From NCBI GenBank assembly GCA_964618645.1, contig CAZUBW010000010.1:282-64281 (forward strand): a stretch of DNA of 64,000 bases, written 5' to 3'. Shown here one piece after another: positions 1-64,000 of this stretch. Position numbers and translations under genes: made by a program. The notes under the pieces are model-generated. The model did no database searches and was not told the origin of the DNA. It saw nothing but the letters and a program-made list of their open reading frames with translations. Each line of letters starts with the position of its first letter. Within the stretch, counting starts at the first letter, position 1. This stretch comes from an uncultured Bacteroidales bacterium. GTDB taxonomy: Bacteria; Bacteroidota; Bacteroidia; Bacteroidales; UBA10428.

Positions 1-215
1 TAAAGACAAAATAGTATTATAACTTATTATTATATAATTATTTAAATCGTCTTAGTTTGACGGCTATGCCGCTGGCGGGGGGATAGCGCATTTTCACAAC
101 TCAGCTCAAATCAATGAAGTGAGTGCATTGTTCTATTGAATTATTTCTTAACATGACGGCAATGGTCAAAGACTTCGCTTAGCAGGTGGAAACCAATTAA
201 TAAAAATTTGTTTAA

Positions 216-656
216 ATGAAATATAATTTTAATCCAAGCAATGACTTTCTGGGTATAAAAACTAACTACCATCCTGAGCAAGTAGTAAAGATTTTAGGTA
301 ATCCAGAAGATGTCAAAAAGCAGACATATTCGAGTTCTGAACTTAATGATTTTGATATAACATATTACTACAATAAAGGTCAAATAAGGATAGTATTTAG
401 TTATGTCAATGGAATTTTTTCCGGATTATCAATATATAGCAAAAGTATTTATATTGATAATATTAATTTATTTTCAATACATAAAAGCGATGTGTTAAAC
501 ATTATTGGAAAGATTTCAAATATAGATATTGAAAAAGCTTGTAAAGATAAGGTGAAAATAAACGATTACTATTCAGAGGAGTTTGAATTTTACGATATAG
601 GTTTAACTTTATGGTTTGAAGGGAACGTATTAGAAGAGGTCTGTGTTTTTAAATGA
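216..656 (+). CDS. hypothetical protein, 146 aa, very AT-rich gene (possibly an immunity-like small protein)
   Basis: Only long ORF in a low-GC stretch. It has two similar halves, each ending in a hydrophobic beta-like segment (IRIVFSYVNGIFSGLSIY; IGLTLWFEGNVLEEVCVF). I recognise no catalytic motif. Confidence 0.45.
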   Translation: MKYNFNPSNDFLGIKTNYHPEQVVKILGNPEDVKKQTYSSSELNDFDITYYYNKGQIRIVFSYVNGIFSGLSIYSKSIYIDNINLFSIHKSDVLNIIGKISNIDIEKACKDKVKINDYYSEEFEFYDIGLTLWFEGNVLEEVCVFK

Positions 657-813
657 TTTTGTTCCGCATACCGTAGACTTCAATCAAGGTGGCTCGGCGA
701 ATGTTTGCAACTTCGCCGTTTTTAACGAGCAATTTACTCCCTGCGGTCGTGAGATCGCTTCGCTAAGTTGTAATTACCAGCACAACAAAACATAAAATCC
801 TGCATAACCTGGT

Positions 814-1983
814 TTAGTAAGTTAAACCAAACTGCCAAAGAGGGATTGTATTCAAATAACCTTGTTCAATGCTGTCTTTTACTAAGTAAGCATTTTCTAA
901 ACCCTGAATTTGCTTCAGCCCTTTATGCTTTCCTCCTACTTCAAAAATATATTCACCAACCCGAAAATCAGCAACTGGAGATGCGATCACGTCATGTTTT
1001 AACCTAAGCTGATTTAAGAAAAACGTTTCCCTTATGTTCCCCGCATTTGAATTGTCACTGGCCAAACTGTAAATCAGATTTGTATTATCCAGATAGATTT
1101 TATCAACTTTGCCCAGGCCTCTGATTCCACCTGTGGCATCCCTTAACTGGGCGATCATTCCGGCTTCTTCAATATAAAGGCAATAATCCGCGATATTGTT
1201 CCGGCTGGACAAAAGAGCAGCAGAAATACCGGACATGTTTGGTTTAAATGGGACACTTTTCGCAATAATGGCCAGCAATTGCTTTAATTTCCTTCCGGTA
1301 GATACATTCATGCCGGCATACATAGGAATATCCGATTCCAAGGTTTGGTTGACGATCTGCTGTAGTTTCAGTTCAAAATCTTCTTCCAGCGAAAACGGAT
1401 AATACCCTCTCTTCAAATAATCTTCAAAAAGTGGCAAGGGATGTTTTATTTCAGGTAGTTCCACTTTGTGAGAAAGAATATCCCTGAGTGAATATATTCG
1501 GGCAGTCACATGATGAAACAATTGCAAATATTCCCTGAACGACAAACCTTGCATGTGATACATGACTGCCCTGCGACTTAAATCAGACGCCCCTTTTTTA
1601 ATATCCAACACAGAGGAACCAGAAAACACAACATTCAGTTCCGGGTAATAATCATAGATCAGCTTCAGTTCTTTGGCCCAGTCTTTGTATTTATGTATTT
1701 CATCTACAAACAGATACTTCCCGTTACGTTTTACAAACGTATCAGCCAGCTCAAGCAGTTTATTATCCGAAAAGTAAAAATCCTCTGCCGTAACGTAAAG
1801 TGTTTCACCAAGACTAAGGTTCTTTTTGATATGTTGCAAAACCAAAGTCGTCTTTCCAACTCCACGTGGACCAGTTAGGCCTATCATTCGATTTCCCCAG
1901 TTTATTTCATTGTAGAGGTATCGAAAGAACCCGGTATCTGTATCTTTTAGCAGCTTAAAAAACTTTTCAAATAATTTCTCCAT
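814..1983 (-). CDS. AAA+ ATPase with C-terminal DUF4143-like region
   Basis: Walker A GPRGVGKTT, Walker B LFVDEIHKY, followed by VVFSGSS and DLSRRAVMYHMQGLSFREYL. This matches the AAA_14/DUF4143 ATP-binding protein family common in Bacteroidota. Confidence 0.85.
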   Translation of the reverse strand: MEKLFEKFFKLLKDTDTGFFRYLYNEINWGNRMIGLTGPRGVGKTTLVLQHIKKNLSLGETLYVTAEDFYFSDNKLLELADTFVKRNGKYLFVDEIHKYKDWAKELKLIYDYYPELNVVFSGSSVLDIKKGASDLSRRAVMYHMQGLSFREYLQLFHHVTARIYSLRDILSHKVELPEIKHPLPLFEDYLKRGYYPFSLEEDFELKLQQIVNQTLESDIPMYAGMNVSTGRKLKQLLAIIAKSVPFKPNMSGISAALLSSRNNIADYCLYIEEAGMIAQLRDATGGIRGLGKVDKIYLDNTNLIYSLASDNSNAGNIRETFFLNQLRLKHDVIASPVADFRVGEYIFEVGGKHKGLKQIQGLENAYLVKDSIEQGYLNTIPLWQFGLTY

Positions 1984-2000
1984 GGTTGCTTATTATTATG

Positions 2001-2008
2001 CAAAGATA
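2001..2008 (-). promoter_or_regulatory. candidate Bacteroidota -7 promoter box (TATCTTTG on minus strand) for the ATPase gene
   Basis: Exact match to TAnnTTTG on the minus strand, 18 nt upstream of the ATG at 1983. Confidence 0.35.
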
Positions 2009-2081
2009 TTAAAATGCACTATTAAAGATCAAATAATATATAAAAATGCACTATAATAGTGCATAAAATTATACTTTGCAC

Positions 2082-2113
2082 AAAAAAGCCCGGACGCATC
2101 GTCCGGGCTTTTC
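2082..2113 (-). terminator. intrinsic terminator downstream of rpoD
   Basis: 10-bp GC-rich stem AAGCCCGGAC/GTCCGGGCTT (2086-2095 / 2101-2110) with a 5-nt loop. A T6 run follows on the minus strand, about 25 nt after the rpoD stop. Confidence 0.6.
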
Positions 2114-2133
2114 GGGTATACGCTTAGGGGCTG

Positions 2134-2994
2134 TTAACCCAGGTAAGTTTTCAGCAACTTGTTTTTCGACTTCTGCCGTAAGTGCTTGATGGCTTTTTCC
2201 TTGATCTGCCGGGTACGCTCGCGTGAAATGCCAATGGTGGCGCCAATTTCCTCGAGCGACATGGGTTTTGTACCGATGCCATAAAAAGCCCGGATCACAC
2301 TGCTTTCCTTTTCGGGCAGCGTGCTGAGGGTACGTTCGATTTCTTTGGCCAGCGACTCCTCAATAAGCTTGTTGTCGGTGGTGGGGGTATCGTGACTGGG
2401 CAGTACGTCCAGCAGGCTGTTTTCTTCACCGTCCTGGAAAGGAGCATCTACCGAAAGATGACGGCCCGAAAGTTCAAGGGTTCCGGCAACTTTACCCTCG
2501 GGCAACTCAAGAATGGCAGCCACTTCTTCGGGCGAAGGCTCACGCTCGTGAGCCTGCTCGAGCTGCGAAAAGGCCCTGTTTATCTTATTCAGCGCGCCAA
2601 TTTTATTGAGCGGTAAACGAACAATACGCGATTGCTCAGCCAGCGCCTGCAATATGCATTGCCTGATCCACCATACCGCGTAGGAGATGAATTTGAAACC
2701 TTTGGTTTCGTCGAACTTTTTGGCAGCCTTGATAAGCCCCAGGTTACCCTCGTTGATCAGGTCGGGCAGGCTCAACCCCTGGTGCTGGTATTGCTTGGCC
2801 ACAGAAACAACAAAGCGCAGGTTGGCCTTGGTGAGTTTTTCAAGCGCTTCCTGATCGCCCATTTTGATCCGCTTGGCAAGTTCAACCTCCTCTTCGGGGG
2901 TGATGAGCTCTTCTTTGCCTATATCATGAAGATATTTTTCAAGTGAATCACTGTTGCGGTTGGTAATGGATTTGGTTATCTTTAATTGCCTCAT
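2134..2994 (-). CDS. rpoD: RNA polymerase primary sigma factor (sigma-70 family, short Bacteroidota type, 286 aa)
   Basis: Region 2 motifs [25 protein letters not shown] and [11 protein letters not shown]. Region 4 motif [22 protein letters not shown]. The length is typical of Bacteroidota sigma-A. Confidence 0.93.
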
Positions 2995-3263
2995 ATGAAC
3001 CTTGGTTTAGAAAAGAAATAACGACGATTATACAAATAAACAAAAAAGCACCCTTTTTGTTGCCCGGGATACTCTTAAAAAAACTTAAAGTATACCCTTT
3101 TTCATCGTATGGCGGAATATACGCATTTTTTGGCTTATTTCAAAATTTTCAGCGAGTTATGTTACGGCACCAAGGGTATCTGCTTTCCAAATTTTAGGCT
3201 ATCAGTCATTTATAAAACATGATATTTATCAATACTTTTATGGCCGGATAGTCTTTGCTTTGG

Positions 3264-4205
3264 ATGCGAAAAAAAACGAGCAAAAAATATGCCATGAATA
3301 CCAAAAGTGCTTTGTCGGTTTACCTTCCTGTTCTGCTGGCCATGGTGTTCTGGAGCTATAGTTTCATCTGGTATAAAGAGGTGCTTGTTTTTTACCGGCC
3401 CATAGCCCTCATTACCTTCAGACTGGTACTGGCCGTTCCGCTCTTGTTTCTGCTTTCGGTGGCACTGCGAAAGCTGCAGCATATCAAACGCAAAGACCTT
3501 GCCTGGTTTCTGCTACTGGGCTTTTTCGAACCTTTTCTTTATTTCATGGGCGAGTCGTATGGCATGAAACTGGTTTCGCCTACGCTGGCGGCCATTATCA
3601 TTTCACTTATTCCTTTGCTGGCTCCCATTCCGGCATGGTTCATCTTCAGGGAGCGCTTTACCCTTACCAATTACATTGGTTTGTTCATATCGGTAGCCGG
3701 CGTTATACTGGTAATCATGGGCGAAAACACCCATGCTGCAACTTCCCTGGCCGGGGTATTGCTGATGCTGTTGGCAGTTTTTGCGGCCGTGTTGCATTCG
3801 GTGGTCGTTCGTAAACTGGCAGGTCAATACAACTCGTTTACCATTGTCACCTACCAGAGCCTGTTCGGCCTGATCTACTTTCTTCCGCTTTTCGGAATAA
3901 TGGAGTTTTCGGGTTTTATCCAAATCACACACCGCTTTGAAATGGTGTGGCCGGTGGTAAAGTTGGCTGTTTTTGCATCTACCTTTGCCTTTTTATTCTT
4001 TGTGTATTCGATTCAGCGACTGGGCATTGTCCGTACCAATGTATTTGTAAACCTTATACCGGTTTTTACTGCCATATTGTCTTATTTTATCCTGAAGGAA
4101 CAGTTTGGGGTAATGAAAATGGTGGGTATTGCCGTGGTAATTGCCGGATTGGTCTTCAGCCAGCTTAACCGGCGTAGCCGGATGATGAAGAGAAGTGAAT
4201 TGTGA
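3264..4205 (+). CDS. DMT superfamily (EamA-like) transporter
   Basis: About 10 predicted TM helices in two EamA-like halves. The ORF opens at TTG 3255. In-frame ATGs at 3264 and 3294 are both plausible starts. Confidence 0.85.
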   Translation: MRKKTSKKYAMNTKSALSVYLPVLLAMVFWSYSFIWYKEVLVFYRPIALITFRLVLAVPLLFLLSVALRKLQHIKRKDLAWFLLLGFFEPFLYFMGESYGMKLVSPTLAAIIISLIPLLAPIPAWFIFRERFTLTNYIGLFISVAGVILVIMGENTHAATSLAGVLLMLLAVFAAVLHSVVVRKLAGQYNSFTIVTYQSLFGLIYFLPLFGIMEFSGFIQITHRFEMVWPVVKLAVFASTFAFLFFVYSIQRLGIVRTNVFVNLIPVFTAILSYFILKEQFGVMKMVGIAVVIAGLVFSQLNRRSRMMKRSEL

Positions 4206-4398
4206 ATAGTGACGAGAGACGAGTGACGAGTGACGAGTAGCAGCAGCAGTAGCAGCGGCAGTGCTTCGACTCCGCTCAGCATCCATCCAGTATCCAGTAT
4301 CCAGTATCCCGTATCCCGTATCCAGCACCTAGCACCTAGCACCCAGCACCCAGCACCCAGCATCCAGCATCCAGCCCCAACCCCTGCCTAAAGGCAGG
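4204..4398 (+). repeat. modular heptamer-repeat intergenic element, copy A
   Basis: Order of parts: GAATAGTGAC boundary, (TGACGAG)x4, a GCAGCAGC...AGCAGCGGCAGT block, then about 14 tandem CCAGYAY-type 7-mers, then a CCTGCC-TAAA-GGCAGG hairpin. Homologous to 34772-34896 and to the reverse complement of 14904-15184. Confidence 0.85.
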
Positions 4399-4466
4399 CA
4401 GGCTCTGCAACATTATTCCGAATCTTTTTTATATTTACAGCCTGATCCTGCCAAAAAAACGGCTGC

Positions 4467-5165
4467 ATGATACCTTTACGAGATACCATACCTTCACGGA
4501 GCTTTCCCATTGTAAACTGGATCCTTATCCTGTTGAATGCCGGTATTTTCCTGTACGAGGTGTTTATGCTCAACAGCGCCCAGGCTGAACAGATGATTTT
4601 TCGTTACGGTCTGGTACCGGAAAAAATACGCTTCGCGGGAATTGACAGTATTTACGACCTGCGGGTAACGGTTTTCCGTCCTTTTCTGACCAATATGTTC
4701 CTGCATGGCGGGTGGTGGCATCTGATTTCGAACATGTGGATCCTGTTCATTTTCGGAGACAATGTAGAGGACAGGATGGGTAAGGTCAGATACTTTCTGT
4801 TTTATATCCTTTGCGGATTAATAGCCAGTTTTGCCCACTTTGTATTGCACATCAACTCGCCCATTCCGGCCATAGGAGCTTCCGGCGCCATATCGGGTGT
4901 TATGGCGGCCTACATGTTTATGTTTCCAAAAAGCACCATCCTGTCGTTTGTGCCTATTTTCATCATTCCCCTTTTTATTCCCATACCTGCTCTTATTTAC
5001 ATAGGCATATGGTTTCTGGGGCAGCTATGGAGCGGCACAACATCGCTGATGCTGTCGGATAGTGCCACAGGCATAGCCTTTTGGGCGCACATCGGTGGTT
5101 TTGTCGGTGGTTTATTCCTCTACCGGTTGTTCGACAGCTCCAAACGAAAGAGCCATTACCAGTAG
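4467..5165 (+). CDS. rhomboid family intramembrane serine protease
   Basis: Motifs LHGGWWHLISNMWILFIFG, catalytic GASGAISGV, and a later AHIGGFVGG. Six to seven TM helices. Confidence 0.88.
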   Translation: MIPLRDTIPSRSFPIVNWILILLNAGIFLYEVFMLNSAQAEQMIFRYGLVPEKIRFAGIDSIYDLRVTVFRPFLTNMFLHGGWWHLISNMWILFIFGDNVEDRMGKVRYFLFYILCGLIASFAHFVLHINSPIPAIGASGAISGVMAAYMFMFPKSTILSFVPIFIIPLFIPIPALIYIGIWFLGQLWSGTTSLMLSDSATGIAFWAHIGGFVGGLFLYRLFDSSKRKSHYQ

Positions 5166-5255
5166 TTTGAAAAGTGCGCTTTATACCGGCAGTCATACCG
5201 GTGATTTCTTTGGCATGCATCTTGCGCATCTGTATTTTCATCAATATGTGACAAC

Positions 5256-7475
5256 ATGAATTACCAGGAGTTAAAGGGCAGGTACCGGCAGGTTTTTGAT
5301 TATATTGGCAAAAGCCGTATCAAGGATGCGCTGGATTCGCTGGAAATATTGTGCAACCATTCACGCAACCGCGATTTCAGGCAACAGCTCGATAATCATA
5401 CCGAAACGTACCGAAACATCCTGAAGTATGCTTTTGAGCTTACCGACGATCCGCAGAAGGAAATGGTATATAACCGGCTGGTACGGGCCATTGTTTCCCT
5501 GGCCGACGATGTGAAGGAGGATATTATCCGTACCGGTAACCTGCTTACTTATTATACCTTGAAACTCAACCCTGAATCGCTTGCCGAAACGGTTATTTCC
5601 GATACTTCAAAGATGGTCGACAAACTTGTGCTCCGCCAGGAATCAGCACCAGTTGCGAAAGAAGGGGAACAGCCCGAAGCATTTTATGCAACACAGGAAT
5701 ACAAAGACAATATCAGGGCGGTATTCAGAATAATATGGCACTCCGATACCCTAAAGGACAAAGAAATTGAACTACTTAACAAAATCTGTCAGACCAGGTC
5801 CATCCTTTGGTTCGACAAATGCATATTGGTTAGCGCACTTACCTTATCGGCATTACGCCATTTTGACAGTAACAAAATCAATCTCCTGTTTGATTTTTAC
5901 GAAAGCGGCGAAAAACAGGTATGGCAGCGGGCAATGGTTGGACTCGTGCTTTGCCTTTCGTTTTACGATGCCCGTATTGCCTATTATCCCGAGATTATGC
6001 AGCGTTTAAAAGCTACGCAGGGGCTACGACAGGCCGATAAAAGCATTGAAATCATCATTCAGCAGTATGTAAAGGCCCGTGAAACCGAAAAAATAACCCG
6101 GAAGATCCAGCAGGAAATCCTGCCCGAGATGATCCGGATCAAATCGAAGCTCGAAGAAAAACTCGATCTCGAAAACCTCCTCTCGTCCATGAAGGCAGAA
6201 GACAAAAATCCTGAATGGGAAACTTTTTTCAAGGATTCCCCCAATATGTACAGTAAGCTCGAAGAGTTTACCAATCTCCAGATGGAGGGCGCCGATGTTT
6301 TTCTGGGGGCCTTTGCCATGCTCAAGCAATTTGATTTTTTTAACGAGGTGAATAACTGGTTTGTGCCATTTTACCAGCAGAACGATGCACTAAAGACTGT
6401 TTTTGACAATGCCGGCGAGGGCATTAACCTGCAGCAACTGGGCGAGGGCATTGAACGGAGCCATTTCTTATGCAATTCCGATAAGTATTCATTCTGTTTG
6501 AATATCAGTCATATGCCGGCGTTTCAGAAATCCACGGTCATGGAATTGTTTAACATGGAATTGAAAGCCATGGGCGAAATGGCGATGGATGATGAGCTCA
6601 TACATGCCGACGCCGCGACAAAGGTGATTATTACACAATATTTTCAGGACTTATACCGTTTTTACAAATTACACCCCCTCAGGGCAGAGTTTGACGACAT
6701 ATTTAAAATGCCGGGAGCCATTTATGAAACCTCTTTTTTCCGGAAATGGATCGACGATGAGAAACTGCTCAGAAATATCGGGGAATTCTTTTTTGAAAAG
6801 AACTATTTCAAGGATGCCCTGATCATTTTTGGTCAGCTGGTTGAAAACAGTAGTAATTACGAGCTTTTTGAGAAAATGGGCTATTGCCACGAGCAGACTT
6901 TTAATTACGAAAAGGCACTTGAATACTATCATAAAGCCGAACTGCTTGATAAAAACAGACTATGGCTGATCAATCATATCGCCTGGTGTTACAAGAAGAA
7001 GGGCGAGTACGAACTCGCCGTAGGCTATTATCTCGAAGCCGAAAAAATGGAACCCGAGAACCTGCAGGTGCAGGCGTTTCTTGGCCATATATACATGGAA
7101 ACAGGCGATTACGAAAAAGCTCTTAAATACTATTTCAAGGTTGAATACCTGCAGCCCGATAACAACAAAGTATACCGGCCCATATCGTGGTGTTCATTTA
7201 TGATTGGAAAATTTGACAATGCGGCCAAGTATCTCGAAAAATCGCTATCCTTTGGGGCGACTAAGAACGATTATCTTAATCTCGGGCATATCTACTGGTG
7301 CCGGGGCGATAAGCAACTGGCCATCGACAATTACCGCCTCAGTCTTAAAACGTCGGGTATGGATATCAACTGGTTTTCGGACGTGTTCCAGTACGACAGC
7401 AAGTACCTGGGAAAACATGGTATCAAGCCTATCGATATCCCGCTGATGATCGATTATATCAGGCTAGCCCTTTAA
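5256..7475 (+). CDS. large TPR-repeat protein (739 aa)
   Basis: The C-terminal third has repeated TPR-like units (YEKALEYYHKAELLD, ELAVGYYLEAEKMEP, YEKALKYYFKVEYLQP, QLAIDNYRLSL). I do not recognise the N-terminal two thirds. Confidence 0.75.
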   Translation: MNYQELKGRYRQVFDYIGKSRIKDALDSLEILCNHSRNRDFRQQLDNHTETYRNILKYAFELTDDPQKEMVYNRLVRAIVSLADDVKEDIIRTGNLLTYYTLKLNPESLAETVISDTSKMVDKLVLRQESAPVAKEGEQPEAFYATQEYKDNIRAVFRIIWHSDTLKDKEIELLNKICQTRSILWFDKCILVSALTLSALRHFDSNKINLLFDFYESGEKQVWQRAMVGLVLCLSFYDARIAYYPEIMQRLKATQGLRQADKSIEIIIQQYVKARETEKITRKIQQEILPEMIRIKSKLEEKLDLENLLSSMKAEDKNPEWETFFKDSPNMYSKLEEFTNLQMEGADVFLGAFAMLKQFDFFNEVNNWFVPFYQQNDALKTVFDNAGEGINLQQLGEGIERSHFLCNSDKYSFCLNISHMPAFQKSTVMELFNMELKAMGEMAMDDELIHADAATKVIITQYFQDLYRFYKLHPLRAEFDDIFKMPGAIYETSFFRKWIDDEKLLRNIGEFFFEKNYFKDALIIFGQLVENSSNYELFEKMGYCHEQTFNYEKALEYYHKAELLDKNRLWLINHIAWCYKKKGEYELAVGYYLEAEKMEPENLQVQAFLGHIYMETGDYEKALKYYFKVEYLQPDNNKVYRPISWCSFMIGKFDNAAKYLEKSLSFGATKNDYLNLGHIYWCRGDKQLAIDNYRLSLKTSGMDINWFSDVFQYDSKYLGKHGIKPIDIPLMIDYIRLAL

Positions 7476-7581
7476 GTTTGGCTTTTTTAAGACCAGCAAA
7501 CCGGATATTTTATTACATTTACTGGCTGTAAGGACGGGGAGAAGATTTTCATAAACCCGTTCAGGAATATCCATTTTCAGT

Positions 7582-10227
7582 ATGCGTTGTATTTGCTGTT
7601 ATTGCCTGGTTTTCCTGCTCTTAATCCTGTTTAACCCACCATCAGCATCCGGTCAGTTGCCTGCAGGCAAGCATTATGCCATGCGGTACACGGGAGCGTT
7701 GATTTCAGCATTGACACAGTTCGAGAGCAGTTACCCGGTTCGGTTTTACTACAGAACAACCTGGTTAAAGGACGATTCGGTGAATGTATCTTTTACAGGC
7801 AAATCGCTTGAACAGGCCATGGCCTTGATGCTCAAGAATAAGCCACTAACATTCAGTATTCTTAAAGATTATCATGTGGTGATCATGCCCGGCAGTAAGG
7901 TGGAGGCTTTAACCCATATGGTCAGCAATTATGCCGGGAAGGAATCAAACGGAAAAGATTTTGTACTCATCGGCAAAAGCGAAGACGGCATTAAGAAGAA
8001 AGCATCGGTAGTAACCGGAAAGGTAACCGATGCCAAAACAGGGGAACCCGTAATCGGAGCCATTGTTCAGGTTGATAACCTGCCACTCGGATCGGTTACC
8101 AATGTGGACGGAAAATACACCCTGTCGCTCGATGCCGGCTTTTATACGCTGAAATTATCGTGCATAGGATACGAGAACAATGTATACCATGTGAAAGTAG
8201 TTAACAACGGTACGTTAGACATGGAATTGTTTGACCGCCTGATTGCATTTGACGATGTGGTGATCAGGGGAGAACGACTTGACAAAAATGTAAGCAGCAA
8301 CCAGATGAGTCTCATCGAACTTGATTCGCGGACCATCAGGCAGCTGCCCGCCGTAGCCGGTGCCACCGATATTTTAAAGGGGCTCACCTCTATGCCGGGC
8401 ATTAAGTCGATCGGTGAATTCAGTTCAGGTATCAATGTGCGCGGGGGTGGCGAAGATCAGAACCTTTTCCTGTTTAACGGGACCCCAGTTTTTAATACTA
8501 CCCACGTGTTCGGGCTCCTTTCAGTTATTAATCCCGATGCGGTAAATAAGCTTACCTTATATAAAGGACACATTCCGGCCATGTATGGCGAAAGAATATC
8601 GTCGGTGGTCGACATCAGGTCGGCAGAAACATGTCCCGAAAGATTCTCGGTAAAGGGCGGGGTGGGAATATACGACAGCCGGCTTTTGGTTACGGTTCCA
8701 CTGGGAAAAAGCAAACAGTCGTTTTTTGAATTAGGCGGCAGGAAAAGCTATGCCGACTGGATACTGAATAATTCAAACGATGTATATCTGAAGAGAAGTG
8801 ATGCAGGGTTTCGGGACTTCAACGGTACCCTTCATCTCCGGCTTGGAAAGTCGCGGTTGTCATTTTCGGGTTATAGCAGCACCGATGACTTTAACCTGAG
8901 TGGCAACATTAAATATTTTTATACAAGTCGCCTGGGTTCGGTAAACTGGAATATCCTGCATAAATCAACGCTGGGTTCCTACATCACCCTGTCGGGCAGT
9001 ACCTATGCAGCCGACAAGGAATTGCAGGGAAGCAGCCTGGAGAAGGCCACCATCAGCACCGGTATCAAACATACTGCGTTGCGTTACCGGTTACAATACA
9101 GTGGCATCAGCAGGCATGTGGCCGAAGCCGGCTTCAATATCATTCACTACGAGGTTGAACCGGGTGAACGAACGCCCCGGTATGCAGTTTCAATCGTGAC
9201 CGGTTTAAAGTTGCCGGAAGAATCGGCTTATGAAGGCGCTTTTTTTGTGAACGATGAATTTGTTGTAAATCCGACTATTTCCCTGAACATGGGGTTACGC
9301 CTTTCGGCTTATAAACACCAGGATGCCGGTTTCTATATGGATGCCGAACCCAGGTTCTCGGCAAAGATACAGCTCAACCAGTTGAGTTCGATTAAGTTCA
9401 GTTATAGCCGGAACGTCCAGTATTTGTCGCTCGTGTCACCAACAGCAGTATCCACGCCGTCTGATATCTGGAAGCTGTCGAATAACCATATACATCCCCT
9501 GACGGCCCATCAGTTTGCTGCAGGTTATTTCAGAAACTTTTACAACAACAGCATCGAAACTTCTGTTGAAGTTTATTATAAAGCACTCAACCATGCCATC
9601 GAATATGCCGATGGGGTTGTGCTGACCATGAATCCTGCCCTGGATGAAGTGCTTTATGACGCCAGGGGAAAAAATTACGGTTTGGAATTGTCGGTTAAAA
9701 AAAATGCAGGTCGATGGGACGGATGGATCAGTTACACTTTCTCACGTTCGTTTCGTGAGGTGGAAGACCCTTCGGCAGACCGTGCAGTGTTTGGTGGGAA
9801 ATACCCGTCGGTGTCCGATAAACCGCATGACTTTTCCACCGTAGTTACCTTTCACGTGAACAAGCGGGTAAGGTTTACAGGTAATTTTTCCTATGCTACC
9901 GGCAGGCCTGTAACATTGCCAGAACAAAAATCCTACGTGGGCAATGTGCAGGTAGTGCTGTTCTCCAAAAAAAACCAGTACCGGATACCCGATTACCACA
10001 GGCTCGACTTATCGGTTACCTTTGACGAAAACCTGCGGTTACGCAAACGGTGGAAAGGGAGCCTGACTTTTTCATTGCTGAATGTTTACGGGCATAAAAA
10101 TCCCTATACGGTGTATTTCTCAAAAGACAGGGCGAGCGCCGCAAATGACTATAATGCTTATGGTATGTATATGCTTTACCTGATTGGCAAACCGGTGCCT
10201 ACCTTTACTTATTCCTTCAGATTCTGA
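7582..10227 (+). CDS. TonB-dependent receptor with N-terminal STN-like and carboxypeptidase-regulatory-like domains
   Basis: Signal peptide. STN-like segment (LISALTQFESSYPVRFYY...SLEQAMALMLKNKPLTFSI). CarbopepD_reg-like segment (VTGKVTDAKTGEPVIGAIVQV...GKYTLSL..GFYTLKLSCIGYE). Plug-like region. Long beta-barrel ending in an aromatic residue (YSFRF). Confidence 0.85.
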   Translation: MRCICCYCLVFLLLILFNPPSASGQLPAGKHYAMRYTGALISALTQFESSYPVRFYYRTTWLKDDSVNVSFTGKSLEQAMALMLKNKPLTFSILKDYHVVIMPGSKVEALTHMVSNYAGKESNGKDFVLIGKSEDGIKKKASVVTGKVTDAKTGEPVIGAIVQVDNLPLGSVTNVDGKYTLSLDAGFYTLKLSCIGYENNVYHVKVVNNGTLDMELFDRLIAFDDVVIRGERLDKNVSSNQMSLIELDSRTIRQLPAVAGATDILKGLTSMPGIKSIGEFSSGINVRGGGEDQNLFLFNGTPVFNTTHVFGLLSVINPDAVNKLTLYKGHIPAMYGERISSVVDIRSAETCPERFSVKGGVGIYDSRLLVTVPLGKSKQSFFELGGRKSYADWILNNSNDVYLKRSDAGFRDFNGTLHLRLGKSRLSFSGYSSTDDFNLSGNIKYFYTSRLGSVNWNILHKSTLGSYITLSGSTYAADKELQGSSLEKATISTGIKHTALRYRLQYSGISRHVAEAGFNIIHYEVEPGERTPRYAVSIVTGLKLPEESAYEGAFFVNDEFVVNPTISLNMGLRLSAYKHQDAGFYMDAEPRFSAKIQLNQLSSIKFSYSRNVQYLSLVSPTAVSTPSDIWKLSNNHIHPLTAHQFAAGYFRNFYNNSIETSVEVYYKALNHAIEYADGVVLTMNPALDEVLYDARGKNYGLELSVKKNAGRWDGWISYTFSRSFREVEDPSADRAVFGGKYPSVSDKPHDFSTVVTFHVNKRVRFTGNFSYATGRPVTLPEQKSYVGNVQVVLFSKKNQYRIPDYHRLDLSVTFDENLRLRKRWKGSLTFSLLNVYGHKNPYTVYFSKDRASAANDYNAYGMYMLYLIGKPVPTFTYSFRF

Positions 10228-10229
10228 GC

Positions 10230-11324
10230 ATGATGAAAAAGTCACCGGGTCATATTATCCTTGTTTTACTTGCTTTTACAGTGATTTTTAGCATTTCGTG
10301 CCGTGAAGTATATTACCCCGATGATATTGAAGAAACCGAGCCGGTATTAAGTATTGATGCCGTTTTGCACGAGGATAGCCTGCCTGTGGTTAGACTTTTG
10401 TGGACGGCTGGTTATTACGAAAGTTATGCGAAACCCGTTCACCGGGCTATTGTGCGTATAGCCGACGATTCGGGCAATTTGGTCATCCTCACTGAAAAAG
10501 AGCAGACGGGAATCTACATGGCAACAGATGCGGGCTTCACCGGAAGGGTGGGGGGTGTTTATACCCTGGAAGTCGAAACCGAAGACGGCAGTGTATATGC
10601 CTCAAACCCGGTTGTGATGCCTCCGAAGCCCGGGGTGGACAGTTTTTATGTTGAACCGGTATTCAGAACAGTTTACTGGTACAGTTCCTATGGAAGACTC
10701 AGAAGTTACGAACAGGGAGGCTTGTCGGTTTGCACCCGTATAGAAGAGGAGGTTTCTGCCGAACATTACTACCGTTTCAGAACACGGGCAGTCAGGCAGG
10801 TTGTTTATACCAAGTGGCCGGGTACCTTGATGGCCACCGCCGGGTATTACTGGACTGTTTTTTACACAAATGAAATTTATGATACAAAGCAATCCGTATT
10901 GTTGAACAATCACCAGCTTGTCAATAGGCACGAAAGCGGATTTCTTGAAGAACCGGTAAGTTTCACGATTGATGTTGAAGATACTGACGCTCCGTATTTC
11001 AGGGGTTGGATTCTTACACACCGGGTTTATGCGGTAACAGAAGATGTTTTTCGTTTTTATGAATCGGTCAGGGACCAGTTGGATGCCGATAATGAAATAT
11101 TTGCACCGGTTCCGGCTCCCCTCGAGAGCAATGTATACTGCGTAAACGATCCGGCCAAAAGGGTTATCGGGGTTTTTGAAGCTTCCTCTTTCAGAACTTT
11201 TTATAAATTCTGTTACATATACGAAACCTATAATACCTCATTTGACCTTCCATGGGTTCCGGAGAATATAGAGAAAGGCACACAACTCAATTTTCCCCCG
11301 GATTTCTGGGTTTATATGCCTTAA
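10230..11324 (+). CDS. DUF4249-like lipoprotein
   Basis: Starts 2 nt after the receptor stop. Lipoprotein-like signal (FSISC). The pattern PVLSIDAVLHEDSLPVVRL...AIVRIADDSGN...GIY...GGVYTLEVETEDGSVYAS resembles DUF4249 proteins, which usually follow CarbopepD_reg TonB receptors. Confidence 0.6.
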   Translation: MMKKSPGHIILVLLAFTVIFSISCREVYYPDDIEETEPVLSIDAVLHEDSLPVVRLLWTAGYYESYAKPVHRAIVRIADDSGNLVILTEKEQTGIYMATDAGFTGRVGGVYTLEVETEDGSVYASNPVVMPPKPGVDSFYVEPVFRTVYWYSSYGRLRSYEQGGLSVCTRIEEEVSAEHYYRFRTRAVRQVVYTKWPGTLMATAGYYWTVFYTNEIYDTKQSVLLNNHQLVNRHESGFLEEPVSFTIDVEDTDAPYFRGWILTHRVYAVTEDVFRFYESVRDQLDADNEIFAPVPAPLESNVYCVNDPAKRVIGVFEASSFRTFYKFCYIYETYNTSFDLPWVPENIEKGTQLNFPPDFWVYMP

Positions 11325-13049
11325 ATGATTAGTATGAAGAATTTGACAGGGTTTTTCTACAGCAGGGCGTTTTTATTCCTATTCTTGCTGGCATTTTTAG
11401 TAAGCACCTTATATGTCCATGGCAGTAGCCACACCTGTAGGGAAATTGTTTTTGTCCATTTCGACAAAGAGGTATACACAGCCGGCAGCGCTGTTCGCTT
11501 TAAAGCATACCTGTTGACACAATCCGGCGAAAGACATAATACCATCGTCTATATTTCAATGCACGGCTGCGATGGCCTGGAAGTTTTTCATGGGCGCATT
11601 CCAGTTATTAACAACATGGCCACCGGGCTTTTTCAGTTGCCCGGGCAATTGCCCGAGGGTATTTATGAGATCAGGGCTTATACCAATGTTATGCGATGCA
11701 CCCATGCGGAAGCTGTTTTCAAGAAGAGCCTTCTTGTGTTGGGTTTTGCTGCAACCAGCGGGGATACGTTGTTTATGCCGGCTGTCGTTCACTGGGAAGT
11801 TCCGGCACCGGTTCAAAAAAATTTTGGAATTGAGATGAAAGTTTCAGGTCAGCAGATTGCCCCGGGCCAGAATATGCATCTTGGCATAAGCAGCAACATT
11901 GAAGATTCGGCTTTTCTTTCGTTGTCGGTTTGCCTCGAAACGCCCTTCGCGGATGTATTGAACGGCTATGAAACAGCCATCTCCGGACCGGCATTTCCGG
12001 GTTCTTCATTGGAAGAAGACAGCCATTGCCTGCAGGAATCAGCGGGTTTTATCCTGGCCGGTACCCTGTTAAAGCGTAGTAACCGTATGCCAGTGTCCGG
12101 TGCGGATTTGCTGCTGGCCGTAACCGACAGTACCTGGCCTGCATTGTTGTATGCAAAAACGGATGAGCAAGGTGATTTCTATTTTTATCTCAATAACCAC
12201 TATGATAACCGCGACCTGGTGATTCAGTTGGCAGACAGTGGCTACCGGGGCGATCTGCTGTGGATGATCGAAGACAAGGGCCTGCATGAGGTTACTGAAA
12301 TGATTGATATTCAACCCAATGATGCGCAGAAAAAATTCCTTCAGCATATCCGGGAACTCCGCATGATTGAGGCTGTGTTTGGTGACGGGCGCGACACGGC
12401 AATTGGACGGGTTTTAACCCCCGGTTATAATGCTTTTTTTAGTCACCCCGACAAGGTAACCAGGCCGGCAGAATACGTTAACCTACATAATTTCAATGAA
12501 ATGGACGATAATATTTTGCCCCTGATCCGCTTTTTCCGCAGGGACAACCGGTATTGTCTTTCGGTATATAACGCCGGGCAAAACAGCTGGTACGAGGATG
12601 TGTTGTTGCTGTTGAACGGTGTGCCCTTTTATGACCAGGAATACATAAGCATGCTAAGCACAAAGCAGGTAAAGCGTGTGGACACCTATACATCGGGTTT
12701 GATTGTTGGGGGAGTTAGTTACGATGGCGTGGTTTCGGTATATACTTACGACAATACACTGCCTGAGGCCTATCTGCAATCGGGCGCCTGTGTATGGCGC
12801 AATCATGTATTGTCCAATGGGTATATCACTGTTCCTGAAACTGTGGACGCAGGAGACCGGATTCCCGATTTCAGGGATAACCTTTGTTTTATGCCTGAGA
12901 TAACCATAGGTCCGGGCGAAACCATTGACATTGCCTTTAAGGGGTCATTACTGGAAGGATCCTACCGTATAAGAATTAAAGGTATAACCGCTTCGGGTGA
13001 ACCGGTCAGTCTTTCATCTCGTTTTATCATACAACAGGACCATGAATAA
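11325..13049 (+). CDS. hypothetical membrane-anchored/secreted protein with MG2-like N-terminal segment (574 aa)
   Basis: The ATG directly abuts the upstream stop. N-terminal hydrophobic helix. The segment FDKEVYTAGSAVRFKAYLL resembles the start of macroglobulin MG2-type beta-sandwich domains. Confidence 0.6.
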   Translation: MISMKNLTGFFYSRAFLFLFLLAFLVSTLYVHGSSHTCREIVFVHFDKEVYTAGSAVRFKAYLLTQSGERHNTIVYISMHGCDGLEVFHGRIPVINNMATGLFQLPGQLPEGIYEIRAYTNVMRCTHAEAVFKKSLLVLGFAATSGDTLFMPAVVHWEVPAPVQKNFGIEMKVSGQQIAPGQNMHLGISSNIEDSAFLSLSVCLETPFADVLNGYETAISGPAFPGSSLEEDSHCLQESAGFILAGTLLKRSNRMPVSGADLLLAVTDSTWPALLYAKTDEQGDFYFYLNNHYDNRDLVIQLADSGYRGDLLWMIEDKGLHEVTEMIDIQPNDAQKKFLQHIRELRMIEAVFGDGRDTAIGRVLTPGYNAFFSHPDKVTRPAEYVNLHNFNEMDDNILPLIRFFRRDNRYCLSVYNAGQNSWYEDVLLLLNGVPFYDQEYISMLSTKQVKRVDTYTSGLIVGGVSYDGVVSVYTYDNTLPEAYLQSGACVWRNHVLSNGYITVPETVDAGDRIPDFRDNLCFMPEITIGPGETIDIAFKGSLLEGSYRIRIKGITASGEPVSLSSRFIIQQDHE

Positions 13050-13719
13050 AAAGCAGTTGTTGGTATTTATGGCACTTTGCGTTTTTTTGCCGGGCAACGC
13101 GCAGGAGATGGAATATCCCTGCAGGTATTGTGCCGATTATAATCTGTACCTCCGGCAGGGTTTAAGTGGCCAGGTTTACAACAACCCGGTACCGGGTTAT
13201 ATGGGTGAACGGTATTTTGGCGAATGGCGGAAGGGAACCCTTTATTTCGAAAATGGTGATTCGGTTACCGGCGTTGATTTGCGTTACGAGAAGTACCTCG
13301 ATGAGTTGCTATTTCTTAACGCGGAATTAAAGGCCGGAGTGCTGCAAAAGTCGGGTATAAAAGGTTTTACCATTTACAATGATCATGGCGCGAACTTTAT
13401 TTTTATAAAGCGATACCTTAAGCTCAGTACCGACACAGATACGCTTCCGCACTTTATGCAATGGCTGATAGCGGGCAATGTCTCGTTGTATGTCAATAGG
13501 AAGGTAGTAAAATCGGATTATGGAAAGCTTGAAAATGCCGATCAGTATTATTTATACTATGCCGGCAGGCATTACCAGGTGAGGTTACGGCGGAAAGAGT
13601 TGCTCAGGTTGCCATTTGTATCGCCTCAGGCAATGAAGGCCCTGCTCAGAAAGGGCAGGATAAGGGTAAATGACGAAGCAGGCCTGGTAAAAGCAATTAC
13701 TTTCTACAATGAACATTGA
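13042..13719 (+). CDS. hypothetical secreted protein (225 aa)
   Basis: The internal ATG at 13042 gives a clean signal peptide (MNKKQLLVFMALCVFLPGNAQ). It overlaps the upstream stop by 8 nt (ATGAATAA). The ORF-track start at 12997 is probably spurious. Confidence 0.6.
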   Translation: MNKKQLLVFMALCVFLPGNAQEMEYPCRYCADYNLYLRQGLSGQVYNNPVPGYMGERYFGEWRKGTLYFENGDSVTGVDLRYEKYLDELLFLNAELKAGVLQKSGIKGFTIYNDHGANFIFIKRYLKLSTDTDTLPHFMQWLIAGNVSLYVNRKVVKSDYGKLENADQYYLYYAGRHYQVRLRRKELLRLPFVSPQAMKALLRKGRIRVNDEAGLVKAITFYNEH

Positions 13720-13726
13720 TAACCAA

Positions 13727-13835
13727 CAGCTATTAGCCATTGGCTATTAGCTGTTAGCCAATAGCCAAAGGCTAAAGGCCAAAGGCTAAAGCCTGCCTGA
13801 GCGGCAGCGCAGGCAGGGCTAATAGCTAACGGCTG
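13727..13835. repeat. variant short-repeat/palindromic intergenic element (copy D)
   Basis: GCTAWTAGC-type words occur four times. (CYAAAGG)x4 heptamers sit at about 13764-13792. An 8-bp stem hairpin CCTGCCTG-N10-CAGGCAGG lies at 13792-13817. The element sits between two convergent genes. Confidence 0.7.
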
Positions 13836-13862
13836 ATTATTTGCATTTTAAGGTTTTCCCAA

Positions 13863-14804
13863 TCAAACCAGAATGTTGGTTGTAAGGTTGGTGATGCTGG
13901 TTTTGATGGCATCAAAGGGCAATCCGTCCTTGGTTGAGTCCTGTTCAACAATCATGTATTTCATGCCGGCGATGTCTTTGGCAGCCAGAATTTCCTTGAA
14001 ATTAATGACACCGGCGCCCACGGGTGCAAAATCAGTAACCCCGTCGGTCGTATAAAATGGCGCTTCGTTGGTAAACATGTCCTTCATGTGGAAGAGCTGG
14101 AACCTGCCGGGGTATTTGTTAAATATCTCTACGGGGTTCTGGCCTGCCTTGATGGTCCAGAAGAAGTCGATTTCCATGGTTACCAGGTCCTTGTCGAGTT
14201 CGGTCATGAATACATCGAAATAAGGAATTTTACCTTCCACGGTGTCGAATTCGAAGTTGTGGTTGTGATATCCAAACTGGATACCGGTTTCCTTCATGAT
14301 TTTGCCTACCAGGTTCCAGTCGGCCACCATTTTCTGGTAGCTGGCGATGGTGGTCCGGGCTTCGGGCACAACCCAGGGTTGCACGCAATATTTGACGCCC
14401 AGTTTGGCGTGGTCTTCGGCCATTATTTTGGCGTTGTCGAGGGTTATACCTTCGGCTTCAACCTGCGTGTGGCTGCTGATAATTTCCATACCCAGGTCGT
14501 TGACCAGTTTTTTAAAATCGGCTGGTTCCATACCGTAGAATTTCCGGTCGGCATAACCAGCCAGTTCGATGTATTTATACCCCATATCGGCAACTTTTTT
14601 CAGCGAACCGGGTGCGTCAATTCCCATGGCATCGCGAATGGTATATAATTGCAATCCGATGCCGAAAGATTTCGGGTCAACCACCGGACTTTCGGTAACA
14701 GGTTTACCGGCATTCTTGCAGGCAAAATGCGACAGTGTAATCATTCCCAGGGCTCCTGCAGCAGAAACCCTCAGGAAGTCCCTTCGTGAAGTGTTTTGTT
14801 TCAT
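13863..14804 (-). CDS. sugar phosphate isomerase/epimerase (xylose isomerase-like TIM barrel) with Tat signal
   Basis: N-terminal twin-arginine motif SRRDFLRVSAAGALG. The body has the GYKYIELAG, GYHNHNFEF and LFHMKD pattern typical of AP endonuclease 2 / xylose isomerase-like TIM barrel proteins. Confidence 0.85.
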   Translation of the reverse strand: MKQNTSRRDFLRVSAAGALGMITLSHFACKNAGKPVTESPVVDPKSFGIGLQLYTIRDAMGIDAPGSLKKVADMGYKYIELAGYADRKFYGMEPADFKKLVNDLGMEIISSHTQVEAEGITLDNAKIMAEDHAKLGVKYCVQPWVVPEARTTIASYQKMVADWNLVGKIMKETGIQFGYHNHNFEFDTVEGKIPYFDVFMTELDKDLVTMEIDFFWTIKAGQNPVEIFNKYPGRFQLFHMKDMFTNEAPFYTTDGVTDFAPVGAGVINFKEILAAKDIAGMKYMIVEQDSTKDGLPFDAIKTSITNLTTNILV

Positions 14805-14903
14805 CCGTTCTCGATTTATTAAGTTAATAGTTGGTCAAAAAATGAACCCTAAATATAGTACAAAAGTCAATACGGATGGGAAATGCTTTGTTTATTTTGG
14901 CAT

Positions 14904-15194
14904 GCCGGGTGCCGGGTGCTAGGTGCTAGGTGCTGGGTGCTGGGTGCTGGGTGCCGGGTGCTGGATGCTGGGTGCTGGGTACTAGGTGCTGGGTGCTGGG
15001 TGCTGGGTGCTGGGTGCTGGGTACTGGGTGCTGGATGCTGGGTGCTGGGTGCTGGATACTGGCCCCTGACTGCCGCTGCTACTGCCACTGCTACTGCCAC
15101 TGCCACTTTCTTGGCTCTTGCCTCTTGCCTCTTGGTTTTTCTCTTGCTCATTACTCCAACTCTTGCTGATTTTTGTCCCTATTCCTGATTCCTG
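14904..15194 (-). repeat. modular heptamer-repeat intergenic element, copy B (inverted, largest)
   Basis: The plus strand shows about 23 tandem GCTGGGT-type 7-mers (14904-15062), then GCTGCTACTGCCACTGCTACTGCC, then CTCTTGC units. It ends with TTGTCCCTATTC (reverse complement GAATAGGGACAA) and two ATTCCTG units. It is the reverse complement of the architecture of copies A and C. Confidence 0.85.
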
Positions 15195-15282
15195 TCAGCC
15201 AACCGCATCCTTAATCTGCCTGTTTGGGACAGGCAAACGAAAATATTTTTGACGTACTTGTTGTTTTTGAGAAAAAAACGTC

Positions 15283-15290
15283 TACCTTTG
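15283..15290 (+). promoter_or_regulatory. candidate -7 promoter box (TACCTTTG) of the rpsL ribosomal operon
   Basis: Exact TAnnTTTG match 40 nt upstream of the rpsL ATG. T-rich TTTG motifs lie upstream at 15248-15251 and 15266-15269, but their spacing to a -33 element is ambiguous. Confidence 0.5.
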
Positions 15291-15330
15291 CAAGCCAATT
15301 TTGAAGAAAAAATATACAAAAAAAGCATAG

Positions 15331-15705
15331 ATGCCAACGATACAGCAATTAGTAAGAAAGGGCAGGTCGACAAATGTAGACAAGAGCAAGGCTCCGGCCC
15401 TGAATGCTTGTCCCCAGAAGCGCGGAGTTTGCACCCGCGTGTATACCACCACCCCCAAGAAGCCCAATTCGGCTATGCGTAAGGTAGCAAGGGTAAGGCT
15501 TCAGCATGGAATTGAGGTTACGGCTTACATTCCGGGCGAAGGTCATAATCTGCAGGAGCACTCCATTGTTATGATCCGTGGAGGCAGGGTTAAGGATTTG
15601 CCGGGTGTTCGTTACCACATTATAAGGGGTGCGCTCGACACTTCGGGTGTTGAAGGTCGCAACCAGCGCCGTTCGAAATATGGCACCAAGAAACCTAAAA
15701 AATAA
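15331..15705 (+). CDS. rpsL: 30S ribosomal protein S12
   Basis: [12 protein letters not shown]..., [16 protein letters not shown], and str-operon synteny. Confidence 0.98.
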
Positions 15706-15729
15706 TCTGCGTTTTGAATAGACAAGAAA

Positions 15730-16206
15730 ATGAGAAAGTCAAAACCAAAAAAAAGAATACTGTTACCCGATCCGAAGTACAATGATACGTTGGTAACCCG
15801 TTTTGTGAACAACATGATGACCAGGGGCAAGAAGAGCATTGCGTATGAAGTTTTTTACGATGCACTTGACCTGGTTCAGAAGCGCGCCAAGGATATTGAA
15901 GTTACACCCCTCGATATCTGGAAGAAAGCATTGGAAAACATTACGCCCCAGGTTGAGGTAAAGAGCCGCAGGGTTGGTGGAGCCACTTTCCAGGTTCCTA
16001 CCGAGATACGGCCCGACCGCAAGATTTCCATCAGCATGAAGAACCTGATCCTTTATTCGCAAAAGAGAGCAGGCAATTCCATGAGTGACAAACTGGCATC
16101 GGAAATACTTGCAGCTTTCAAGGAAGAAGGAGCGGCATATAAGAAAAAAGAAGATACACATAAAATGGCAGAAGCTAACAAGGCATTTGCGCACTTCAGG
16201 TTCTAA
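15730..16206 (+). CDS. rpsG: 30S ribosomal protein S7
   Basis: Motifs [16 protein letters not shown] and [16 protein letters not shown]. Located between rpsL and fusA. Confidence 0.98.
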
Positions 16207-16267
16207 CAAGGATATTTGACATTGCGGTTTTTAGCCTATAGTTACACTAGCTGATAATTAGTGCAGA

Positions 16268-18376
16268 ATGAATTTTGACTTGAATTATACCAGGAATATT
16301 GGCATTATGGCCCATATTGACGCCGGCAAGACTACCACTACCGAGCGCATCCTGTTTTATACTGGTATGACTCACCGACTGGGAGAAGTGCATGATGGTA
16401 CAGCCACCATGGACTGGATGGTTCAGGAACAGGAGAGAGGGATAACAATTACTTCAGCAGCAACCACTGCTTTTTGGGATTACCAGAATCAAAAATACAA
16501 AATCAACATCATAGATACACCGGGGCACGTCGACTTTACCGTTGAGGTTGAAAGGTCGTTGCGTGTTCTCGATGGTGCCATTGCAGTATTCTGTGCCGTA
16601 GGAGGCGTTCAGCCACAGTCGGAAACTGTTTGGCGGCAAGCCAATAAGTACAACGTACCCCGTATCGCGTTCATTAATAAAATGGACCGCACGGGTGCTG
16701 ACTTTTTTGGTGTTGTGCGTCAGATCAAGGAAAAGCTTGGTTCCAATCCGGTTCCCATGCAAATTCCCATTGGTGCCGAAGACAGTTTCAGAGGCCTGGT
16801 TGATCTGATTGAGCGGAAAGCAGTTGTTTGGGTACCCGACGAAAAGCTTGGCATACGGTATGAGTATGTTGACATTCCCGAGGATATGGTGGATCAGGTG
16901 GAAGAATGGCGTGAAAAGCTTATCGAAGCAGTTTGTTATACTGATGATGATCTGCTGGAGCGTTTTCTCGAAGACCGCAATTCTATTACCGTTGAGGAGT
17001 TTATGGAGCACACCCGCAATGCTGTGATCAACCAGCGCATTGTTCCGGTGCTATGCGGCGCTTCTTTTAAGAATAAAGGCATACAGCGTTTACTGAATGC
17101 CATTTGCGCGTTGCTGCCCAGTCCGCTGGATATACCCACTGTAGAGGGTCGCAACCCGTATACCGAAAAAACAGAAGAACGCAAAGCAATTGAAACCGAA
17201 CCGCTGACAGCCCTGGCTTTTAAAATTGCCACGGATCCGTTTGTGGGCAGGCTTACTTACCTGAGGGTATATTCGGGAGCCATTGATGCAGGCATGCAGG
17301 TGCTGAATCCGCGTACCGGTAAAAAGGAGCGTATCAACAGGCTTTACCAGATGCATGCCAACAAACAGAATCCCCGCGAACGAATTGAAGCAGGGGACAT
17401 ATGTGGTGTAGTTGGGTTAAAAGATGTGGTGACAGGTGATACCTTGTGCGACATTAAGCATCCCATCTACCTCGAAACCATGACATTCCCCGATCCGGTA
17501 ATTGGTGTTGCCATAGAGCCTAAAACCCAGGCCGATGTTGACAGGCTTGGTATGGCATTGGGAAAGCTAGCCGAGGAGGATCCCACTTTTAAGGTTAAAG
17601 TTGATGAAGATTCAGGTCAGACCGTCATTAGCGGCATGGGTGAGCTTCATCTTGAGATATTGGTTGACCGGCTGAAACGTGAGTTCAATGTCGAATGCAA
17701 CCAGGGCGCACCACAGGTAGCTTACAAAGAAGCACTTACTACCGTGGTGAAACACCGCGAAACTTTCAAAAAGCAAACCGGTGGTCGCGGCAAATTTGCC
17801 GACATCGTTTTCGAACTTGCTCCGGTGAGTGAAGGCGAAACCGGGTTGGTTTTTGTGGATGAGGTAAAGGGCGGCAATATTCCGCGTGAATATGTACCTT
17901 CGGTTGAGAAGGGTTTCCGCGAAGCCATGCGTAATGGTGTGCTGGCCGGATTCCCCATGGACAGTCTGAAAGTTACACTGAAAGACGGATCGTTTCACCC
18001 GGTGGATTCCGATTCGTTGTCATTTGAAATAGCTGCAAAGCAGGGATTCAAGAATGCGCTGCGTAAGAGCAAGGTCAGCCTGCTCGAGCCTGTCATGAAA
18101 ATTGAAGTGGTGACACCCGAGGAAAACATGGGGGATATCATTGCCGATTTCAACAGGCGGCGCGGGCAGATTACTGGCATGGAATCGCAGGCAACATTAA
18201 GGGTTGTACTGGCCAATGTTCCGCTGGCAGAAATGTTCGGGTATGTTACCGTATTGCGGACACTCTCGTCGGGCCGTGCCACGTCAACCATGGAATTTTC
18301 GCATTACGATATACTGCCGCCTGCATTGGCCGCTGATGTAATTGAAAAGGCTACGGGAACCAAAATTGTTGTATAA
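16268..18376 (+). CDS. fusA: elongation factor G
   Basis: G1 motif [28 protein letters not shown]. 702 aa. Confidence 0.98.
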
Positions 18377-18397
18377 ACGAATGTAAGACCAATATAC

Positions 18398-18703
18398 ATG
18401 AGCCAGAAAATCAGAATCAAGCTTAAATCTTACGATCATAACCTGGTGGATAAGTCTGCCGAGAAGATTGTAAAGACGGTCAAGACTACCGGTGCTGTCG
18501 TCAGCGGTCCGATTCCGCTGCCAACACACAAAAGGATTTTTACCGTATTACGGTCACCCTTTGTAAACAAGAAATCAAGGGAGCAGTTTCAACTTTCGTC
18601 GCATAAGCGGTTACTGGACATTTACAGTTCAACGCCAAAAACCATTGATGCGTTGATGAAACTGGAATTGCCCAGTGGTGTTGAAGTTGAGATTAAAGTC
18701 TGA
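18398..18703 (+). CDS. rpsJ: 30S ribosomal protein S10
   Basis: [14 protein letters not shown]..., GPIPLPT, and synteny. Confidence 0.98.
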
Positions 18704-18723
18704 AACACTTAATTTGTTAAGAG

Positions 18724-19353
18724 ATGCCAGGATTAGTTGGAAAGAAGGTCGGGATGACCTCAATATTCGATGAGAACGGGGTGAATATCCCCTGCACAGT
18801 TCTCGAAGTTGGTCCCTGTGTGGTTACACAGGTTAAGACCTCCGAAAAAGAAGGTTATAAAGCGCTTCAACTGGCCTTTGATGACAAGAAGGAGAAGAAT
18901 ACTCCATCCGCCATGAAAGGACATTTCAAGAAAGCCAATACCACCCCAAAACGTAAACTTGTTGAGCTCAGTGGTTTTGTTCGCGACTGGCAGCTCGGCG
19001 ACGTAATTACGGTGGATTACTTCAAAGATGATGAATGGCTTGATGTAACTGCAATATCAAAAGGAAAGGGATTTCAGGGCGTTGTTACACGTCACGGATT
19101 CAGCGGTATTGTTGGGACAACGCATGGACAGCACGACAGGGAAAGAGCTCCCGGTTCGCTGGGTGGATCTTCGTGGCCCTCTCGTGTAATGAAGGGCATG
19201 CGTATGGCAGGGCAAACCGGACAGCGCAATATTAAGATCCTTAACCTGAAGGTTGTTAAGATCATTCCCGAGAATAATCTTTTGTTATTGAAAGGATCGA
19301 TACCCGGGGCAAAAGGATCCTATGTTGTTGTTGAAAGTCCCGAAAGAATATAA
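18724..19353 (+). CDS. rplC: 50S ribosomal protein L3
   Basis: [13 protein letters not shown] and GKGFQGVV motifs, plus synteny. Confidence 0.97.
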
Positions 19354-19366
19354 TAAACTGTGAACA

Positions 19367-19990
19367 ATGGAATTAGCAGTATTTAATAAAACAGGAAAGG
19401 AAACCGGCCGCAAGGTTGAGCTTAAGGATACCATTTTTTCGGTAGAGCCGAATGATCATGCCATTTACCTTGATGTAAAGCAGTACCTGGCCAATAAGCG
19501 GCAGGGTACACATAAGGCCAAGGAGCGTAATGAGATCTCCGGCAGCACCCGTAAACTAAAACGGCAGAAAGGTACCGGCGGAGCACGCGCGGGCAGTATT
19601 AAAAACCCCTTGTTCACCGGTGGTGGAAGGGTATTTGGACCGCAACCGCGTGACTACAGTTTCAAGCTTAACAAGAAGGTTAAACAGCTTGCGCGTAAAT
19701 CGGCGCTGACTTATAAAGCCAGGAACAACGAAATTATGGTGCTGGAAGACTTCAGCCTTGAGGTTCCCAAGACCAAAGATTACATTTCCGTACTGGCAAA
19801 CCTGAACATCAGTGGTAAAAAGTCCTTAGTTGTTCTGAATGAACCAAATAAAAATATATATTTGTCGTCCCGGAATTTACCTGGAACAAGAGTCGTAATT
19901 GCTTCGGAATTAACCACATACGACATTCTTAATAGCGCTTCTCTTGTATTTTTTGAGAGTTCACTCGACAATATTCAGAAGAGTCTGTAA
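19367..19990 (+). CDS. rplD: 50S ribosomal protein L4
   Basis: [16 protein letters not shown] and FGPQPRDY motifs, plus synteny. Confidence 0.97.
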
Positions 19991-20008
19991 CCGTCTAATA
20001 ACTTAGAA

Positions 20009-20299
20009 ATGGATATTATAGTAAGGCCAGTTGTAACAGAAAAGATGAATGCCCAGACCGATGCGCTGAAGAAGTATGGGTTCATCGTTCATAAGAAGGC
20101 CAATAAAGTGCAGATAAAAAAGGCCGTCGAAGCGCTGTATGGCGTGACGGTTGAATCGGTTAATACCATGTATTATGCCGGAAAGCGCAAAGCCAGATTT
20201 ACCCGCACCGGTTATGTTGCCGGCAGAAGAAATGCTTATAAAAAGGCAGTGATTACTTTGCGGGAAGGTGATATGATAGACTTTTATAGCAATATTTAA
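20009..20299 (+). CDS. rplW: 50S ribosomal protein L23
   Basis: Size and position between rplD and rplB. IVRPVVTEK and KKAVEALYGV motifs. Confidence 0.96.
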   Translation: MDIIVRPVVTEKMNAQTDALKKYGFIVHKKANKVQIKKAVEALYGVTVESVNTMYYAGKRKARFTRTGYVAGRRNAYKKAVITLREGDMIDFYSNI

Positions 20300-20308
20300 T
20301 AGTATACT

Positions 20309-21133
20309 ATGGCTGTAAGAAAATTAAAACCTGTAACCCCGGGTCAGCGACACAGAGTTGTTGCCTCCTATGACGACATTACCAGCAATGTACCCGAAAA
20401 AGCTTTGCTGACGCCATTAAAGAGGACAGGAGGTCGTAACAGTGACGGGAAGATGACCATGCGCTATATTGGCGGTGGCCACAAGAAAATGTACCGTATA
20501 ATTGATTTCATCCGCAACAAGGATGGGATGGGTGCCAAGGTAAAAACCATTGAATATGATCCCAATCGTTCGGCCCGTATTGCGCTGGTTATTTATGAAG
20601 ACGGTGAAAAGAGATACATCATTGCACCTGCCGGGCTGAAGGTTGGTCAGGAGATCCGTTCGGGCGCCGGTGTTGCTCCCGAAGTTGGAAATTGTCTGAC
20701 GCTGGCCGAGATACCCCTGGGTACGCTGGTTCACAATATCGAACTGCATCCTGGTAAAGGTGGTGCAATGGCAAGAAGCGCCGGATCGTATGCGCAGCTT
20801 ACTTCGCGCGACGGCAAGTATGCCATTATCAAGTTACCTTCGGGTGAATCGCGCATGATTCTGACCACCTGCCGTGCCACCATCGGAACGGTATCCAATC
20901 CCGACCACGGGCTTGTACGTTCGGGTAAAGCCGGTCGTACCCGTTGGCTGGGCCGCAGGCCCAGGGTTCGTGGTGTGGTTATGAACCCTGTTGACCATCC
21001 CATGGGTGGTGGTGAAGGCCGTGCTTCTGGAGGTCATCCCAGGTCGCGTAAAGGATTGTATGCAAAGGGTATGAAAACCCGCAGGAAGAAGAATCCTACC
21101 ACCAGGTTTATTGTTGAAAAACGGAAAAAATAA
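20309..21133 (+). CDS. rplB: 50S ribosomal protein L2
   Basis: [20 protein letters not shown] and [12 protein letters not shown] motifs. Confidence 0.98.
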
Positions 21134-21146
21134 TTGACTTAATACT

Positions 21147-21416
21147 ATGAGCAGGTCATTAAAAAAAGGTCCCTTTATCGAATATAAGCTCGAGAAGCGT
21201 GTATTGGACATGAATAAATCAGGAAAGAAATCGGTTATCAAAACATGGTCAAGAAGGTCGCTGATCTCACCCGATTTTGTGGGACATACCATTGCGGTAC
21301 ACAACGGCAACAAGTTCATCCCGGTATATGTAACCGAAAACATGGTTGGTCACCGTTTGGGCGAATTCTCACCCACACGTACCTTCAGGGGACATGCCGG
21401 TAAACAAAAAGTTTAG
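21147..21416 (+). CDS. rpsS: 30S ribosomal protein S19
   Basis: [10 protein letters not shown] and [23 protein letters not shown] motifs. Confidence 0.98.
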
Positions 21417-21444
21417 ACAGAATAATCCATTAAAATAGAATACA

Positions 21445-21873
21445 ATGGGTGCACGTAAGCGAATAGCAGCAGAGCAACGAAAAGAAGAAAACAAAGCGAA
21501 GGCCAAGGCTGTTTTGAACAATTGTCCAAGCTCACCACGCAAAATGAGGCTTGTGGTGGATATGATCAGGGGCGTTGAAGTAAACCGGGCGCTTGACATA
21601 CTGAGGTTCAGTACAAAGGAGCCTTCCAAAAAGGTAGAAAAGCTTTTGCTGTCGGCCATTGCCAATTGGCAGAAAAAGAATGAAGATACCCGTATCGAAA
21701 AGGCCAACCTTTTTGTAAAGGAAGTTTTTGTTGACGGCGGACGCCAGCTCAAGAGGCTTCGTCCGGCTCCACAGGGCAGAGGTTACAGGATCCGCAAAAG
21801 GTCCAACCATGTAACCATTGTACTGGACAGTCATGCAAATATTGAGGAACAAGTCGAAAGTAAATCAAACTAA
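21445..21873 (+). CDS. rplV: 50S ribosomal protein L22
   Basis: [14 protein letters not shown] motif and synteny. Confidence 0.96.
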
Positions 21874-21878
21874 TATTA

Positions 21879-22577
21879 ATGGGACAGAAAGTCAATCCGA
21901 TAAGTAATCGCCTTGGGATCATCAAAGGATGGGATTCCAACTGGTTCGGCGGCAGGAACTATTCCGAGAAACTGGTAGAAGACTACAAGATCAGGGAATA
22001 TCTGACAGCAAGGTTGGCAAAAGCCAGCATTTCCAAGATAGTTATTGAGCGCACGCTGAAGCTTATTACGGTTACCGTAAATACCGCCCGGCCGGGAATC
22101 ATTATCGGTAAAGGCGGACAGGAAGTCGACAAACTGAAGGAAGAATTGAAGAAGATCACCAGCAAGGAAGTGCAGATCAACATTTTTGAGGTTAAGCGCC
22201 CCGAACTTGATGCGGTGATTGTAGCCAATAACATTGCGCGGCAGCTCGAAGGGAAGGTTTCATACCGCAGGGCTATTAAAATGGCCATTGCGTCGACCAT
22301 CCGTATGGGTGCCGAAGGAATCAAGGTGCAGGTGTCAGGCCGTTTGGGTGGCGCCGAGATGGCACGTACGGAAATTATCAAGGAAGGAAGAATTCCGTTG
22401 CATACATTCCGCGCCGACATTGATTATGCATTGGGTGAGGCCCTTACAAAGGTCGGACTCATTGGGGTGAAGGTTTGGATCTGCAAGGGTGAGGTTTACG
22501 GCAAGCGCGACCTGGCGCCCAACATAGGTGCCAAAAATGCAAAACCCAAGAGTAATTTTAAGAAACGCAGAAAATAA
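21879..22577 (+). CDS. rpsC: 30S ribosomal protein S3
   Basis: [14 protein letters not shown], the KH-domain motif [10 protein letters not shown], and [10 protein letters not shown]. Confidence 0.98.
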
Positions 22578-22605
22578 GTGGTTAACACGATAACAGGATA
22601 ACACT

Positions 22606-23028
22606 ATGTTACAACCGAAAAAAACAAAGTTCAGAAGGCAGCAGAAAGGCAGGATGAAAGGCAATGCCCAGCGTGGTCACGACCTTGCCTTCGGATCGTT
22701 TGGAATAAAGGCCCTGGATAATGCATGGATTACCGGTCGCCAGATCGAAGCTGCACGTCAGGCGGTTACCCGTCATATGAAACGTGAAGGTCAGATATGG
22801 ATACGGATTTTTCCCGACAAGCCTATTACCAAAAAGCCTGCCGAAGTACGTATGGGTAAAGGTAAAGGAGCTCCCGAAGGGTTCGTAGCCCCGGTTACTC
22901 CTGGACGCATACTGATTGAGGCCGACGGTGTACCTTTTGATATTGCCAAAGAAGCACTTCGCCTGGCAGCCCAGAAGTTGCCCATCGCAACCAAGTTCAT
23001 TATCAGAAGGGATTATAACCAAATTTAA
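22606..23028 (+). CDS. rplP: 50S ribosomal protein L16
   Basis: [16 protein letters not shown] and RMGKGKG motifs. Confidence 0.98.
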
Positions 23029-23039
23029 ATTGTCAGTTC

Positions 23040-23237
23040 ATGAAAACTTCCGAGATACGAGAATTGTCCGCCAAAGAAATCGAAGAGCGGATTGAGAATG
23101 AAAAAAACCTCATTTTCCGGCAGAAAATGAACCATGCCATTTCTCCGCTTGACAATCCTATGAAAATTAGGGAAACCAGGAGAAACATTGCCAGGCTGGA
23201 AACTATCCTTCGTCAGAAAAAGAATGAAGCCAAGTAA
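23040..23237 (+). CDS. rpmC: 50S ribosomal protein L29
   Basis: 65 aa with the EIRELSAKEIEERI motif, between rplP and rpsQ. Confidence 0.95.
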   Translation: MKTSEIRELSAKEIEERIENEKNLIFRQKMNHAISPLDNPMKIRETRRNIARLETILRQKKNEAK

Positions 23238-23255
23238 AAGGTAAATTGAACCCCA

Positions 23256-23513
23256 ATGGAAAACAGAAATTTAAGGAAAGAAAGGATCGGTACTGTTGTC
23301 AGTAACAAGATGAACAAGACGATTGTGGTTGCCGAAAAGCGGAAAGTAAAACATCCCATTTACGGTAAGTTCATCAACCGGACAACAAAATTCATGGCCC
23401 ATGATGATACCAACAACTGTAATGTTGGTGATTTGGTGAAGATCATGGAGACCCGTCCGATGAGCAAAAATAAGTCCTGGAGAGTAGTTGAAATTATCGA
23501 AAGAGCTAAATAA
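23256..23513 (+). CDS. rpsQ: 30S ribosomal protein S17
   Basis: [14 protein letters not shown] and HPIYGK motifs, plus synteny. Confidence 0.96.
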
Positions 23514-23515
23514 CT

Positions 23516-23881
23516 ATGATACAGCAAGAAAGTAGATTAACGGTTGCGGATAACAGCGGTGCAAAAGAAGTGCTTTGTATCCGTGTACTTGGCGGCACAG
23601 GCAGAAGATATGCCTCTGTGGGTGACAAGATTGTTGTGACCGTAAAGAGTGCACTTCCTGCAAGCGAAGTAAAAAAGGGAACTGTTTCAAAAGCAGTTGT
23701 GGTACGAACCAGCAAGGAGATCCGCAGAAACGACGGTTCATATATCAGGTTTGATGATAATGCCTGCGTTTTGCTCAATAATGCCGATGAAATCAGGGGT
23801 ACCCGTATTTTCGGTCCGGTTGCCAGGGAGCTGCGTGACAAGTATATGAAGATTGTATCACTTGCGCCTGAAGTGTTATAA
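23516..23881 (+). CDS. rplN: 50S ribosomal protein L14
   Basis: [17 protein letters not shown] motif, 121 aa. Confidence 0.98.
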
Positions 23882-23898
23882 TATAAAAAATCAATCCG

Positions 23899-24222
23899 AT
23901 GCAGAAAAAATTACATATTAAGAAAGGCGATACGGTTTTCGTTAATGCCGGAGAAAACAAAGGACAACAGGGCAGGGTGCTCGAAGTGATCCGCAAAAAT
24001 AGCCGGGCCATTGTTGAGGGTGTTAACCTGGTGAGCAAACACACCAAACCCAACGCAAAAAGTCCTCAGGGTGGCATCATTAAAAAGGAGGCCGCGGTGC
24101 ACATTTCCAACCTGATGCTTGTGGATCCTTCCAACGGAAAGCCCACCCGTATCGGGCGCAAATTAAACGCCGACGGTTCACTTGTCAGATATTCTAAAAA
24201 ATCAGGGGAGGAAATCAAATAA
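23899..24222 (+). CDS. rplX: 50S ribosomal protein L24
   Basis: KOW motif [21 protein letters not shown], plus synteny. Confidence 0.96.
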
Positions 24223-24779
24223 TGGCTCATATACCTAACCTCAGAAACAAATACCGGGATGAGATTGTTCCGGCGCTTACCAAGGAGTTCAAATACCATA
24301 CGGTAATGCAGGTGCCCAAGCTCGAGAAGATCGTTATCAACCAGGGCGTGGGTCAGGCAGTCAGCGACAAGAAAATCGTTGACACCGCACAGGAAGAACT
24401 TACCAACATTACAGGCCAGAAGGCTATTCAGACTATGTCGCGTAAGGATATTTCAAACTTTAAGCTGAGGCGCAAAATGCCAATTGGCGTGAAGGTTACC
24501 CTGCGCAGGAATACCATGTATGAATTTCTCGAAAGGCTTATTTGCGTTGCTTTACCCCGTATCAGGGATTTCAAGGGAATCAACAGCAAGTTCGACGGTA
24601 AGGGTAATTATACGCTTGGTATTACTGAACAGATCATATTCCCCGAGATCGATATCGACAAAATCAGCAAGATCCTGGGTATGGAGATCACCTTTGTTAC
24701 TTCGGCGCAGACCGATGAAGAGGCCTTCGCGCTGTTGCGTGAATTTGGATTACCATTTAAAAATATTAAAAAGAACTAG
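24222..24779 (+). CDS. rplE: 50S ribosomal protein L5
   Basis: [13 protein letters not shown] and [10 protein letters not shown] motifs. The start overlaps the rplX stop. Confidence 0.97.
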
Positions 24780-24784
24780 TTAGT

Positions 24785-25054
24785 ATGGCTAAAGAATCAT
24801 TGAAAGCCCGCGAAGTAAAACGCAAGAGACTTGTGGAGAAGTTCGCAGCTAAAAGAGAGAAGCTGAAAGCCGAAGGCGATTTCCAGGAGCTCAGCCGTTT
24901 GCCACGGAATTCAAACCCCATCAGATTGCATAACCGTTGCAAGCTTACCGGCAGGCCCAAGGGATACATGCGTCAGTTTGGCATCAGCAGGATTGCTTTC
25001 AGGGAACTTGCTTCCAAAGGGTTAATTCCCGGTGTGAAAAAAGCCAGCTGGTAA
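24785..25054 (+). CDS. rpsN: 30S ribosomal protein S14 (long, non-zinc form)
   Basis: 89 aa, [26 protein letters not shown]. Has no CxxC pairs. Confidence 0.96.
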
Positions 25055-25087
25055 TTTTGAGGTGAATCAAGAGAAAAAAATAAAGAA

Positions 25088-25483
25088 ATGACAGATCCGA
25101 TAGCAGATTACTTAACCCGATTGAGAAATGCGATTTCCGCCCGTCATAAGGTAGTTGAAATCCCCGCGTCCAATCTGAAAAAAAATATAACCAAGATCCT
25201 TTTTGATAAGGGTTATATTCTCAATTACAAGTTTGTGGATGACAAGGTGCAGGGAAGCATTAAGATAGCCCTGAAATATCATGCCGAAACCAAACAGCCT
25301 GCCATTCGTGCACTGGAACGTATAAGCTCACCCGGTCTCCGCAAGTATGTGAATGCCGAAGAATTACCCAGGGTGTTGAACGGACTTGGCATTGCCATTT
25401 TGTCCACTTCCAGGGGTGTGATGACCGATAAAGAAGCCAGAAACCTGAACATAGGCGGCGAAGTTTTGTGTTACGTTTATTAA
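25088..25483 (+). CDS. rpsH: 30S ribosomal protein S8
   Basis: [15 protein letters not shown] and GGEVLCYVY motifs. Confidence 0.98.
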
Positions 25484-25496
25484 CGGAGGAAAATCA

Positions 25497-26054
25497 ATGT
25501 CACGAATAGGAAAACTGCCGATCAAACTGCCACAGGGTGTAACCGTAACGGTAAAACCCGATAACACGGTTATGGTTAAGGGGCCCAAGGGTGAACTTAG
25601 CCAGGTGATTGATCCGGATATTAAGGTCGATGTAGACAACGGAATCGTTGAAATCAGTCGTCCCACTGAGCAAAAGCGCCACAAATCGATGCATGGCCTG
25701 TACCGTTCCCTTATCAATAACATGGTACATGGCGTATCCGAAGGATATAAAATTGAAATGGAAGTTGTAGGTGTTGGTTTCAAGGCCGAAGCAAAAGGTC
25801 AGTTACTCGACCTGAGCCTGGGATATTCTCACGATATTTATTTTGAGATTCCCGGAGAAGTAAAGGTGGAAACCCGCACCGAAAGGCGCAGCAACCCTAT
25901 CATTACGCTTACCAGTAATGATAAGCAGTTGATAGGACAGGTTGCAGCTAAAATCAGGTCATTCCGCAAACCTGAACCTTACAAAGGCAAGGGTATTAAA
26001 TTTGTGGGTGAAGTACTACGGAAGAAAGCCGGTAAGTCGGCAACAGCCAAATAA
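25497..26054 (+). CDS. rplF: 50S ribosomal protein L6
   Basis: MSRIGKLPI and PEPYKGKGI motifs. Confidence 0.97.
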   Translation: MSRIGKLPIKLPQGVTVTVKPDNTVMVKGPKGELSQVIDPDIKVDVDNGIVEISRPTEQKRHKSMHGLYRSLINNMVHGVSEGYKIEMEVVGVGFKAEAKGQLLDLSLGYSHDIYFEIPGEVKVETRTERRSNPIITLTSNDKQLIGQVAAKIRSFRKPEPYKGKGIKFVGEVLRKKAGKSATAK

Positions 26055-26072
26055 TGCATAAATAAACAACGT

Positions 26073-26432
26073 ATGGCTTTAACAAAATTAGAACGCAGAG
26101 CAAGGATAAAATTGCGCATCCGTAAGAGAGTTTACGGTACCAAAGATCAGCCGCGCCTGTCGGTTTTCAGAAGCAACAAGCAAATATATGCCCAGCTTAT
26201 TGACGATGCCGAAGGCAAAACCCTGTTGTCCGTTTCATCGCGCATAAAGGAAATAGCTGAGAAAAAAGGAATAACCAAAGTGGAACAGGCTAAACTGGTG
26301 GGTAAACTGGCTGCTGAAAAATCCAAAGAAAGCGGTATTACCGAAGTGATTTTCGACCGCAACGGTTACCTGTATCACGGAAGAATTAAAGCACTGGCTG
26401 AAGCTGCCAGGGAAGGTGGACTTAAATTTTAA
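26073..26432 (+). CDS. rplR: 50S ribosomal protein L18
   Basis: [19 protein letters not shown] and [24 protein letters not shown] motifs. Confidence 0.97.
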
Positions 26433-26438
26433 CGTATT

Positions 26439-26957
26439 ATGTCAAACGTAAACATTCGAAGAGTAAAGACTACAGACCTTGATCTGAAAGACCGTCTTGT
26501 TAGTATCCAGCGTGTGACCAAGGTTACCAAGGGTGGTCGGACCTTCAGTTTCTCAGCCATCGTTGTTGTGGGTAATGAAGATGGTATTGTTGGCTATGGT
26601 TTGGGTAAAGCCAATGAGGTAACGACAGCTATCGCCAAGGGTGTTGAAGATGCCAAAAAGAACCTGATCAAGGTTCCGGTATATAAAGGTACCATCCCCC
26701 ACGAACAGGTTGCCAAGTACGGCGGCGCCAAGGTGTTCCTGAAACCCGCATCGAGCGGTACCGGTGTTAAGGCCGGCGGCGCTATGCGTGCTGTTCTCGA
26801 AAGCGTTGGAGTGCACGATGTGCTTGCAAAGTCGAAAGGTTCATCGAATCCACACAACCTGGTGAAGGCAACCTTTAACGCGCTGATGCTGATGCGTGAT
26901 GCATTTACCATTGCACAGCAGCGCAATGTAAGCATGGAAAAAGTTTTTAATGGTTAA
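26439..26957 (+). CDS. rpsE: 30S ribosomal protein S5
   Basis: [26 protein letters not shown] and [15 protein letters not shown] motifs. Confidence 0.98.
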
Positions 26958-26971
26958 GAATTATTATACCA

Positions 26972-27154
26972 ATGGCTAAAATACAGATTACACAGGTAAG
27001 AAGCAGAATTCACTGCACCAAGCGGCAAAAACTTAACCTGGATGCCCTTGGCCTCCGGAAACTCAACGCTACGGTTGAACACGAAGCCACACCCCAGATA
27101 TTGGGAATGGTTAATAAAACAAAGCACCTGGTGAAAGTAACGGAATTGAAGTAG
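26972..27154 (+). CDS. rpmD: 50S ribosomal protein L30
   Basis: 60 aa, MAKIQITQVRS, and synteny. Confidence 0.95.
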   Translation: MAKIQITQVRSRIHCTKRQKLNLDALGLRKLNATVEHEATPQILGMVNKTKHLVKVTELK

Positions 27155-27183
27155 AACGATAAACTTAACGATATTTTACTATT

Positions 27184-27630
27184 ATGGATCTTAGCAATTT
27201 AAAACCGGCCAAGGGGTCAGTTAAAAGGGAAAAACGAATTGGCAGAGGCCAGGGATCCGGCAGGGGTGGTACCTCTACAAGGGGACATAAAGGAGGGCAA
27301 TCGCGTTCGGGATATTCCCGCAAGATTGGCTTCGAAGGTGGTCAGATGCCGCTTCAGCGCAGGGTTCCCAAATACGGGTTCACCAATCTCAACCGCAGGG
27401 AGTACAAGGCTATTAATGTATCAACGCTGCAAACACTTGCTGAAAACCGCCAGTTGTCTGTTATAAGCGTAGAAACCCTTGCTGAAGCCGGTTTGGTTTC
27501 AAGCAAAGACCTGGTGAAAATACTGGGGAATGGCAAACTTACTGCTAAACTTGATGTTTCTGCACATGCTTTTTCCAAATCGGCCAAGGCTGCAATCGAG
27601 GCTGTGAACGGAACAGCAACCATAATCTGA
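27184..27630 (+). CDS. rplO: 50S ribosomal protein L15
   Basis: RIGRGQGSGRGGTSTRGHKG and FEGGQMPLQRRVPK motifs. Confidence 0.97.
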   Translation: MDLSNLKPAKGSVKREKRIGRGQGSGRGGTSTRGHKGGQSRSGYSRKIGFEGGQMPLQRRVPKYGFTNLNRREYKAINVSTLQTLAENRQLSVISVETLAEAGLVSSKDLVKILGNGKLTAKLDVSAHAFSKSAKAAIEAVNGTATII

Positions 27631-27637
27631 AACCCTC

Positions 27638-28969
27638 ATGAAATCATTTATTCAGACATTAAAGAACATTTACAAGATTGAGGAGCTCCGTTCGAGAATT
27701 ATATTTACCCTTTTTATCATTCTCATTTACCGGTTAGGTTCCAAAGTTGTATTGCCCGGTGTTGACCCGTCTATGCTCGAGGCTTTTGCTGCCCGCACCC
27801 AGCAGGGTGTTCTGGGTCTGCTCAACATGTTCTCGGGAGGAGCATTTTCCAATGCTTCTATTTTTGCACTGGGAATTATGCCCTATATCTCAGCATCCAT
27901 TATTATTCAGCTGCTGACCATTGCCATCCCATACTTCCAGCGTATGCAAAAAGAGGGTGAAAGCGGTCGACGCAAAATGAACCAGATAACCCGTTATCTG
28001 ACCGTTGCAGTGCTTGTGTTGCAGGCTCCTGCATACCTTACCCAGATTCCGGCGGAAGCACGGCTACTGTCGCCTACCATGTTCCAGATTTCTTCGATCA
28101 TTATTCTTACCGCTGGCACCATATTTGTTATGTGGCTCGGCGAGAGAATTACCGAAAAGGGAATCGGGAATGGTATCTCGCTCATTATTATGATCGGTAT
28201 CATTGCACGTCTTCCCTTTGCACTTATCAGTGAACTTACCGACCGTTTAAACGGTCAGGGGGGGCTGGTGGCTTTCCTGGTGGAGATTATTTTCCTGCTG
28301 TTTGTTATTGCCGTGAGTATTCTGCTGGTGCAGGGTACCAGGCGCATTCCGGTACAATATGCCAAACGAATTGTAGGTAATAAGCAATATGGAGGTGTAA
28401 GGCAGTATATTCCGCTTAAGGTGAATGCTGCCGGGGTTATGCCCATTATCTTTGCACAGGCCATTATGTTCCTGCCCCTCTCTTTTGCAAAGTTTTCAAG
28501 CACAGGTGAGGTAATGTCGAAATTTGTTGCAGCTTTTGCCAATTATACCAGTGTATGGTACAATGTGGTTTTTGCATTATTAATCATTGTTTTTACTTAT
28601 TTTTACACGGCCATTATTATGAATCCGACCCAAATGGCCGAGGACATGAAAAAGAACGGTGGTTTTATTCCCGGTGTGAAACCTGGCAAAAAAACCAGCG
28701 AATTTATCGACTCGGTGATGTCAAAAATCACCTTGCCGGGATCAATATTTTTGGCTCTTGTTGCCATATTGCCGGCTTTTGCCAGCCTGCTGGGTATACA
28801 AGCCAGTTTCGCACAGTTTTTCGGTGGCACTTCGCTGCTGATTATGGTGGGTGTTGTACTCGATACGCTTCAGCAAATCGAAAGTCACCTGCTGATGCGC
28901 CATTACGATGGACTGATGAAATCGGGCCGGGTTAAAGGAAGAGCAGGCGGTGTAGCCTCCTCAATATAA
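27638..28969 (+). CDS. secY: preprotein translocase subunit SecY
   Basis: 10-TM profile. Motifs FALGIMPYISASII and RKMNQITRYLT, plus synteny after rplO. Confidence 0.97.
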   Translation: MKSFIQTLKNIYKIEELRSRIIFTLFIILIYRLGSKVVLPGVDPSMLEAFAARTQQGVLGLLNMFSGGAFSNASIFALGIMPYISASIIIQLLTIAIPYFQRMQKEGESGRRKMNQITRYLTVAVLVLQAPAYLTQIPAEARLLSPTMFQISSIIILTAGTIFVMWLGERITEKGIGNGISLIIMIGIIARLPFALISELTDRLNGQGGLVAFLVEIIFLLFVIAVSILLVQGTRRIPVQYAKRIVGNKQYGGVRQYIPLKVNAAGVMPIIFAQAIMFLPLSFAKFSSTGEVMSKFVAAFANYTSVWYNVVFALLIIVFTYFYTAIIMNPTQMAEDMKKNGGFIPGVKPGKKTSEFIDSVMSKITLPGSIFLALVAILPAFASLLGIQASFAQFFGGTSLLIMVGVVLDTLQQIESHLLMRHYDGLMKSGRVKGRAGGVASSI

Positions 28970-28988
28970 TTTGATTTGACGTTCTTTG

Positions 28989-29768
28989 ATGATTCATTAT
29001 AAAACAGCGGAAGAAATTGAATTGTTACGGGCCAGCAACCTGTTGGTTTCCCGGACAATTGCAGAAGTTGCAAAAGCAATTGCGCCAGGGGTAACTACGC
29101 TGAAGCTCGACAAAATCGCTGAAGAGTTTATCCGCGATCACCATGCTGTCCCGGGTTTTCTGGGCTATCAGGGTTTTCCGAATACACTTTGTACCTCTGT
29201 TAATCAGCAGGTGGTGCACGGAATTCCTTCGGGCTATGTGCTTAAGGAAGGAGATATTGTTTCGGTTGATTGCGGTGTGCTGCTACAGGGTTATTATGGC
29301 GATTCGGCCTATACTTTTGCTGTGGGAAATGTGACCGACAAGGTAAAGCATCTGCTGAAAACCACTTATGAGTCGCTTTACAAGGGTATTGAAAATGCCC
29401 GCGACGGATTACGGGTGGGCGACATCAGTAACGCGGTTCAGTTGCACTGCGAAAAGGAAAAGTTCTCAGTGGTCCGTGAAATGGTCGGGCATGGCATCGG
29501 AAAAAGCCTGCATGAGGCGCCCGAAGTACCCAATTACGGCAAAAGGGGACAAGGTCCCAGGCTCAGGGATGGAATGGTTATCTGTATTGAACCCATGATA
29601 AACCTGGGACGGCGCGAGATAACGCAAGATGCCGACGGATGGACCATTCATACAGCCGATCGTTTACCATCAGCCCATTTTGAACATTGCGTGGCCATTG
29701 GCAAGAACGGTGCTGATATTCTTTCGTCATTTGAATATATTGAAGCGGTATATCGCATACCAGCTTGA
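28989..29768 (+). CDS. map: type I methionine aminopeptidase
   Basis: Motifs VVHGIP, VSVDCG, GHGIG and IEPM. The ORF track opens at TTG 28986. The ATG at 28989 is taken as the start. Confidence 0.96.
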   Translation: MIHYKTAEEIELLRASNLLVSRTIAEVAKAIAPGVTTLKLDKIAEEFIRDHHAVPGFLGYQGFPNTLCTSVNQQVVHGIPSGYVLKEGDIVSVDCGVLLQGYYGDSAYTFAVGNVTDKVKHLLKTTYESLYKGIENARDGLRVGDISNAVQLHCEKEKFSVVREMVGHGIGKSLHEAPEVPNYGKRGQGPRLRDGMVICIEPMINLGRREITQDADGWTIHTADRLPSAHFEHCVAIGKNGADILSSFEYIEAVYRIPA

Positions 29769-29856
29769 AAAAGTGAAGATTTATGAATAAAATATATAGA
29801 AACTATAATCAATAAATCAACTAATCAACAAATCGAAAGATAAACAGGGATCATAT

Positions 29857-30075
29857 ATGTCAAAACAACCGTCAATTGAACAGGATGGCGTTATTAAAGA
29901 AGCCCTTTCCAATGCAATGTTCCGGGTGGAACTGCAGAATGGGCATGTGATTACCGCTCACATCTCGGGGAAAATGAGAATGCATTACATCAAAATCCTT
30001 CCCGGCGATAAAGTGAGGGTTGAAATGTCACCATATGATCTGACAAAAGGACGAATAACATTCAGATACAAATAA
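29857..30075 (+). CDS. infA: translation initiation factor IF-1
   Basis: 72 aa S1-like protein with [32 protein letters not shown]. Confidence 0.98.
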
Positions 30076-30088
30076 TTGATAGATTATC

Positions 30089-30205
30089 ATGAAAGTAAAG
30101 ACTTCTATTAAGAAACGCACTGCTGACTGCAAGATTATTCGCAGAAAAGGCCGTTTATACGTGATCAACAAAAAGAATCCAAAGTATAAACAGCGTCAGG
30201 GCTGA
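30089..30205 (+). CDS. rpmJ: 50S ribosomal protein L36 (38 aa, below the ORF-track cutoff)
   Basis: Manual translation gives [38 protein letters not shown], then a stop. It sits at the canonical position between infA and rpsM. The single Cys marks it as the non-zinc form. Confidence 0.95.
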
Positions 30206-30237
30206 TTGTAAATTAAACATTATTAATATAATACTAT

Positions 30238-30615
30238 ATGGCTAGAATCGTTGGTGTCGATTTACCAAAAAACAAGCGTGGCGAAATAGGCCTGACCTAT
30301 ATTTACGGTCTGGGGCGCAGCACTGCCCAGAAAATTCTGGAAAAGGCCGGCGTTGACAAGAATGTAAAGGTGAAGGATTGGACGGATGAACAGGTTAACC
30401 TCATCAGAAAGGTGATCAATGAAAACTATAAGGTCGAAGGCGAACTTCGCTCCTCTGTTCAGCTGAATATTAAACGCCTGATGGACATCGGTTGCTATCG
30501 TGGTGTTCGGCATCGTCTTGGACTTCCTGTAAGGGGTCAAAGCACCAAAAACAATGCCCGCACCCGTAAAGGACGCAAGAAGACAGTTGCAAATAAAAAG
30601 AAGGCTACCAAATAA
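30238..30615 (+). CDS. rpsM: 30S ribosomal protein S13
   Basis: [10 protein letters not shown] and [17 protein letters not shown] motifs. Confidence 0.98.
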
Positions 30616-30625
30616 GGATTGAATT

Positions 30626-31015
30626 ATGGCAAAAAAAGTTGGAACCACCAAGAAAAAGGTTGTAAAGGTTGATCCTGTGGGTCAGGCACATGTGCATGCC
30701 TCATTCAACAACATCATTATTTCGCTCACCAATAGTCAGGGACAAGTTATCTCCTGGGCTTCAGCCGGAAAAATGGGCTTCAAGGGTTCAAAAAAGAACA
30801 CCCCTTATGCTGCCCAGGTTGCTGCTGCCGAATGTGCAAAAACAGCCTTTGACCTCGGCCTCCGTAAAGTAAAAGCTTTTGTTAAAGGCCCCGGAGCCGG
30901 AAGAGAATCAGCAATCCGCACCATCCATACCGCAGGTATAGAGGTTACCGAAATTGTTGATGTTACCCCTTTGCCGCATAATGGCTGCAGGGCACCCGGA
31001 AGAAGAAGGGTTTAA
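30626..31015 (+). CDS. rpsK: 30S ribosomal protein S11
   Basis: [28 protein letters not shown] and TPLPHNGCR motifs. Confidence 0.98.
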
Positions 31016-31056
31016 TGAATTTGGCAGATTATTGAGTTTAAATATTTACATCAGAA

Positions 31057-31662
31057 ATGGCAAGATATACAGGACCAAAAAGTAAAATAGCCAGAAAATT
31101 TGGCGATCCCATCTTCGGGCCGGATAAGAGCTATGATAAAAAGAACTATCCTCCCGGACAACATGGCGTGAACAAAAAGCGCAAGAAATCATCGGAATAT
31201 GGCGTACAGCTTCGCGAAAAGCAAAAAGCCAAATATACCTATGGTGTGCTCGAACGTCAGTTCGCCAATCTTTTTGATAAAGCCCAACGCAGCAAGGGTG
31301 TTACCGGTGAAGTATTGCTGCAACTCCTTGAATCGAGGCTCGATAATATCGTGTACCGCCTGGGTATTTCTCCCAGCCGCTCTGGAGCACGGCAGCTTGT
31401 ATCGCACCGTCACATAACCGTTAACGGCGACGTGGTGAATATACCCTCGTTTTCGGTTAAACCTGGCGATATTGTTGGCGTACGTGAAAAATCAAAGTCA
31501 CTCGAAGTTATTCATAACTCTCTCGGTTCACGCAGGGTAAATGTTTCATGGTTGGAATGGGATTCGGCATCACTGGCCGGCAAGCTGATCAACCGTCCCG
31601 AACGTGATCAGATTCCTGAAACCATTAAGGAACAATTGATCGTTGAATTGTACTCTAAATAA
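31057..31662 (+). CDS. rpsD: 30S ribosomal protein S4
   Basis: [16 protein letters not shown], an S4 domain ([10 protein letters not shown]), and [13 protein letters not shown]. Confidence 0.98.
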
Positions 31663-31678
31663 TTGAAATTTATACAAT

Positions 31679-32671
31679 ATGGCCATTTTAGCGTTTCAGA
31701 AGCCCGATAAGGTGATCATGATCGAATCGGACAATAAATTCGGTAGATTCGAATTTCGTCCGCTCGAGCCTGGTTATGGAATTACTATTGGTAATGCCCT
31801 GCGCAGGATTCTTTTATCATCACTCGAGGGCCATGCAATAACAGCTATTAAAATCGACGGGGTTGAACACGAGTTCGCCTCTATCACCGGGGTTATTGAG
31901 GATGTTGTTGAGATCATTCTCAATATCAAACAAATCCGGTTCAAAAAGCTGGTCGACGATGTGAACGATGAGAAAATCATGGTTACCCTGTCGGATCAGA
32001 CCACCTTTAAAGCCGGGGACTTAAACCGGTTCCTGAGCAACTTTGAGGTGCTTAACCCCGAACTGGTTATCTGTAACATGGAAAAAGACGTGGAACTTCG
32101 CATGGAATTCCATATCAACAAAGGTCGTGGTTACGTGCCTGCCGAAGAAAACAAGCCTTTTGATGCTGAATTCGGCCTTGTTGCCATCGACTCCATTTAT
32201 ACCCCCATCAAGAATGTGAAGTTTTCGGTTGAAAACTACCGTGTGGAGCAAAAAACCGACTATGAAAAGCTCTTGCTGGAGATAACCACCGATGGATCTA
32301 TCCATCCGAAAGATGCGCTGAAAGAAGCTGCTAAAATCCTTATCTATCACTTCATGCTGTTTTCCGATGAGAAGATTACCCTCGATTCGGAAGAAAGAGC
32401 AGCCAATGAAGAGTTTGACGAGGAAGTGCTGCATATGCGCCAGTTACTGAAAACCAAGCTTGTCGATCTCGACCTGTCTGTCAGGGCGCTCAACTGCCTT
32501 AAAGCTGCTGAGGTTGAAACACTGGGGGACCTGGTAAAGTTCAACAAAAACGACCTGCTGAAATTCAGGAACTTTGGTAAGAAATCGCTTACCGAACTTG
32601 ACGAATTGCTCGAAAACATGAATCTTTCATTCGGTATGGACATCGTCAAGTATAAACTCGACAAGGACTAA
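31679..32671 (+). CDS. rpoA: DNA-directed RNA polymerase subunit alpha
   Basis: [21 protein letters not shown], and a C-terminal domain with [22 protein letters not shown]. Confidence 0.98.
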
Positions 32672-32722
32672 TCAACACCCGAAGGAATAAAAAATATCCA
32701 TTGATTTAATTTACGGATTACC

Positions 32723-33316
32723 ATGCGACATAATAATGCAAAGAATAATTTAGGACGAAAAAGCGCACACCGCAAAGCCATGCTATCCAATATGGCTTCT
32801 TCACTGATCCTTCACAAGCGCATAAAAACCACAACCGCCAAAGCAAAGGCCCTGCGTATTTTTATTGAGCCCATACTTACACGCTCAAAAGAAGACAGTA
32901 CCCATTCACGCCGGTTTGCTTTTTCATACCTGCAGGACAAAGATGCCGTTACTACGCTTTTCAGGGAAGTATCCCCCAAGATTACCGATCGTCCGGGTGG
33001 CTATACCCGTATACTGAAGATCGGAAGTCGTGTGGGTGACGCCGCTGATATGTGTTTTATTGAGCTTGTCGACTTTAACGAAGCCATGCTGGGTGCTGCT
33101 GCCGCTGCTGATAGCAAAACAACACGCCGCAGCCGCAGGGGATCGAAAAAGAAAGCCGAAGGCGAGGAAGCAGCTAAACCCGTTAAAGCTGCCGGAGAAA
33201 AAGAAGTAAAAGCCAAAAAGGCAGCTCCCAAAGCAGCTGAAGAAGAAAAGCAGGCCGGCGACGCCGCTGCTGAACCTTCACCTGAAAACCAGGACGAAGC
33301 TACCGGTAAAGAATAA
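32723..33316 (+). CDS. rplQ: 50S ribosomal protein L17 with Ala/Lys/Glu-rich C-terminal tail (197 aa)
   Basis: [21 protein letters not shown] and GGYTRILK motifs. The last roughly 75 aa are low-complexity A/K/E. Confidence 0.97.
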
Positions 33317-34636
<1,320 letters not shown>

Positions 34637-34670
34637 TCGCCAACAGGAAAAAACCTGTTTAAACCATAAT

Positions 34671-34712
34671 AAGCCCTGCAAGCGGATAAAACCCTTGCAG
34701 GGCTTTTTTTTT
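34671..34712 (+). terminator. intrinsic terminator after eno
   Basis: 12-bp stem AAGCCCTGCAAG/CTTGCAGGGCTT with an 11-nt loop, followed by a T9 run. It begins 35 nt after the eno stop. Confidence 0.8.
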
Positions 34713-34771
34713 CATGCTTTTTGTGCGTAACTTTAAACAAAACAATTGTATAGGTGTTGAATAAGAGGCTA

Positions 34772-34896
34772 GAATAGGGACAAGGGACAAGGGACGAGTA
34801 GCAGCGGCAGTAGCAGCGGCAGTCAGTATCCAGTATCCAGCACCCAGCACCCAGCCCCCAGTATCCAGCACCCAGCACCCAGCACCCAGCATCCAG
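34772..34896 (+). repeat. modular heptamer-repeat intergenic element, copy C
   Basis: GAATAGGGACAA boundary, (GGGACRA)x3, (TAGCAGCGGCAG)x2, then 11 CCAGYAY-type 7-mers ending CCAGCATCCAG. It lies between the eno terminator and gltA. Confidence 0.85.
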
Positions 34897-34926
34897 TAAT
34901 CATTTAACCTTCAAATTCCAAACTCC

Positions 34927-36246
34927 ATGGCCGGATTAAAAGAAACACTCTACGAAAAAATACAGGCCTGGCGGCCGAGAATTAAAAACCTGCTCGATGA
35001 GCACAGTGATGTGGTGGTAGATACCGTTACCATTGGCAAACTCATTGGAGGTATGCGCGACCTCAAATGCCTGGTAACCGATATTTCATACCTCGATCCA
35101 AACGAAGGTATCCGCTACCGGAATTTTACACTCCCCGAACTTTTTAAAAAACTGCCAAAACCCAAAGGTGCCGAAATGCCTTACGTCGAGGGCGTGTTTT
35201 ACCTGCTGCTGACAGGTGATCTTCCTACCCAGGAGAACGTGAGCGATGTGCTTGATGAGTTTAAAAAACGACGGATTTTACCCAGGTATATAATCGAAAT
35301 CATTGATGCTTTTCCAAAGGGGGCGCACCCGATGACTATTTTTTCCGCAGCCATTCTGGCCATGCACCGGGAGTCGTTTTTTGCCCGGAAATACGATGCA
35401 GGGATCAATAAACACGATTACTGGGAACCTACCTACGAGGATGCCATGAACCTCCTGGCAAAGCTTCCTGAAATTGCTGCCTGTATTTACCATAAGCTCT
35501 ACCGCGAAGGAAAACGCGAATTTTCTGATCCCAATCTCGATATGGGGGCCAATTTTGCCCATATGTTGGCGAAAGGAAAGCCTTACGACGATGTTTCGCG
35601 TATGCACTTCATATTGCACAGCGATCACGAAAGTGGAAACGTAAGCGCCCATACCGGGCACCTGGTAGCCAGTTCGCTTTCAGATATCTACCTTTCGATT
35701 TCATCCATGATAAACGGCCTGGCAGGTCCCCTTCACGGTCTGGCCAACCAGGAAGTACTGCGATGGCTCCATGATATAATGGAAAAAATGGGCGGTGAAG
35801 TACCCACCGAAAATGAAATGAAACAGTTTGTGTGGGACCTGCTTAATTCAGGGCAGGTTGTTCCCGGTTTTGGACATGCTGTGTTAAGAATTACCGACCC
35901 GCGGTATACCATTCAGCGTGAATTTGCCCTGAAAAATATGGCCGATGACCCTGTTTTCAAATATGTAGATCTCCTGTATAAAGTAGTACCACCAATTCTA
36001 AAGGAACAGGGCAAGGCTAAAAACCCCTGGCCCAATGTCGACGCACATTCAGGCGCTATTCAATGGTTTTATGGCGTAAGGGAGTACGATTTTTATACGG
36101 TGTTGTTTGGCATAGGCAGGGCCATTGGCATATGTGCCAATATTATATGGGACAGGGCCCTGGGATATCCGCTCGAAAGGCCCAAATCGGTTACCACCGA
36201 AATGCTTGAGAAAATCGCCAGGGGAGAACTTCCGAATGAGGAATAG
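34927..36246 (+). CDS. gltA: citrate synthase
   Basis: Motifs HSDHESGNVSAH, GLAGPLHGLANQEV and VPGFGHAVLR. 439 aa. Confidence 0.95.
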   Translation: MAGLKETLYEKIQAWRPRIKNLLDEHSDVVVDTVTIGKLIGGMRDLKCLVTDISYLDPNEGIRYRNFTLPELFKKLPKPKGAEMPYVEGVFYLLLTGDLPTQENVSDVLDEFKKRRILPRYIIEIIDAFPKGAHPMTIFSAAILAMHRESFFARKYDAGINKHDYWEPTYEDAMNLLAKLPEIAACIYHKLYREGKREFSDPNLDMGANFAHMLAKGKPYDDVSRMHFILHSDHESGNVSAHTGHLVASSLSDIYLSISSMINGLAGPLHGLANQEVLRWLHDIMEKMGGEVPTENEMKQFVWDLLNSGQVVPGFGHAVLRITDPRYTIQREFALKNMADDPVFKYVDLLYKVVPPILKEQGKAKNPWPNVDAHSGAIQWFYGVREYDFYTVLFGIGRAIGICANIIWDRALGYPLERPKSVTTEMLEKIARGELPNEE

Positions 36247-36326
36247 GCCGTTTTTTTCAGTCCGCCTTGTTTGTTTTGTTAAATAAAATATTTTAGCTAC
36301 TTTAATGAGTTCAAACAAGCGGATTA

Positions 36327-39300
36327 ATGCGTGTACCCCGGCTGATCATCCTCGCTTTTACTGTGTTAATATACAGTTCGTTGTATTCACAGGGTTACCT
36401 GTCCCCGGAATTACTGTCGGTTGAGGATGGACTATCGTCGCGCCAGGTGAACTGTCTTTTGCCTGATGACCAGGGATACCTTTGGGCAGGTACCATGCGT
36501 GGACTGAACCGTTATAACGGGTATCGTTTCAAGCAGTTTTTTACATCTGCCGGAACCAATATTCTCCCCGGATCACAACACATACACGCTGTAAAGTGTG
36601 GCACCGGCGGCAATATCTGGATACTGACCGATGCAGGTGTCAGTCTCTACAACGGACGAACCGGTAACATCAGGCAGTATCCGGTATCATCCCTGGATGC
36701 TGTATTCATCCCTGGTTCGCAAATGACAGATATTTCCGCGGCACCCGATGGTTCGCTGTGGTTGCTTACCGACAGGTCTCTTACGGTGCTGTCGCCCGAG
36801 GAGGTTGTGAATACCTACCTGATACCTGAGGGCATGTTGCCAAATGGAACCAAACCCACCAGTGTGACAGCTGACGCAATTGGCAACATCTGGATCGGTA
36901 CCACGCGTGGACTGCTTTTGTTCAGCTCGCAGCAAAAGGCGTTCAGGGAACTGGCAGCCGGATCCGGTCAGGGCTTGCTGAGTAACAGCCAGGTAAATTG
37001 CCTTTTTATAGGACACGATAATTACATATGGGTAGGAACCGGTAACGGCCTTAACAGGGTTGATCCGGTCGACCTGACTTTCAGTCACTTTTATCCTGCC
37101 GGAACACCGGGTATACAACCCCTGAATAATGTGGTGGATGTGTCCGGTGCCGAAACCGGCTCGCTGGTACTGGCAACCGGAGCCGGTTTGGTGAGCTTTG
37201 ACCCGGCCGACGATTTTTTCGAAAATATTTATGTGACAAACGAACATGCATTTTCTGCTGTGGCGGTTGATTCCACGGGCATTATCTGGGGCGCTACCAA
37301 CCAGGGCATCGTTAAAATCCGCAGGGCAAAACTAACTGTCAGGAATGTTGTGGCAAAGGCCGGAACCACCGGGTTACAGGATAGTCATATAAAAGTCATC
37401 GGAAGAGGTTTGGGCAATGAGATCTTCATTGGTTATGAAAAAGGCGGATTCAGCGTTCTTGATGCACGCACCATTGCAGGTTCGTTTTTCAAAACAATCG
37501 ACGGTAGCGCGGTTGTGCAGTTCAGCCATTTCAGGCAGCAGGATTACCTGGTACTTACAGAGCACGACATTGAAATTTACCGGCCGGGTAGCAGCGCCCG
37601 CATGAGCCTGTTTTCGAGATATTCGTTTTTGCGTAAGGAATTGGTTGAGAAAACCAGGCTTAACTGTTTTTATTACGACAATGAAAATGTTTTGTGGCTG
37701 GGAACTTCCGATGGGCTGCAACAGGTAAGGTTTGATTCGTCGAAACATACAGCCAGGCAGTCACTGGTTTACCAGGGTCAGCAATCGAGGATTGGTGCTG
37801 TTTATGCCATTGGTGAAGATCCATTGGGAAATATCTGGCTGGGAACCGAAGAAGGATTAGTATTTTATAACCCCGTCAAGGGAAATTATAACCGGTATAC
37901 GCCTTACGATGTAAACCTGCTCAATACTGAGCGGAAGGCTGTATATTGTCTTTTGCGCGATAAAGGCGGAATTTTCTGGCTGGGTACATCCGGTGGAGCT
38001 TACCGTTTTGACGCGGATACCAGGGAGTTTACTGCTGTTACCGAAGATCCCAACCTGATGAGTTCGTCGGTACAGGCTTTAGCGCTTGATGGTTACAGCA
38101 ACCTGTGGATCGGTACCGAAAACGGCTTGTATTATTACCTGCGGAATTCGGGTAAGGTAAAATTGTACGACCTGAAAGACGGCCTGTTGAACGATTTTCA
38201 TACTGCTATTGCCGCTGATCCGGTAAACAGGCTGTTTCTTGCCGGGCCGAACGGATTATCGGTTGTTACACTGGCCGATACTGTACCTTCAGCAAGAATC
38301 CCCCAGGTTGCCATAACCGCTATCCGGTATATCGACAACAATCCGGCCAGCCAGGAACTTTATCACCAGGTACCCGATACCATTGTGCTTCCCTGGAAAC
38401 GAAGGCCATTACAGGTTGAATTTGCTGTACTGGACTTTTCGCGACCCGGAAATAACCAGTTTCGTTACCGCTTTGGAAAACCTGGACGCGATTTGCCCTG
38501 GAATCATTTGGGAACGCAAAACAGCGTAACCCTCGATAAACTGGTTCCCGGCAAGTACCTGCTTAATGTAACCGGGGCCAATGCCGACCAGGTTTGGAAT
38601 AATTCCGGTCAGACGCTGATTATTGTGGTGGAGGCTCCTTACTGGCGGTCAAAAATTGGGCTCGCTGTCATTACCCTTGTTTCTTTATTTTTAATATTTA
38701 TTTTCCTGCGATTCTGGGTACGGCAGTTTTTTAACCTGAGTCGCGAAAACCAGGAACGGGAAACTTATGCCAGGCAGATTATGTCGCAGAAAGAGGAACT
38801 TACCCTGAAGAACAAGGCCATCACCGACAGTATAAACTATGCCAAGCGTATTCAGACGGCCATGTTACCTCCGTATAAGCTGTTTAAGTCGATTTTTCCT
38901 TCGTCGTTTATTTTGTTTATGCCCAAAGACATTGTCAGTGGAGATTTTTACTGGATACATAAGGTGGGTTCCAAAATTTTCATTGCCGCAGTGGATTGCA
39001 CGGGTCATGGCGTTCCGGGCGCTTTTATGTCCATTATCGGGTTTGAGCTGTTCCGGAAAATAACCAATATTGAGGGACTCACCAGGCCGTCGGATATTCT
39101 GAACCGGCTCAACGACGATTTCCACGAAATATTTAAAGATGTAGACAATGTAGTGCTGCGCGACGGGATGGATGTTGCCTTTTGCTCTATTGACAAGAAA
39201 GACATGATACTGGAATTTGCCGGCGCTTTTAATCCGCTTTACCTGATAAGAGACAACAAAATAACCGAAATCAAAGGTGACAGGTTTGCCATTGGACTTG

Positions 39301-39578
39301 ACGAAACCAATTTTAAGGAGCAGACATTTAAGAATCACATCATACCCTTGCAGAAAAATGACATTTTTTACATTTTTTCCGATGGATTCGCGGATCAGTT
39401 CGGGGGGCCCGATGGCAAAAAATACAAATACCGCCGTTTCAGGCACTTGTTGCTGAACCTTCATCAGTTGCCCATGGAAAAGCAACACGAGATACTCGAA
39501 AACAATGTTATGGAGTGGCGGGGTGAACAGGACCAGGTAGATGATATCCTGGTCATTGGTGTTAAGGTCGACTTTTGA
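36327..39578 (+). CDS. sensor protein: two-component-regulator beta-propeller repeats + Y_Y_Y-like domain + TM + SpoIIE/PP2C phosphatase
   Basis: Signal peptide. Many repeats of the form LWIGTxxGL / W(L/V)GTxxGL. An immunoglobulin-like segment (QFRYRFG...W) precedes a TM helix (IGLAVITLVSLFLIFIFL). The C-terminus has GDFYW...AAVDCTGHGVPGAFMS...SDGFADQFGG...DDILVIGV, typical of SpoIIE. Confidence 0.88.
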   Translation: MRVPRLIILAFTVLIYSSLYSQGYLSPELLSVEDGLSSRQVNCLLPDDQGYLWAGTMRGLNRYNGYRFKQFFTSAGTNILPGSQHIHAVKCGTGGNIWILTDAGVSLYNGRTGNIRQYPVSSLDAVFIPGSQMTDISAAPDGSLWLLTDRSLTVLSPEEVVNTYLIPEGMLPNGTKPTSVTADAIGNIWIGTTRGLLLFSSQQKAFRELAAGSGQGLLSNSQVNCLFIGHDNYIWVGTGNGLNRVDPVDLTFSHFYPAGTPGIQPLNNVVDVSGAETGSLVLATGAGLVSFDPADDFFENIYVTNEHAFSAVAVDSTGIIWGATNQGIVKIRRAKLTVRNVVAKAGTTGLQDSHIKVIGRGLGNEIFIGYEKGGFSVLDARTIAGSFFKTIDGSAVVQFSHFRQQDYLVLTEHDIEIYRPGSSARMSLFSRYSFLRKELVEKTRLNCFYYDNENVLWLGTSDGLQQVRFDSSKHTARQSLVYQGQQSRIGAVYAIGEDPLGNIWLGTEEGLVFYNPVKGNYNRYTPYDVNLLNTERKAVYCLLRDKGGIFWLGTSGGAYRFDADTREFTAVTEDPNLMSSSVQALALDGYSNLWIGTENGLYYYLRNSGKVKLYDLKDGLLNDFHTAIAADPVNRLFLAGPNGLSVVTLADTVPSARIPQVAITAIRYIDNNPASQELYHQVPDTIVLPWKRRPLQVEFAVLDFSRPGNNQFRYRFGKPGRDLPWNHLGTQNSVTLDKLVPGKYLLNVTGANADQVWNNSGQTLIIVVEAPYWRSKIGLAVITLVSLFLIFIFLRFWVRQFFNLSRENQERETYARQIMSQKEELTLKNKAITDSINYAKRIQTAMLPPYKLFKSIFPSSFILFMPKDIVSGDFYWIHKVGSKIFIAAVDCTGHGVPGAFMSIIGFELFRKITNIEGLTRPSDILNRLNDDFHEIFKDVDNVVLRDGMDVAFCSIDKKDMILEFAGAFNPLYLIRDNKITEIKGDRFAIGLDETNFKEQTFKNHIIPLQKNDIFYIFSDGFADQFGGPDGKKYKYRRFRHLLLNLHQLPMEKQHEILENNVMEWRGEQDQVDDILVIGVKVDF

Positions 39579-39586
39579 TTCTACTG

Positions 39587-41365
39587 TTACCCTTCGAGCA
39601 ATACTTTCATTTTATTCACCAGTACTTCAACCTGGAAAGGTTTGCTGATATAGTCGTTCATTCCGGCTGCCAGGCAGGTTTCTTTATCGCCCGAAAGGGC
39701 ATTGGCGGTTATGGCTATAATAGGGGTCTGTGTGTTGGTAGTGGCCTCGAGCTCCCTTATCTTTTTGGTAGCCGCAATACCGTTGATCACGGGCATTTGT
39801 ATATCCATGAGCACCAGGTGGTACTTGCTGGTTCCGAATTTGTCCAGCGCGTCTTTCCCGTTATTGGCTATATCAATGTTTTTTACATGGTTTTTCAGGC
39901 TGAGAATAATGATCTTCTGGTTGATGGCATTGTCCTCCACCAGTAATATATTGGCATTTTTCAGCTCTACCTTGTTCTTTTGCTGCAATAACTGGGCTGT
40001 GTCTTTGTCAATTTCGGGTTTTGGTGTACCCGATATTCCCTTTTTCAGGGTAAGATCGAATTGCAGCAAAGTAAGCGCGTCGGCTTGTTTAATTTCGAGT
40101 TCACTGCCGTATGATTCAATTATTTTTTTGGCAATGGTAAAATCTATGAAGTAATCGTCGGGTTGGTATGAGCCTTCTTTAATCTGCTGTGCGTCGGGCC
40201 GCTTGTAGTAATTTCCGAATTCGTCCGATTCGAGCTGAAACTGCGGACACCTGATCCTGAAAAGCAAGTCGGTTTGGTTTTCAGCGTCGCTGTTAACCTC
40301 TATTTCAATGTCAACGACCAGTTTTCCGGCCGGATTGGCTTTGATAATGTTTTCGATAATATTGAGAAAAATCTGCTTAATGCGTATGGGATCGCCGATA
40401 TATTGCGTTTTAATGCTTTTGGAAATCCGGGTGTTGATTTCAAGCCGGTCTTTGTGTTGATCGCGGAAGAGCTTGAGGGTGTTGTCAATTGACGAATACA
40501 GGTCGAAACTCACCTGGCTGCCCAGTTCTTTTTCGATTTTTACTTCCGAAACCTTGCCAATGTTATTGACCACGTTGATGAGGTTAATGGTCGATGCCAG
40601 TATGGTGTCAAATAAATCGCGATGTTCCTCATCGAGTTTTGCCTTGTTCACCAAATTGGATACTACCGTGAGGTTATTCAGCGGGGTTCTGATCTGGTGG
40701 GATAATTTCGACAGAAACTCATCTTTTTGCCGGGTTTCGTTCTTCGATTCGATAATGGTTCTTTCCATTACCGTATAATTATGCAATTTCAAAAATTCAT
40801 TCAGGTATACCAGCAGGTGTATGCCGACATAGGCACCCAACAACCTGATCACCTGCTGGGTGGGATAAATATTAGCCACCTGCAGTTTCTGCTGGAAAGC
40901 AAAAAAGGCAATGGAAGCGACAAAAACAAGGAAAGATATCAGGTTACCACGGCTCAGGCCAAACAGGGGAATGGAGAAGGCCGGGAAAACAAGAAGCCAG
41001 TATATACCCAGTCCTGTTGTGCCACCTGTATAAAGCAGGTAAAACAGTACTATTACCGAGGTGATGGTGAGCAGTAACCTGGTGGTTCGCTGTTTGCCGG
41101 TAACAAGCATAAAAGTCAGAATAAGTGCAAGCACCACGGTGGTGGAAAGCAAAAACCATCCCAATGCATAATTTTCATTCACAAAAGCCAGCACGCCATA
41201 TAACAGGGCAAACACCAGCGCGGCAATATTGATGAAGTGAATGATCAGCAATTTATTGATTACATCCAGATCAGCTTGTTGCTCAAGTCTTTTCATAAGC
41301 CTGGCCAGGAAATGGTAAAGCGGATTCATCAGGTAAAACGGATTAAAAGATATGACGGTATCCAA
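39587..41365 (-). CDS. hybrid sensor histidine kinase/response regulator with divergent ATPase domain
   Basis: N-terminal multi-TM region. H-box FLSKLSHQIRTPLNNL. N-box-like GDPIRIKQIFLNIIENIIKAN. C-terminal receiver ILLVEDNAINQ...LVLMDIQMP...ISKP. I could not find G1/G2 glycine boxes. Confidence 0.85.
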   Translation of the reverse strand: MDTVISFNPFYLMNPLYHFLARLMKRLEQQADLDVINKLLIIHFINIAALVFALLYGVLAFVNENYALGWFLLSTTVVLALILTFMLVTGKQRTTRLLLTITSVIVLFYLLYTGGTTGLGIYWLLVFPAFSIPLFGLSRGNLISFLVFVASIAFFAFQQKLQVANIYPTQQVIRLLGAYVGIHLLVYLNEFLKLHNYTVMERTIIESKNETRQKDEFLSKLSHQIRTPLNNLTVVSNLVNKAKLDEEHRDLFDTILASTINLINVVNNIGKVSEVKIEKELGSQVSFDLYSSIDNTLKLFRDQHKDRLEINTRISKSIKTQYIGDPIRIKQIFLNIIENIIKANPAGKLVVDIEIEVNSDAENQTDLLFRIRCPQFQLESDEFGNYYKRPDAQQIKEGSYQPDDYFIDFTIAKKIIESYGSELEIKQADALTLLQFDLTLKKGISGTPKPEIDKDTAQLLQQKNKVELKNANILLVEDNAINQKIIILSLKNHVKNIDIANNGKDALDKFGTSKYHLVLMDIQMPVINGIAATKKIRELEATTNTQTPIIAITANALSGDKETCLAAGMNDYISKPFQVEVLVNKMKVLLEG

Positions 41366-41532
41366 AGTGCTTAATCGCTGAGTTAAATATAGTAATATTT
41401 TTTCGATTCGGAATGCAGGCCAGCTGATTCCGGATACCGGGTTTTTACGAAAGATTGCCCCGCCTGACTTGCATCTGCCGGGTGGTCAGTTATTCAGGAA
41501 TGCCGGCGATGGTGGCTTAGAGTAAATTCTTA

Positions 41533-41748
41533 TTATTCAAATTCCTCGCTAATCAGAAATATTTCTTCAACAGGTACATTGAAGTATTTTGCCACCTTAA
41601 TGGCCAGTATTACGGAAGGGATAAACCGGCCGTTTTCAATGGTGTTGATAGTTTTTCTGGTTACATTAACCTGAAAGGCAAGTTCTTCCTGGGTAATGCT
41701 GCTGGCACTGCGAAATTCCCTGATTTTATTCGTTAGTTTTGTTGTCAT
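41533..41748 (-). CDS. XRE-family helix-turn-helix transcriptional regulator (71 aa)
   Basis: ITQEELAFQVNVTRKTINTIENGRFIPSVILAIKVAKYFNVPVEEIF is a classic HTH_3 pattern. It overlaps the upstream membrane-protein gene by 23 nt. Confidence 0.88.
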   Translation of the reverse strand: MTTKLTNKIREFRSASSITQEELAFQVNVTRKTINTIENGRFIPSVILAIKVAKYFNVPVEEIFLISEEFE

Positions 41749-42190
41749 CGGTTGAGTTGTGGTTATAAATTAATCCGGCAACAAGACTTGCAAGAACACC
41801 GGTATAAAGCGTTATCAGGCATGCCAGTTTTGCAGAAATGTCGAAAAAATAAGAAAGCGGAAGCAGGGCAAGCAGGCAAAAGGTGAAGCTCCAGAAACCC
41901 CAGGCAAGAGCCTTGTTCCGGTATAACTGAAACAATTCGTTGTTTAGTGCTTCATTGAATTTGCTGTTTCTGATTTTGCTTGATAAGCGTATAAATCTTG
42001 TAAGAACAATTGCCAACAACACAAGAGAAACCAAACCAATCATGGCTTGAATAAAATCGAGAATAAAGTTCGTTTTGCTGAACAGTTCCTTCACAATAAA
42101 AAGCCCGAACCAAATGGCCCAGCAAACAGTAACATACATAACCAGCCGGTAACGTTGGTTTTCGAGTTGATCGATGGTGGATGTTTTCAT
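41726..42190 (-). CDS. small integral membrane protein (4 TM), co-operonic with the XRE regulator
   Basis: Four hydrophobic helices. The gene pair resembles the widespread membrane-protein + small-HTH two-gene modules. The family assignment is uncertain. Confidence 0.65.
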   Translation of the reverse strand: MKTSTIDQLENQRYRLVMYVTVCWAIWFGLFIVKELFSKTNFILDFIQAMIGLVSLVLLAIVLTRFIRLSSKIRNSKFNEALNNELFQLYRNKALAWGFWSFTFCLLALLPLSYFFDISAKLACLITLYTGVLASLVAGLIYNHNSTDDNKTNE

Positions 42191-42204
42191 AGCTTAATTT
42201 TAAA

Positions 42205-42222
42205 TGTAACCTATAGGTTACA
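42205..42222. promoter_or_regulatory. perfect 18-bp palindrome, candidate operator of the XRE regulator
   Basis: TGTAACCTATAGGTTACA is a 9+9 perfect inverted repeat. It starts 15 nt upstream of the membrane-protein ATG (42190, minus strand). Confidence 0.5.
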
Positions 42223-42511
42223 AATATATAACAAATAATGAAATAGATATAGTTAGATTAAAAGTATGTGTTTGGGACTAAAATCTTGGCTATCGCCCTT
42301 CAGGGCTTTTAATGATTAACTTTTGCAAGCAAAAAATGTATGATTATTACAAGGAGTGAAATAGCCGATATACTGAGGATATAAAAACATGTTAATTATT
42401 GAATATCCTCTGTGTTGCAACTTTTAGCTTGATGGCTGTGAGCATTATCGTGGCCCGATTTTTGACAATGGAATTTAGCAAGGTGCTTGTTGGCAAGTAC
42501 TGAAAATAGCC

Positions 42512-42519
42512 TATTTTTG
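42512..42519 (+). promoter_or_regulatory. candidate -7 promoter box (TATTTTTG)
   Basis: Exact TAnnTTTG match 17 nt upstream of the ATG at 42537. Confidence 0.4.
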
Positions 42520-42536
42520 TATTAACCATAACGGAT

Positions 42537-43244
42537 ATGTACATGTTACGCACAGCTATTGCAATGGCCCTGCTGATGCTTACCGCATCATCCGGCTCGG
42601 TAATTCTTTCACAGGGCACTATTCAGGAAGGCCGGATCAGGTACACCCCTGGGTTCAAATTCAAGGAAGGCATTTATGTTGGGTTCGACCAGGTAAAGAA
42701 CAACACGCCCATTCCCAAATCGAGTATTATTACCACTGCTGCCTATGACGATCCCGAGTTTGTTGATATGTTGATGAAGGAAAAGAAACTGCAGTTCTTC
42801 GATAACCTGGGCGCCAAACAGGAAATTCCCACCAAAAACATCTGGGGCCATTCGCGTAACGGCATTTTATACATCCGTATCAACAACGAATTCTTCCGGA
42901 TTACGCTGATCGGCAGCATCTGCCATTTTGTAGCCAGCCAGACAACTTATGCCAACGATTATTATAACCCCTATTATTATGGGAATCCCTATTATTCACC
43001 CTATTATAGCCCGTATTACACATCCCAGCGAAACCGGACAGTGGAAATGAAACAGTTTCTGCTCGATTTTAAAACCGGAAACGTACTGGAATACAACGAA
43101 GAAAGTGTGGAAGTGTTATTAATGGCCGATCCCGAGCTGCACGACGAATACACCAGCCAGGGCAAAAAGAAGAAAAAGCAGACCAAGTTCCTGTATATCC
43201 GGAAGTTTAACGAGCGGAACCCGCTTTTTTTTCCGCAAAACTGA
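42537..43244 (+). CDS. hypothetical secreted protein with Tyr/Pro-rich low-complexity segment
   Basis: Signal peptide, then an NDYYNPYYYGNPYYSPYYSPYYTS segment and a Lys-rich stretch (GKKKKKQ). I recognise no family. Confidence 0.6.
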   Translation: MYMLRTAIAMALLMLTASSGSVILSQGTIQEGRIRYTPGFKFKEGIYVGFDQVKNNTPIPKSSIITTAAYDDPEFVDMLMKEKKLQFFDNLGAKQEIPTKNIWGHSRNGILYIRINNEFFRITLIGSICHFVASQTTYANDYYNPYYYGNPYYSPYYSPYYTSQRNRTVEMKQFLLDFKTGNVLEYNEESVEVLLMADPELHDEYTSQGKKKKKQTKFLYIRKFNERNPLFFPQN

Positions 43245-43355
43245 TGTGGTGACATGCAGGGCAATTACCATAACGCACATACACAGGTAACACCTGGTGA
43301 TGAAAATTTCAATCAGATATAATTTTTACGCATATTAACTTTAATATCCATACCA

Positions 43356-44201
43356 ATGAAAAATGTAATGATTTCATTATTGGTTGCAGCTATCTGCTTA
43401 CCGTTATTTGGCCAGGGTTATGTACCATCGCGCGAAGATGTGGATGCTTTTTTTACGACCAAAACACTGGTGGTGCTCGAAGACAATCCGCTGATGGAAT
43501 ACAATAAAATTATCAAAAAAGTAATGGAACAGGAATGGACCATTACTGAATTCGATTTCATTTCCAACAAGGAATTCGAAGAGAAGCGGATGGACGCTCA
43601 GTATTCATTCATTTACACTGCCCAGGTGACTTTTGAAGCCGACAAAACCGATGCTGCTTACCGGTTTTTGCACCTTTCACTTGGCGGCGATTATTTCAGG
43701 CTGAACGAGATGCCTGATATTGCCTCGGTGCCACTGGCCTATTACAATGTCGAAGAAGATCGTTATGCCTACAAACTTGCCATCCTGGTGAGGTTTATAC
43801 AGAATCATGCCAAACTTGTCAAGGAACATCCCGAGATCATCTCCGCCAATGTTTTTAAACACTACAACGACAACATAAAGGATATCAGGGACAAAACCCT
43901 GTACCTGCTCGAAGAGGAGCTGGCGCCATCGGTTAACACCGAAGCCAAAATCAAAAAGGTGTATCCTTATAAGTTCGAATTGGTTACGCCCGAGGATATT
44001 GAGGCTGCCATTAAAGAGCGTGATTCCGACGTAGTGTTTCTGCATAAGGTGGGTCCCGAAGGCACCAAACTCGATGCACGCAGTTACAAGGTTATTATAG
44101 GTGCAGCCGATGCCAATTTTTACTATTTCGATTACCATAAAATCAGCAATAAGAATCCAGACGGTTTTCTTGAATCGGACTTCAAGAGCCTTGTGAAATA
44201 A
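43356..44201 (+). CDS. hypothetical secreted protein (281 aa)
   Basis: Signal peptide MKNVMISLLVAAICLPLFGQ. Coding-like composition. I recognise no family. Confidence 0.6.
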   Translation: MKNVMISLLVAAICLPLFGQGYVPSREDVDAFFTTKTLVVLEDNPLMEYNKIIKKVMEQEWTITEFDFISNKEFEEKRMDAQYSFIYTAQVTFEADKTDAAYRFLHLSLGGDYFRLNEMPDIASVPLAYYNVEEDRYAYKLAILVRFIQNHAKLVKEHPEIISANVFKHYNDNIKDIRDKTLYLLEEELAPSVNTEAKIKKVYPYKFELVTPEDIEAAIKERDSDVVFLHKVGPEGTKLDARSYKVIIGAADANFYYFDYHKISNKNPDGFLESDFKSLVK

Positions 44202-44279
44202 GAATGCCAAAAATCTGTTGTGGCAATGCCAAATATTTAGTATTTTCATTGCTGATTTGACGCTATTATCCATTATACA

Positions 44280-45026
44280 ATGAGAGTAACTGCCTTCGTG
44301 TTATTTTGCCTGCTGTTGCCGTGTTCCTGGCTTTCGGCCCAGGACAGTCCCCAAGTAAAAGCTTTGCTGGCTGAAGCAGATGCGCTGGTTAATCAGCAAA
44401 TGCTGACTGAAGCGCTCGCAAAAACACGGGAGGCGGTTGATATTTCTCCCGCCAGTCATGCGGCCATGCAAAAGCAGATCAATATTCTTTTTCTGATGAA
44501 CGATGAAAAGGAATCTGTCAGGCTGGTTGACGAGGCCGTACGCCAATACCCAAACGAAGCCATGTATCATTACCTTCGGGGTATTATTAACAATGGCAGG
44601 CAGCGGTATTCCAAAGCGCTCGACGATTTTACCCGTGCCATCGACCTGAACCCGCCGGATATTCTCTACCGTTGTTACCTGGGCAGGGGGGTGAGTTATT
44701 TTAACCTTATCGAATACGATAACGCGCTCTCTGATCTTACCCTTTCCATAGAGCAAAACGATACAGTGGCAAGTGCTTTTTCGAGCCGTGCCATGGTTAA
44801 TTACGAGCTGCGTGACTATGAATCGGCCATTGATGATTTTCTGCGGGCACTTGACCTTTCAGCAGGAAGTTCAGCGCTGTATTTTAACCTGGGTATGTCA
44901 TATTACCGGCTCGAGCAGAAGGAAAAAGCCTGCCCGTATTTTCATAAATCCTGTACTATGGGGAATACCAATGCATGCCGCATGACCCTCATGGAGTGTG
45001 CCAAGGCAATACCCGTTATACCTTGA
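44280..45026 (+). CDS. TPR-repeat protein with Cys-rich C-terminus
   Basis: Signal peptide. Several TPR units (YSKALDDFTRAIDLNP, YDNALSDLTLSIEQN, YESAIDDFLRALDL). The C-terminus reads ACPYFHKSCTMGNTNACRMTLMEC. Confidence 0.75.
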   Translation: MRVTAFVLFCLLLPCSWLSAQDSPQVKALLAEADALVNQQMLTEALAKTREAVDISPASHAAMQKQINILFLMNDEKESVRLVDEAVRQYPNEAMYHYLRGIINNGRQRYSKALDDFTRAIDLNPPDILYRCYLGRGVSYFNLIEYDNALSDLTLSIEQNDTVASAFSSRAMVNYELRDYESAIDDFLRALDLSAGSSALYFNLGMSYYRLEQKEKACPYFHKSCTMGNTNACRMTLMECAKAIPVIP

Positions 45027-45070
45027 AAAATCAGACAGGCATCACCCGATCAGGAGAAACCAACGCGAGA

Positions 45071-47074
45071 ATGGACCTTTCGGTTATTATCGTCAATTAC
45101 AATGTAAAGTATTTTCTCGAACAATGTCTTCATGCGGTAATGATGGCTGTTCAGAAGCTTGAGGCCGAGGTTATTGTGGTGGACAATTGTTCGGCCGACG
45201 GTTCGGCTGGCATGATCAGGGAGAAATTTCCGCAGGTAAAGCTGCTGGCAAATGACGTTAATGTCGGATTTGCGAAGGCCAACAACCAGGCCATTACCTT
45301 GAGTTCGGGCAGGTATATTTTACTGCTCAATCCCGATACCGTGGTGCAGGAAGACACTTTTGTCCGGTGCCTCGGTTTCATGGAGGCTCATCCCGATACC
45401 GGCTGCCTGGGCGTAAAAATGATCGACGGCAAAGGTAATTTTCTCCCCGAGTCGAAAAGAGCGCTGCCAACACCGCTTGTAGCTTTTTACAAAGTATTTG
45501 GACTTTCGGCCCTTTTCCCAAAATCGCGAAAGTTTGGCAAATATCACCTGACCTATCTCGATCGGGACGAAATTCACCAGGTAGATGTTATATCGGGGGC
45601 TTTTATGCTTATCAACCGGCAGGCACTCGAAAAGACCGGGCTGCTTGATGAGGATTTTTTCATGTACGGCGAGGATATTGATCTATCGTACAGGTTTACC
45701 CTGGCCGGGTATAAAAATGTTTATTTTCCGCAAACCACCATCATCCATTACAAGGGCGAAAGCACCAAAAAAGGCAGTATAAATTACGTGCTGGTTTTTT
45801 ATAGAGCCATGATTATTTTCGCCCGCAAGCATTTTAAGGAAAGTACCTTCAGATATTATTCGCTTTTCATTCACCTGGCCATTTATTTCAGGGCCGGGAT
45901 ATCCATACTGACCAGGTTTATCAATAATATTATTACCCCTTTGCTGGATGCCGCGGTTATTTATGCGGGATACCTGCTGCTGCAACCAGTGTGGGCAAGG
46001 CATCATTTCGGACAGTCAGGTTATTATCCCCAGGAATTTCTGACTTTGGCGGTACCGGCTTATATAGTCGTCTGGATGCTGATGATCTTTATCTTCACCG
46101 GCTACGAGTCGAGGGTGAAAATCACCGATCTGCTGCGGAGTGTATTTCTGGGCACCCTTGTAATACTGGCAGGTTATGCCTTATTGCCCGAAAGCTGGCG
46201 ATTTTCGCGGGCGCTGATTATTCTTGGAACTTTATGGACATTGTTTGCAACAATTTCCATACGCTATTTGTTAAGTAGGATAAACCCTGGTTTTTTTTCG
46301 CTTGAATGTTTTAAAAGGCGGAAAAGGATTATCCTTATCGGGGATAAAAACGAAAACGACAGGGTTTATTCAATAATCAAACAAACACAGGTTGTGCCTG
46401 AATTAGTAGGTTATGTAAATGTGTCCGGCGGACACGACGATCCCCTGTTCATAGGGCATATCGGTCGTATCGAAGAAATTGTAAGGATCAACAAGGTTGA
46501 TGAAATCGTTTTTTGTGCTGCCAGCATGTCTTCGCAGGATATTATCCGAACCATGCTTCAGTTTACCGATAGCGGTGTTGCGTTCAAGATTGCGCCTCCC
46601 GAAAGCCTGTCGGTTATCGGCAGTAATTCAGTTGATACCAGCGGGGAACTCTACGTTTTACATTTCAACACTTTGTCGCGCCGGTTGAACAAACGCAAGA
46701 AGCGGCTTTTTGATATGTTATTTTCACTGGCATTGCTGGTCGTAAGCCCTGTAGCGTTGTTTCTGATCAAGCACCCTGCCGGACTAATCCGTAATATTTT
46801 AGGAACCATGTTGGGCATGACTTCCTGGGTGGGATACTATCATTCTACCGGTGGTCATCATCCGGGTTTGCCGGCTGTGAAACCGGGAGTGCTTACGCCG
46901 CTTGATGTTCCGGGTCTCAGTGGAACAACTACGGCATCTGTTGAGCAGGCTAATCTATTGTATGCAAAGGATTACCGGATTATGCACGACTTGAAAATTA
47001 CCCTTCGGAATTTTCCGTTGCTTGGACGCAAACCGGTAATACCCGATGAGGCCGGTTTAAATGAGAAAGAATAA
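45071..47074 (+). CDS. family 2 glycosyltransferase fused to a polytopic membrane / CoA_binding_3-like / truncated sugar-transferase-like region
   Basis: N-terminus LSVIIVNYN...VVDNCSADGS...NVGFAKANN...LLNPD is GT2. Next come about 5 TM helices, then a Rossmann-like segment (RIILIGDKNEN...VDEIVFCA). Then KRLFDMLFSLALLVVSPVALFLIK, as in Bac_transf enzymes. The start is moved to the ATG at 45071. Confidence 0.8.
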   Translation: MDLSVIIVNYNVKYFLEQCLHAVMMAVQKLEAEVIVVDNCSADGSAGMIREKFPQVKLLANDVNVGFAKANNQAITLSSGRYILLLNPDTVVQEDTFVRCLGFMEAHPDTGCLGVKMIDGKGNFLPESKRALPTPLVAFYKVFGLSALFPKSRKFGKYHLTYLDRDEIHQVDVISGAFMLINRQALEKTGLLDEDFFMYGEDIDLSYRFTLAGYKNVYFPQTTIIHYKGESTKKGSINYVLVFYRAMIIFARKHFKESTFRYYSLFIHLAIYFRAGISILTRFINNIITPLLDAAVIYAGYLLLQPVWARHHFGQSGYYPQEFLTLAVPAYIVVWMLMIFIFTGYESRVKITDLLRSVFLGTLVILAGYALLPESWRFSRALIILGTLWTLFATISIRYLLSRINPGFFSLECFKRRKRIILIGDKNENDRVYSIIKQTQVVPELVGYVNVSGGHDDPLFIGHIGRIEEIVRINKVDEIVFCAASMSSQDIIRTMLQFTDSGVAFKIAPPESLSVIGSNSVDTSGELYVLHFNTLSRRLNKRKKRLFDMLFSLALLVVSPVALFLIKHPAGLIRNILGTMLGMTSWVGYYHSTGGHHPGLPAVKPGVLTPLDVPGLSGTTTASVEQANLLYAKDYRIMHDLKITLRNFPLLGRKPVIPDEAGLNEKE

Positions 47075-47076
47075 TT

Positions 47077-48366
47077 ATGGCCATTGCTGAAGTTATTTTG
47101 CCTGCTATGGGCGAAGGTATTGTAGAAGCTACCATAACCCGCTGGCTTGCCATTGAGGGCCAGCAGGTGAGCGCTGATCATCCATTGGTTGAGGTAGCTA
47201 CCGACAAGGTCGATTCCGAGATCCCTTCGCCGGTGGAAGGCAGGATCATTAAACTGGTATACCGCGAAGGAGATATCCCCAAAGTGGGAGAGGTAATTGC
47301 CCTGATTGAAACCGACAAGCCTCTTGAAGCGGGTATTCTTTTGTCCGGGGCAGAAAGGGTTCCGTTGGATTCTGCCGGTATACCTTTACCCACAGTTCAG
47401 GTACCGGAAAAGATTCCTGTTTTACACCCTGGGGAAAACAAAAAACTTCTGATATCACCGCTTGTTCGGATGCTTGCACGGCAACGCGGAATTTCACAGG
47501 AAGAGCTTATACAGTTTAAAGGGACAGGAAAAGATGGCCGGGTAACACGGGAGGATATCAGCCATTATAACCGGGGTACTTACCACCAGGCTGTCAATAC
47601 CGACGATAATGCGGCGGCATTGTCATCAAATAACCATAAAGCAGTTCATGCTGGTCCGGACGATGAGATTTCCGAAATGGACCGTATGCGCCGGCTTATT
47701 GCCGGTCATATGTTGCATTCGAAGCAGGTAGCTCCGCACGTCACGGTTTTTGCAGAAGCTGATATTTCGGCGCTGGTCGCCTGGCGTGCAAATTACAAGG
47801 ATACGTTTTTAAGAAAAGAGGGTGCAAGGCTTACTTTTACACCTTTGTTTATAGAGGCCGTTGTGGATGCACTTAAGGCATTTCCCCGGATAAACGCTTC
47901 CGTTGCAGGTGATAATATCATTCTGCGCAGGAACATTAATATTGGAATTGCCACTGCATTGCCCGACGGTAACCTCATTGTACCCGTTATTAAAAATGCC
48001 GATCATGACAGCCTGGGAAGTCTCGCCCGTAAGGTCGAAGACCTGGCCGGCCGTGCCCGTGAAGGCTTGCTGCTGCCAGCCGAAATAAAGGAAGGCACAT
48101 TTACCATTACCAATATCGGACAGTATAACAACCTCACCGGAACCCCCATTATCAACCAGCCCGAATCCGCCATTCTTGCCCTGGGCACCATTACCAAAAA
48201 GCCCTGGGCGGTGAAATCCCACGGGGATTATGGGATAGCTGTCCGCGATATCATTATGTTGTCACTTACTTTCGATCATCGCATCATCGATGGTGCCCTG
48301 GGTGGAAGTTTCCTCAGTCGTGTTGTCAAAAATCTTGAGCAATCCGATCCTGAGCGGCAGGTATAG
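47077..48366 (+). CDS. 2-oxoacid dehydrogenase E2 component (dihydrolipoamide acyltransferase)
   Basis: Lipoyl domain with VEVATDKVDSEIPSPVEGRI. E3-binding segment SPLVRMLARQRGIS...GTGKDGRVTRED. Catalytic motif LSLTFDHRIIDGA. Confidence 0.92.
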   Translation: MAIAEVILPAMGEGIVEATITRWLAIEGQQVSADHPLVEVATDKVDSEIPSPVEGRIIKLVYREGDIPKVGEVIALIETDKPLEAGILLSGAERVPLDSAGIPLPTVQVPEKIPVLHPGENKKLLISPLVRMLARQRGISQEELIQFKGTGKDGRVTREDISHYNRGTYHQAVNTDDNAAALSSNNHKAVHAGPDDEISEMDRMRRLIAGHMLHSKQVAPHVTVFAEADISALVAWRANYKDTFLRKEGARLTFTPLFIEAVVDALKAFPRINASVAGDNIILRRNINIGIATALPDGNLIVPVIKNADHDSLGSLARKVEDLAGRAREGLLLPAEIKEGTFTITNIGQYNNLTGTPIINQPESAILALGTITKKPWAVKSHGDYGIAVRDIIMLSLTFDHRIIDGALGGSFLSRVVKNLEQSDPERQV

Positions 48367-48489
48367 CACCGCTTCTGCATTACAAAAACAAACACCTCAA
48401 TATTCTGATTGTTAAAAGGTATGGATAAACGGTTGATAAATACCGTTCCATAACTTATTGATAGTTATTAATAAATTGTTTTAATTATA

Positions 48490-48497
48490 TAAATTTG
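48490..48497 (+). promoter_or_regulatory. candidate -7 promoter box (TAAATTTG) for TPR-PD40 paralogue 1
   Basis: Exact TAnnTTTG match 19 nt upstream of the ATG at 48517, in a 150-nt AT-rich gap. Confidence 0.45.
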
Positions 48498-48516
48498 TTT
48501 TGTAAGAAGCATAATT

Positions 48517-51500
48517 ATGATACCCTGTAAAACGCTCAAACCCTGCATTATCCTGGTTCTCTTTGTTTTGGCCTTTACACCGGCGGGCCTTGCCCAGGAG
48601 GATGGAAAGTTGAAGGATCTTTTCCTGGAAGCCGAGTCGTATTTTCTTTTTGAAGAATTCAAGGATGCCTTGCCCTTGTACCAGCGGATGCTGGCTGCCG
48701 ATCCCGAGAATTTCAACATCAGCTATAAAATTGGCATATGTTACCTGAATGATATTTACCAGGTTAGCAAATCAATTACCTATCTCGAGAAAGCCGTGCA
48801 AGGCACCAGTCCCGACAGTAAAACCAACAGTTTTAAGGAAAGATTTGCGCCACCCGAAGCGCTTTACTATCTGGGGAATGCCTACCGGGCCAATAATCGC
48901 CTGAAAGAAGCCATTACCACCTACCAGCAGTTTAAAGAAGTGCTCGATCCGCAGGTATACGATGCCGAGCTGGTTGACGAGCAGATTCAAGCCTGCCGGG
49001 TGGCAGAACAGCAACAGCAGCAACCTATGCATTACGTGGCAGTGAATGTTGGCGAGCCCATCAATAACCGCTTCGAAGAGTTAAATCCCGTTATCTCGGG
49101 AGATGAGAAAGTGATGTTGTTTACCCGCAGGTTGCAGTTTTACGATGCCGTATTTTATACACGCCGCGACAATGGCAGATGGACCGATCCAATTAACCTG
49201 ACACCCTCGTTCGGACTCGACGGAAACTCATACACTACCGGTCTTTCATACAACGGCGATGAAGTATTCGTATACCGGAGCGATAATTTTGACGGGAATT
49301 TGTATTCCAGCCGGTATCGTAACGGCAAGTGGTCCGAACTCGAAAAGCTGAACGGCAATATCAACACCAAATACTGGGAATCACATGCCACATTGTCAAA
49401 GGATGGCAAAACACTGTATTTTACCAGTAACCGTGAGGGTGGCTATGGCGGACTTGATATTTACCGCTCCGAACGAACCAGGGGGGGCGACTGGGGGCCG
49501 GCAGTAAATTTAGGCCCGGCTGTTAATTCGCGTTTCAACGAAGATACACCTTTTATAACAGAGGATGACAATGCGTTGTATTTCAGTTCAATGGGGCATA
49601 GCAACATGGGGGGGTACGATATTTTTTACAGTACCCGTTCAGGTGGCGGACAATGGTCTGCTCCGGTAAATATAGGATTTCCGCTCAATACCACACGCGA
49701 CGATCAGTTCTTTGTTCCTGTTGGTTCGGGAGCTTATGGATATTATTCGCGTTACGACGTTAACGATACGTATGGCATGCGCGATATATATAAACTTGAG
49801 GTTTTTACACCACTTCATCCACGCAAATTTATTCTCAACGGTGTTGCCAGGGTAGGTGGAGAGTCAAACCCCGATTATTCGCAGATTACTGCCACACTCG
49901 TCGATCAGAAAACGGGCAGAATTGTTGATCAGTCGCGTTTGAATGCCGATGGGTCTTACACGCTCAATGCCCTTTCGGGCGATTTTGATTTGCAGATGCG
50001 GGGCGAAGGCATACGCGAAAACCACGAAAGAATTTCCATACCCATTAACAATCCCTCCAATATTGTAGTTCACTCTTCGATGCTCACCGCAGCCGCCTCT
50101 GAAGCCGGAGCTGACGAAACGGTCACGGTTGGTATGGTTGAGGTTTCAGCCGGCCCCGAATTACATATTCCGGTGTCGAGCTACAACGTTACCACCAACG
50201 AATCCATTCCCATACGTCTCGACCTTGAAAGAAATACCAGGCTGAAGGTGGCTACCATTTTAAATGATACGCTGCTAAAAACTGAACATTTCGACGTGAA
50301 AAGGCGAAGGTTTGTTTACATGCTCACGCCGGAGCCCGGTATTAATAAATTGCGGTTTACGCTTATTAACAGTAAAGGCGACAGTACCATCCGGGAGGTA
50401 ACGGTTATGTACACGCCGATAGCCGAAGAACCCGAAGATGTGCCGCTGCCGGGCGACAGGGTACTGGCCGATAGTAACCGTTACTCGGGTTTACAACTGA
50501 TGGCCGAAGGCAATCTCGAAAAGTTCCTTGGACAAGCTGGAATAAAGAAAAGGAAGTTTGACAGTGTGGCAGATCTTTACGAATTCCTGTTAAAAAATGC
50601 AGCCGAAAATGGTTACACCGCGCAGGATGTGGATGAACTGATGACCCGTTTCCTTTCGCAGAAAGACCTGAACCTGTTTTATGACGAACTCATGCATCAT
50701 GCACCTGACAGTCTGTCAAGGTCGCTTGGCAGGCTTAATCCTGCAGCCAATCATATTTACACTGCCGAGTCCCTGCTCGACCATTTGTATGAGCATGCCA
50801 CCGGTGAGCAATACAGCCTGAAGGAGCTTCGTGAAACACTGTATAGCCTTGCTGCATTGCACCGCGATCCGCGAGAGCTTATCGGTTTGTTCGAATCGTA
50901 TGCAAGGGGTGAACTGGGCGCCATGCTGGGTACCATGGCGGAAAACTGGCAGGCATATCCCGATACCCGGTCTGTGGCCGATCACATTATGAAAGAGGCA
51001 GAAAATAAGGTGTTTCCGCTCGAACAACTCGATGAAATGTTGAGGCTGGCGGCATCCGACATCAATGCCCGTTTCCTTGAACAGGCACTGTTATACACCT
51101 CTTCTGAAAACCTTAGGCAGGCATTGCTTACATTAAATACCGAAAAGCAGGGTATCCGGAATTCCAGGGAGCTGATTAGTTACCTCCTTGGTAATGCCGA
51201 TAAGGGCAATTATTCGCGCCGGGAATTGCTTGAAAATATTGAGAAAATACGCAGAGACCCCTATTATTACATTGATCTGCTTCGTAAGATGTTGGCGGAA
51301 AGGGCATCAGGAACACTCAAGGAGTTTCTGCAGGAGATTGATGTGAGGAGTCTCAGGCTGACCACTTTCGAGGATCTTTTGGATTACCTGTTGAACCAAT
51401 CGCAGTTCCGCGATTACAATCGCGAAATGGTGTACCAGTTGCTCATTGATATCATCAATCCGCGTAATGTGGCCGAATTTCTCGAAATGCTCAGGGTGCA

Positions 51501-51810
51501 TGCCTGTCAATCCATAGTCGATGCACTTGATGCAGCCACCAGTCAGGAGTTTTCAACCCCCATTGAGGTATTGCAATACCTGTTGTCGGTTGCTGCGGAA
51601 TATCATTTTACCGAACGTGATCTGCTGCGAGCATTGCTGAAAATGCTGCTTCAGCAGGGACCCGATGCAGGGACCGTGGATGAAAAGCGGGGTGGCTGGC
51701 TTTCGGGTATCGATAGGCCTGCCCTGGTAACCTCGCTGGTGGTGGTTAATGCCCTGATCATATTGTTGTTGGTTTTATTTATTTTGCGAAAAAGGCGGAA
51801 GAATGAATAG
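48517..51810 (+). CDS. TPR + PD40 (TolB-like beta-propeller repeat) protein, paralogue 1, with long helical-repeat C-terminal region and C-terminal TM anchor (1097 aa)
   Basis: Signal peptide. TPR segment (YKIGICYLN, YYLGNAYRANNRLKEAITTYQQF). PD40-type repeats (LYFTSNREGGYGGLDIYRS, LYFSSMGHSNMGGYDIFYS). The C-terminus ends LVVVNALIILLLVLFILRKRRKNE. Confidence 0.85.
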   Translation: MIPCKTLKPCIILVLFVLAFTPAGLAQEDGKLKDLFLEAESYFLFEEFKDALPLYQRMLAADPENFNISYKIGICYLNDIYQVSKSITYLEKAVQGTSPDSKTNSFKERFAPPEALYYLGNAYRANNRLKEAITTYQQFKEVLDPQVYDAELVDEQIQACRVAEQQQQQPMHYVAVNVGEPINNRFEELNPVISGDEKVMLFTRRLQFYDAVFYTRRDNGRWTDPINLTPSFGLDGNSYTTGLSYNGDEVFVYRSDNFDGNLYSSRYRNGKWSELEKLNGNINTKYWESHATLSKDGKTLYFTSNREGGYGGLDIYRSERTRGGDWGPAVNLGPAVNSRFNEDTPFITEDDNALYFSSMGHSNMGGYDIFYSTRSGGGQWSAPVNIGFPLNTTRDDQFFVPVGSGAYGYYSRYDVNDTYGMRDIYKLEVFTPLHPRKFILNGVARVGGESNPDYSQITATLVDQKTGRIVDQSRLNADGSYTLNALSGDFDLQMRGEGIRENHERISIPINNPSNIVVHSSMLTAAASEAGADETVTVGMVEVSAGPELHIPVSSYNVTTNESIPIRLDLERNTRLKVATILNDTLLKTEHFDVKRRRFVYMLTPEPGINKLRFTLINSKGDSTIREVTVMYTPIAEEPEDVPLPGDRVLADSNRYSGLQLMAEGNLEKFLGQAGIKKRKFDSVADLYEFLLKNAAENGYTAQDVDELMTRFLSQKDLNLFYDELMHHAPDSLSRSLGRLNPAANHIYTAESLLDHLYEHATGEQYSLKELRETLYSLAALHRDPRELIGLFESYARGELGAMLGTMAENWQAYPDTRSVADHIMKEAENKVFPLEQLDEMLRLAASDINARFLEQALLYTSSENLRQALLTLNTEKQGIRNSRELISYLLGNADKGNYSRRELLENIEKIRRDPYYYIDLLRKMLAERASGTLKEFLQEIDVRSLRLTTFEDLLDYLLNQSQFRDYNREMVYQLLIDIINPRNVAEFLEMLRVHACQSIVDALDAATSQEFSTPIEVLQYLLSVAAEYHFTERDLLRALLKMLLQQGPDAGTVDEKRGGWLSGIDRPALVTSLVVVNALIILLLVLFILRKRRKNE

Positions 51811-53800
51811 AATTGTACTTGTCCTGATCCTGATTTTAACTGTTACTTATCCGCTGAGGGGACAAAAAATTGTTCCCACACCCGAAGACCTTTATGCCGA
51901 TGCCGGGGAATTTATGGAATCGGGCGACTATGCCGATGCCCTGCCGCTTTTTCTGACCTTAAAGGACCGGGGGTATGCAACAGCAAATATCAATTACCTC
52001 ATTGGCGAGTGTTACCTTAATTTGCCGGGTTTGAAAACAAAGGCCATTCCCTTTCTTAAGGAAGCCATCAACAATGTTTCGGCGCGTTATTCCGGCACTT
52101 CTCTTGCTGAAGAAGCGGCACCAGCCCGGGCTTTACTATTCCTGGGGATTGCCTGCAGGCTGAATTACGACTTTGACAATGCCCTGATGTACTTTAACAG
52201 TTATATGCAAAACCTTGATGATACGGATATTGAAAACCGGCGAATGGCGGAGTATCACATTGAACGATGCCGTAATGCCCGCGATTTGATGGATGCCCCG
52301 GCCCTTTACACGGCCGACACGCTTCCTTTGCAAATCAACACCACCTTCTCCAATTTCAACCCTTTGGTAACACCCGACGAGAAGGTGATGTATTATATGA
52401 ATCAACTGAAATTCTACGACGCTGTTATGCGGGTTCAACAATCGGGTACCGGCTGGAGCGAACCTGAGAACCTTACGCCGCTTATCAAATCCGATGGTGA
52501 CCATTATGTAACCGGAACTTCATCCGATGGTGATGGTTTGTTGCTTACCTGTTACGATCCTTATATGGCCGGCGAGTTGTACACAACTACTTTCAAGGAG
52601 GGCACCTGGAGCCCGTTGCAAAAGATGGAAGGTATCAATACCGTGTTCAACGAAACGCACGCCTCTTTATCCCCCGATGGTAAATGGCTTTATTTCACAA
52701 GCGACCGAAAGGGCGGATACGGGGGGCTCGATATCTACCGCTCGGCATTGGATCAGCAAGGTAAATGGAGTACCCCTGTTAACCTGGGACCGCTCATTAA
52801 CAGTTCCTATAACGAAGAATCACCCTTTGTCACCCCCGATGGACAAAAGTTATTCTTTAGCTCGCAGGGACATTACAACATGGGAGGGTACGATATCTTT
52901 TTTTCGCAACACGATGAGGATGGGCGATGGCTTCCTCCGGTGAATGTTGGATATCCGCTGAATACAACGGATGACGACCTTTTTTATGTTCCGCTCGATA
53001 CAGGCAGTATTGCTTATCAGTCCAGGTTTTCCGAAATAACAGCCGCCCAGGATATTATCAGAATTAAGGTCAGTGCTTACGGCAAGCCTGCAAGGTATAC
53101 GCTTAACGGCAAAATTAACCTGGCGGCGGATTCGTTGTTCAACCCCTCGGATATCACCGTTACCTTTGTTGAAAGAAAGGTTCAGGATACGCTTTCGGTT
53201 AAACCATTGAACAACGACGGAACATTCAGGCAGAAGTTACCCGGAGGATCGTATTTATTGCACTTCACGGATGGTGATAAATCGTTGCTGGAGAAGAATT
53301 TCGATATCCCCGAATATTTTCCGCATGGCAACCTGGTGTTTACCGACAGTATCACTGTTACACCAGCTGTAATGGCTGTGCGCGACACCCTTTACCTGCG
53401 GGATATCCGTTTCGCCTTTGATAAAAGCAACCTGACACAAGACCAACAGCAATACCTTGGCCAGGTGGCTCAGCTACTCAAGGCCCATCCGGGACTTACT
53501 ATACAGGTGAGCGGGTATACCGATGCGCTGGGGAACGCGCAATACAATCTTGGATTGTCGCGTAAACGTGCCGGAGAAGTTGCCGGATTCCTGACAGACC
53601 AGGATATTGGCGAAGAAAGGATTGCTGTGAAAGCATATGGTGAGGATCATCCCGTTGCTCTTAATCGCTTGCCCGACGGAAGTGATAGCCCGGTTGGCAG
53701 AAGTTATAACAGGCGCGTTACCTTCATGGTGTTCAATGTTCCCGAAAAGTTGGTTGTTATTGGTGTTAAGGATGTTCCCGGCGAATATTTACAGCACTAA
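51803..53800 (+). CDS. TPR + PD40 + OmpA-domain protein, paralogue 2 (665 aa)
   Basis: Same N-terminal architecture as paralogue 1. The C-terminal OmpA_C motif is IQVSGYTDALGNAQYNLGLSRKRA...NRRVTF. The start overlaps the upstream stop by 8 nt. Confidence 0.88.
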   Translation: MNRIVLVLILILTVTYPLRGQKIVPTPEDLYADAGEFMESGDYADALPLFLTLKDRGYATANINYLIGECYLNLPGLKTKAIPFLKEAINNVSARYSGTSLAEEAAPARALLFLGIACRLNYDFDNALMYFNSYMQNLDDTDIENRRMAEYHIERCRNARDLMDAPALYTADTLPLQINTTFSNFNPLVTPDEKVMYYMNQLKFYDAVMRVQQSGTGWSEPENLTPLIKSDGDHYVTGTSSDGDGLLLTCYDPYMAGELYTTTFKEGTWSPLQKMEGINTVFNETHASLSPDGKWLYFTSDRKGGYGGLDIYRSALDQQGKWSTPVNLGPLINSSYNEESPFVTPDGQKLFFSSQGHYNMGGYDIFFSQHDEDGRWLPPVNVGYPLNTTDDDLFYVPLDTGSIAYQSRFSEITAAQDIIRIKVSAYGKPARYTLNGKINLAADSLFNPSDITVTFVERKVQDTLSVKPLNNDGTFRQKLPGGSYLLHFTDGDKSLLEKNFDIPEYFPHGNLVFTDSITVTPAVMAVRDTLYLRDIRFAFDKSNLTQDQQQYLGQVAQLLKAHPGLTIQVSGYTDALGNAQYNLGLSRKRAGEVAGFLTDQDIGEERIAVKAYGEDHPVALNRLPDGSDSPVGRSYNRRVTFMVFNVPEKLVVIGVKDVPGEYLQH

Positions 53801-53867
53801 ACACAGGTAACCGTATGTGTAATTGCAAATCGGACGGATATAATTAGCTATCCTGTTGTTAAATTAT

Positions 53868-53875
53868 TAAATTTG
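53868..53875 (+). promoter_or_regulatory. candidate -7 promoter box (TAAATTTG) for TPR-PD40 paralogue 3
   Basis: Exact TAnnTTTG match 23 nt upstream of the ATG at 53899. The octamer is identical to the one at 48490. Confidence 0.45.
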
Positions 53876-53898
53876 CTATATACATAAACTTACCGCAC

Positions 53899-55770
53899 AT
53901 GAAAACAACGTTATTCATTGCTTTCTTATCTTTGTCGGGCCTGACCCTGTTTGCCCAGGAAAGGACACAGGCAGAACTTAAGGAATTTTTCTATGATGCG
54001 GAGTTCTTCTTTGCCCAGGAAGAATACGTAGATGCGGTGTATGATTACCTTGAACTTTATAATAACGGATTCAGTGACAATGGCAATATCAATTACCGGA
54101 TAGGAATTTGCTATCTGAACATCCCCGGACAAAAGGAAAAATCGATACCCTACCTGCTCGAAGCTGTTAAACAAGTTTCAGAAAAATATAAAGAAAGTAC
54201 TATTAAACAAAAAGCAGCTCCCGTTGATGCCTATTTATTTTTGGGGAACGCCTACAGGGTTAATAACCAGTTGAACAAAGCCATTGAGGCCTATAACAAA
54301 TACAAGGAAATTGCCAGTACCGCAGAAGAGCTGAAATATGCCGATCAGCAGATTGCAGCCTGTAACCTGGCCATCACTCAGATGGGAAGTCCAAAGCAGG
54401 TTAAATTCACCAACCTGGGTGATTCAATTAACGGTATTTCCTCCAATTATAAAGGGGTGGTTTCCGGTGACGGCAGTTTGCTGGTTTACATGAACGAACT
54501 GCCTTTTTACGATGCGGTATATACCTCAACATACAGGGACAACGGTTGGTCGTCGCCCGTAAATATTACACCGCAGATTCAGTCGGATGGCGATCAATAC
54601 GTTACGGCTGTTTCCCACGATGGAAAAAAAATGTATCTCACCCGCGAGGACGCTTTTAACAGCGATATATATACCAGCACTTTCGAAAACGACCGTTGGA
54701 CCAAATCGTTACCACTGGCCGGAACAGAAATCAATACCAAGTTTTGGGAATCCCATGCATCGGTTTCACGCGATGGCAAAACACTTTATTTTACCAGCAA
54801 CCGTAAAGGAGGCTTGGGGGATATGGATATTTACGTTACCAAAATGCTCCCAACAGGTGTTTGGGGCGATCCCGTAAATCTTGGGCCGGTTGTCAATACA
54901 CAGCTGAACGAAGACACGCCTTTTATCACTGAAAACGACAGCATCCTGTATTTCAGTTCACAAGGCCACCAAAGCATGGGTGGATATGATATTTTCGTAA
55001 CCCGGCTGAACGCTGTAGGAGAATGGTCGAAGCCTGAGAATCTGGGGTATCCTGTTAACACAACCGACGACGACCTGTTTTATTATCCCTGGAGCAACGG
55101 CAGAATAGGCTACCTCTCGCGGATAGAAACCGACGGAAAAGGTAAGGAAGATTTGTATGCAGTTCAGCCTGTAGGTGATTTACCCCTCGATGAACTGATC
55201 GCCTCGGTTTTACATCCTTCGCCAATAGCCGTTCCACCTGCGCTTACCGAAGAAAAGCGTGCAGCGGCGGAAGAAAAGCCCGTTGAAGCACCTGAAGCTG
55301 CTGAAGAAAAGGAACCTGCAGAAGAACCGGCAGAGGAACCCAAGGTGCCTGCTACTGTTGAGCTTGATCCCGTTTATTTTGCATTCGACAATGCACAACT
55401 AACGGAAGCCGGAAAGGCGCAACTCGACAAACTGATAGGCCTGATGAATGATTTTCCCATTATTCGTGTGAGGCTTGTCGGGCATGCCGATGCAAAAGGC
55501 CCGGCAGAATACAACCTTAGATTGTCCGAAAAACGGGCTGTATCAGTAATGCAATATCTGACTTCGCGGGGTATTCAGGCTAGCCGCATGGAGACAAAGG
55601 GATTGGGTGAGAAAAACTTTGCAGCAGTCAATTCAAACCCCGATGGTACCGATAATCCCGAGGGCAGAAAGCTGAACCGCAGGGTTGAATACGAAATTGT
55701 TGGTGAAAACGATAAGGTATTGATCATTCGCGCTACACCTGTTCCTGAGCGCCTGAAATTTAAAGAGTAA
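53899..55770 (+). CDS. TPR + PD40 + OmpA-domain protein, paralogue 3 (623 aa)
   Basis: Same architecture. An acidic/Ala-Glu-Pro linker (EEKRAAAEEKPVEAPEAAEEKEPAEEPAEEP) precedes the OmpA_C domain (VRLVGHADAKGPAEYNLRLSEKRA...NRRVEY). Confidence 0.88.
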   Translation: MKTTLFIAFLSLSGLTLFAQERTQAELKEFFYDAEFFFAQEEYVDAVYDYLELYNNGFSDNGNINYRIGICYLNIPGQKEKSIPYLLEAVKQVSEKYKESTIKQKAAPVDAYLFLGNAYRVNNQLNKAIEAYNKYKEIASTAEELKYADQQIAACNLAITQMGSPKQVKFTNLGDSINGISSNYKGVVSGDGSLLVYMNELPFYDAVYTSTYRDNGWSSPVNITPQIQSDGDQYVTAVSHDGKKMYLTREDAFNSDIYTSTFENDRWTKSLPLAGTEINTKFWESHASVSRDGKTLYFTSNRKGGLGDMDIYVTKMLPTGVWGDPVNLGPVVNTQLNEDTPFITENDSILYFSSQGHQSMGGYDIFVTRLNAVGEWSKPENLGYPVNTTDDDLFYYPWSNGRIGYLSRIETDGKGKEDLYAVQPVGDLPLDELIASVLHPSPIAVPPALTEEKRAAAEEKPVEAPEAAEEKEPAEEPAEEPKVPATVELDPVYFAFDNAQLTEAGKAQLDKLIGLMNDFPIIRVRLVGHADAKGPAEYNLRLSEKRAVSVMQYLTSRGIQASRMETKGLGEKNFAAVNSNPDGTDNPEGRKLNRRVEYEIVGENDKVLIIRATPVPERLKFKE

Positions 55771-55776
55771 TCATTC

Positions 55777-57072
55777 ATGCGCAGGTTAGTTCTTATAGGC
55801 TGGCTTTTTCTCCTGCCGGTTGGCTTGTTTGCACAAGCAACGGGTGAAAACAGCAGGGAATTTTTCGACGAGGGCATCTATTTTTTTTCCCGCGAGGATT
55901 ACGGCGAAGCGGCTTACTATTTCCGCCGGTTGTTGGAAAATCACCCCGATAACAGCCATTATAATTTTCTGCTGGGTGAGAGTTACCTGAATATACCCGG
56001 GAGTGAATCACTTGCTGTTCCTTTTCTCGAGAAAGCTACAAAATCGACTGTCGAGAAAAACAAATACAGGGGACGGGATTATAACGAGGATGATGCACCC
56101 TTGCATGCCTGGTTTTACCTGGGTAACGCTTACAGGATTAGTGGCAGGCTCGATGATGCCCTCAATGCCTACAGCACCTTTGTCAACTCGCCATTTTATT
56201 ATGGCAATTACAACCTGACTGTGGTGGAAAACGAGATCAAATCGTGCGAGAGGGCAAAAATAATTATGGACAGTCCTATCGATGTGGTTTTTGAGAAGCT
56301 CGACAGTACGGTGAATTCCACTTCCGCTGAGTTACATGTGGTGGTTTCAAAAGATGAGCAGTCGATGGTGTTTATCCGGCGGTTGAAGTTTTACGATGCC
56401 ATTTTGTGGACTACAAAAAGCAATGGTGTGTGGGGCCAGCCGGTCAATCTTAATCCCCTGGTAGGATCCGACGGTGAGTTTTACCCGGTTTACTTATCAC
56501 GGCAAGGCGATGAACTTTACCTGGTAAAAGCAGGAAATGTCAGCAGTGACATCTTTGTCTCTTACTTTCGCAATGGTACCTGGACAAAAGCTGAAATGCT
56601 CAACAGGCATATTAACACGCTGGCCGACGAAACATCAGCCTGTTTATCAGCCGACGGTCAGACCTTATGGTTTACAAGCGCCCGTAAAGGTGGAGCAGGT
56701 GGGCTCGATATATATTACGCACACCGGGATAATAACGGCCAATGGGGAAAAGCACGTAACGCCGGTAAGACTATCAATACACCGTTTGACGAGGAAAACC
56801 CTTACCTGTGTAATCACGACGAAATATTATTCTTCAGTTCCAGGGGACATTACACCATGGGGGGTTACGATGTTTTTTTCGCTTCACGCGATGGAAAAAC
56901 ATGGAAAACACCCGTGAATATAGGCTATCCGATTAGCAATACTGCTGATAATACAGGTTACGTACCCGTACAGGCAGGCAAAGCTGGCTATATTGCTGTA
57001 ACAAATGATAAAGACGGAACGGCTGAGGATATCTTTAGGGTAGTCCTAAAATCTCACATTCCTGCACCCTGA
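55777..57072 (+). CDS. TPR + PD40 protein, paralogue 4 (431 aa, no OmpA domain)
   Basis: Signal peptide, a TPR segment, and the PD40 motifs LWFTSARKGGAGGLDIYYA and LFFSSRGHYTMGGYDVFFA. It begins 6 nt after paralogue 3. Confidence 0.85.
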   Translation: MRRLVLIGWLFLLPVGLFAQATGENSREFFDEGIYFFSREDYGEAAYYFRRLLENHPDNSHYNFLLGESYLNIPGSESLAVPFLEKATKSTVEKNKYRGRDYNEDDAPLHAWFYLGNAYRISGRLDDALNAYSTFVNSPFYYGNYNLTVVENEIKSCERAKIIMDSPIDVVFEKLDSTVNSTSAELHVVVSKDEQSMVFIRRLKFYDAILWTTKSNGVWGQPVNLNPLVGSDGEFYPVYLSRQGDELYLVKAGNVSSDIFVSYFRNGTWTKAEMLNRHINTLADETSACLSADGQTLWFTSARKGGAGGLDIYYAHRDNNGQWGKARNAGKTINTPFDEENPYLCNHDEILFFSSRGHYTMGGYDVFFASRDGKTWKTPVNIGYPISNTADNTGYVPVQAGKAGYIAVTNDKDGTAEDIFRVVLKSHIPAP

Positions 57073-57073
57073 T

Positions 57074-57604
57074 ATGGCTGAGTCTGTGATAATTTTACGG
57101 GCGCCCGAACCCGAAGATCTTGAATTACTTTATTTGTGGGAGAACGATCCTGAAATATGGCAGGTAAGTAATACCATCACCCCTTTTTCGAAGTATATTC
57201 TCAGGCAATACATTGAGAATTCGCACCTCGACATTTACCAGACCCGCCAGTTGCGTTTAATGATCGATGTCCGCGAAAACGAGTCGACCCTGAAAACCAT
57301 TGGTACCATTGACCTGTTCGATTTTGATCCTTATCATCATCGCGCCGGTGTTGGTGTGCTCATAGGCGATAAAACAAACCGTAACAAGGGCTATGCCTCC
57401 ACGGCGCTGAAGCAGCTCATCGACTATTGCTTTGGCACCTTGCAACTTCACCAACTCTACTGCAACATTACCGTGGGCAATGACGACAGTCTCAGGCTCT
57501 TTGAGAAATGCGGCTTTGCCATTACCGGACGCAAAACCGACTGGATCAGGCAGGGCAGTGCATACGCCGAAGAACTTTTGCTACAGCTCATTAATAAGCG
57601 TTAA
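57074..57604 (+). CDS. GNAT family N-acetyltransferase
   Basis: 176 aa. The acetyl-CoA motif region is RAGVGVLIGDKTNRNKGYASTALKQLIDYCF, followed by NDDSLRLFEKCGF. It starts 1 nt after the upstream stop. Confidence 0.85.
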   Translation: MAESVIILRAPEPEDLELLYLWENDPEIWQVSNTITPFSKYILRQYIENSHLDIYQTRQLRLMIDVRENESTLKTIGTIDLFDFDPYHHRAGVGVLIGDKTNRNKGYASTALKQLIDYCFGTLQLHQLYCNITVGNDDSLRLFEKCGFAITGRKTDWIRQGSAYAEELLLQLINKR

Positions 57605-57704
57605 TGAAGTGTTAATTTGATGCCTCTTGCTTTTTATGATTCTTTTTTTGTAAATTAGCTATAGGACAAGAAGATTGCTGTGTAAAATTCTATACCACCA
57701 ATCT

Positions 57705-59768
57705 ATGCAAAAAGCCAAAAGATGGTTTCTTTTATGGGTTTTGTGTTATTTGACTATTCTGACTTTTGGCCAGCAGGAAGCTGCGCTTGAAGCTGTATTG
57801 GATGCAGGCGATATAAAAAAGCTCACAAAAGCAGAGGAATACAAAGGAAATGCCGACAAGTTAATTGAAGAAGCCGCACGGTTGAATATGGAGGAACTAA
57901 CTGTCGGCTCTGATGCCTCCTTAAACGAAAAATCCCGTCAACGTAAGGTTGAACAGCTTCAGAATCAGGCACTGCAAAAATACCTTGAAGCAGCTACATG
58001 GCTCGAAAAATGCAACGAGGTTAAATTTACCGTTTACCGTGATTATCTCAACCGGTTTTGGGATGAGCACGATGGCGAAGAAGAGGCTTACCTCAACGAA
58101 AAACTGATGGAGGAACAGGCCAGCGATCATTTTTTCCAGGCCTTAAATTACAGGCTCGAAGCCAAAAAAATGGATGCCGGCTATGCAAGGGTGGAAAAGC
58201 TTAATGAGGCCAATGCCCTCGAAGAACAGGCAATCCGCAAACAAGTGGATGCCTTGCTGGTATACCATCAATTGCAACCGGGGACAACCGTGACCGATAC
58301 TTCCCCGGATTTATTAACGGAGCCCGCTGAGGAACAGGCAGCGCCCTATGATGAGCCAGGCATCACGGATTATGTAGCCTATCAGGCAGATACTTCTGTT
58401 ATGGTTGCCGGAACAGAGAGTACCCCCGAAAACTACGTCCGGCCACAAACCTCTGAACCGGCATATGTTCCGGAAATCACAGCTCAACAAGCACCGCAGG
58501 AGCGTAAAACCATTCCGGAGAATATTACCCTCGACCAGGAGGTTATTGATGCCTATAACCGATATATGGCATCGGGGATGTTTACCGATACCACGCTTTC
58601 TACCGGCCATATTGCAGGACTGACCGGTTTTGAAACCGACCGGGTGTTGCAGCTCTGGTACGAATATCGCTATGGGCAACCATACCCCGGCGAAGCACCA
58701 GCATTGACCGATACCGTGAAACCAACAGAACCGGCAACGGTTATTGCAGCAACTGATCAGCCTGATGCCGCTGAAACGGCCGGAGGCGAACCTGTTATAT
58801 CAGATGAAACAGAAGACGAACCTGTTATGCAGGAGGATGCAGCAGAGGAACCGGTAATTGGTATTGTCACCGACGAGAACAGGGGACAACTGGTGCCTGC
58901 GGATGAAAACGTAATATACAGGGTGCAGATAGCCGCCAACCGGACCGAGTTAACGCAGCGTGCACTAAGCAAAATATACTACGGAAGTAAGAATGTGGAG
59001 ATGATCAGCGAGGGAGGCTGGTACAAATACGCTGTGGGTGATTTCAACAGTTACGAGGAGGCTTCCCGTTTCCGTAAAGAGAGTGGCGTTAGCAATGCTT
59101 TTGTAGTTGCCTACCGCAAGGGTACACGACTGTTAACGCCCGGGACAGAAGAAGTGGCTGAAACTCCGGCGGCAGTTTTTCCTGCCGGCGAAGCGCGCTT
59201 GCCCGAAGGCCTGATTTTTAGGGTACAGGTGGCTGCAAGCAGGGTTCCGCTGAGCATGGCACAGTTCCGGCGGATATACGGAGGAAATCTTCCCGTTGAA
59301 ATGATTTCAGAGGAAGGCTGGTACAAATACCAGCTGATGGGAACGCGGTTGTTTTCCGATACCAGGCAGCTATTGCAGTCGGTTAATGTCAGAGGGGCAT
59401 TTGTGGTGGCTTATTCCGGTGGCAGTAAGGTTAACCTGGCCGAGGCCGTGAGGAACACCAAGCCGGTTGAAGACAACGTGCGTAAGTTTGGTCGTAAGGG
59501 CTATGTGAACGAAATCGAGTTTCATGTTCAACTCGCGGCTTCACGTTCGGTAATGCCCCGGCAAGAGCTGCAATTGTTGTATAATGGCGCCGGGCCGGTT
59601 TCGGTAATATATGAGGATGGCTGGTACAAGTACCATTTGAAAGCCGGCAATTCTCCCGAACTTGCACTACAGCTAAGACAGGCATGTGGTGTTTCAAAAG
59701 CCTTTATAGTGGCTTACAAGCGTGGTCATAAACTCACGTATTACCAGGCAATCCAGGAATTGAAATAA
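57705..59768 (+). CDS. SPOR-domain protein (three C-terminal SPOR repeats)
   Basis: Signal/anchor (WFLLWVLCYLTILTFGQQ), then a coiled/acidic linker. Three about 75-aa repeats follow, of the form [YF]RVQ[IV]AA(N/S)R...GWYKY...AFVVAY. The ATG at 57705 is preferred over the TTG at 57675. Confidence 0.85.
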   Translation: MQKAKRWFLLWVLCYLTILTFGQQEAALEAVLDAGDIKKLTKAEEYKGNADKLIEEAARLNMEELTVGSDASLNEKSRQRKVEQLQNQALQKYLEAATWLEKCNEVKFTVYRDYLNRFWDEHDGEEEAYLNEKLMEEQASDHFFQALNYRLEAKKMDAGYARVEKLNEANALEEQAIRKQVDALLVYHQLQPGTTVTDTSPDLLTEPAEEQAAPYDEPGITDYVAYQADTSVMVAGTESTPENYVRPQTSEPAYVPEITAQQAPQERKTIPENITLDQEVIDAYNRYMASGMFTDTTLSTGHIAGLTGFETDRVLQLWYEYRYGQPYPGEAPALTDTVKPTEPATVIAATDQPDAAETAGGEPVISDETEDEPVMQEDAAEEPVIGIVTDENRGQLVPADENVIYRVQIAANRTELTQRALSKIYYGSKNVEMISEGGWYKYAVGDFNSYEEASRFRKESGVSNAFVVAYRKGTRLLTPGTEEVAETPAAVFPAGEARLPEGLIFRVQVAASRVPLSMAQFRRIYGGNLPVEMISEEGWYKYQLMGTRLFSDTRQLLQSVNVRGAFVVAYSGGSKVNLAEAVRNTKPVEDNVRKFGRKGYVNEIEFHVQLAASRSVMPRQELQLLYNGAGPVSVIYEDGWYKYHLKAGNSPELALQLRQACGVSKAFIVAYKRGHKLTYYQAIQELK

Positions 59769-59796
59769 CCATAATAAACTTAAAAATAACCCGGCT

Positions 59797-60579
59797 ATGA
59801 GAATCGGAAACAAAACACTAGCAAATCTGGGGACCAGCTTATTATTGATCTCAGGCTTACTGGTCTCTTCGTGCATATCGCAGAACAAGGTGAAGCTTAT
59901 GCAGGAAAGCGTTGCAAAACAGGCATCCACTGAGTTTGCAAATATTAAAAGCACTACATACCGCTTGCAATCGGGCGACCATTTGTATATCGAAGTTTAC
60001 AGCGTTGACCCGAAAACGAGCAAGTTCTTTCAGACTGATTTTCCCGATCTGATGAATCCCACTTACCTTTATCTCAAAAGTTACTCGGTTGACGAGTTCG
60101 GTTATATTAACTTCTCGTTTGTCGACAAGATGTATGTTAAAGGACTCACTGTACCTGAAGTGAAGGAGCAGATACAGAAAACCCTCAACGAATATTTTAA
60201 GGAGTCAACCGTGGTGGTTAAACTCGTTAATTTTGAGGTTTCCGTAATTGGTGAAGTAAACGAGCCGGGAAGTTTCACCATTTATCGCGATCAGATCAAC
60301 CTTTTTCAGGCCATAGGCCTGGCCGGTGGTTTCAAGGAATTTGGTAATCCCAAAAGGGTTAAGCTGGTAAGGCAAACCCAAACCGGATCAACCACGGTTG
60401 AGCTCGATTTGTCGAAGGACAAAATCCTTGAGTCGCCATATTTTTATATGCAACCCAATGATGTGGTATATGTTGAGCCGCTAAATGCCAAGTCGTGGGC
60501 TTACATGCGGTTTCCCTACGAAACCATCCTTGTGCTGATATCCACGGCACTTGTGGGCTACAGTATATTTATTGAATAA
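59797..60579 (+). CDS. wza: polysaccharide export outer-membrane lipoprotein (Wza family)
   Basis: Lipobox LVSSC. Poly_export motif YRLQSGDHLYIEVYS. SLBB-like VSVIGEVNEPGSF...INLFQAIGLAGG. Confidence 0.88.
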   Translation: MRIGNKTLANLGTSLLLISGLLVSSCISQNKVKLMQESVAKQASTEFANIKSTTYRLQSGDHLYIEVYSVDPKTSKFFQTDFPDLMNPTYLYLKSYSVDEFGYINFSFVDKMYVKGLTVPEVKEQIQKTLNEYFKESTVVVKLVNFEVSVIGEVNEPGSFTIYRDQINLFQAIGLAGGFKEFGNPKRVKLVRQTQTGSTTVELDLSKDKILESPYFYMQPNDVVYVEPLNAKSWAYMRFPYETILVLISTALVGYSIFIE

Positions 60580-60615
60580 CCGGGTTTTCGGACTCACCAT
60601 ATCATTCGGGCAGGG

Positions 60616-63027
60616 ATGGCAGAGGAGCGTTTCGTCGATTTTGAACAGGAAGATGCTGTTGATATCAAATCATTTCTGATCAAGTGTTTCAGGCAGTGGT
60701 ATCTCTTTGCCGGGTTCCTGATCATGGCCCTGCTGTTGGCAACACTGGTCAATCAGTTTTCTGTGCCCGAGTACCGGGTCACTGCCAATCTTCTTATCCG
60801 TGATGAGGAAAACCCGCTTGACCCGCAGAAATTCATTGGTACTTCGCTTTACGGCAATCCTTATCAGTTGCAGAACGAGATTGGTATGTTGCAGTCGAAA
60901 AGCCTCACGCGCCGGGCCCTGGGTGAGCTCGATTTCTACGTGTCGTATTACCAGAAAGCCCGTTTTACCATAACAGAGCTATACAACCAAACACCTTTTC
61001 TGGTGGCATTTGATACTACTTTTCTTCAACCGCTGAACGTAGTATTCGATGTTGTTTTTACCCCCGACACACAGATGATTGTTACAGCATCAGCAGCGGA
61101 AGCCATTGGTTATCATTATATGCAACAGGCATCTTCGGTTGTGATCAACGGTTTCGAATTTGCCGATACACTGGCGTTTGGCGATCTAACGGGTAACCAG
61201 TACTGCCGGTTCAGGATCATTCCCAATTTCGGTATGCTGCATCTTATTGGTTCGGATCAGCGCTATTCTTTCCGGTTCAATAGCATGAGCCAGCTGATAA
61301 GTGCTTTCAGGGTAAGCGAGGTTGAGGCCACCAAAAACTCTTCTATCCTGAGCATTTCGCTCAGGTGTGGCAACGTGCAGAAAGGTGTTGATTACCTGAA
61401 CAAGCTAAACGAGGTTTTCCTGAAAAAGGGGATCGAGCGGAACGATAAAATTGCCTTGTCTACCATAAGATTTATCGACGAACAACTGAAAGGTATCACC
61501 GATTCGTTGCGTTATTCCGAAGACAGGTTGCAGCATTTCAGGTCGACCAGGGGTGCCACCAACATCGATTTTCAGGCTCAGCAAACTTACCAGCAAATGG
61601 AAGAACTGCAGGACCAGCAGGCCGAACTGATGGTGAAATCGAAGTATTATAGTTACCTGCGCGATTACCTGATGAAAAACAACCAGGTAGAAGATCTGAT
61701 TGCGCCTTCGTCAATGGATATCAGTGACCCGCTGCTCAACAGCCTGATTATCGAGCTTACCCGGCTTTATACTGAACGCACGGAGATGTCCTTCAATACC
61801 ATCAAGAACAATCCCTATCTTACCTCACTCGAAATGAAGATATCGGATATCAAGGCCAACTTGCTCGAGAATATCGACAACATCATCAAAGCCTCCGATA
61901 TTTCGCTGAAAGAGTTAAGCTCCAGGATAACCGATATTGAATCCACCATCAGCGCCCTTCCCGGAAGCCAGCGCGAATTGCTTGTCATTGAGCGCAAATT
62001 CAAGCTGAACGATGCCATTTATACCTACCTGCTTACCAAACGTTCGGAGGTGCAGATTTCCAAGGCTTCAAACATCCCTTCGAACGAGGTGCTCGACGGG
62101 GCTTCTGCTGACGATTATGTTAAGGTTAGTCCCAATGTACGTATGAATTATATCCTGGCCATGTTGATAGGGTTGTTTTTACCTGCGTTGTTGGTGTATT
62201 TCCGCGATTATTTCCGCGACAAGATAACCGATAGAAAAGAAATACAGCAGGTCACCGGTGTGGATATCATTGGCAACATTCTGCACAATCCCTACAAAAC
62301 AACCCTGGTTGTTCACGGTGAGCCCAATTCGATGATTGCGGAATCGTTTCGTACGTTACGTACTAATTTTCAGTTTTTTCCTGATTCAGGCGGCAAATAC
62401 GTTGTGTTGATCACATCGGTTATCAACGGCGAAGGCAAGAGCTTTACGGCTGTAAACCTGGGTTCGGTTTTTGCCAAGGGTGGTCATAAAACGGTGATTA
62501 TCGATTTCGACCTGCGAAAAGCCAAGATCAGAAAGTACCTCGATATTGATACCTCTGAGGGCCTGAGCAGATACCTGAGCGGTCGCGTTTCCCTCGATGA
62601 GATTGTATTTCCAACGGAAGTTGAGCTGCTTGATGTGATCCCGTCGGGGCCGATTCCACCAAATCCTCTCGAATTGATTTCATCAGACCATACCACCCGG
62701 TTGTTCGATGAGCTCAAGCAACGTTACCATGTGGTTATTGTTGATTCGCCACCCATTGCATTGGTCTCCGACAGCCTGCTGCTGCTCAGACATGCCAGTG
62801 TAAAGCTTATTGTGGCGCGGCAGCAATATACCCCCAGGTCGTTGTTTGTTTCGGTAATGGAAGACCTGGAAAAGCGGAAAGCAGGTCCTTTCCATGTTGT
62901 GTTAAACGACAATAAATCAGGTTTGAACGGTTATGGCTATGGGTATAATTACGGCTACGGCTATGGGCATGCCCCTGCAAAACGCGGGTTAATTCAAAGG
63001 ATATCCGGGCTTTTCTCACGGGGTTAA
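60616..63027 (+). CDS. wzc: polysaccharide co-polymerase / tyrosine autokinase (Wzc/GumC type)
   Basis: Wzz-like N-terminal TM and a long coiled periplasmic region with a second TM. Walker A SVINGEGKS, A' VIIDFDLRK, Walker B VVIVDSPP. C-terminal Tyr cluster NGYGYGYNYGYGYG. Confidence 0.9.
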   Translation: MAEERFVDFEQEDAVDIKSFLIKCFRQWYLFAGFLIMALLLATLVNQFSVPEYRVTANLLIRDEENPLDPQKFIGTSLYGNPYQLQNEIGMLQSKSLTRRALGELDFYVSYYQKARFTITELYNQTPFLVAFDTTFLQPLNVVFDVVFTPDTQMIVTASAAEAIGYHYMQQASSVVINGFEFADTLAFGDLTGNQYCRFRIIPNFGMLHLIGSDQRYSFRFNSMSQLISAFRVSEVEATKNSSILSISLRCGNVQKGVDYLNKLNEVFLKKGIERNDKIALSTIRFIDEQLKGITDSLRYSEDRLQHFRSTRGATNIDFQAQQTYQQMEELQDQQAELMVKSKYYSYLRDYLMKNNQVEDLIAPSSMDISDPLLNSLIIELTRLYTERTEMSFNTIKNNPYLTSLEMKISDIKANLLENIDNIIKASDISLKELSSRITDIESTISALPGSQRELLVIERKFKLNDAIYTYLLTKRSEVQISKASNIPSNEVLDGASADDYVKVSPNVRMNYILAMLIGLFLPALLVYFRDYFRDKITDRKEIQQVTGVDIIGNILHNPYKTTLVVHGEPNSMIAESFRTLRTNFQFFPDSGGKYVVLITSVINGEGKSFTAVNLGSVFAKGGHKTVIIDFDLRKAKIRKYLDIDTSEGLSRYLSGRVSLDEIVFPTEVELLDVIPSGPIPPNPLELISSDHTTRLFDELKQRYHVVIVDSPPIALVSDSLLLLRHASVKLIVARQQYTPRSLFVSVMEDLEKRKAGPFHVVLNDNKSGLNGYGYGYNYGYGYGHAPAKRGLIQRISGLFSRG

Positions 63028-63527
63028 CCTTGTGCATCCATATGATCAAAATCAGGCACATCGGGTAAAAAAGAATACTGCCCGCTGTCGATGTTTATGA
63101 AGCAACAGTAATGTTTCATGCCGTTGGTAATCAGCATATAGGGCGCTTTATGCGTATGGTTGTACCGGCCTGCCTGGTCAAATACCTGTTGGTTGATTTC
63201 CACCCCCGGCGCTTTACATTCCACAATCATCAGGGGGTGTCCTTTCCGGTCGTATACCAGCAGATCGTAACGCTGCCTGTAACGGTTTTGCCGGAACCCT
63301 TTTTCCACCGATAAAAGCTGTCCCGGAAAGTGTTTTTCAGCCACCAGGAAATTAATCATGTGCTGACGGACCCATTCTTCAGGCGTCAGCAACACAAACC
63401 TGCGCCTGATTTCGTCAAAAATGTATTTTTTCCCACGGTCTTCCTTTATCCTGAAAAAATATGTTGGTAAATTTAGCGGTTCCATTTGCCGGGGCTTTGT
63501 ATCAGTAAATATAAATATTTCATCCAT
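63024..63527 (-). CDS. HsdR_N-like (PD-(D/E)xK nuclease fold) domain protein
   Basis: 167 aa. The motifs RRRFVLLTPEEWVRQ, YDLLVYD and MIVECK resemble type I restriction enzyme R N-terminal domain proteins, which commonly sit next to holA in Bacteroidota. Confidence 0.6.
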   Translation of the reverse strand: MDEIFIFTDTKPRQMEPLNLPTYFFRIKEDRGKKYIFDEIRRRFVLLTPEEWVRQHMINFLVAEKHFPGQLLSVEKGFRQNRYRQRYDLLVYDRKGHPLMIVECKAPGVEINQQVFDQAGRYNHTHKAPYMLITNGMKHYCCFINIDSGQYSFLPDVPDFDHMDAQG

Positions 63528-63543
63528 TAATCCATCATCGACG

Positions 63544-64000
63544 ATGACTTTTGACGCAATAATGGCCGATCTGAAAGCCGGAAAATATAAGCCGGTATAT
63601 TTCCTTATGGGTGATGAACCCTATTTTATTGATGCCATTACCGATTATATTATTGCCAATGCCATAAGTGAAACCGACAAGGCTTTTAACCAGCTTGTGC
63701 TGTATGGGCGCGATACCGATATCGGCACGGTCATTGATGCGGCGCGTAAATTTCCCATGATGACCCAGCGGCAGGTAATTGTTGTGAAAGAAGCCCAGCA
63801 TCTGCGCAGCCTGGCCGGGCTGGAGAAATACCTGGAAGTTGTTATGCCTTCGACGGTGCTTGTTTTTGCCTATAAATTCAAAAAAATCGACAAGCGGACC
63901 AAGGTAGGCAAATTGCTGACTGAGAAATGCGTGTTCTTCGATGCCGATAAAATCAGGGAAGACAAGGTGCCGGCTTGGATAACCCAGTTAGTGAGCCAAC
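63544..64000 (+). CDS. holA: DNA polymerase III delta subunit, 5' partial (runs off the window)
   Basis: Manual translation gives MTFDAIMADLKAGKYKPVYFLMGDEPYFIDAITDYI...LYGRD...RKFPMMTQRQVIVVKEAQ, a typical HolA N-terminus. The frame stays open to the window end. Confidence 0.8.
   Translation, partial: MTFDAIMADLKAGKYKPVYFLMGDEPYFIDAITDYIIANAISETDKAFNQLVLYGRDTDIGTVIDAARKFPMMTQRQVIVVKEAQHLRSLAGLEKYLEVVMPSTVLVFAYKFKKIDKRTKVGKLLTEKCVFFDADKIREDKVPAWITQLVSQ

Follow-up and report, generated by a model that had tools for sequence, protein, structure and literature searches.

The window (the whole 64,000-nt stretch of DNA that was analyzed, from an uncultured Bacteroidales bacterium) contains three intergenic composite arrays, here called copies A (4194-4398, + strand), B (34772-34899, + strand) and C (14903-15194, - strand). 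All three are located between genes confirmed by Pfam, and the only overlap with coding sequence is at module 0 of copy A, which covers the last four codons of EamA. The downstream genes, encoding a rhomboid protein (4467), citrate synthase (gltA, 34927) and an isomerase-like enzyme (14804, - strand), were confirmed as named in the initial annotation. The closest proteins carried the name Bacteroidales bacterium, and SusC-like and DUF4249 genes were present in the context. Exact-protein look-ups with the enolase, EamA and citrate synthase of the window returned no match, and a search of the whole window against Rfam 15 at the gathering score gave 0 matches. The arrays and their surroundings are made up as follows:

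4194-4207, + strand: copy A module 0, AGTGAAT TGTGAAT, overlapping the last four codons and the TGA stop (4203-4205) of the EamA/DMT gene
4208-4235, + strand: copy A module 1, AGTGACG AGAGACG AGTGACG AGTGACG, purine-rich, with TGA in all three frames
4236-4262, + strand: copy A module 2, (AGTAGCAGCAGC)(AGTAGCAGCGGC)AGT, a 6/12-nt repeat
4263-4286, + strand: copy A insert, 24 nt, non-repeated, separating modules 2 and 3
4287-4379, + strand: copy A module 3, 13 heptamers
4383-4398, + strand: copy A hairpin, CCTGCC-TAAA-GGCAGG, with no T-run after it; not in B or C
4467: ATG of the rhomboid gene
34728-34742, + strand: TAACTTTAAACAAAA box upstream of copy B, conserved in four species
34772-34796, + strand: copy B GAAT and module 1, AGGGACA AGGGACA AGGGACG
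34797-34823, + strand: copy B module 2, (AGTAGCAGCGGC)x2 AGT
34824-34899, + strand: copy B module 3, 11 CCAGYAY-type heptamers, the last two CCAGCAT CCAGTAA; 27 nt to the gltA ATG
34906-34926, + strand: decayed older array, AACCTTC AAATTCC AAACTCC, abutting the gltA ATG
34927: ATG of citrate synthase (gltA)
15181-15194, - strand: copy C module 0, CAGGAAT CAGGAAT
15107-15180, - strand: copy C module 1, AGGGACA, a degenerate stretch, then CAAGAGG CAAGAGG CAAGAGC CAAGAAA
15069-15106, - strand: copy C module 2, GTGGCAGTGGCAGTAGCAGTGGCAGTAGCAGCGGCAGT
14903-15062, - strand: copy C module 3, 23 CCAGYAY-type heptamers, mainly CCAGCAC; 98 nt to the AP_endonuc_2 ATG
14804, - strand: ATG of the AP_endonuc_2 (xylose-isomerase-like) gene

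TRF identified period-7 arrays with 4-22 copies and 86-94% matches at 4194-4212, 4208-4238, 4285-4379, 14903-15055, 15109-15134, 34776-34795 and 34837-34896, and period-6/12 arrays at 4236-4262, 15069-15107 and 34797-34823. The order of the modules (M0-M3) and the strings at the M0/M1, M1/M2 and M2/M3 junctions are common to A, B and C. This recurrence, first noticed in the initial annotation, lies far above chance: CCAGYAYCCAGYAY, allowing one mismatch, had 40 matches in the window against 0.15 expected, all but one of them inside the three arrays; GAATAGNGAC had exactly 3 (0.31 expected), each marking the 5' edge of an array; and AGCAGCGGCAGT, again with up to one mismatch, had 7 (0.22 expected), six of which were in arrays. 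The common junctions bear out the proposal that the three arrays are homologous copies and not independent microsatellites. Another site, at 33086-33109, resembled the M2/M3 junction, but is antisense coding sequence in the tail of L17.

A unit-by-unit reading of copy A gave the same module 3 series as originally listed (CCAGTATx3 CCCGTATx2 CCAGCAC CTAGCACx2 CCAGCACx2 CCAGCATx2 CCAGCCC), and the reported (TGACGAG)x4 proved to be three perfect units plus AGACGAG. The GAAT boundary recurs at all copies as claimed, but GAAT is the tail of a further heptamer module (AGTGAAT TGTGAAT in A and CAGGAAT CAGGAAT in C). The 3' ends differ, and no boundary common to A, B and C was found on that side.

A scan of genome contigs with the M2/M3 junction pattern returned 89 stretches, which were chance matches in coding DNA except for those in two other Bacteroidales MAGs, L075 and L140, the only true matches among 185,579 species representatives. 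Both carry the same junctions, in agreement with the idea of a family with members in related genomes. L075 reads ATAGGGACGAGTAGCAGCGGCAG...GGCAGT...CCAGCAT units, and the element fills the spacer between a stop codon and a point 17 nt before the next ATG; L140 reads CAAGAGCC...(GCAGYR)n GGCAGT...CCAGCAT units. A stricter pattern run against metagenomes yielded six loci: one chance match and five real composite arrays, which belong to other organisms of higher GC content. Phages were considered as a vector and rejected: IMG/VR has 134 places with the module-2 17-mer or the module-1/module-2 junction, none of them beside a heptamer array, and these matches are Ser-rich coding DNA. In the same collection, a CCAGYAY array neighbors GTGACRA arrays in 1 of 76 cases and CAAGAGS arrays in 0 of 33. 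These counts weakened the notion that a shared vocabulary reflects sequence-specific machinery, and so did scrambled heptamers, which form arrays only 2-4 times less often (43 and 18 array stretches in IMG/VR for the scrambled words, 71, 73 and 33 for the words of the window). The arrays form a lineage-specific composite tandem-repeat family in an uncultured Bacteroidales.

Logan short-read contigs from more than 10 runs terminated inside the arrays with identical junction sequences, which speaks against the assembly artefact that the initial annotation had allowed for. The organism is present in runs such as SRR8925735, SRR27370447 and SRR30104876-81. Array unit numbers are given here as assembled in the window, and independent short-read contigs break within the arrays. 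In practice, short-read metagenome assemblies of the host organism break at these arrays, so that the arrays are under-represented in MAG collections. At locus B, contigs sharing one citrate synthase protein, a single residue different from that of the window, carry different unit series; the endings are CCAGTATx3 CCAGCAC, CCAGCACx3, a series containing CTAGCAC, and one that is the same as in the window. At locus C, where the strains compared likewise have identical flanking proteins, L172 has kept the 5' boundary but part of the array is duplicated, modules have been gained and the insert is another one, and L176 is the same as the window. Long SSRs, in the definition of Mrazek 2007 as relayed in PMC4679880, are head-to-tail repeats of 5-11 nt units that run longer than chance. 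The arrays described here are tandem beyond chance, their non-triplet units are confined to non-coding DNA, and they are polymorphic between close relatives, with different unit series at B and a remodelled interior at C. Identical variant units lying side by side are typical of slippage, and the composite arrays change fast between strains.

The spacer upstream of gltA was compared with that of three sister species. The composite element is absent there, and each species has its own G-free heptamer array that reaches the ATG: (AATTCAY)5, (AATTCAT)7, and (CTTAAAA)4 plus CTCATAA units. The decayed array between copy B and gltA shares its ancestry with the (AATTCAY)n arrays found in the sister species. 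All four species have the TAACTTTAAACAAA and GTGTT blocks before gltA, and their heptamer arrays all sit downstream of these conserved promoter-like blocks; judging by its conservation, the TAACTTTAAACAAAA box probably comprises the -7 promoter box and transcription start of gltA. The gltA leader has kept some heptamer array in species whose proteins are 87-92% identical, and this persistence may reflect a more specific selection than would be expected for a tolerated spacer.

In five of five family members (A, B, C, L075 and L140), CCAGYAY reads in the sense direction of the next gene, and the placement upstream of the next start codon noted in the initial annotation holds for 3/3 copies in the window, at 27-98 nt from the ATG. 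CCAGYAY arrays in IMG/VR showed only a trend towards the same orientation (9 versus 3) in a stricter recount, which replaces an ORF-based count that was noisy in GC-rich contigs. The sense strand of the last module contains 0 ATG, GTG or TTG codons, the antisense strand 5 ATG and 27 GTG. Modules 0-2 are G-rich and contain GTG/TTG, so the description "start-codon-free" applies to the last module only. Predicted folding energies were -2.9, -2.3 and -14.2 kcal/mol for the sense RNA and -24.5, -26.8 and -82.1 kcal/mol for the antisense RNA, and the whole elements fold worse than their dinucleotide shuffles (z +0.97, +2.49 and +3.53). In Bacteroidia, mRNA structure tunes initiation, and AUG is depleted near start codons (PMC6847099). 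A TATATTTA box is present between array and gene at A and C, suggesting that these two arrays may be upstream of the promoter and not in the leader.

On balance, and with modest confidence, we favor the interpretation that the arrays are STRR-like composite SSRs, driven by slippage, copied by recombination, and tolerated or used only as unstructured, start-codon-free leader. Replication slippage or unequal exchange would create the 7-nt units and the one 6/12-nt module and keep them turning over, producing the runs of identical variant units and the fast differences between strains. The block, consisting of xxxGAAT, then AGNGACR / CAAGAGS, then AGTAGCAGCGGC, then CCAGYAY units, would be copied as a whole between loci, most likely by recombination or gene conversion between arrays, leaving identical junction strings at unrelated loci. 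The arrays would sit in transcribed spacers, either behind a stop codon (A), in a 5' leader (B) or upstream of a start codon (C). There, only the orientation that places start-codon-free, nearly unstructured RNA beside the downstream start would persist, because Shine-Dalgarno-independent initiation in Bacteroidia would require RNA of this kind at the start. The arrays would then be inert or mildly expression-tuning leader spacers, possibly ribosome standby tracts, with length and content drifting between strains.

A bolder version, which we regard as doubtful, is that G-poor, start-codon-free 7-nt tracts are a selected class of leader in Shine-Dalgarno-blind Bacteroidales, acting as a platform for ribosome standby or single-strand-binding proteins, in which the periodicity and the absence of structure are kept and not the sequence. 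If so, slippage would equip housekeeping genes such as gltA with a built-in rheostat set differently in each strain, and the M0-M3 block would be a cassette spreading between leaders.

Readings of the arrays as protein-binding sites, G-quadruplexes or mobile elements are weaker. Binding of a protein with one single-strand nucleic-acid-binding domain (cold-shock/OB-fold, S1 or RRM) per unit, which would make the downstream genes a post-transcriptional regulon, is unlikely. Such a protein would fit the strict 7-nt period, the conserved module order, the position before start codons, the predicted single-stranded state of the sense RNA and the persistence of an array in the gltA leader of four species; moreover, CspB, as cited in PMC4679880, binds heptamer repeats with one protein per unit. 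However, the unit sequence differs between strains and is wholly different between species at the same locus, and sequence-specific recognition is hard to reconcile with units that are not conserved. The ease with which scrambled heptamers form arrays in IMG/VR also argues against it, and within the window no candidate protein is linked to the arrays.

The initial annotation had listed structured DNA among the candidate roles, and a G4/i-motif role has been proposed for the GGGNATC repeats of Xanthomonas and Nostoc (Rehm 2015, PMC4692102). Applied here, G4 DNA of the (GGGTGCT)n template strand, or an i-motif of the C-rich strand, would modulate transcription. The CCAGCAC units supply one CCC/GGG tract per 7 nt, amounting to 6, 6 and 16 tracts in A, B and C, and within the window canonical (G3N1-7)x4 motifs are limited to the + strand of copy C, at 14935-14958 and 14991-15028 (2 against 0.48 expected). 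In addition, the G-rich strand is the non-coding one upstream of the ORF in 3/3 copies, and likewise in L075 and L140, in line with the placement rule of Rehm 2015. The canonical motif is confined to copy C, the only one to which "structured DNA" would apply; in A and B at most three consecutive G3 tracts with loops of <=7 nt occur instead of four. In L075, L140 and the strain variants the predominant units are CCAGTAT and CCAGCAT, which give only GG, and the arrays of the sister species at gltA (AATTCAT, CTTAAAA) are devoid of G or C tracts. A G4 or i-motif role is improbable.

It is more improbable still that the arrays are contingency (phase-variation) loci, in which the number of repeats would switch or grade the downstream gene, as it does for the (ATCTTTC)n tract of hmw1A. 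The hmw1A tract forms part of the transcript, and expression falls in inverse proportion as the tract lengthens (PMC12721329); the arrays here vary at the strain level, and copy B has a probable promoter on one side and the ATG on the other. On the other hand, the genes downstream encode housekeeping functions (citrate synthase, rhomboid and a sugar-phosphate isomerase-like enzyme), not surface or host-interaction proteins, and the long hairpin of repeats and G-rich arm required in hmw1A is absent, with the elements folding worse than shuffles. A hmw-like hairpin that would pair the G-rich 5' modules with the C-rich 3' module was not supported by the same folds. Phase variation through promoter spacing, suggested in the initial annotation, is unlikely for the same class of genes and because array B is downstream of the conserved promoter-like box.

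Very improbable is a non-autonomous mobile element (MITE/REP-like) with GAATAG(G/T)GAC as its 5' end, inserted between genes and carrying the repeats as internal cargo. Junction strings that recur unchanged at three unrelated loci and in other MAGs, and the orthologous gltA spacers of sister species that lack the element, could be read in this way, but neither terminal inverted repeats nor target duplications were found: the search for inverted repeats flanking the arrays gave none at A, only the enolase terminator at B, and two weak AT-rich pairs at C. The copies also have no common 3' end, the supposed 5' end belongs to a series of heptamers that is not the same in every copy, fold prediction gave no stable structure, the module-2 17-mer and M1/M2 junction never accompany heptamer arrays at their 134 IMG/VR matches, and no transposase is nearby.

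A coding repeat or an assembly artefact is next to impossible: a 94-aa ORF (14867-15151, minus strand) does traverse copy C, and 7-nt arrays encode the same heptapeptide in all frames, but the first modules of A and B stop all frames, B has no start codon, no ORF is common to the copies, and the junctions are reproduced by independent assemblies. The arrays are thus non-coding, as initially claimed, although not for the reason that every frame is open, since the CTAGCAC units introduce TAG in the last module of A and C.

The preferred interpretation, that of STRR-like composite SSRs, places the arrays in a known company. Bacterial tandem heptanucleotide arrays have been known since the cyanobacterial STRRs, and their function is still unexplained. 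The STRRs were reportedly described by Mazel and colleagues in 1990 as short tandemly repeated repetitive sequences of heterocystous cyanobacteria; their units are CCCCAGT (STRR1), TTGGTCA (STRR2) and CAACAGT (STRR3), with about 100 copies per genome. The comparison with STRRs in the initial annotation is a fair analogy: both are dispersed, intergenic families of tandem heptanucleotides that are C-rich and G-poor on one strand, e.g., CCCCAGT. The units of the window (CCAGYAY, AGNGACR, CAAGAGS and GCAGYR) and the host, a member of the Bacteroidales and so of a different phylum, are unlike those of the STRRs, and a conserved order of several modules is not known to be part of the STRR definition.

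The hmw1A/hmw2A (ATCTTTC)n tracts of H. influenzae (PMC12721329, PMC8262952) are likewise heptanucleotide SSRs between promoter and start codon, a position that is inferred for the arrays here; they are transcribed and differ in copy number between strains. Unlike here, where no such fold is predicted, their function needs the long hairpin of repeats and G-rich arm together with RNase III, and their targets are adhesins instead of housekeeping genes.

Closer are the GGGNATC / GGGGA(C/T)T SSRs (PMC4692102), which are also intergenic tandem heptamers with one G/C tract per unit. In those repeats the G-rich strand is the non-coding one immediately before an ORF, and the coding one where the array directly follows or overlaps a stop codon. 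They too adjoin housekeeping genes, with loci that are stable and a length and sequence that vary widely between close relatives. In contrast to those repeats, the units here are CCAGYAY, with a C3 tract only in the CCAGCAC variant and no preference for four units, a canonical G4 motif is present in copy C alone, the host belongs to the Bacteroidales, and the element combines three or four different modules, one of them of 6/12 nt, in a fixed order.

The initial annotation knew of no described equivalent in Bacteroidota. However, five Bacteroidetes are among the hosts of intergenic heptamer arrays in MacGregor 2015 (PMC4679880), next to Beggiatoaceae and cyanobacteria, and their arrays include assemblages of several heptamers; the study proposes post-transcriptional protein binding for the TAACTGA repeats. 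[quoted passage not shown] On the other hand, none of the units of the window is in the supplement of that paper, TAACTGA is absent from A, B and C, the distance to the ATG is 27-98 nt here and a few nt there, and here several loci share conserved junctions. The kind of array is thus already described in Xanthomonas, Nostoc, Beggiatoaceae and five Bacteroidetes, and the composite, fixed-order block is a variant of it. What the window adds is a Bacteroidales lineage with a composite block of fixed module order that appears to have been copied between loci, a contrast between the very rapid turnover seen directly among strains and the gltA leader, which has long kept some heptamer array across four species, and a rationale for the orientation in strand asymmetry, with a last module that has no start codons and almost no structure in the sense RNA, which fits Shine-Dalgarno-independent initiation.

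An earlier sequence-only reading had described three intergenic stretches of the window as copies of a modular heptamer element, and a re-read of the window sequence agreed. The arrays, with their Pfam-assigned neighbors and the repeats reported by TRF (period-6/12 arrays lying between period-7 arrays), are as follows:

4194–4398, plus strand: array A, EamA transporter 5′, rhomboid 3′; period 7 at 4208–4238 and 4285–4379, period 6/12 at 4236–4262
34772–34899, plus strand: array B, enolase and a terminator hairpin 5′, citrate synthase (gltA) 3′; period 7 at 34776–34795 and 34837–34896, period 6/12 at 34797–34823
14903–15194, minus strand: array C, divergent from rpsL (plus strand), with an AP_endonuc_2/xylose-isomerase-like gene (minus strand) downstream; period 7 at 14903–15055 and 15109–15134, period 6/12 at 15069–15107

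In the window, CCAGYAYCCAGYAY with ≤1 mismatch gave 40 matches (0.15 expected in shuffles), 39 of them within A, B or C. GAATAGNGAC gave three (0.31 expected), each marking the 5′ edge of one array, and six of the seven matches to AGCAGCGGCAGT with ≤1 mismatch (0.22 expected) fell within arrays. Exact-protein look-ups found short-read Logan contigs from >10 sequencing runs that encode identical rhomboid, AP_endonuc_2 and S12 proteins, and a citrate synthase one residue off that of the window. One contig (L176) has exactly the window's M0–M2 of C and another (L317) reproduces the last units of B; since junctions recur in independent contigs, the arrays are real and an assembly artefact is ruled out. 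Every short-read contig of this species over these loci (L001, L002, L169–L180, L315–L320) stops inside A, B or C; metagenome assemblies break systematically at the arrays, which are therefore under-sampled in MAG collections.

The arrays share the following modules, from 5′ to 3′:

M0: xxxGAAT units (AGTGAAT TGTGAAT in A; CAGGAAT CAGGAAT in C)
M1: AGTGACG or AGGGACA units; in C, additionally CAAGAGG/C units
M2: 12-mers with a AGTAGCAGCGGC-AGT end
Filler between M2 and M3: 0–24 nt, non-repeated
M3: always starting CAGTAT-CCAG, thereafter mostly CCAGCAC

Module order and junction strings are common to the three arrays (GAATAG(G/T)GAC and AGTAGCAGCGGCAGT in all, GACGAGTAGCAGC in A and B), as expected of one family of homologous copies; no common 3′ end was found among them. 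The GAAT string proposed as a boundary does recur in A, B and C, but it is the tail of M0 rather than an edge. Variant units adjoin their own copies (e.g., CCCGTATx2, CTAGCACx2), and identical variants side by side are a signature of local duplication by slippage. The statement that every frame is open was incorrect: in A and B no frame stays open through M0/M1, and CTAGCAC units add TAG. A coding repeat is accordingly rejected. Overall, the observation in the initial annotation is confirmed and its interpretation partly supported.

A fourth heptamer region (13720–13835), of TAGCCAA/AGGCTAA-type units, lies between convergent genes. Its units flank the hairpin AGCCTGCCTG-agcggcagcg-CAGGCAGGGCT on both sides, the arms are partly palindromic, and the region is probably a bidirectional terminator. 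The CCTGCC/GGCAGG stem motif is common to this hairpin and the one after A.

Among 185,579 species representatives, the M2/M3 junction matched 89 stretches, of which 87 were chance matches in coding DNA and two were real family members, both from Bacteroidales (L075, MAG CWP6-1.bin.98; L140, SRP192927_co6_439). The L075 element, ordered ...CAAGAGTCAAGATAGGGACGAGTAGCAGCGGCAG...GGCAGT-28 nt-CCAGCAT units, occupies the whole spacer between a stop codon and a point 17 nt short of the next ATG. The citrate synthases most similar to the window's carry the annotation Bacteroidales bacterium and come from MAGs. A stricter pattern gave six loci in metagenome contigs, five being further (GGCAGT)n-(CCAGYAT)n composites from other, GC-richer organisms. 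In IMG/VR, (CCAGYAY)3 occurred in 71 stretches, several of them composite heptamer arrays that stop immediately ahead of a start codon (L004, L008, L013, L049, L050, L064); the M2 17-mer and M1/M2 junction matched 134 places there, none adjoining heptamer arrays. With family members found only in Bacteroidales in these scans, the fixed M0–M3 block is a feature of a Bacteroidales lineage, while composite heptamer arrays as such are widespread.

A GC-rich, non-Bacteroidales metagenome contig (L163, SDBU01037216.1) carries several long composites at 3150–4272, including two near-duplicate blocks with 1 kb between. They combine (GGCAGT)n, (CCAGCAT)n, (CCAACAT)n and ACCAATG/ACCAGTC units, the last of which resemble cyanobacterial STRR2. 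Within the window, AGCAGCGGCAGCACCCAGCAT (33086–33109, minus strand) mimics the M2/M3 junction; it is antisense within a low-complexity C-terminal tail, rich in Ala, Lys and Glu, of ribosomal protein L17 (197 aa); the length of this tail varies among relatives (173–203 aa).

Contigs encoding one citrate synthase, a residue off the window's, differed in their unit series at B, with a constant CCAGTAATCATTT flank after the array: CCAGTATx3 CCAGCAC in L315, CCAGCACx3 in L316 and L320, a CTAGCAC-rich series in L318 and the window's own in L317. At C, contig L172 matches the window in the flank and the start of M0/M1, followed by a partial duplication, extra modules, other filler and CCCAGCAC units; five further contigs end exactly where the L172 and window-type haplotypes diverge. 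Despite the same citrate synthase, L315 and L316/L317 also differ in gene content 6.6–11 kb downstream of gltA (window ~41.5–46 kb). This difference starts downstream of a HisKA/response-regulator gene, with an HTH_3 gene and its neighbor present or absent; L316 instead carries TolB_like, Peptidase_S26 and LytTR genes.

Three sister species (L321, which is GCA_002415855.1, L326 and L329; citrate synthase identity 92, 91 and 87%) all keep enolase–gltA synteny and two blocks upstream of gltA, TAACTTTAAACAAA and (C/G)GTGTT. M0–M3 is absent upstream of gltA in all three; a G-free heptamer array peculiar to each species reaches the gltA ATG, namely (AATTCCC)(AATTCAC)(AATTCAT)3, (AATTCAT)7 and (CTTAAAA)4 (CTCATAA)2 (TTCATAA). 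The window has a decayed AACCTTC AAATTCC AAACTCC at this position. From these comparisons, the gltA leader has hosted an array of drifting sequence throughout the clade, and the M0–M3 block was added upstream of the older array in the window's species. Another G-free tandem repeat, the 8-nt (AAATCAAC)x3.5, lies at 29807–29834, with ~20 nt separating it from the infA start codon. The repeat is conserved nearly base for base in L329 (4894–4922), and two closer relatives, whose map–infA spacer is 11–21 nt, lack it; it may serve as a functional leader.

In IMG/VR, (GTGACRA)3 occurred in 73 stretches and (CAAGAGS)3 in 33, only 2–4 times commoner than the scrambled controls (CACAGYY)3 (43) and (TGGCARA)3 (18); heptamers of arbitrary sequence commonly form arrays. 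Outside the Bacteroidales family, the window's words almost never lie together in IMG/VR (1/76 GTGACRA and 0/33 CAAGAGS arrays adjoin a CCAGYAY array). Together, these results argue for a generic array-generating process, slippage preferring 7-nt units, and against word-specific machinery; such slippage was proposed by Mrazek 2007, as quoted in PMC4679880 and PMC4692102. The (GTGACRA)n arrays (L330–L401) occur often in viral contigs, whose GC content varies greatly. They frequently start on a stop codon or directly behind one (19 versus 9 in a mirrored count), and 14/76 have an inverted copy downstream, giving terminator-like hairpins built of heptamers.

A conserved TAACTTTA upstream of B resembles the Bacteroidetes −7 box, TAnnTTTG. 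Because of this box and the mere 27 nt from array to gltA ATG, B is most likely part of a ~185-nt 5′ UTR. Array A starts inside the EamA stop codon and so would be at least 3′ UTR or intercistronic RNA. A TATATTTA box lies between array and gene at both A and C, so these arrays may lie upstream of the promoter. For this phylum, a sigma-70 scan is uninformative.

In all five family members, the CCAGYAY strand is the sense strand of the next gene. The sense strand of M3 has no ATG, GTG or TTG in 326 nt, against 5 ATG and 27 GTG in antisense; likewise, (AATTCAT)7 has no sense start codons and 7 antisense ATG. Sense and antisense M3 RNAs fold at −2.9 and −24.5 kcal/mol for A, −2.3 and −26.8 for B, and −14.2 and −82.1 for C, and the whole elements A, B and C fold worse than dinucleotide shuffles (z +0.97, +2.49 and +3.53). 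Bacteroidia ribosomes ignore Shine–Dalgarno sequences, mRNA structure tunes initiation, and the surroundings of start codons are depleted of AUG (PMC6847099). Inverted, an array would give a leader with strong structure and many start codons, which could explain the orientation of the five members. IMG/VR arrays show this orientation only as a trend (9 versus 3 with a start codon within 40 nt).

A protein-binding array would fit the strict period and single-stranded character, but not the free drift of unit sequence, and is unlikely. G-quadruplex or i-motif formation seems rather improbable: CCAGCAC supplies one C3/G3 tract per unit, yet only C has the canonical four-tract motif, and arrays of CCAGTAT, CCAGCAT, AATTCAT or CTTAAAA in equivalent positions are unable to form G4. 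We consider a contingency locus quite improbable, as the downstream genes are housekeeping and an hmw-type hairpin is absent. A mobile element is very improbable: at A, B and C neither inverted ends nor target duplications were found, and neither a fold nor a constant 3′ end. No Rfam family matched.

Long simple-sequence repeats with heptamer units are a known kind, as are cyanobacterial STRRs. The suggestion of novelty in Bacteroidota does not hold, since heptamer assemblages were already reported in five Bacteroidetes, where TAACTGA repeats share spacers with other heptamers (PMC4679880); the window's units are absent from the supplement of that paper. The GGGNATC repeats of Xanthomonas and Nostoc, which have no known function, follow the same placement rule as A, B and C and resemble them in variability between relatives and in housekeeping neighbors (PMC4692102). 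For other heptamers, both surveys give an orientation rule with genome-wide numbers (PMC4679880, PMC4692102). Three points are new here: a multi-module block of fixed order, with its junctions conserved, that has been copied to several loci within a Bacteroidales lineage; the series at gltA showing turnover between strains and between species; and the asymmetry in start codons and structure as a rationale for orientation.

Follow-up and report, generated by a model that had tools for sequence, protein, structure and literature searches.

The 64,000-nucleotide stretch of DNA from an uncultured Bacteroidales bacterium that was analysed here (the window) contains an isomerase gene on the minus strand, starting at 14804, and rpsL on the plus strand, separated by a divergent spacer of 526 bp (14805-15330). 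On the minus strand of this spacer lies a repeat element, copy B, whose 3' half consists of 23 CCAGCAC-type heptamers (14902-15062), reading GTGCTGG on the plus strand. A register parse of the minus strand divided these into 13 perfect CCAGCAC units and 10 variants, and TRF described the array as TGCTGGG repeated 21.9 times (14903-15055, 89% matches, score 236). Substitutions in the heptamers are transitions without exception, and variant units appear as adjacent duplicates. When up to two mismatches were allowed, CCAGCACCCAGCAC gave 37 matches where 0.36 were expected, and 10 of the 40 TRF rows of the window have a period of 7.

Toward its 5' end, still on the minus strand, copy B continues with 3.2 repeats of a 12-mer of the AGTAGCAGCGGC type (15069-15107; ACTGCCACTGCT x3.2 in TRF), whose core, by alignment, is common to all three copies of the element described below. 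This block is followed by 3.7 purine-rich heptamers, AAGAGGC (15109-15134; TCTTGCC x3.7 in TRF), and by a degenerate 5' tail (15135-15194) that includes GAATAGGGACAA, also present in copy C, and ends in two ATTCCTG units (15181-15194). An earlier note on this DNA was correct about the array, its size, its orientation and two quadruplex motifs within it: both the roughly 23 GCTGGGT-type heptamers that it placed on the plus strand and its account of the largest, inverted copy of an element in a 526-bp divergent spacer agree with the parse and the TRF results.

Between the element and rpsL, the folds and a pattern search identified a hairpin, TGCCTGTttgggACAGGCA, with a 7-bp stem (15217-15235, plus strand). 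The rpsL promoter and leader block (15255-15330, plus strand; motif scan and alignment) contains a -33 TTG and a candidate -7 box, TACCTTTG, at 15283-15290, the position proposed for it in the earlier note. The TTG lies 19 or 22 nt upstream of the box, and the motif scan assigned the promoter to the Bacteroidetes type, TAnnTTTG; since this is the type used by the organism, a sigma-70 promoter scan was set aside. More than 120 bp lie between the end of the heptamer array and the -33 region downstream. On the minus strand, a relaxed motif scan suggested a putative isomerase -7 box, TATATTTA, matching at 7 of 8 positions (14850-14857), between the array and the ATG at 14804. The same box precedes a rhomboid gene elsewhere in the window. 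No Rfam match reached the gathering score in the window, and none was found at E<=1 in 14700-15400.

Copies, modules and relatives of the element

Two further copies of the element lie on the plus strand. Copy A (4194-4379; TRF and alignment) starts at the stop codon of an EamA-type transporter gene, ends 88 nt before the rhomboid gene, and passes from AGTGAAT/AGTGACG heptamers through the 12-mer core to CCAGTAT and then CCAGCAC heptamers. Copy C (34776-34896; TRF) lies behind the enolase terminator (an inverted repeat, 34668-34708), and 30 nt separate its end from the citrate synthase ATG; this copy consists of AAGGGAC heptamers, two 12-mer cores, and CCAGTAT/CCAGCAC heptamers. Copy B is the largest of the three and is inverted relative to A and C. 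The order of modules is identical throughout: purine-rich heptamers, AGTAGCAGCGGC 12-mers, then CCAGTAT and CCAGCAC heptamers. AGTAGCAGCGGCAGT matched seven times in the window against 0.05 expected, always within A, B or C, and a 15-mer core is likewise confined to these copies in the 64 kb, while copies A and B have the sub-pattern CCAGCAC-CTAGCAC-CTAGCAC in common. The three copies are homologous.

Each copy occupies a different intergenic spacer of the window, and in all three the downstream gene has its sense sequence on the C-rich strand, at distances of 30, 88 and 98 nt from array to start codon. Composition is bipolar: purines make up 70-75% of the 5' halves, C makes up 44-51% of the 3' halves, and T accounts for only 6-16%. 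The position relative to promoters is not uniform, as copies A and B lie upstream of a candidate -7 box and copy C lies downstream of its only candidate box, which argues against one shared cis-regulatory role. No inverted repeats were found in the spacers of copies A and B, and a palindromic element beside the arrays, TGCCT..AGGCA, was not significantly enriched. Heptamer words occur at about background frequency outside the arrays. A Chi-like hotspot (GCTGGGTG, compared with GCTGGTGG of E. coli) was also rejected, its words being near background outside the arrays. The Chi-like words outside the arrays show an 8:1 strand skew, in very small counts and explicable by gene orientation.

The nearest homologues are annotated as 'MAG: Bacteroidales bacterium', and comparisons were made with two Bacteroidales relatives, L079 (GCA_016930375.1) and L081, and with strain L001. 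The isomerases of L079 and L081 are 86% and 83% identical to that of the window, and synteny between isomerase and rpsL is kept, with spacers of 213-237 bp that contain no tandem repeat; about 40 kb of L079 and L081 sequence contained no heptamer array. Alignment revealed a block of about 85 nt upstream of the rpsL ATG that is nearly invariant between the window and both relatives, and the TATATTTA box before the rhomboid gene is kept in L081. The hairpin TGCCTGTttgggACAGGCA is absent from L079 and L081 and is thus lineage-specific, and L079 has a single ATTCCTG at roughly the place of the pair in copy B. Since the rpsL promoter block persists in relatives without the array, the array is probably tolerated repeat DNA and not a regulator.

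Strain L001, of the same species, is 97.9% identical to the window over 3.5 kb of adjacent genes, and blastn placed a homology boundary at 15142, within copy B. Rightwards of this boundary the sequences are homologous; on its other side, L001 has a different mosaic of modules, including a duplicated segment of about 45 nt. The length variation suggested in the earlier note is thus real as a strain difference and takes the form of module turnover, but steps of 7 bp were not shown. Short-read contigs end at the arrays. The element is lineage-specific and fast-evolving.

Quadruplex motifs between divergent promoters

A regular-expression scan (G3+N1-7 x4) revealed only two canonical G4 motifs in the 64 kb, both on the plus strand of copy B and exactly at the coordinates given in the earlier note: four G3 tracts with 4-nt loops at 14935-14958, and six G3 tracts with 4-nt loops at 14991-15028, the latter also found with the ViennaRNA quadruplex option. 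The C-tract equivalent had no match anywhere in the 64 kb. Quadruplex prediction accordingly upheld the canonical rule for copy B, but the G4Hunter maximum (25-nt window) was only 1.44, and several coding sites in the window outscore the array, e.g., 1.88 at 49470. Runs of perfect tracts number 4 and 6 in copy B, 3 in copy A and 3+3 in copy C, for three copies only; A and C, with just three consecutive C3 tracts in a row, therefore fall outside the canonical rule. Their shorter C3-tract runs have the same orientation to the downstream gene as in copy B, as had been noted before. Of the 13 substitutions in copy B, 7 affect the tract, which occupies three of the seven positions of a unit; the tracts are therefore no better conserved than the loops.

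For the G-rich strand of copy B, taken as single-stranded DNA, ViennaRNA with a quadruplex term predicted three G4s, at -24.4 kcal/mol versus -7.9 kcal/mol without the term. Watson-Crick structure that might compete with G4 is unusually scarce in this strand (z = +3.9 versus shuffles), and the fold z-scores of the array, +3.9 and +2.3, denote weaker folding than in shuffled sequences. As RNA, the G-rich strand folds at -82 kcal/mol per 160 nt, and the C-rich strand is less structured than its shuffles. By general i-motif rules, tracts of only three C do not give a stable structure at neutral pH, a point against an i-motif in the array of the complementary strand. In the heptamers of Rehm 2015, i-motif signatures were obtained only at pH 6.5 or below (PMC4692102).

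That a plus-strand G4, a minus-strand i-motif, or a change in unit number modulates transcription of the isomerase, rpsL or both is unlikely, although several observations favor it. Copy B holds the sole canonical motifs of the window, with three G4s predicted in single-stranded DNA and no competing hairpin structure. The twin-domain model of supercoiling is in line with opening of the strands here, and the formation of non-B DNA at the array could be driven by negative supercoils between the divergent promoters. A G3N4 heptamer, (GGGAATC)3GGG, provides a precedent, as it forms a K+-dependent G4 in vitro with a Tm of 50.4 C (PMC4692102), and deletion of heptamers altered the regulator-dependent output of reporters in Nostoc constructs (bioRxiv 10.1101/2022.06.06.494920). 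Set against these points, L079 and L081 retain the rpsL promoter block without any array. In the window, a gap of more than 120 bp separates the array from the rpsL -33 region downstream of it, and the putative isomerase -7 box likewise lies downstream of the array. Neither copy A nor copy C offers a canonical motif, conservation does not favor the tract positions, G4Hunter stays below 1.5, and C3 tracts are too short to sustain an i-motif at neutral pH. Furthermore, spacers between divergent ORFs, the position of copy B, are under-represented among the repeats of Rehm 2015, and regulation by G4-forming heptamers could not be shown in that study (PMC4692102). The effect on the rpsL superoperon that the earlier note considered possible was not supported, given the relatives that manage without the array, the lack of G4 capacity in A and C, the absence of extra conservation in the tracts, the G4Hunter values and the distance to the promoter.

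Possible transcript insulation, protein binding and coding potential

An alternative at the level of RNA is that the distal half of the element, whichever direction it is transcribed from, yields C-rich, G-poor, unstructured RNA that would serve as a Rho-loading (rut) site, for which at least 70-80 nt of such RNA within a transcribed but untranslated region are required. Read-through or antisense transcripts would thereby stop short of the next promoter: the transporter transcript at copy A, and stray transcripts heading for the isomerase and gltA at copies B and C, respectively. Both the general proposal and these assignments are unlikely. The arrays are the top 78-nt windows for C over G on their strand (C-G = 27-30, versus a mean of -1.75 and sd of 5.9); on the opposite strand, the next places go to the complements of the 5' halves. 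The low structure of the C-rich RNA and the common orientation of the three copies are in agreement with insulation, as is the setting of copy A, which starts on a stop codon, has no intrinsic terminator before the next promoter, and has a hairpin at 4385-4400. However, a strong intrinsic terminator ahead of copy C makes a rut site unnecessary there, no transcript is known to cross the copy B array, the relatives manage without the element, and Rho sites are poorly predicted from composition alone.

Quadruplex and insulator might be combined, such that the bipolar composite is self-propagating and insulates neighbouring transcription units in both directions: from either side, RNA polymerase would meet a G-rich stretch prone to structure and then produce C-rich, structure-free, Rho-loading RNA, and in the rpsL spacer the G-rich DNA strand would also take up negative supercoils as G4; this is distinctly improbable. 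Similarly improbable is a role for the array as a multi-site platform on CCAGCAC for a protein that binds DNA or RNA sequence-specifically, for instance a nucleoid-associated protein or a factor in translation or mRNA stability. Such binding was proposed for TAACTGA repeats (PMC4679880) and for Nostoc heptamers (bioRxiv 10.1101/2022.06.06.494920), and the unit sequence is conserved across the three loci with a consistent orientation to the downstream gene. Against it, the analysis turned up no protein that might bind the units, the heptamer words occur roughly at background frequency elsewhere in the window, the relatives have no arrays, and distances to the start codon (30, 88 and 98 nt) and to candidate promoters vary.

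Very improbable is a repeat peptide, either 94 aa on the minus strand, (PAPSTQH)n, or 101 aa on the plus strand, (VLGAGCW)n, because open frames across the array, matched by 222 similar database 'proteins' that gene callers predicted in many assemblies, arise anyway in a stop-free heptamer array open in all frames, the database matches share the repeat alone (including those to eukaryote-like satellite DNA), only 4 of the 120 matches listed carry a Pfam domain, each of another family, no counterpart of the gene is present in the relatives, and copies A, B and C have different ORFs. Two long contigs recovered with the array ORF as a protein query were satellite-rich, eukaryote-like DNA with perfect (GTGCTGG)20-26 and, thus, say nothing about the Bacteroidales composite family.

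Known heptanucleotide repeats and the persistence of the element

The element belongs to a known class, the intergenic heptanucleotide repeats, which include STRR, long SSRs and the G4-forming heptamers of Rehm 2015. As in SSR/STRR-type repeats, tandem 7-nt units are found at dispersed intergenic loci, change fast between strains and are absent from near relatives. Intergenic heptamer arrays in mixed assemblages, with strain-specific indels and without known function, have been described before (PMC4679880, PMC4692102). The array differs from a phase-variation SSR in that it lies outside ORFs and core promoter elements and is flanked by housekeeping genes.

The repeats of Rehm 2015, GGGAATC and GGGGA(C/T)T of Xanthomonas and Nostoc, likewise have one G3+ tract per 7-nt unit, are mostly intergenic and dispersed, vary in length and sequence among close relatives, and reach 26 units, versus 23 in copy B (PMC4692102). 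Their G-rich strand is the non-coding strand upstream of ORFs genome-wide, as it is in all three copies here (PMC4692102). The criterion of that study, a run of four or more G3+ tracts joined by short loops, applies to copy B only and not to A or C, and the preference of those repeats for four units is not visible among the three copies (PMC4692102). Unlike the Rehm 2015 repeats, the heptamers here form a single module within a fixed composite of several. The unit, GGGTGCT, also differs, and the host is an uncultured Bacteroidales.

The cyanobacterial STRR heptamers, such as CCCCAGT, were reportedly first described by Mazel et al. in 1990. STRR are 7-bp repeats without known function (PMC2670836) and resemble the element in being intergenic tandem heptamers with many dispersed copies, in which different heptamers often abut. 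The C-rich unit CACCCAG is similar to STRR1 (TCCCCAG when rotated), a likeness that is no evidence of common descent. The element is not an STRR in the strict sense, since the host is not a heterocystous cyanobacterium and the units are not CCCCAGT, TTGGTCA or CAACAGT; some STRR can form hairpins, whereas the present arrays fold less than random sequence does.

In the statistical survey of Mrazek et al. 2007, as recounted in PMC4679880, heptanucleotides were the commonest repeats of 5-11 nt and were attributed to polymerase slippage; composite dispersed elements do not figure in that account. The TAACTGA repeats and heptamer assemblages of Beggiatoaceae, Cyanobacteria and five Bacteroidetes (MacGregor 2015; PMC4679880) are intergenic and mixed, as here. 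They also run forward toward the downstream start codon, in some cases upstream of ribosomal protein genes, are absent from close relatives with the same neighbourhood, and have contigs that end inside them (PMC4679880). TAACTGA repeats of the BOGUAY genome (Cand. 'Maribeggiatoa' Orange Guaymas) lie a few nt from start codons, in contrast to 30-98 nt upstream here, the unit sequence differs, and the fixed module order across three loci is more pronounced in the window. REP/BIME of enterobacteria are short intergenic mosaics of few modules, dispersed at gene ends; their units are imperfect palindromes that form stable hairpins and are mobilised by RAYT transposases. The element is REP/BIME-like in being short, intergenic and mosaic, but it has no inverted repeats and folds poorly, unlike REP units.

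Searches for the composite elsewhere were negative. The pattern AGCAGCGGCAGT-N0-30-CCAGYAYCCAGYAY was not found as a composite in one genome for each of 185,579 species, where its four matches were chance occurrences inside coding regions of high-GC genomes, and a slightly looser pattern gave 33 matches in JGI metagenome contigs, all chance and coding. (CCAGCAC)x3 occurred at 27 loci in viral contigs, most of them an unrelated coding repeat in high-GC, phage-like contigs, and blastn of the non-heptamer part against plasmids returned only trivial, GCW-type repeat matches. In exact look-ups of flanking proteins for other alleles, most Logan contigs stopped at the arrays, and enolase and citrate synthase gave no record.

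The reading that best accommodates these results, with a probability of roughly 0.58, is that copy B belongs to a dispersed, lineage-specific, compound tandem repeat of the 'heptamer assemblage' or STRR kind, present in this genome at least three times, that is tolerated and does not regulate rpsL. Arrays would grow, shrink and be reshuffled by replication slippage and unequal recombination, processes suggested by the adjacent duplicate variants and by point changes that are all transitions. The composite may have been copied between loci by recombination or some other mobilisation step, although no mobilisation mechanism was found, and it would persist in harmless spacers, between transcription units and outside core promoters. 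The shared orientation is probably a filter against G-rich-strand RNA or displaced DNA, because the G-rich strand would be strongly structured (a long G-U/G-C hairpin, G4) and the C-rich strand is structure-free. The G4 motifs of copy B would be a by-product of a GGG-containing unit in runs of at least four perfect copies. Three features count against neutrality: all three copies are oriented alike, perhaps owing to a positive function, although three is a small sample; the modules keep a fixed order and a bipolar composition, which seems too organised for simple products of slippage; and arrays beside housekeeping genes (rpsL, eno/gltA) are odd for junk.

Were the quadruplex or insulator reading true, a recently acquired repeat would tune the main ribosomal-protein operon of a Bacteroidales, and the locus would offer a natural test case of non-B DNA between divergent promoters. 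Were the combined insulator true, it would represent a repeat-built class specific to an uncultured Bacteroidales lineage and invisible in short-read assemblies. Because such assemblies break at the arrays, elements of this kind are likely to be missing from MAG collections. On the likelier reading of a tolerated repeat, compound heptamer repeats of the STRR/Rehm type would proliferate in uncultured Bacteroidales too, with whole composites copied between loci and their bipolar module order fixed, and the arrays could be used as strain-typing markers for this Bacteroidales lineage.

A composite repeat at three loci

The heptamer array between the isomerase gene and rpsL is merely the 3' half of a composite element that is present three times in the window. 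Copy A (4194-4379, plus strand) separates an EamA-type transporter gene from a rhomboid gene, copy B (14902-15194, minus strand) a sugar-phosphate isomerase/epimerase (AP_endonuc_2 fold) gene from rpsL, and copy C (34776-34896, plus strand) the enolase gene from the citrate synthase gene; the flanking genes are ordinary. Read on the element strand, all three run through the same modules in the same order: 7-mers rich in purine (GAGTGAC, AAGAGGC or AAGGGAC), then the 12-mer AGTAGCAGCGGC repeated two to three times, then CCAGTAT 7-mers and finally CCAGCAC 7-mers. Their composition is bipolar, with 70-75% purine in the 5' half and 44-51% C in the 3' half, and T accounts for just 6-16% of the element strand vs 26% of the window. 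In every copy, the downstream gene has the C-rich strand as its sense strand. Because the 15-mer AGTAGCAGCGGCAGT occurs 7 times (0.05 expected) and only within the elements, the 5' ends of B and C have GAATAGGGACAA in common, and the sub-pattern CCAGCAC-CTAGCAC-CTAGCAC recurs in A and B, the copies are homologous and not independent products of slippage.

In copy B, Tandem Repeats Finder reported 21.9 copies of TGCTGGG at 14903-15055 (89% matches, score 236), followed directly by 3.2 copies of ACTGCCACTGCT (15069-15107) and by 3.7 copies of TCTTGCC (15109-15134). An in-register parse of the minus strand gave 23 units over 14902-15062, 13 of them CCAGCAC and 10 variants, and a pattern search for CCAGCACCCAGCAC with at most 2 mismatches returned 37 matches vs 0.36 expected, so that the repeats lie far above chance and the tandem array described in the earlier note is borne out. 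Copy B folds more weakly than dinucleotide shuffles on both strands (plus-strand DNA, z = +3.9; minus-strand RNA, z = +2.3), and the spacers of A and B contain no inverted repeats.

Period 7 recurs in 10 of the 40 Tandem Repeats Finder rows of the window, and a further heptamer repeat (AAAGGCT x3.6, or GCCAAAGGCTAAAG x2) lies at 13767-13791, between convergent genes at 12997-13719 (plus) and 13863-14804 (minus). An unrelated 30-nt tandem repeat (58787-58852, 2.2 copies) is in-frame coding sequence of a 697-aa ORF (57675-59768). Outside the three elements, CTGGGTG occurs 8 times on the plus strand and once on the minus strand (about 2.7 expected per strand), an imbalance that is probably an effect of gene orientation and GC skew; a Chi-like role was also entertained for this word. 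Short hairpins accompany copies A (TGCCTaaaGGCAGGCA, 4385-4400) and B (TGCCTGTttgggACAGGCA, 15217-15235); their pattern shows no significant enrichment (3 matches vs 0.63 expected), and the hairpin at 15217 is missing in relatives. The enolase ORF next to copy C (33317-34636) mechanically begins at TTG; its true start is likely the ATG at 33344 (MGQIAHV...), and neither version is on record in the exact-protein index. Ribosomal protein L17 (32723-33316) has a C-terminal extension matching NCBIfam NF051448 ("sunset domain variant") below the family cut-off (137.5 vs 280 bits).

Gain, turnover and promoter context

The divergent arrangement of the isomerase gene, whose nearest homologues are annotated "MAG: Bacteroidales bacterium", and rpsL is kept in two Bacteroidales relatives, L079 (GCA_016930375.1) and L081 (a 345-kb ENA contig), with isomerase identities of 86% and 83%. 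Tandem repeats were found in neither of their isomerase/rpsL spacers (213-237 bp). In the window this spacer spans 14805-15330 and, as the earlier note had it, measures 526 bp, with the rpsL -7 box at 15283-15290. The aligned sequences are almost invariant over the last 85 nt or so before the rpsL ATG, a block comprising TTG, TACCTTTG and the leader, and are unalignable farther upstream. Because the relatives lack the array while this block is conserved, array B is a recent, lineage-specific gain outside the conserved rpsL promoter. The L081 orthologue of locus A is also without an array, yet retains the TATATTTAC box that closely follows array A in the window. The EamA-rhomboid spacer of L081 (14850-15015, on the minus strand of the locus) has a short ORF of lipoprotein-like sequence (MKTILHIV...VVPAGCSS...) that is absent from the window, where array A fills the spacer. 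Turnover between strains is seen in addition to absence in relatives: L001, a strain of the window's species, shows 97.9% identity across 3.5 kb of rpsL-fusA, homology stops at 15142, and upstream of that point L001 has another mosaic, assembled from modules of the same sorts and including a duplicated segment of about 45 nt.

The rpsL promoter is clear when judged by the Bacteroidetes -7 consensus (TACCTTTG, with TTG 19 or 22 nt upstream). The other downstream genes have candidate boxes with 7/8 matches at best. TATATTTA separates array B from the isomerase ATG (14857-14850, minus strand) and also follows array A (4430), and TAACTTTA precedes array C (34728); the 30 nt between copy C and the gltA ATG contain none. 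Should these boxes be in use, A and B would lie upstream of the downstream gene's promoter and C within the 5' leader, a mixed placement that argues against a single shared cis-regulatory mechanism.

Quadruplex capacity and regulatory alternatives

A search of the 64-kb window for four G3+ tracts with loops of 1-7 nt matched only 14935-14958 (four tracts) and 14991-15028 (six tracts), both in copy B and exactly where the earlier note had placed them; no C-tract counterpart was found on the plus strand of the window. With the quadruplex term of ViennaRNA, which is calibrated on RNA and was applied here to DNA, three G4s were predicted in the single-stranded G-rich DNA of B (-24.4 vs -7.9 kcal/mol without the term), and little Watson-Crick structure competes. 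A Xanthomonas G3N4 heptamer repeat forms a K+-dependent G4 with a Tm of 50.4 C (PMC4692102). The sequence of copy B is thus predicted to be G4-capable, and to this extent the quadruplex reading stands. A selected role for the quadruplexes is made less likely by a G4Hunter peak of 1.44, under the usual 1.5 and exceeded by coding sites elsewhere in the window, and by the failure of A and C under the G4 rule.

Regulation of the divergent promoters by G4s or supercoiling would draw on this capacity, but is unlikely. Each of the 13 substitutions in B is a transition, and because 7 of them fall on the tract-building positions (3 of 7 per unit), the G tracts are conserved no better than the loops; just 16 of about 23 possible GGG tracts are intact, and the relatives manage with no array. 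The proposed relevance of this G4 capacity for rpsL found no evidence in its favor and some against it. An i-motif on the complementary strand is not favored either, since C3 tracts are unlikely to form one at neutral pH. In the study of Rehm et al., i-motif signatures appeared solely at pH 6.5 or below (PMC4692102).

An RNA-level insulator is similarly improbable. In its favor, no 78-nt stretch of the window has a greater excess of C over G than the arrays (C-G = 27-30, some 5 sd higher than average), the complements of the 5' halves come next, on the opposite strand, and Rho loading sites have this composition; but a strong intrinsic terminator already precedes copy C, and no transcript is known to cross copy B. 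A platform for a repeat-binding protein is more doubtful still. That the array encodes a repeat peptide is very hard to credit, as an open frame through an array is an artefact of heptamers that lack stops, the 222 matching database "proteins" have only the repeat in common, and two long ENA metagenome contigs among their sources (L083 and L084) are satellite-rich, eukaryote-like DNA. These gene-poor contigs, with a Pao retrotransposon domain, are probably eukaryotic and contain perfect (GTGCTGG)n arrays (26 units at L083 10126-10319; 20 units at L084 10111-10254), indicating that the same heptamer microsatellite arises far outside bacteria.

Origin, kin and detection of the element

The preferred reading, to which we give a probability of about 0.58, is a compound simple-sequence repeat that would be built by slippage, copied between loci and tolerated in spacers. 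Variant units that recur side by side, duplicated blocks and modules that change from strain to strain suggest that slippage and unequal recombination build and reshuffle the element, and we infer that the composite was copied from locus to locus and that spacers tolerate it outside core promoters. The orientation shared by the copies may reflect a filter against transcribing the G-rich strand, as RNA from that strand is predicted to fold into a G-U/G-C hairpin of great stability (-82 kcal/mol per 160 nt) or an RNA G4, while the C-rich strand is predicted to be structure-free. The G4 motifs of B would then follow incidentally from the makeup of the units and the length of the array.

The element has the defining features of a heptanucleotide intergenic repeat family; a phase-variation locus and a REP/BIME element were tried and rejected, as was an Rfam RNA, no Rfam family matching. 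Among the nearest described repeats are the cyanobacterial STRR heptamers (PMC2670836) and the G4-forming heptamers of Xanthomonas and Nostoc, which are alike in unit geometry, intergenic dispersal, strain variability and a position upstream of ORFs with the G-rich strand non-coding (PMC4692102). TAACTGA repeats and "assemblages of heptamer repeats", known from cyanobacteria, Beggiatoaceae and five Bacteroidetes, likewise have close relatives without repeats and contigs ending inside them (PMC4679880); a summary in the same source gives heptanucleotide units as the commonest class of long simple sequence repeats. Particular to the present element are its unit sequence, its Bacteroidales host and the fixed bipolar module order at three loci, and particular to copy B is its position between divergent genes.

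The composite pattern was found neither in 185,579 species (one genome each) nor in JGI metagenome contigs, both scans returning only chance coding matches in high-GC genomes. In several samples, short-read (Logan) contigs stop exactly at the arrays or within them, with L003-L005 and L008 starting at 15142, L002 at 15143, L011 at 14943, L012 at 14912, and L077 and L078 at 4346. Assemblies therefore break at the arrays, which may account for the absence of the composite from both scans, and compound heptamer elements are likely lost from short-read MAGs.

Follow-up and report, generated by a model that had tools for sequence, protein, structure and literature searches.

The array of TPR-PD40 genes

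The analysed window, a stretch of 64,000 nucleotides from an uncultured Bacteroidales bacterium, contains at positions 48517-57072 four co-oriented open reading frames (all features given here lie on the + strand), namely P1 (48517..51810, 1097 aa), P2 (51803..53800, 665 aa), P3 (53899..55770, 623 aa) and P4 (55777..57072, 431 aa). The spacing claimed in an earlier note on this DNA matches the ORF coordinates: the ends of P1 and P2 overlap by 8 nt, P3 and P4 are separated by 6 nt, and a gene for a GNAT acetyltransferase (Acetyltransf_3; 57074..57604) begins 1 nt past P4. These tight junctions are consistent with co-transcription. Upstream of the array lie a gene for a single fused protein in which a GT2 domain is joined to a polytopic membrane region and a CoA_binding_3 domain and which ends in a degenerate, sugar-phosphotransferase-like part (44975..47074) and a lone 2-oxoacid dehydrogenase E2 gene (47077..48366), whereas genes for a SPOR-repeat protein (57675-59768), Wza (59797-60579) and Wzc (60616-63027) follow downstream. 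The previously noticed GT2, SPOR, Wza and Wzc neighbors are confirmed at the domain level and are treated here as the context of the array, not as its core.

The four proteins have in common a module of about 430 aa that consists of a signal peptide, a TPR region and a PD40 propeller. This shared N-terminal plan is recovered alike from the ORFs, from Pfam (TPR and PD40 in each protein, OmpA only in P2 and P3) and from the alignment of P1-P4, in which all the motifs quoted earlier are present. The pairwise identity across the head is 35-37%, and P1 matches P3, P2 and P4 with E-values of 1e-113, 1e-105 and 1e-90, respectively; by these scores, the homology is far above the chance level. The propeller part of the head is more conserved than the TPR part (66 invariant columns of 260 vs 20 of 144). 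P1-P4 are true paralogues with exchanged anchoring modules, and their heads are ancient copies of the TPR-plus-propeller module found in the cell-wall anchor PorE.

The octamer TAAATTTG is located 20 nt before the P1 start codon (48490..48497) and again upstream of P3 (53868..53875). Both copies conform to TAnnTTTG, the Bacteroidota -7 promoter consensus. With 5 occurrences in the window vs 6.5 expected, the exact octamer shows no enrichment, so that the identity of the two boxes by itself is not significant; it is their position and conservation that give them meaning. TAnnTTTG precedes P1 in 85-94% of the orthologous loci, compared to 5% at the P1-P2 junction, and about 90% of the loci have it ahead of P3; at the tight junctions of the array it is rare. 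The identical boxes do precede P1 and P3 as previously described but are ordinary -7 elements rather than a special regulatory signal. Two transcription units, P1-P2 and P3-P4-GNAT, are predicted to start from such ordinary promoters, the P1 promoter being predicted as separate from GT2-E2.

Anchoring modules of the four paralogues

All four proteins are predicted to be Sec-exported and cleaved by signal peptidase I, with Gln at +1. A lipobox or any other outer-membrane anchor was found in none of the four sequences, and hence only attachment to the inner membrane and to peptidoglycan can be read from them; the earlier description of the system as envelope-spanning claims more than this. Apart from the signal peptide (residues 7-25), the only hydrophobic segment of P1 is a C-terminal TM helix (residues 1071-1089; 51727..51783) with a conserved Asn inside it, followed by RKRRKNE. 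The signal peptide, the TM helix and the basic tail are retained in 71 of the 73 P1 orthologues (906-1494 aa), and P1 is predicted to be a type-I inner-membrane protein that lies mostly in the periplasm.

The C-terminal helix with its RKRRK tail had been recognized previously, but the extra region that sets P1 apart is about 630 aa long, not about 500. It starts with two beta-sandwich (CRD/Ig-like) domains (residues 437-632; 49825..50412; AF2 pLDDT about 90) that resemble tandem Ig/FN3 pairs in a Foldseek comparison and show a weak match to Pfam CarboxypepD_reg (E = 0.035). An all-alpha domain of about 390 aa (residues 659-1046; 50491..51654) comes next and is joined by a linker to the TM helix. 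This domain is built from 5.5 four-helix repeats in tandem, each about 66 aa long, whose profiles match each other in register, and was modeled with a pLDDT of 92.5 and a pTM of 0.91; the AF2 models of the stalk are confident overall (pLDDT 85.6 and 92.5). No Pfam family and no PDB structure (best E = 0.41) matched the alpha-repeat domain, which is new and without a known relative in either database.

Pfam bears out the reported presence of OmpA_C domains in P2 (residues 536-625) and P3 (residues 493-583) and the lack of one in P4. P2 has the full PorE-type architecture, TPR-propeller-CRD-OmpA_C, and its CRD region matches the P1 profile (E = 5e-8), whereas P3 lacks a CRD and carries instead an acidic, Pro/Glu-rich linker of about 60 aa before OmpA_C. 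The peptidoglycan-binding motif D-x8-N...LSxxRA, which is reported to be functionally important in PorE (PMC12773672), is complete in both proteins, with the same spacing as in the PorE of the same genome. P4, with its signal peptide, TPR and PD40 regions only, is predicted to be a soluble, anchor-free periplasmic head.

Family placement and conservation

The family is not uncharacterized, as had been supposed: NCBIfam models place all four proteins in the PorE/CHU_0125 superfamily, for which curated models and functional studies exist (PMC7192894, PMC12773672, PMC5891637). P1-P4 score 104-220 bits against PorE (NF052230, cut-off 600 bits) and 154-234 bits against CHU_0125 (NF053607, cut-off 620 bits), the latter being the curated family with the highest score in each case. 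Identification of any of them as the PorE of the T9SS was rejected given that the scores are below the cut-offs and that the true PorE of this genome (683.7 bits) is encoded on another contig. The genome also encodes 13 PorP/SprF proteins and lacks a canonical TolB.

Like PorE (PG1058) of Porphyromonas gingivalis (PMC7192894, PMC12773672), P1-P4 possess a TPR and PD40/WD40 propeller head and are predicted to be exported to the periplasm by Sec; P2 reproduces the complete PorE domain order, and both P2 and P3 retain the Asp/Asn/Arg peptidoglycan-binding motif. Unlike PorE, however, they are predicted to lack lipoprotein acylation, P1 has a stalk and an inner-membrane anchor in place of OmpA_C, P4 is free of any anchor, and the genes form a fixed multi-gene array with no PorP partner gene nearby. 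CHU_0125 shares the domain plan of P1-P4 but is encoded by a single gene, without inner-membrane-anchored or free paralogue partners. The resemblance to Tol-Pal pointed out earlier is real at the domain level, the TPR region being CpoB-like, the propeller TolB-like and OmpA_C Pal-like, and has been published for PorE, which is viewed as a CpoB-TolB-Pal fusion and proposed to be a compact Tol-Pal-like tether between the outer membrane and peptidoglycan (PMC12204202). Formally, the inner-membrane-anchored helical stalk of P1 is TolA-like and the free propeller of P4 is TolB-like. In contrast to the Tol-Pal system of Proteobacteria (TolA, TolB, Pal, CpoB), there are no adjacent genes for a TolQ/TolR motor, the anchor of P1 is C-terminal whereas that of TolA is N-terminal and the stalks are unrelated, the TolB N-terminal domain is missing from P1-P4, and Pal-type lipidation is absent.

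The gene order GT2-[E2]-P1-[P2]-P3-P4-GNAT is repeated in 80 Bacteroidales MAG loci, is shared by 24 congeneric genomes and persists at P1 identity as low as 33%; all carriers found are uncultured MAGs. The block is thus conserved as a unit, the pattern that the earlier note contrasted with random local duplications only. In the phylogenetic tree, the orthologues of each of the four proteins group in a clade of their own (SH-aLRT 96-100), apart from PorE, so that the anchor types have long been kept distinct. Judging from the tree, the P1, P3 and P4 clades are ancient. The P2 clade includes only nearer relatives, and P2 is absent from many lineages that carry the array, where it is dispensable; rather than belonging to an ancient four-member core, P2 is, by this phylogenetic evidence, a lineage-specific later addition. 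The combination of one TM-anchored, one or more peptidoglycan-anchored and one free member is repeated in more distant arrays (L134, L162, L163). The patchy distribution of the array, with P1-type proteins in about 17 of the 201 Bacteroidales genomes, shows that it is not essential to the envelope.

A candidate periplasmic tether

We propose, with moderate confidence, that these PorE-superfamily paralogues jointly form a multi-anchor periplasmic tether or scaffold. The head of P1 would be carried on a long stalk, made up of the two Ig-like domains, the 5.5-repeat alpha domain and a flexible linker, and rooted in the inner membrane by the C-terminal TM helix with the Lys/Arg tail in the cytoplasm; the heads of P2 and P3 would be held non-covalently on peptidoglycan through OmpA_C, and P4 would be a free head. 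By analogy with PorE, in which the propeller is implicated in binding the outer-membrane barrel PorP (PMC12773672) and OmpA_C binds peptidoglycan, the heads could recognize the same or a related partner in the envelope, or each other, and would thereby couple the inner membrane, the cell wall and possibly the outer membrane. As P1-P4 carry no outer-membrane anchor, the outer-membrane link is drawn purely by analogy.

The same kinship with PorE admits another, unlikely reading, in which P1-P4 are accessory T9SS anchors, each head docking a PorP/SprF-family outer-membrane shuttle with its secreted cargo and fixing it to the wall, on the model of P. gingivalis PorE-PorP-PG1035 and of the five operons of F. 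johnsoniae that encode a PorE homologue, an SprF-like shuttle and a type-B CTD cargo (PMC12618676). The true PorE and the 13 PorP/SprF genes of this genome fit such a role, as do the more than 20 non-lipoprotein PorE homologues of F. johnsoniae, some of them in cargo/shuttle operons (PMC7192894, PMC12618676), for which static cell-wall anchoring has been proposed (PMC12618676). The array, however, consists of paralogues and GNAT only, without a SprF/PorP or cargo gene: PorP/SprF genes are absent from the contig of the window, markers picked out no further conserved neighbor of this type in the 80 orthologous loci, and those PorP/SprF genes of the genome that adjoin PD40 proteins sit beside other paralogues, on C91 and C31. 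Inner-membrane-anchored and anchor-free members are also ill suited to fixing surface cargo to the wall.

It is similarly improbable that there is no joint machine and that the slot between GT2 and GNAT is merely a duplication-prone site gathering independent, partly redundant PorE-like peptidoglycan-binding proteins. Across Bacteroidales, the slot holds from 0 to 5 paralogues, with GT2 directly followed by GNAT in some genomes, P2 and fifth copies have been gained and lost among lineages, and other Bacteroidota carry PorE homologues in high numbers (PMC7192894); the variable copy number and the dispensable P2 could indeed indicate loosely redundant proteins. Against this stand the tight or overlapping gene junctions, the retention of the P1, P3 and P4 clades in order despite the low P1 identity, and the recurrence of the combined anchor types.

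Export association, suggested by the earlier note, turned out to be weak: GT2 lies upstream of the array in every locus with enough flank, the E2 gene intervenes in about half of the loci, and GNAT, weakly PseH-like or spermidine-acetyltransferase-like, closes the array in nearly all of them, but the presence of SPOR, Wza and Wzc is variable and the linkage to Wza/Wzc is lineage-specific. An accessory scaffold of polysaccharide synthesis and export, of the kind that periplasmic TPR proteins provide in synthase-dependent exopolysaccharide systems, would account for the flanking GT2 and SPOR-Wza-Wzc genes and for the weak resemblance of GNAT to PseH-type sugar N-acetyltransferases but is the least probable reading. 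Of the roughly 53 loci in which the sequence extends far enough, only 15 have Wza/Wzc after the array, and in 27 loci GNAT is directly followed by the housekeeping genes HSDR_N/holA. Moreover, GT2 is a single-copy gene in 156 of the 201 Bacteroidales genomes, mostly without any array, P1 appears to have its own promoter, and the genes around distant loci are not glycan genes but recR, a gene for a PLP-dependent Orn/DAP/Arg decarboxylase, holA and a rhomboid gene.

The type of role that we propose for the tether is exemplified by CHU_0125 of Cytophaga hutchinsonii, the loss of which harms outer-membrane integrity, with a leaky outer membrane and more OMVs (PMC5891637). We infer that P1-P4 would act in a physical complex with an envelope partner and would contribute to envelope integrity or spacing. 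The array probably ties the layers of the envelope together rather than exporting polysaccharide.

The array and its conservation

The four TPR-PD40 paralogues are encoded in the same orientation, P1 at 48517-51810 (1097 aa), P2 at 51803-53800 (665 aa), P3 at 53899-55770 (623 aa) and P4 at 55777-57072 (431 aa), and are followed, starting at 57074, by a gene for a 176-aa GNAT protein. The ORF map bears out the tight packing described in the earlier note, with an 8-nt overlap between P1 and P2, 6 nt between P3 and P4 and a single nucleotide between P4 and the GNAT gene; the gap between P2 and P3 is 98 nt. Pfam searches likewise recover the proposed domain plan, namely repeats of the TPR and PD40 types in each of the four proteins, with OmpA restricted to P2 (residues 536-625) and P3 (residues 493-583), and every motif quoted for the set in that note is found in the alignment of P1-P4. 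The common head, which consists of the TPR part and the PD40 propeller, is 35-37% identical across the first ~430 residues, and the E-values of P1 against P3, P2 and P4 (1e-113, 1e-105 and 1e-90, respectively) show that this paralogy is no chance likeness. Invariant columns make up 25% of the propeller vs 14% of the TPR part, a hint, but only a hint, that the heads might have a propeller ligand in common and diversified TPR contacts. All four proteins start with a signal peptide that has a Gln after the likely cleavage site (LA/QE, RG/QK, FA/QE and FA/QA, the slash marking the site), the pattern of Bacteroidota signal peptidase I substrates; a lipobox Cys is absent from the cleavage region in each of the four, where the Gln is invariably preceded by Ala or Gly.

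Within the same GTDB genus, essentially all of the 24 other genomes retain the four-gene order, at a P1 identity of 50-66%. A wider scan with one genome per species yielded 533 related stretches, and the best 80 of these, all from uncultured Bacteroidales or Bacteroidota MAGs, show throughout, in a phmmer-based map, the order GT2-[E2]-P1-[P2]-P3-P4-[extra copy]-GNAT, where brackets denote optional genes and GT2 and E2 are the two genes upstream of the array. Among the commonest orders are the full four-gene form (27 loci, 14 with E2 and 13 without) and the P1-P3-P4 form (15 loci, 6 with E2 and 9 without); a fifth paralogue is present in a few loci. In a maximum-likelihood tree of 110 head modules, the array proteins are split from PorE and from a 642-aa TPR-PD40-CRD-OmpA paralogue encoded on contig C81 of the same genome (SH-aLRT 98), and P1 (TM-anchored), P3 (OmpA), P4 (no anchor) and P2 (CRD and OmpA) form distinct orthologue clades (SH-aLRT 96-100), of which the P2 clade is limited to nearer lineages and is a weak sister of P4. 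The ancient core therefore comprises the GNAT gene and three heads, of which one is anchored in the membrane, one is anchored to the wall and one is free; P2 was added later. The block is thus conserved as a unit, as judged from the same-genus genomes, the best 80 loci and the tree, contrary to the outcome that the earlier note had named as refuting its reading. With a P1-tail profile, only ~17 of 201 genomes sampled evenly across the order gave clear P1-type proteins; the carriers found are all uncultured MAGs, sampled from bioreactors, sludge, digesters and other environments.

The membrane-anchored member and the predicted scaffold

Hydrophobic segments of P1 are limited to the signal peptide and to residues 1071-1089, which are followed by RKRRKNE. 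The signal peptide, the C-terminal TM helix and the Lys/Arg tail are kept in 71 of the 73 P1 orthologues, which range in length from 906 to 1494 aa; of the two exceptions, one is cut off where its contig ends and one runs on in a separate downstream ORF. The tail (residues 431-1097, 667 aa) was modelled from a 40-orthologue alignment with a pLDDT of 85.6; in the model, two beta-sandwiches (~437-525 and 555-632) are followed by an all-alpha domain (659-1046, where pLDDT exceeds 90), from which a disordered linker leads to the TM helix. Foldseek comparison of the 667-aa model with the PDB returned generic tandem Ig/FN3 pairs only. The first sandwich weakly resembles a carboxypeptidase-regulatory-like domain (Pfam E = 0.035), and its profile also matches P2 residues ~428-523. 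The alpha domain consists of 5.5 tandem units of ~66 residues with four helices apiece, each starting with the motif xxLhxYLLxxAxxxxY(T/S)xx(D/E)L, and profiles of single units match the other units in register with i-E down to 3e-9. Modelled alone, this domain reaches a pLDDT of 92.5 and a pTM of 0.91, matches no Pfam family at E <= 1 and has no match in the PDB by Foldseek (best E = 0.41, TM ~0.13); the combination of a confident model with no detectable structural relative makes it a candidate new fold family.

The residues that precede the TM helix (D[RK]P[AV]L) are constant within the genus only and, by eye, differ in distant orthologues, and in the absence of a conserved pre-TM motif we rejected an exosortase or sortase sorting signal (PEP-CTERM, LPXTG or GlyGly-CTERM). 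The simpler reading of the C-terminus is a plain membrane anchor, and the simplest reading of P1 as a whole is a type-I inner-membrane protein with a long periplasmic stalk that bears the head at its distal end. Midway along the TM helix (51727-51783, ...VVVNALII...), an Asn is, by eye, kept in orthologues down to ~40% identity, and distant orthologues have Gly-rich TM helices in its place; the Asn hints at helix-helix contacts that P1 might make in the membrane.

The combination of one TM-anchored, one or more peptidoglycan-anchored and one free member is recurrent. We lean towards the view that P1-P4 are a periplasmic scaffold set in which the same binding head, placed at three positions (on the inner-membrane stalk, at the wall and free), would couple the envelope layers. 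Our confidence in this reading is kept only moderate because no outer-membrane anchor, motor or enzymatic activity is seen in the four sequences. The alternatives, including those that involve type IX secretion (T9SS) and polysaccharide, rank lower. One of these holds that the paralogues are independent and redundant; the differences in copy number among loci are compatible with it, and the distinct, well supported orthologue clades kept together in a constant order make it improbable.

Affinity with PorE, CHU_0125 and Tol-Pal

In NCBIfam, P1-P4 fall into a single superfamily with two curated models, NF052230 (PorE family T9SS protein) and NF053607 (CHU_0125 family OmpA-like outer membrane integrity protein). 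The scores of P1, P2, P3 and P4 with NF052230 are 119.9, 198.7, 220.0 and 103.8 bits, below the cut-off of 600, and those with NF053607 are 153.7-233.5 bits, below the cut-off of 620, which no gene of the genome reaches (best 470.9); the four proteins are therefore related to both families and belong to neither. The array was also rejected as the T9SS PorE of this genome, given these low NF052230 scores and the presence of a bona fide PorE gene on another contig (G000:C31:36745-38694, 683.7 bits). The PorE domain order of TPR, beta-propeller, CRD and OmpA_C is complete only in P2; P3 lacks the CRD, and P1 and P4 lack OmpA_C. PorE binds peptidoglycan through OmpA_C, and its propeller is implicated in contact with the outer-membrane barrel PorP (PMC12773672, PMC7192894); in Porphyromonas gingivalis, PorE function requires the peptidoglycan-binding residues D576 and N584 (PMC12773672). 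The equivalent residues are present in P2 (GYTDALGNAQYNLGLSRKRA) and P3 (GHADAKGPAEYNLRLSEKRA), with D-x8-N spacing and LSxxRA identical to those in the PorE of the same genome. Unlike P. gingivalis PorE, P1-P4 are not N-terminally acylated; a lipobox is no universal feature of PorE, however, since it is also missing from the PorE of this genome and from the F. johnsoniae homologues (PMC7192894). Loss of CHU_0125 leads to outer-membrane leakiness and hypervesiculation (PMC5891637).

Anchoring of T9SS cargo by P1-P4 would agree with the kinship to PorE; by gene neighborhood, none of the 13 PorP/SprF genes of the genome is located on the contig of the array, and we consider such a role unlikely. 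Two other PD40 paralogues (G000:C91:9816-12610 and G000:C31:21985-24267) directly adjoin PorP/SprF-family genes, which is the published arrangement of PorE homologues and SprF in F. johnsoniae (PMC12618676). A further paralogue (G000:C17:6230-8200) combines the TPR-PD40 head, by eye, with a coiled-coil and a C-terminal SPOR-like sequence that replaces OmpA_C, so that wall-binding modules of several kinds seem to be exchanged within the family.

A published proposal views PorE as a fusion of CpoB, TolB and Pal that would serve Bacteroidetes as a compact tether of the Tol-Pal kind (PMC12204202). In Bacteroidales, which lack canonical TolB/Pal, a trans-periplasmic system analogous to Tol-Pal, in which the P1 stalk would present its head to free P4 and to peptidoglycan-bound P2 and P3, could provide dynamic coupling of the inner membrane, peptidoglycan and outer membrane, used in envelope maintenance or division; the SPOR protein often encoded 3' of the array and the SPOR-ended paralogue elsewhere are compatible with a link to division. 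With the TolB equivalog (TIGR02800, cut-off 343 bits), which comprises an N-terminal alpha/beta domain and a six-bladed propeller, P2 scores 31.7 bits and the best protein of the whole genome 57.9, so that this genome is without a canonical TolB; with the Pal lipoprotein model (TIGR02802, cut-off 125 bits), the OmpA_C domains of P2 and P3, which have no lipobox, score 62.4 and 65.8. No MotA/ExbB or ExbD (TolQ/TolR-type) domains were found among the neighboring genes scanned (33317-63999), and P1 is anchored at the C-terminus, in contrast to TolA, which is anchored N-terminally. On balance, this specific form of coupling seems doubtful.

Genomic slot, likely transcription units and implications

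The GT2 protein (44975-47074, 699 aa) contains a GT2 domain, ~5 TM helices, a CoA_binding_3 domain and a polyprenyl glycosylphosphotransferase-like C-terminus that apparently has lost the middle part of its catalytic domain (NCBIfam EPS_sugtrans matched over 2-280 of 445 only). The E2 gene (47077-48366) encodes the lipoyl, E3-binding and catalytic domains of a 2-oxoacid dehydrogenase E2, with no E1 or E3 gene adjoining it; roughly half of the orthologous loci have this gene, as do many arrayless Bacteroidales GT2 loci, and the GT2-E2 gap has a median of 15 nt across loci. The GT2 fusion protein is found as a single copy, 45-55% identical, in 156 of the 201 genomes searched with the P1 profile. 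Most of 60 retrieved GT2 loci, almost all of them from genomes lacking a strong P1 match, contain GT2 or GT2-E2 and nothing else relevant, and in four GT2 is directly followed by GNAT. In 14 of the 60, 1-4 TPR-PD40 paralogues come after GT2/E2, with GNAT closing 10 of the 14 arrays and a C-terminally TM-anchored member again present in some (L134, L162 and L163). The site of the array is thus a conserved slot of the chromosome, bounded by GT2(-E2) and GNAT, in which the copy number varies from 0 to 5.

Among ~53 loci with enough sequence 3' of GNAT, SPOR-Wza-Wzc follows in 15, SPOR alone in 11 and HSDR_N/holA, which in the window comes after Wzc, directly in 27; in distant loci, the flanking genes are recR, holA and those for a PLP-dependent Orn/DAP/Arg decarboxylase, a rhomboid protein and an AlgH-like protein. 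The association with polysaccharide export is therefore lineage-specific and no property of the array. Upstream of GT2, genes for two secreted proteins with no Pfam or NCBIfam match (42537-43244 and 43356-44201, one with a Tyr/Pro-rich run, YYNPYYYGNPYYSPYYSPYY) and a 248-aa TPR protein (44280-45026) are kept in nearer relatives only, and lie outside the unit because recR and the decarboxylase gene replace them in distant loci. A role of P1-P4 as an accessory of polysaccharide export, which the earlier note had considered beside a Tol-Pal-like one in view of the surrounding GT2, SPOR, Wza and Wzc genes, is the least probable of the alternatives, and the array was rejected as a capsule/EPS locus component, given the linkage to Wza/Wzc in only 15 of ~53 loci and a GT2 that is mostly arrayless in the 156 genomes.

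The SPOR protein (57675-59768) has, by eye, a signal or anchor and a coiled-coil-like N-terminal part, followed by a long acidic linker and three SPOR-like repeats. Past the window end, after holA, a 207-aa ORF (G000:C10:64834-65457) shares 66% identity with a protein of a related locus (L042) in which Pfam confirms a rhomboid domain, and this gene family is present in the conserved downstream neighborhood of 33 loci. The type-I single-pass topology predicted for P1 is typical of rhomboid substrates, and it is only a speculation that P1 might be released or regulated by intramembrane proteolysis.

The boxes TAAATTTG, located 20 nt 5' of the P1 start codon (48490-48497) and 24 nt 5' of that of P3 (53868-53875), are identical as originally reported; their identity is not in itself significant, since the window contains the exact octamer no more often than expected (5 found vs 6.5 expected), and what counts is the positional conservation of TAnnTTTG. 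The boxes fit this sequence, the Bacteroidota -7 promoter consensus, and the motif is found 5' of P1 in 85-94% and of P3 in ~90% of orthologous loci, compared with only 5-7% at the P1>P2 and P4>GNAT junctions. This distribution points to GT2-E2, P1-P2 and P3-P4-GNAT as the likely transcription units. In four sludge "metatranscriptome" runs (X12-X15), the region is present only as 23-35 kb contigs of uniform depth, ~97% identical to the window, which come from a related strain, probably with DNA carry-over; in sludge runs, the SPOR gene of a related strain is shortened in frame by 30 nt at 58787.

Published work already covers the protein family, the multiple copies found in some Bacteroidota and the resemblance to Tol-Pal; in the literature searched, there is no description of the conserved array, of an inner-membrane-anchored member with an alpha-repeat stalk, or of the combination of TM-anchored, peptidoglycan-anchored and free members. 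The carriers found, all of them uncultured MAGs, set a practical limit to work on the array. Canonical Tol-Pal is absent from Bacteroidota, and PorE-type proteins, the current candidates for coupling of the envelope layers, have been studied so far only singly, as outer-membrane- and peptidoglycan-linked components of type IX secretion. The array yields hypotheses on head-to-head or head-to-barrel contacts and on P1 as a stalk that crosses the periplasm. A deeply conserved set in which one head recurs on a stalk rooted in the inner membrane, bound to peptidoglycan and unattached in the periplasm suggests that this family can work as a multi-component system.
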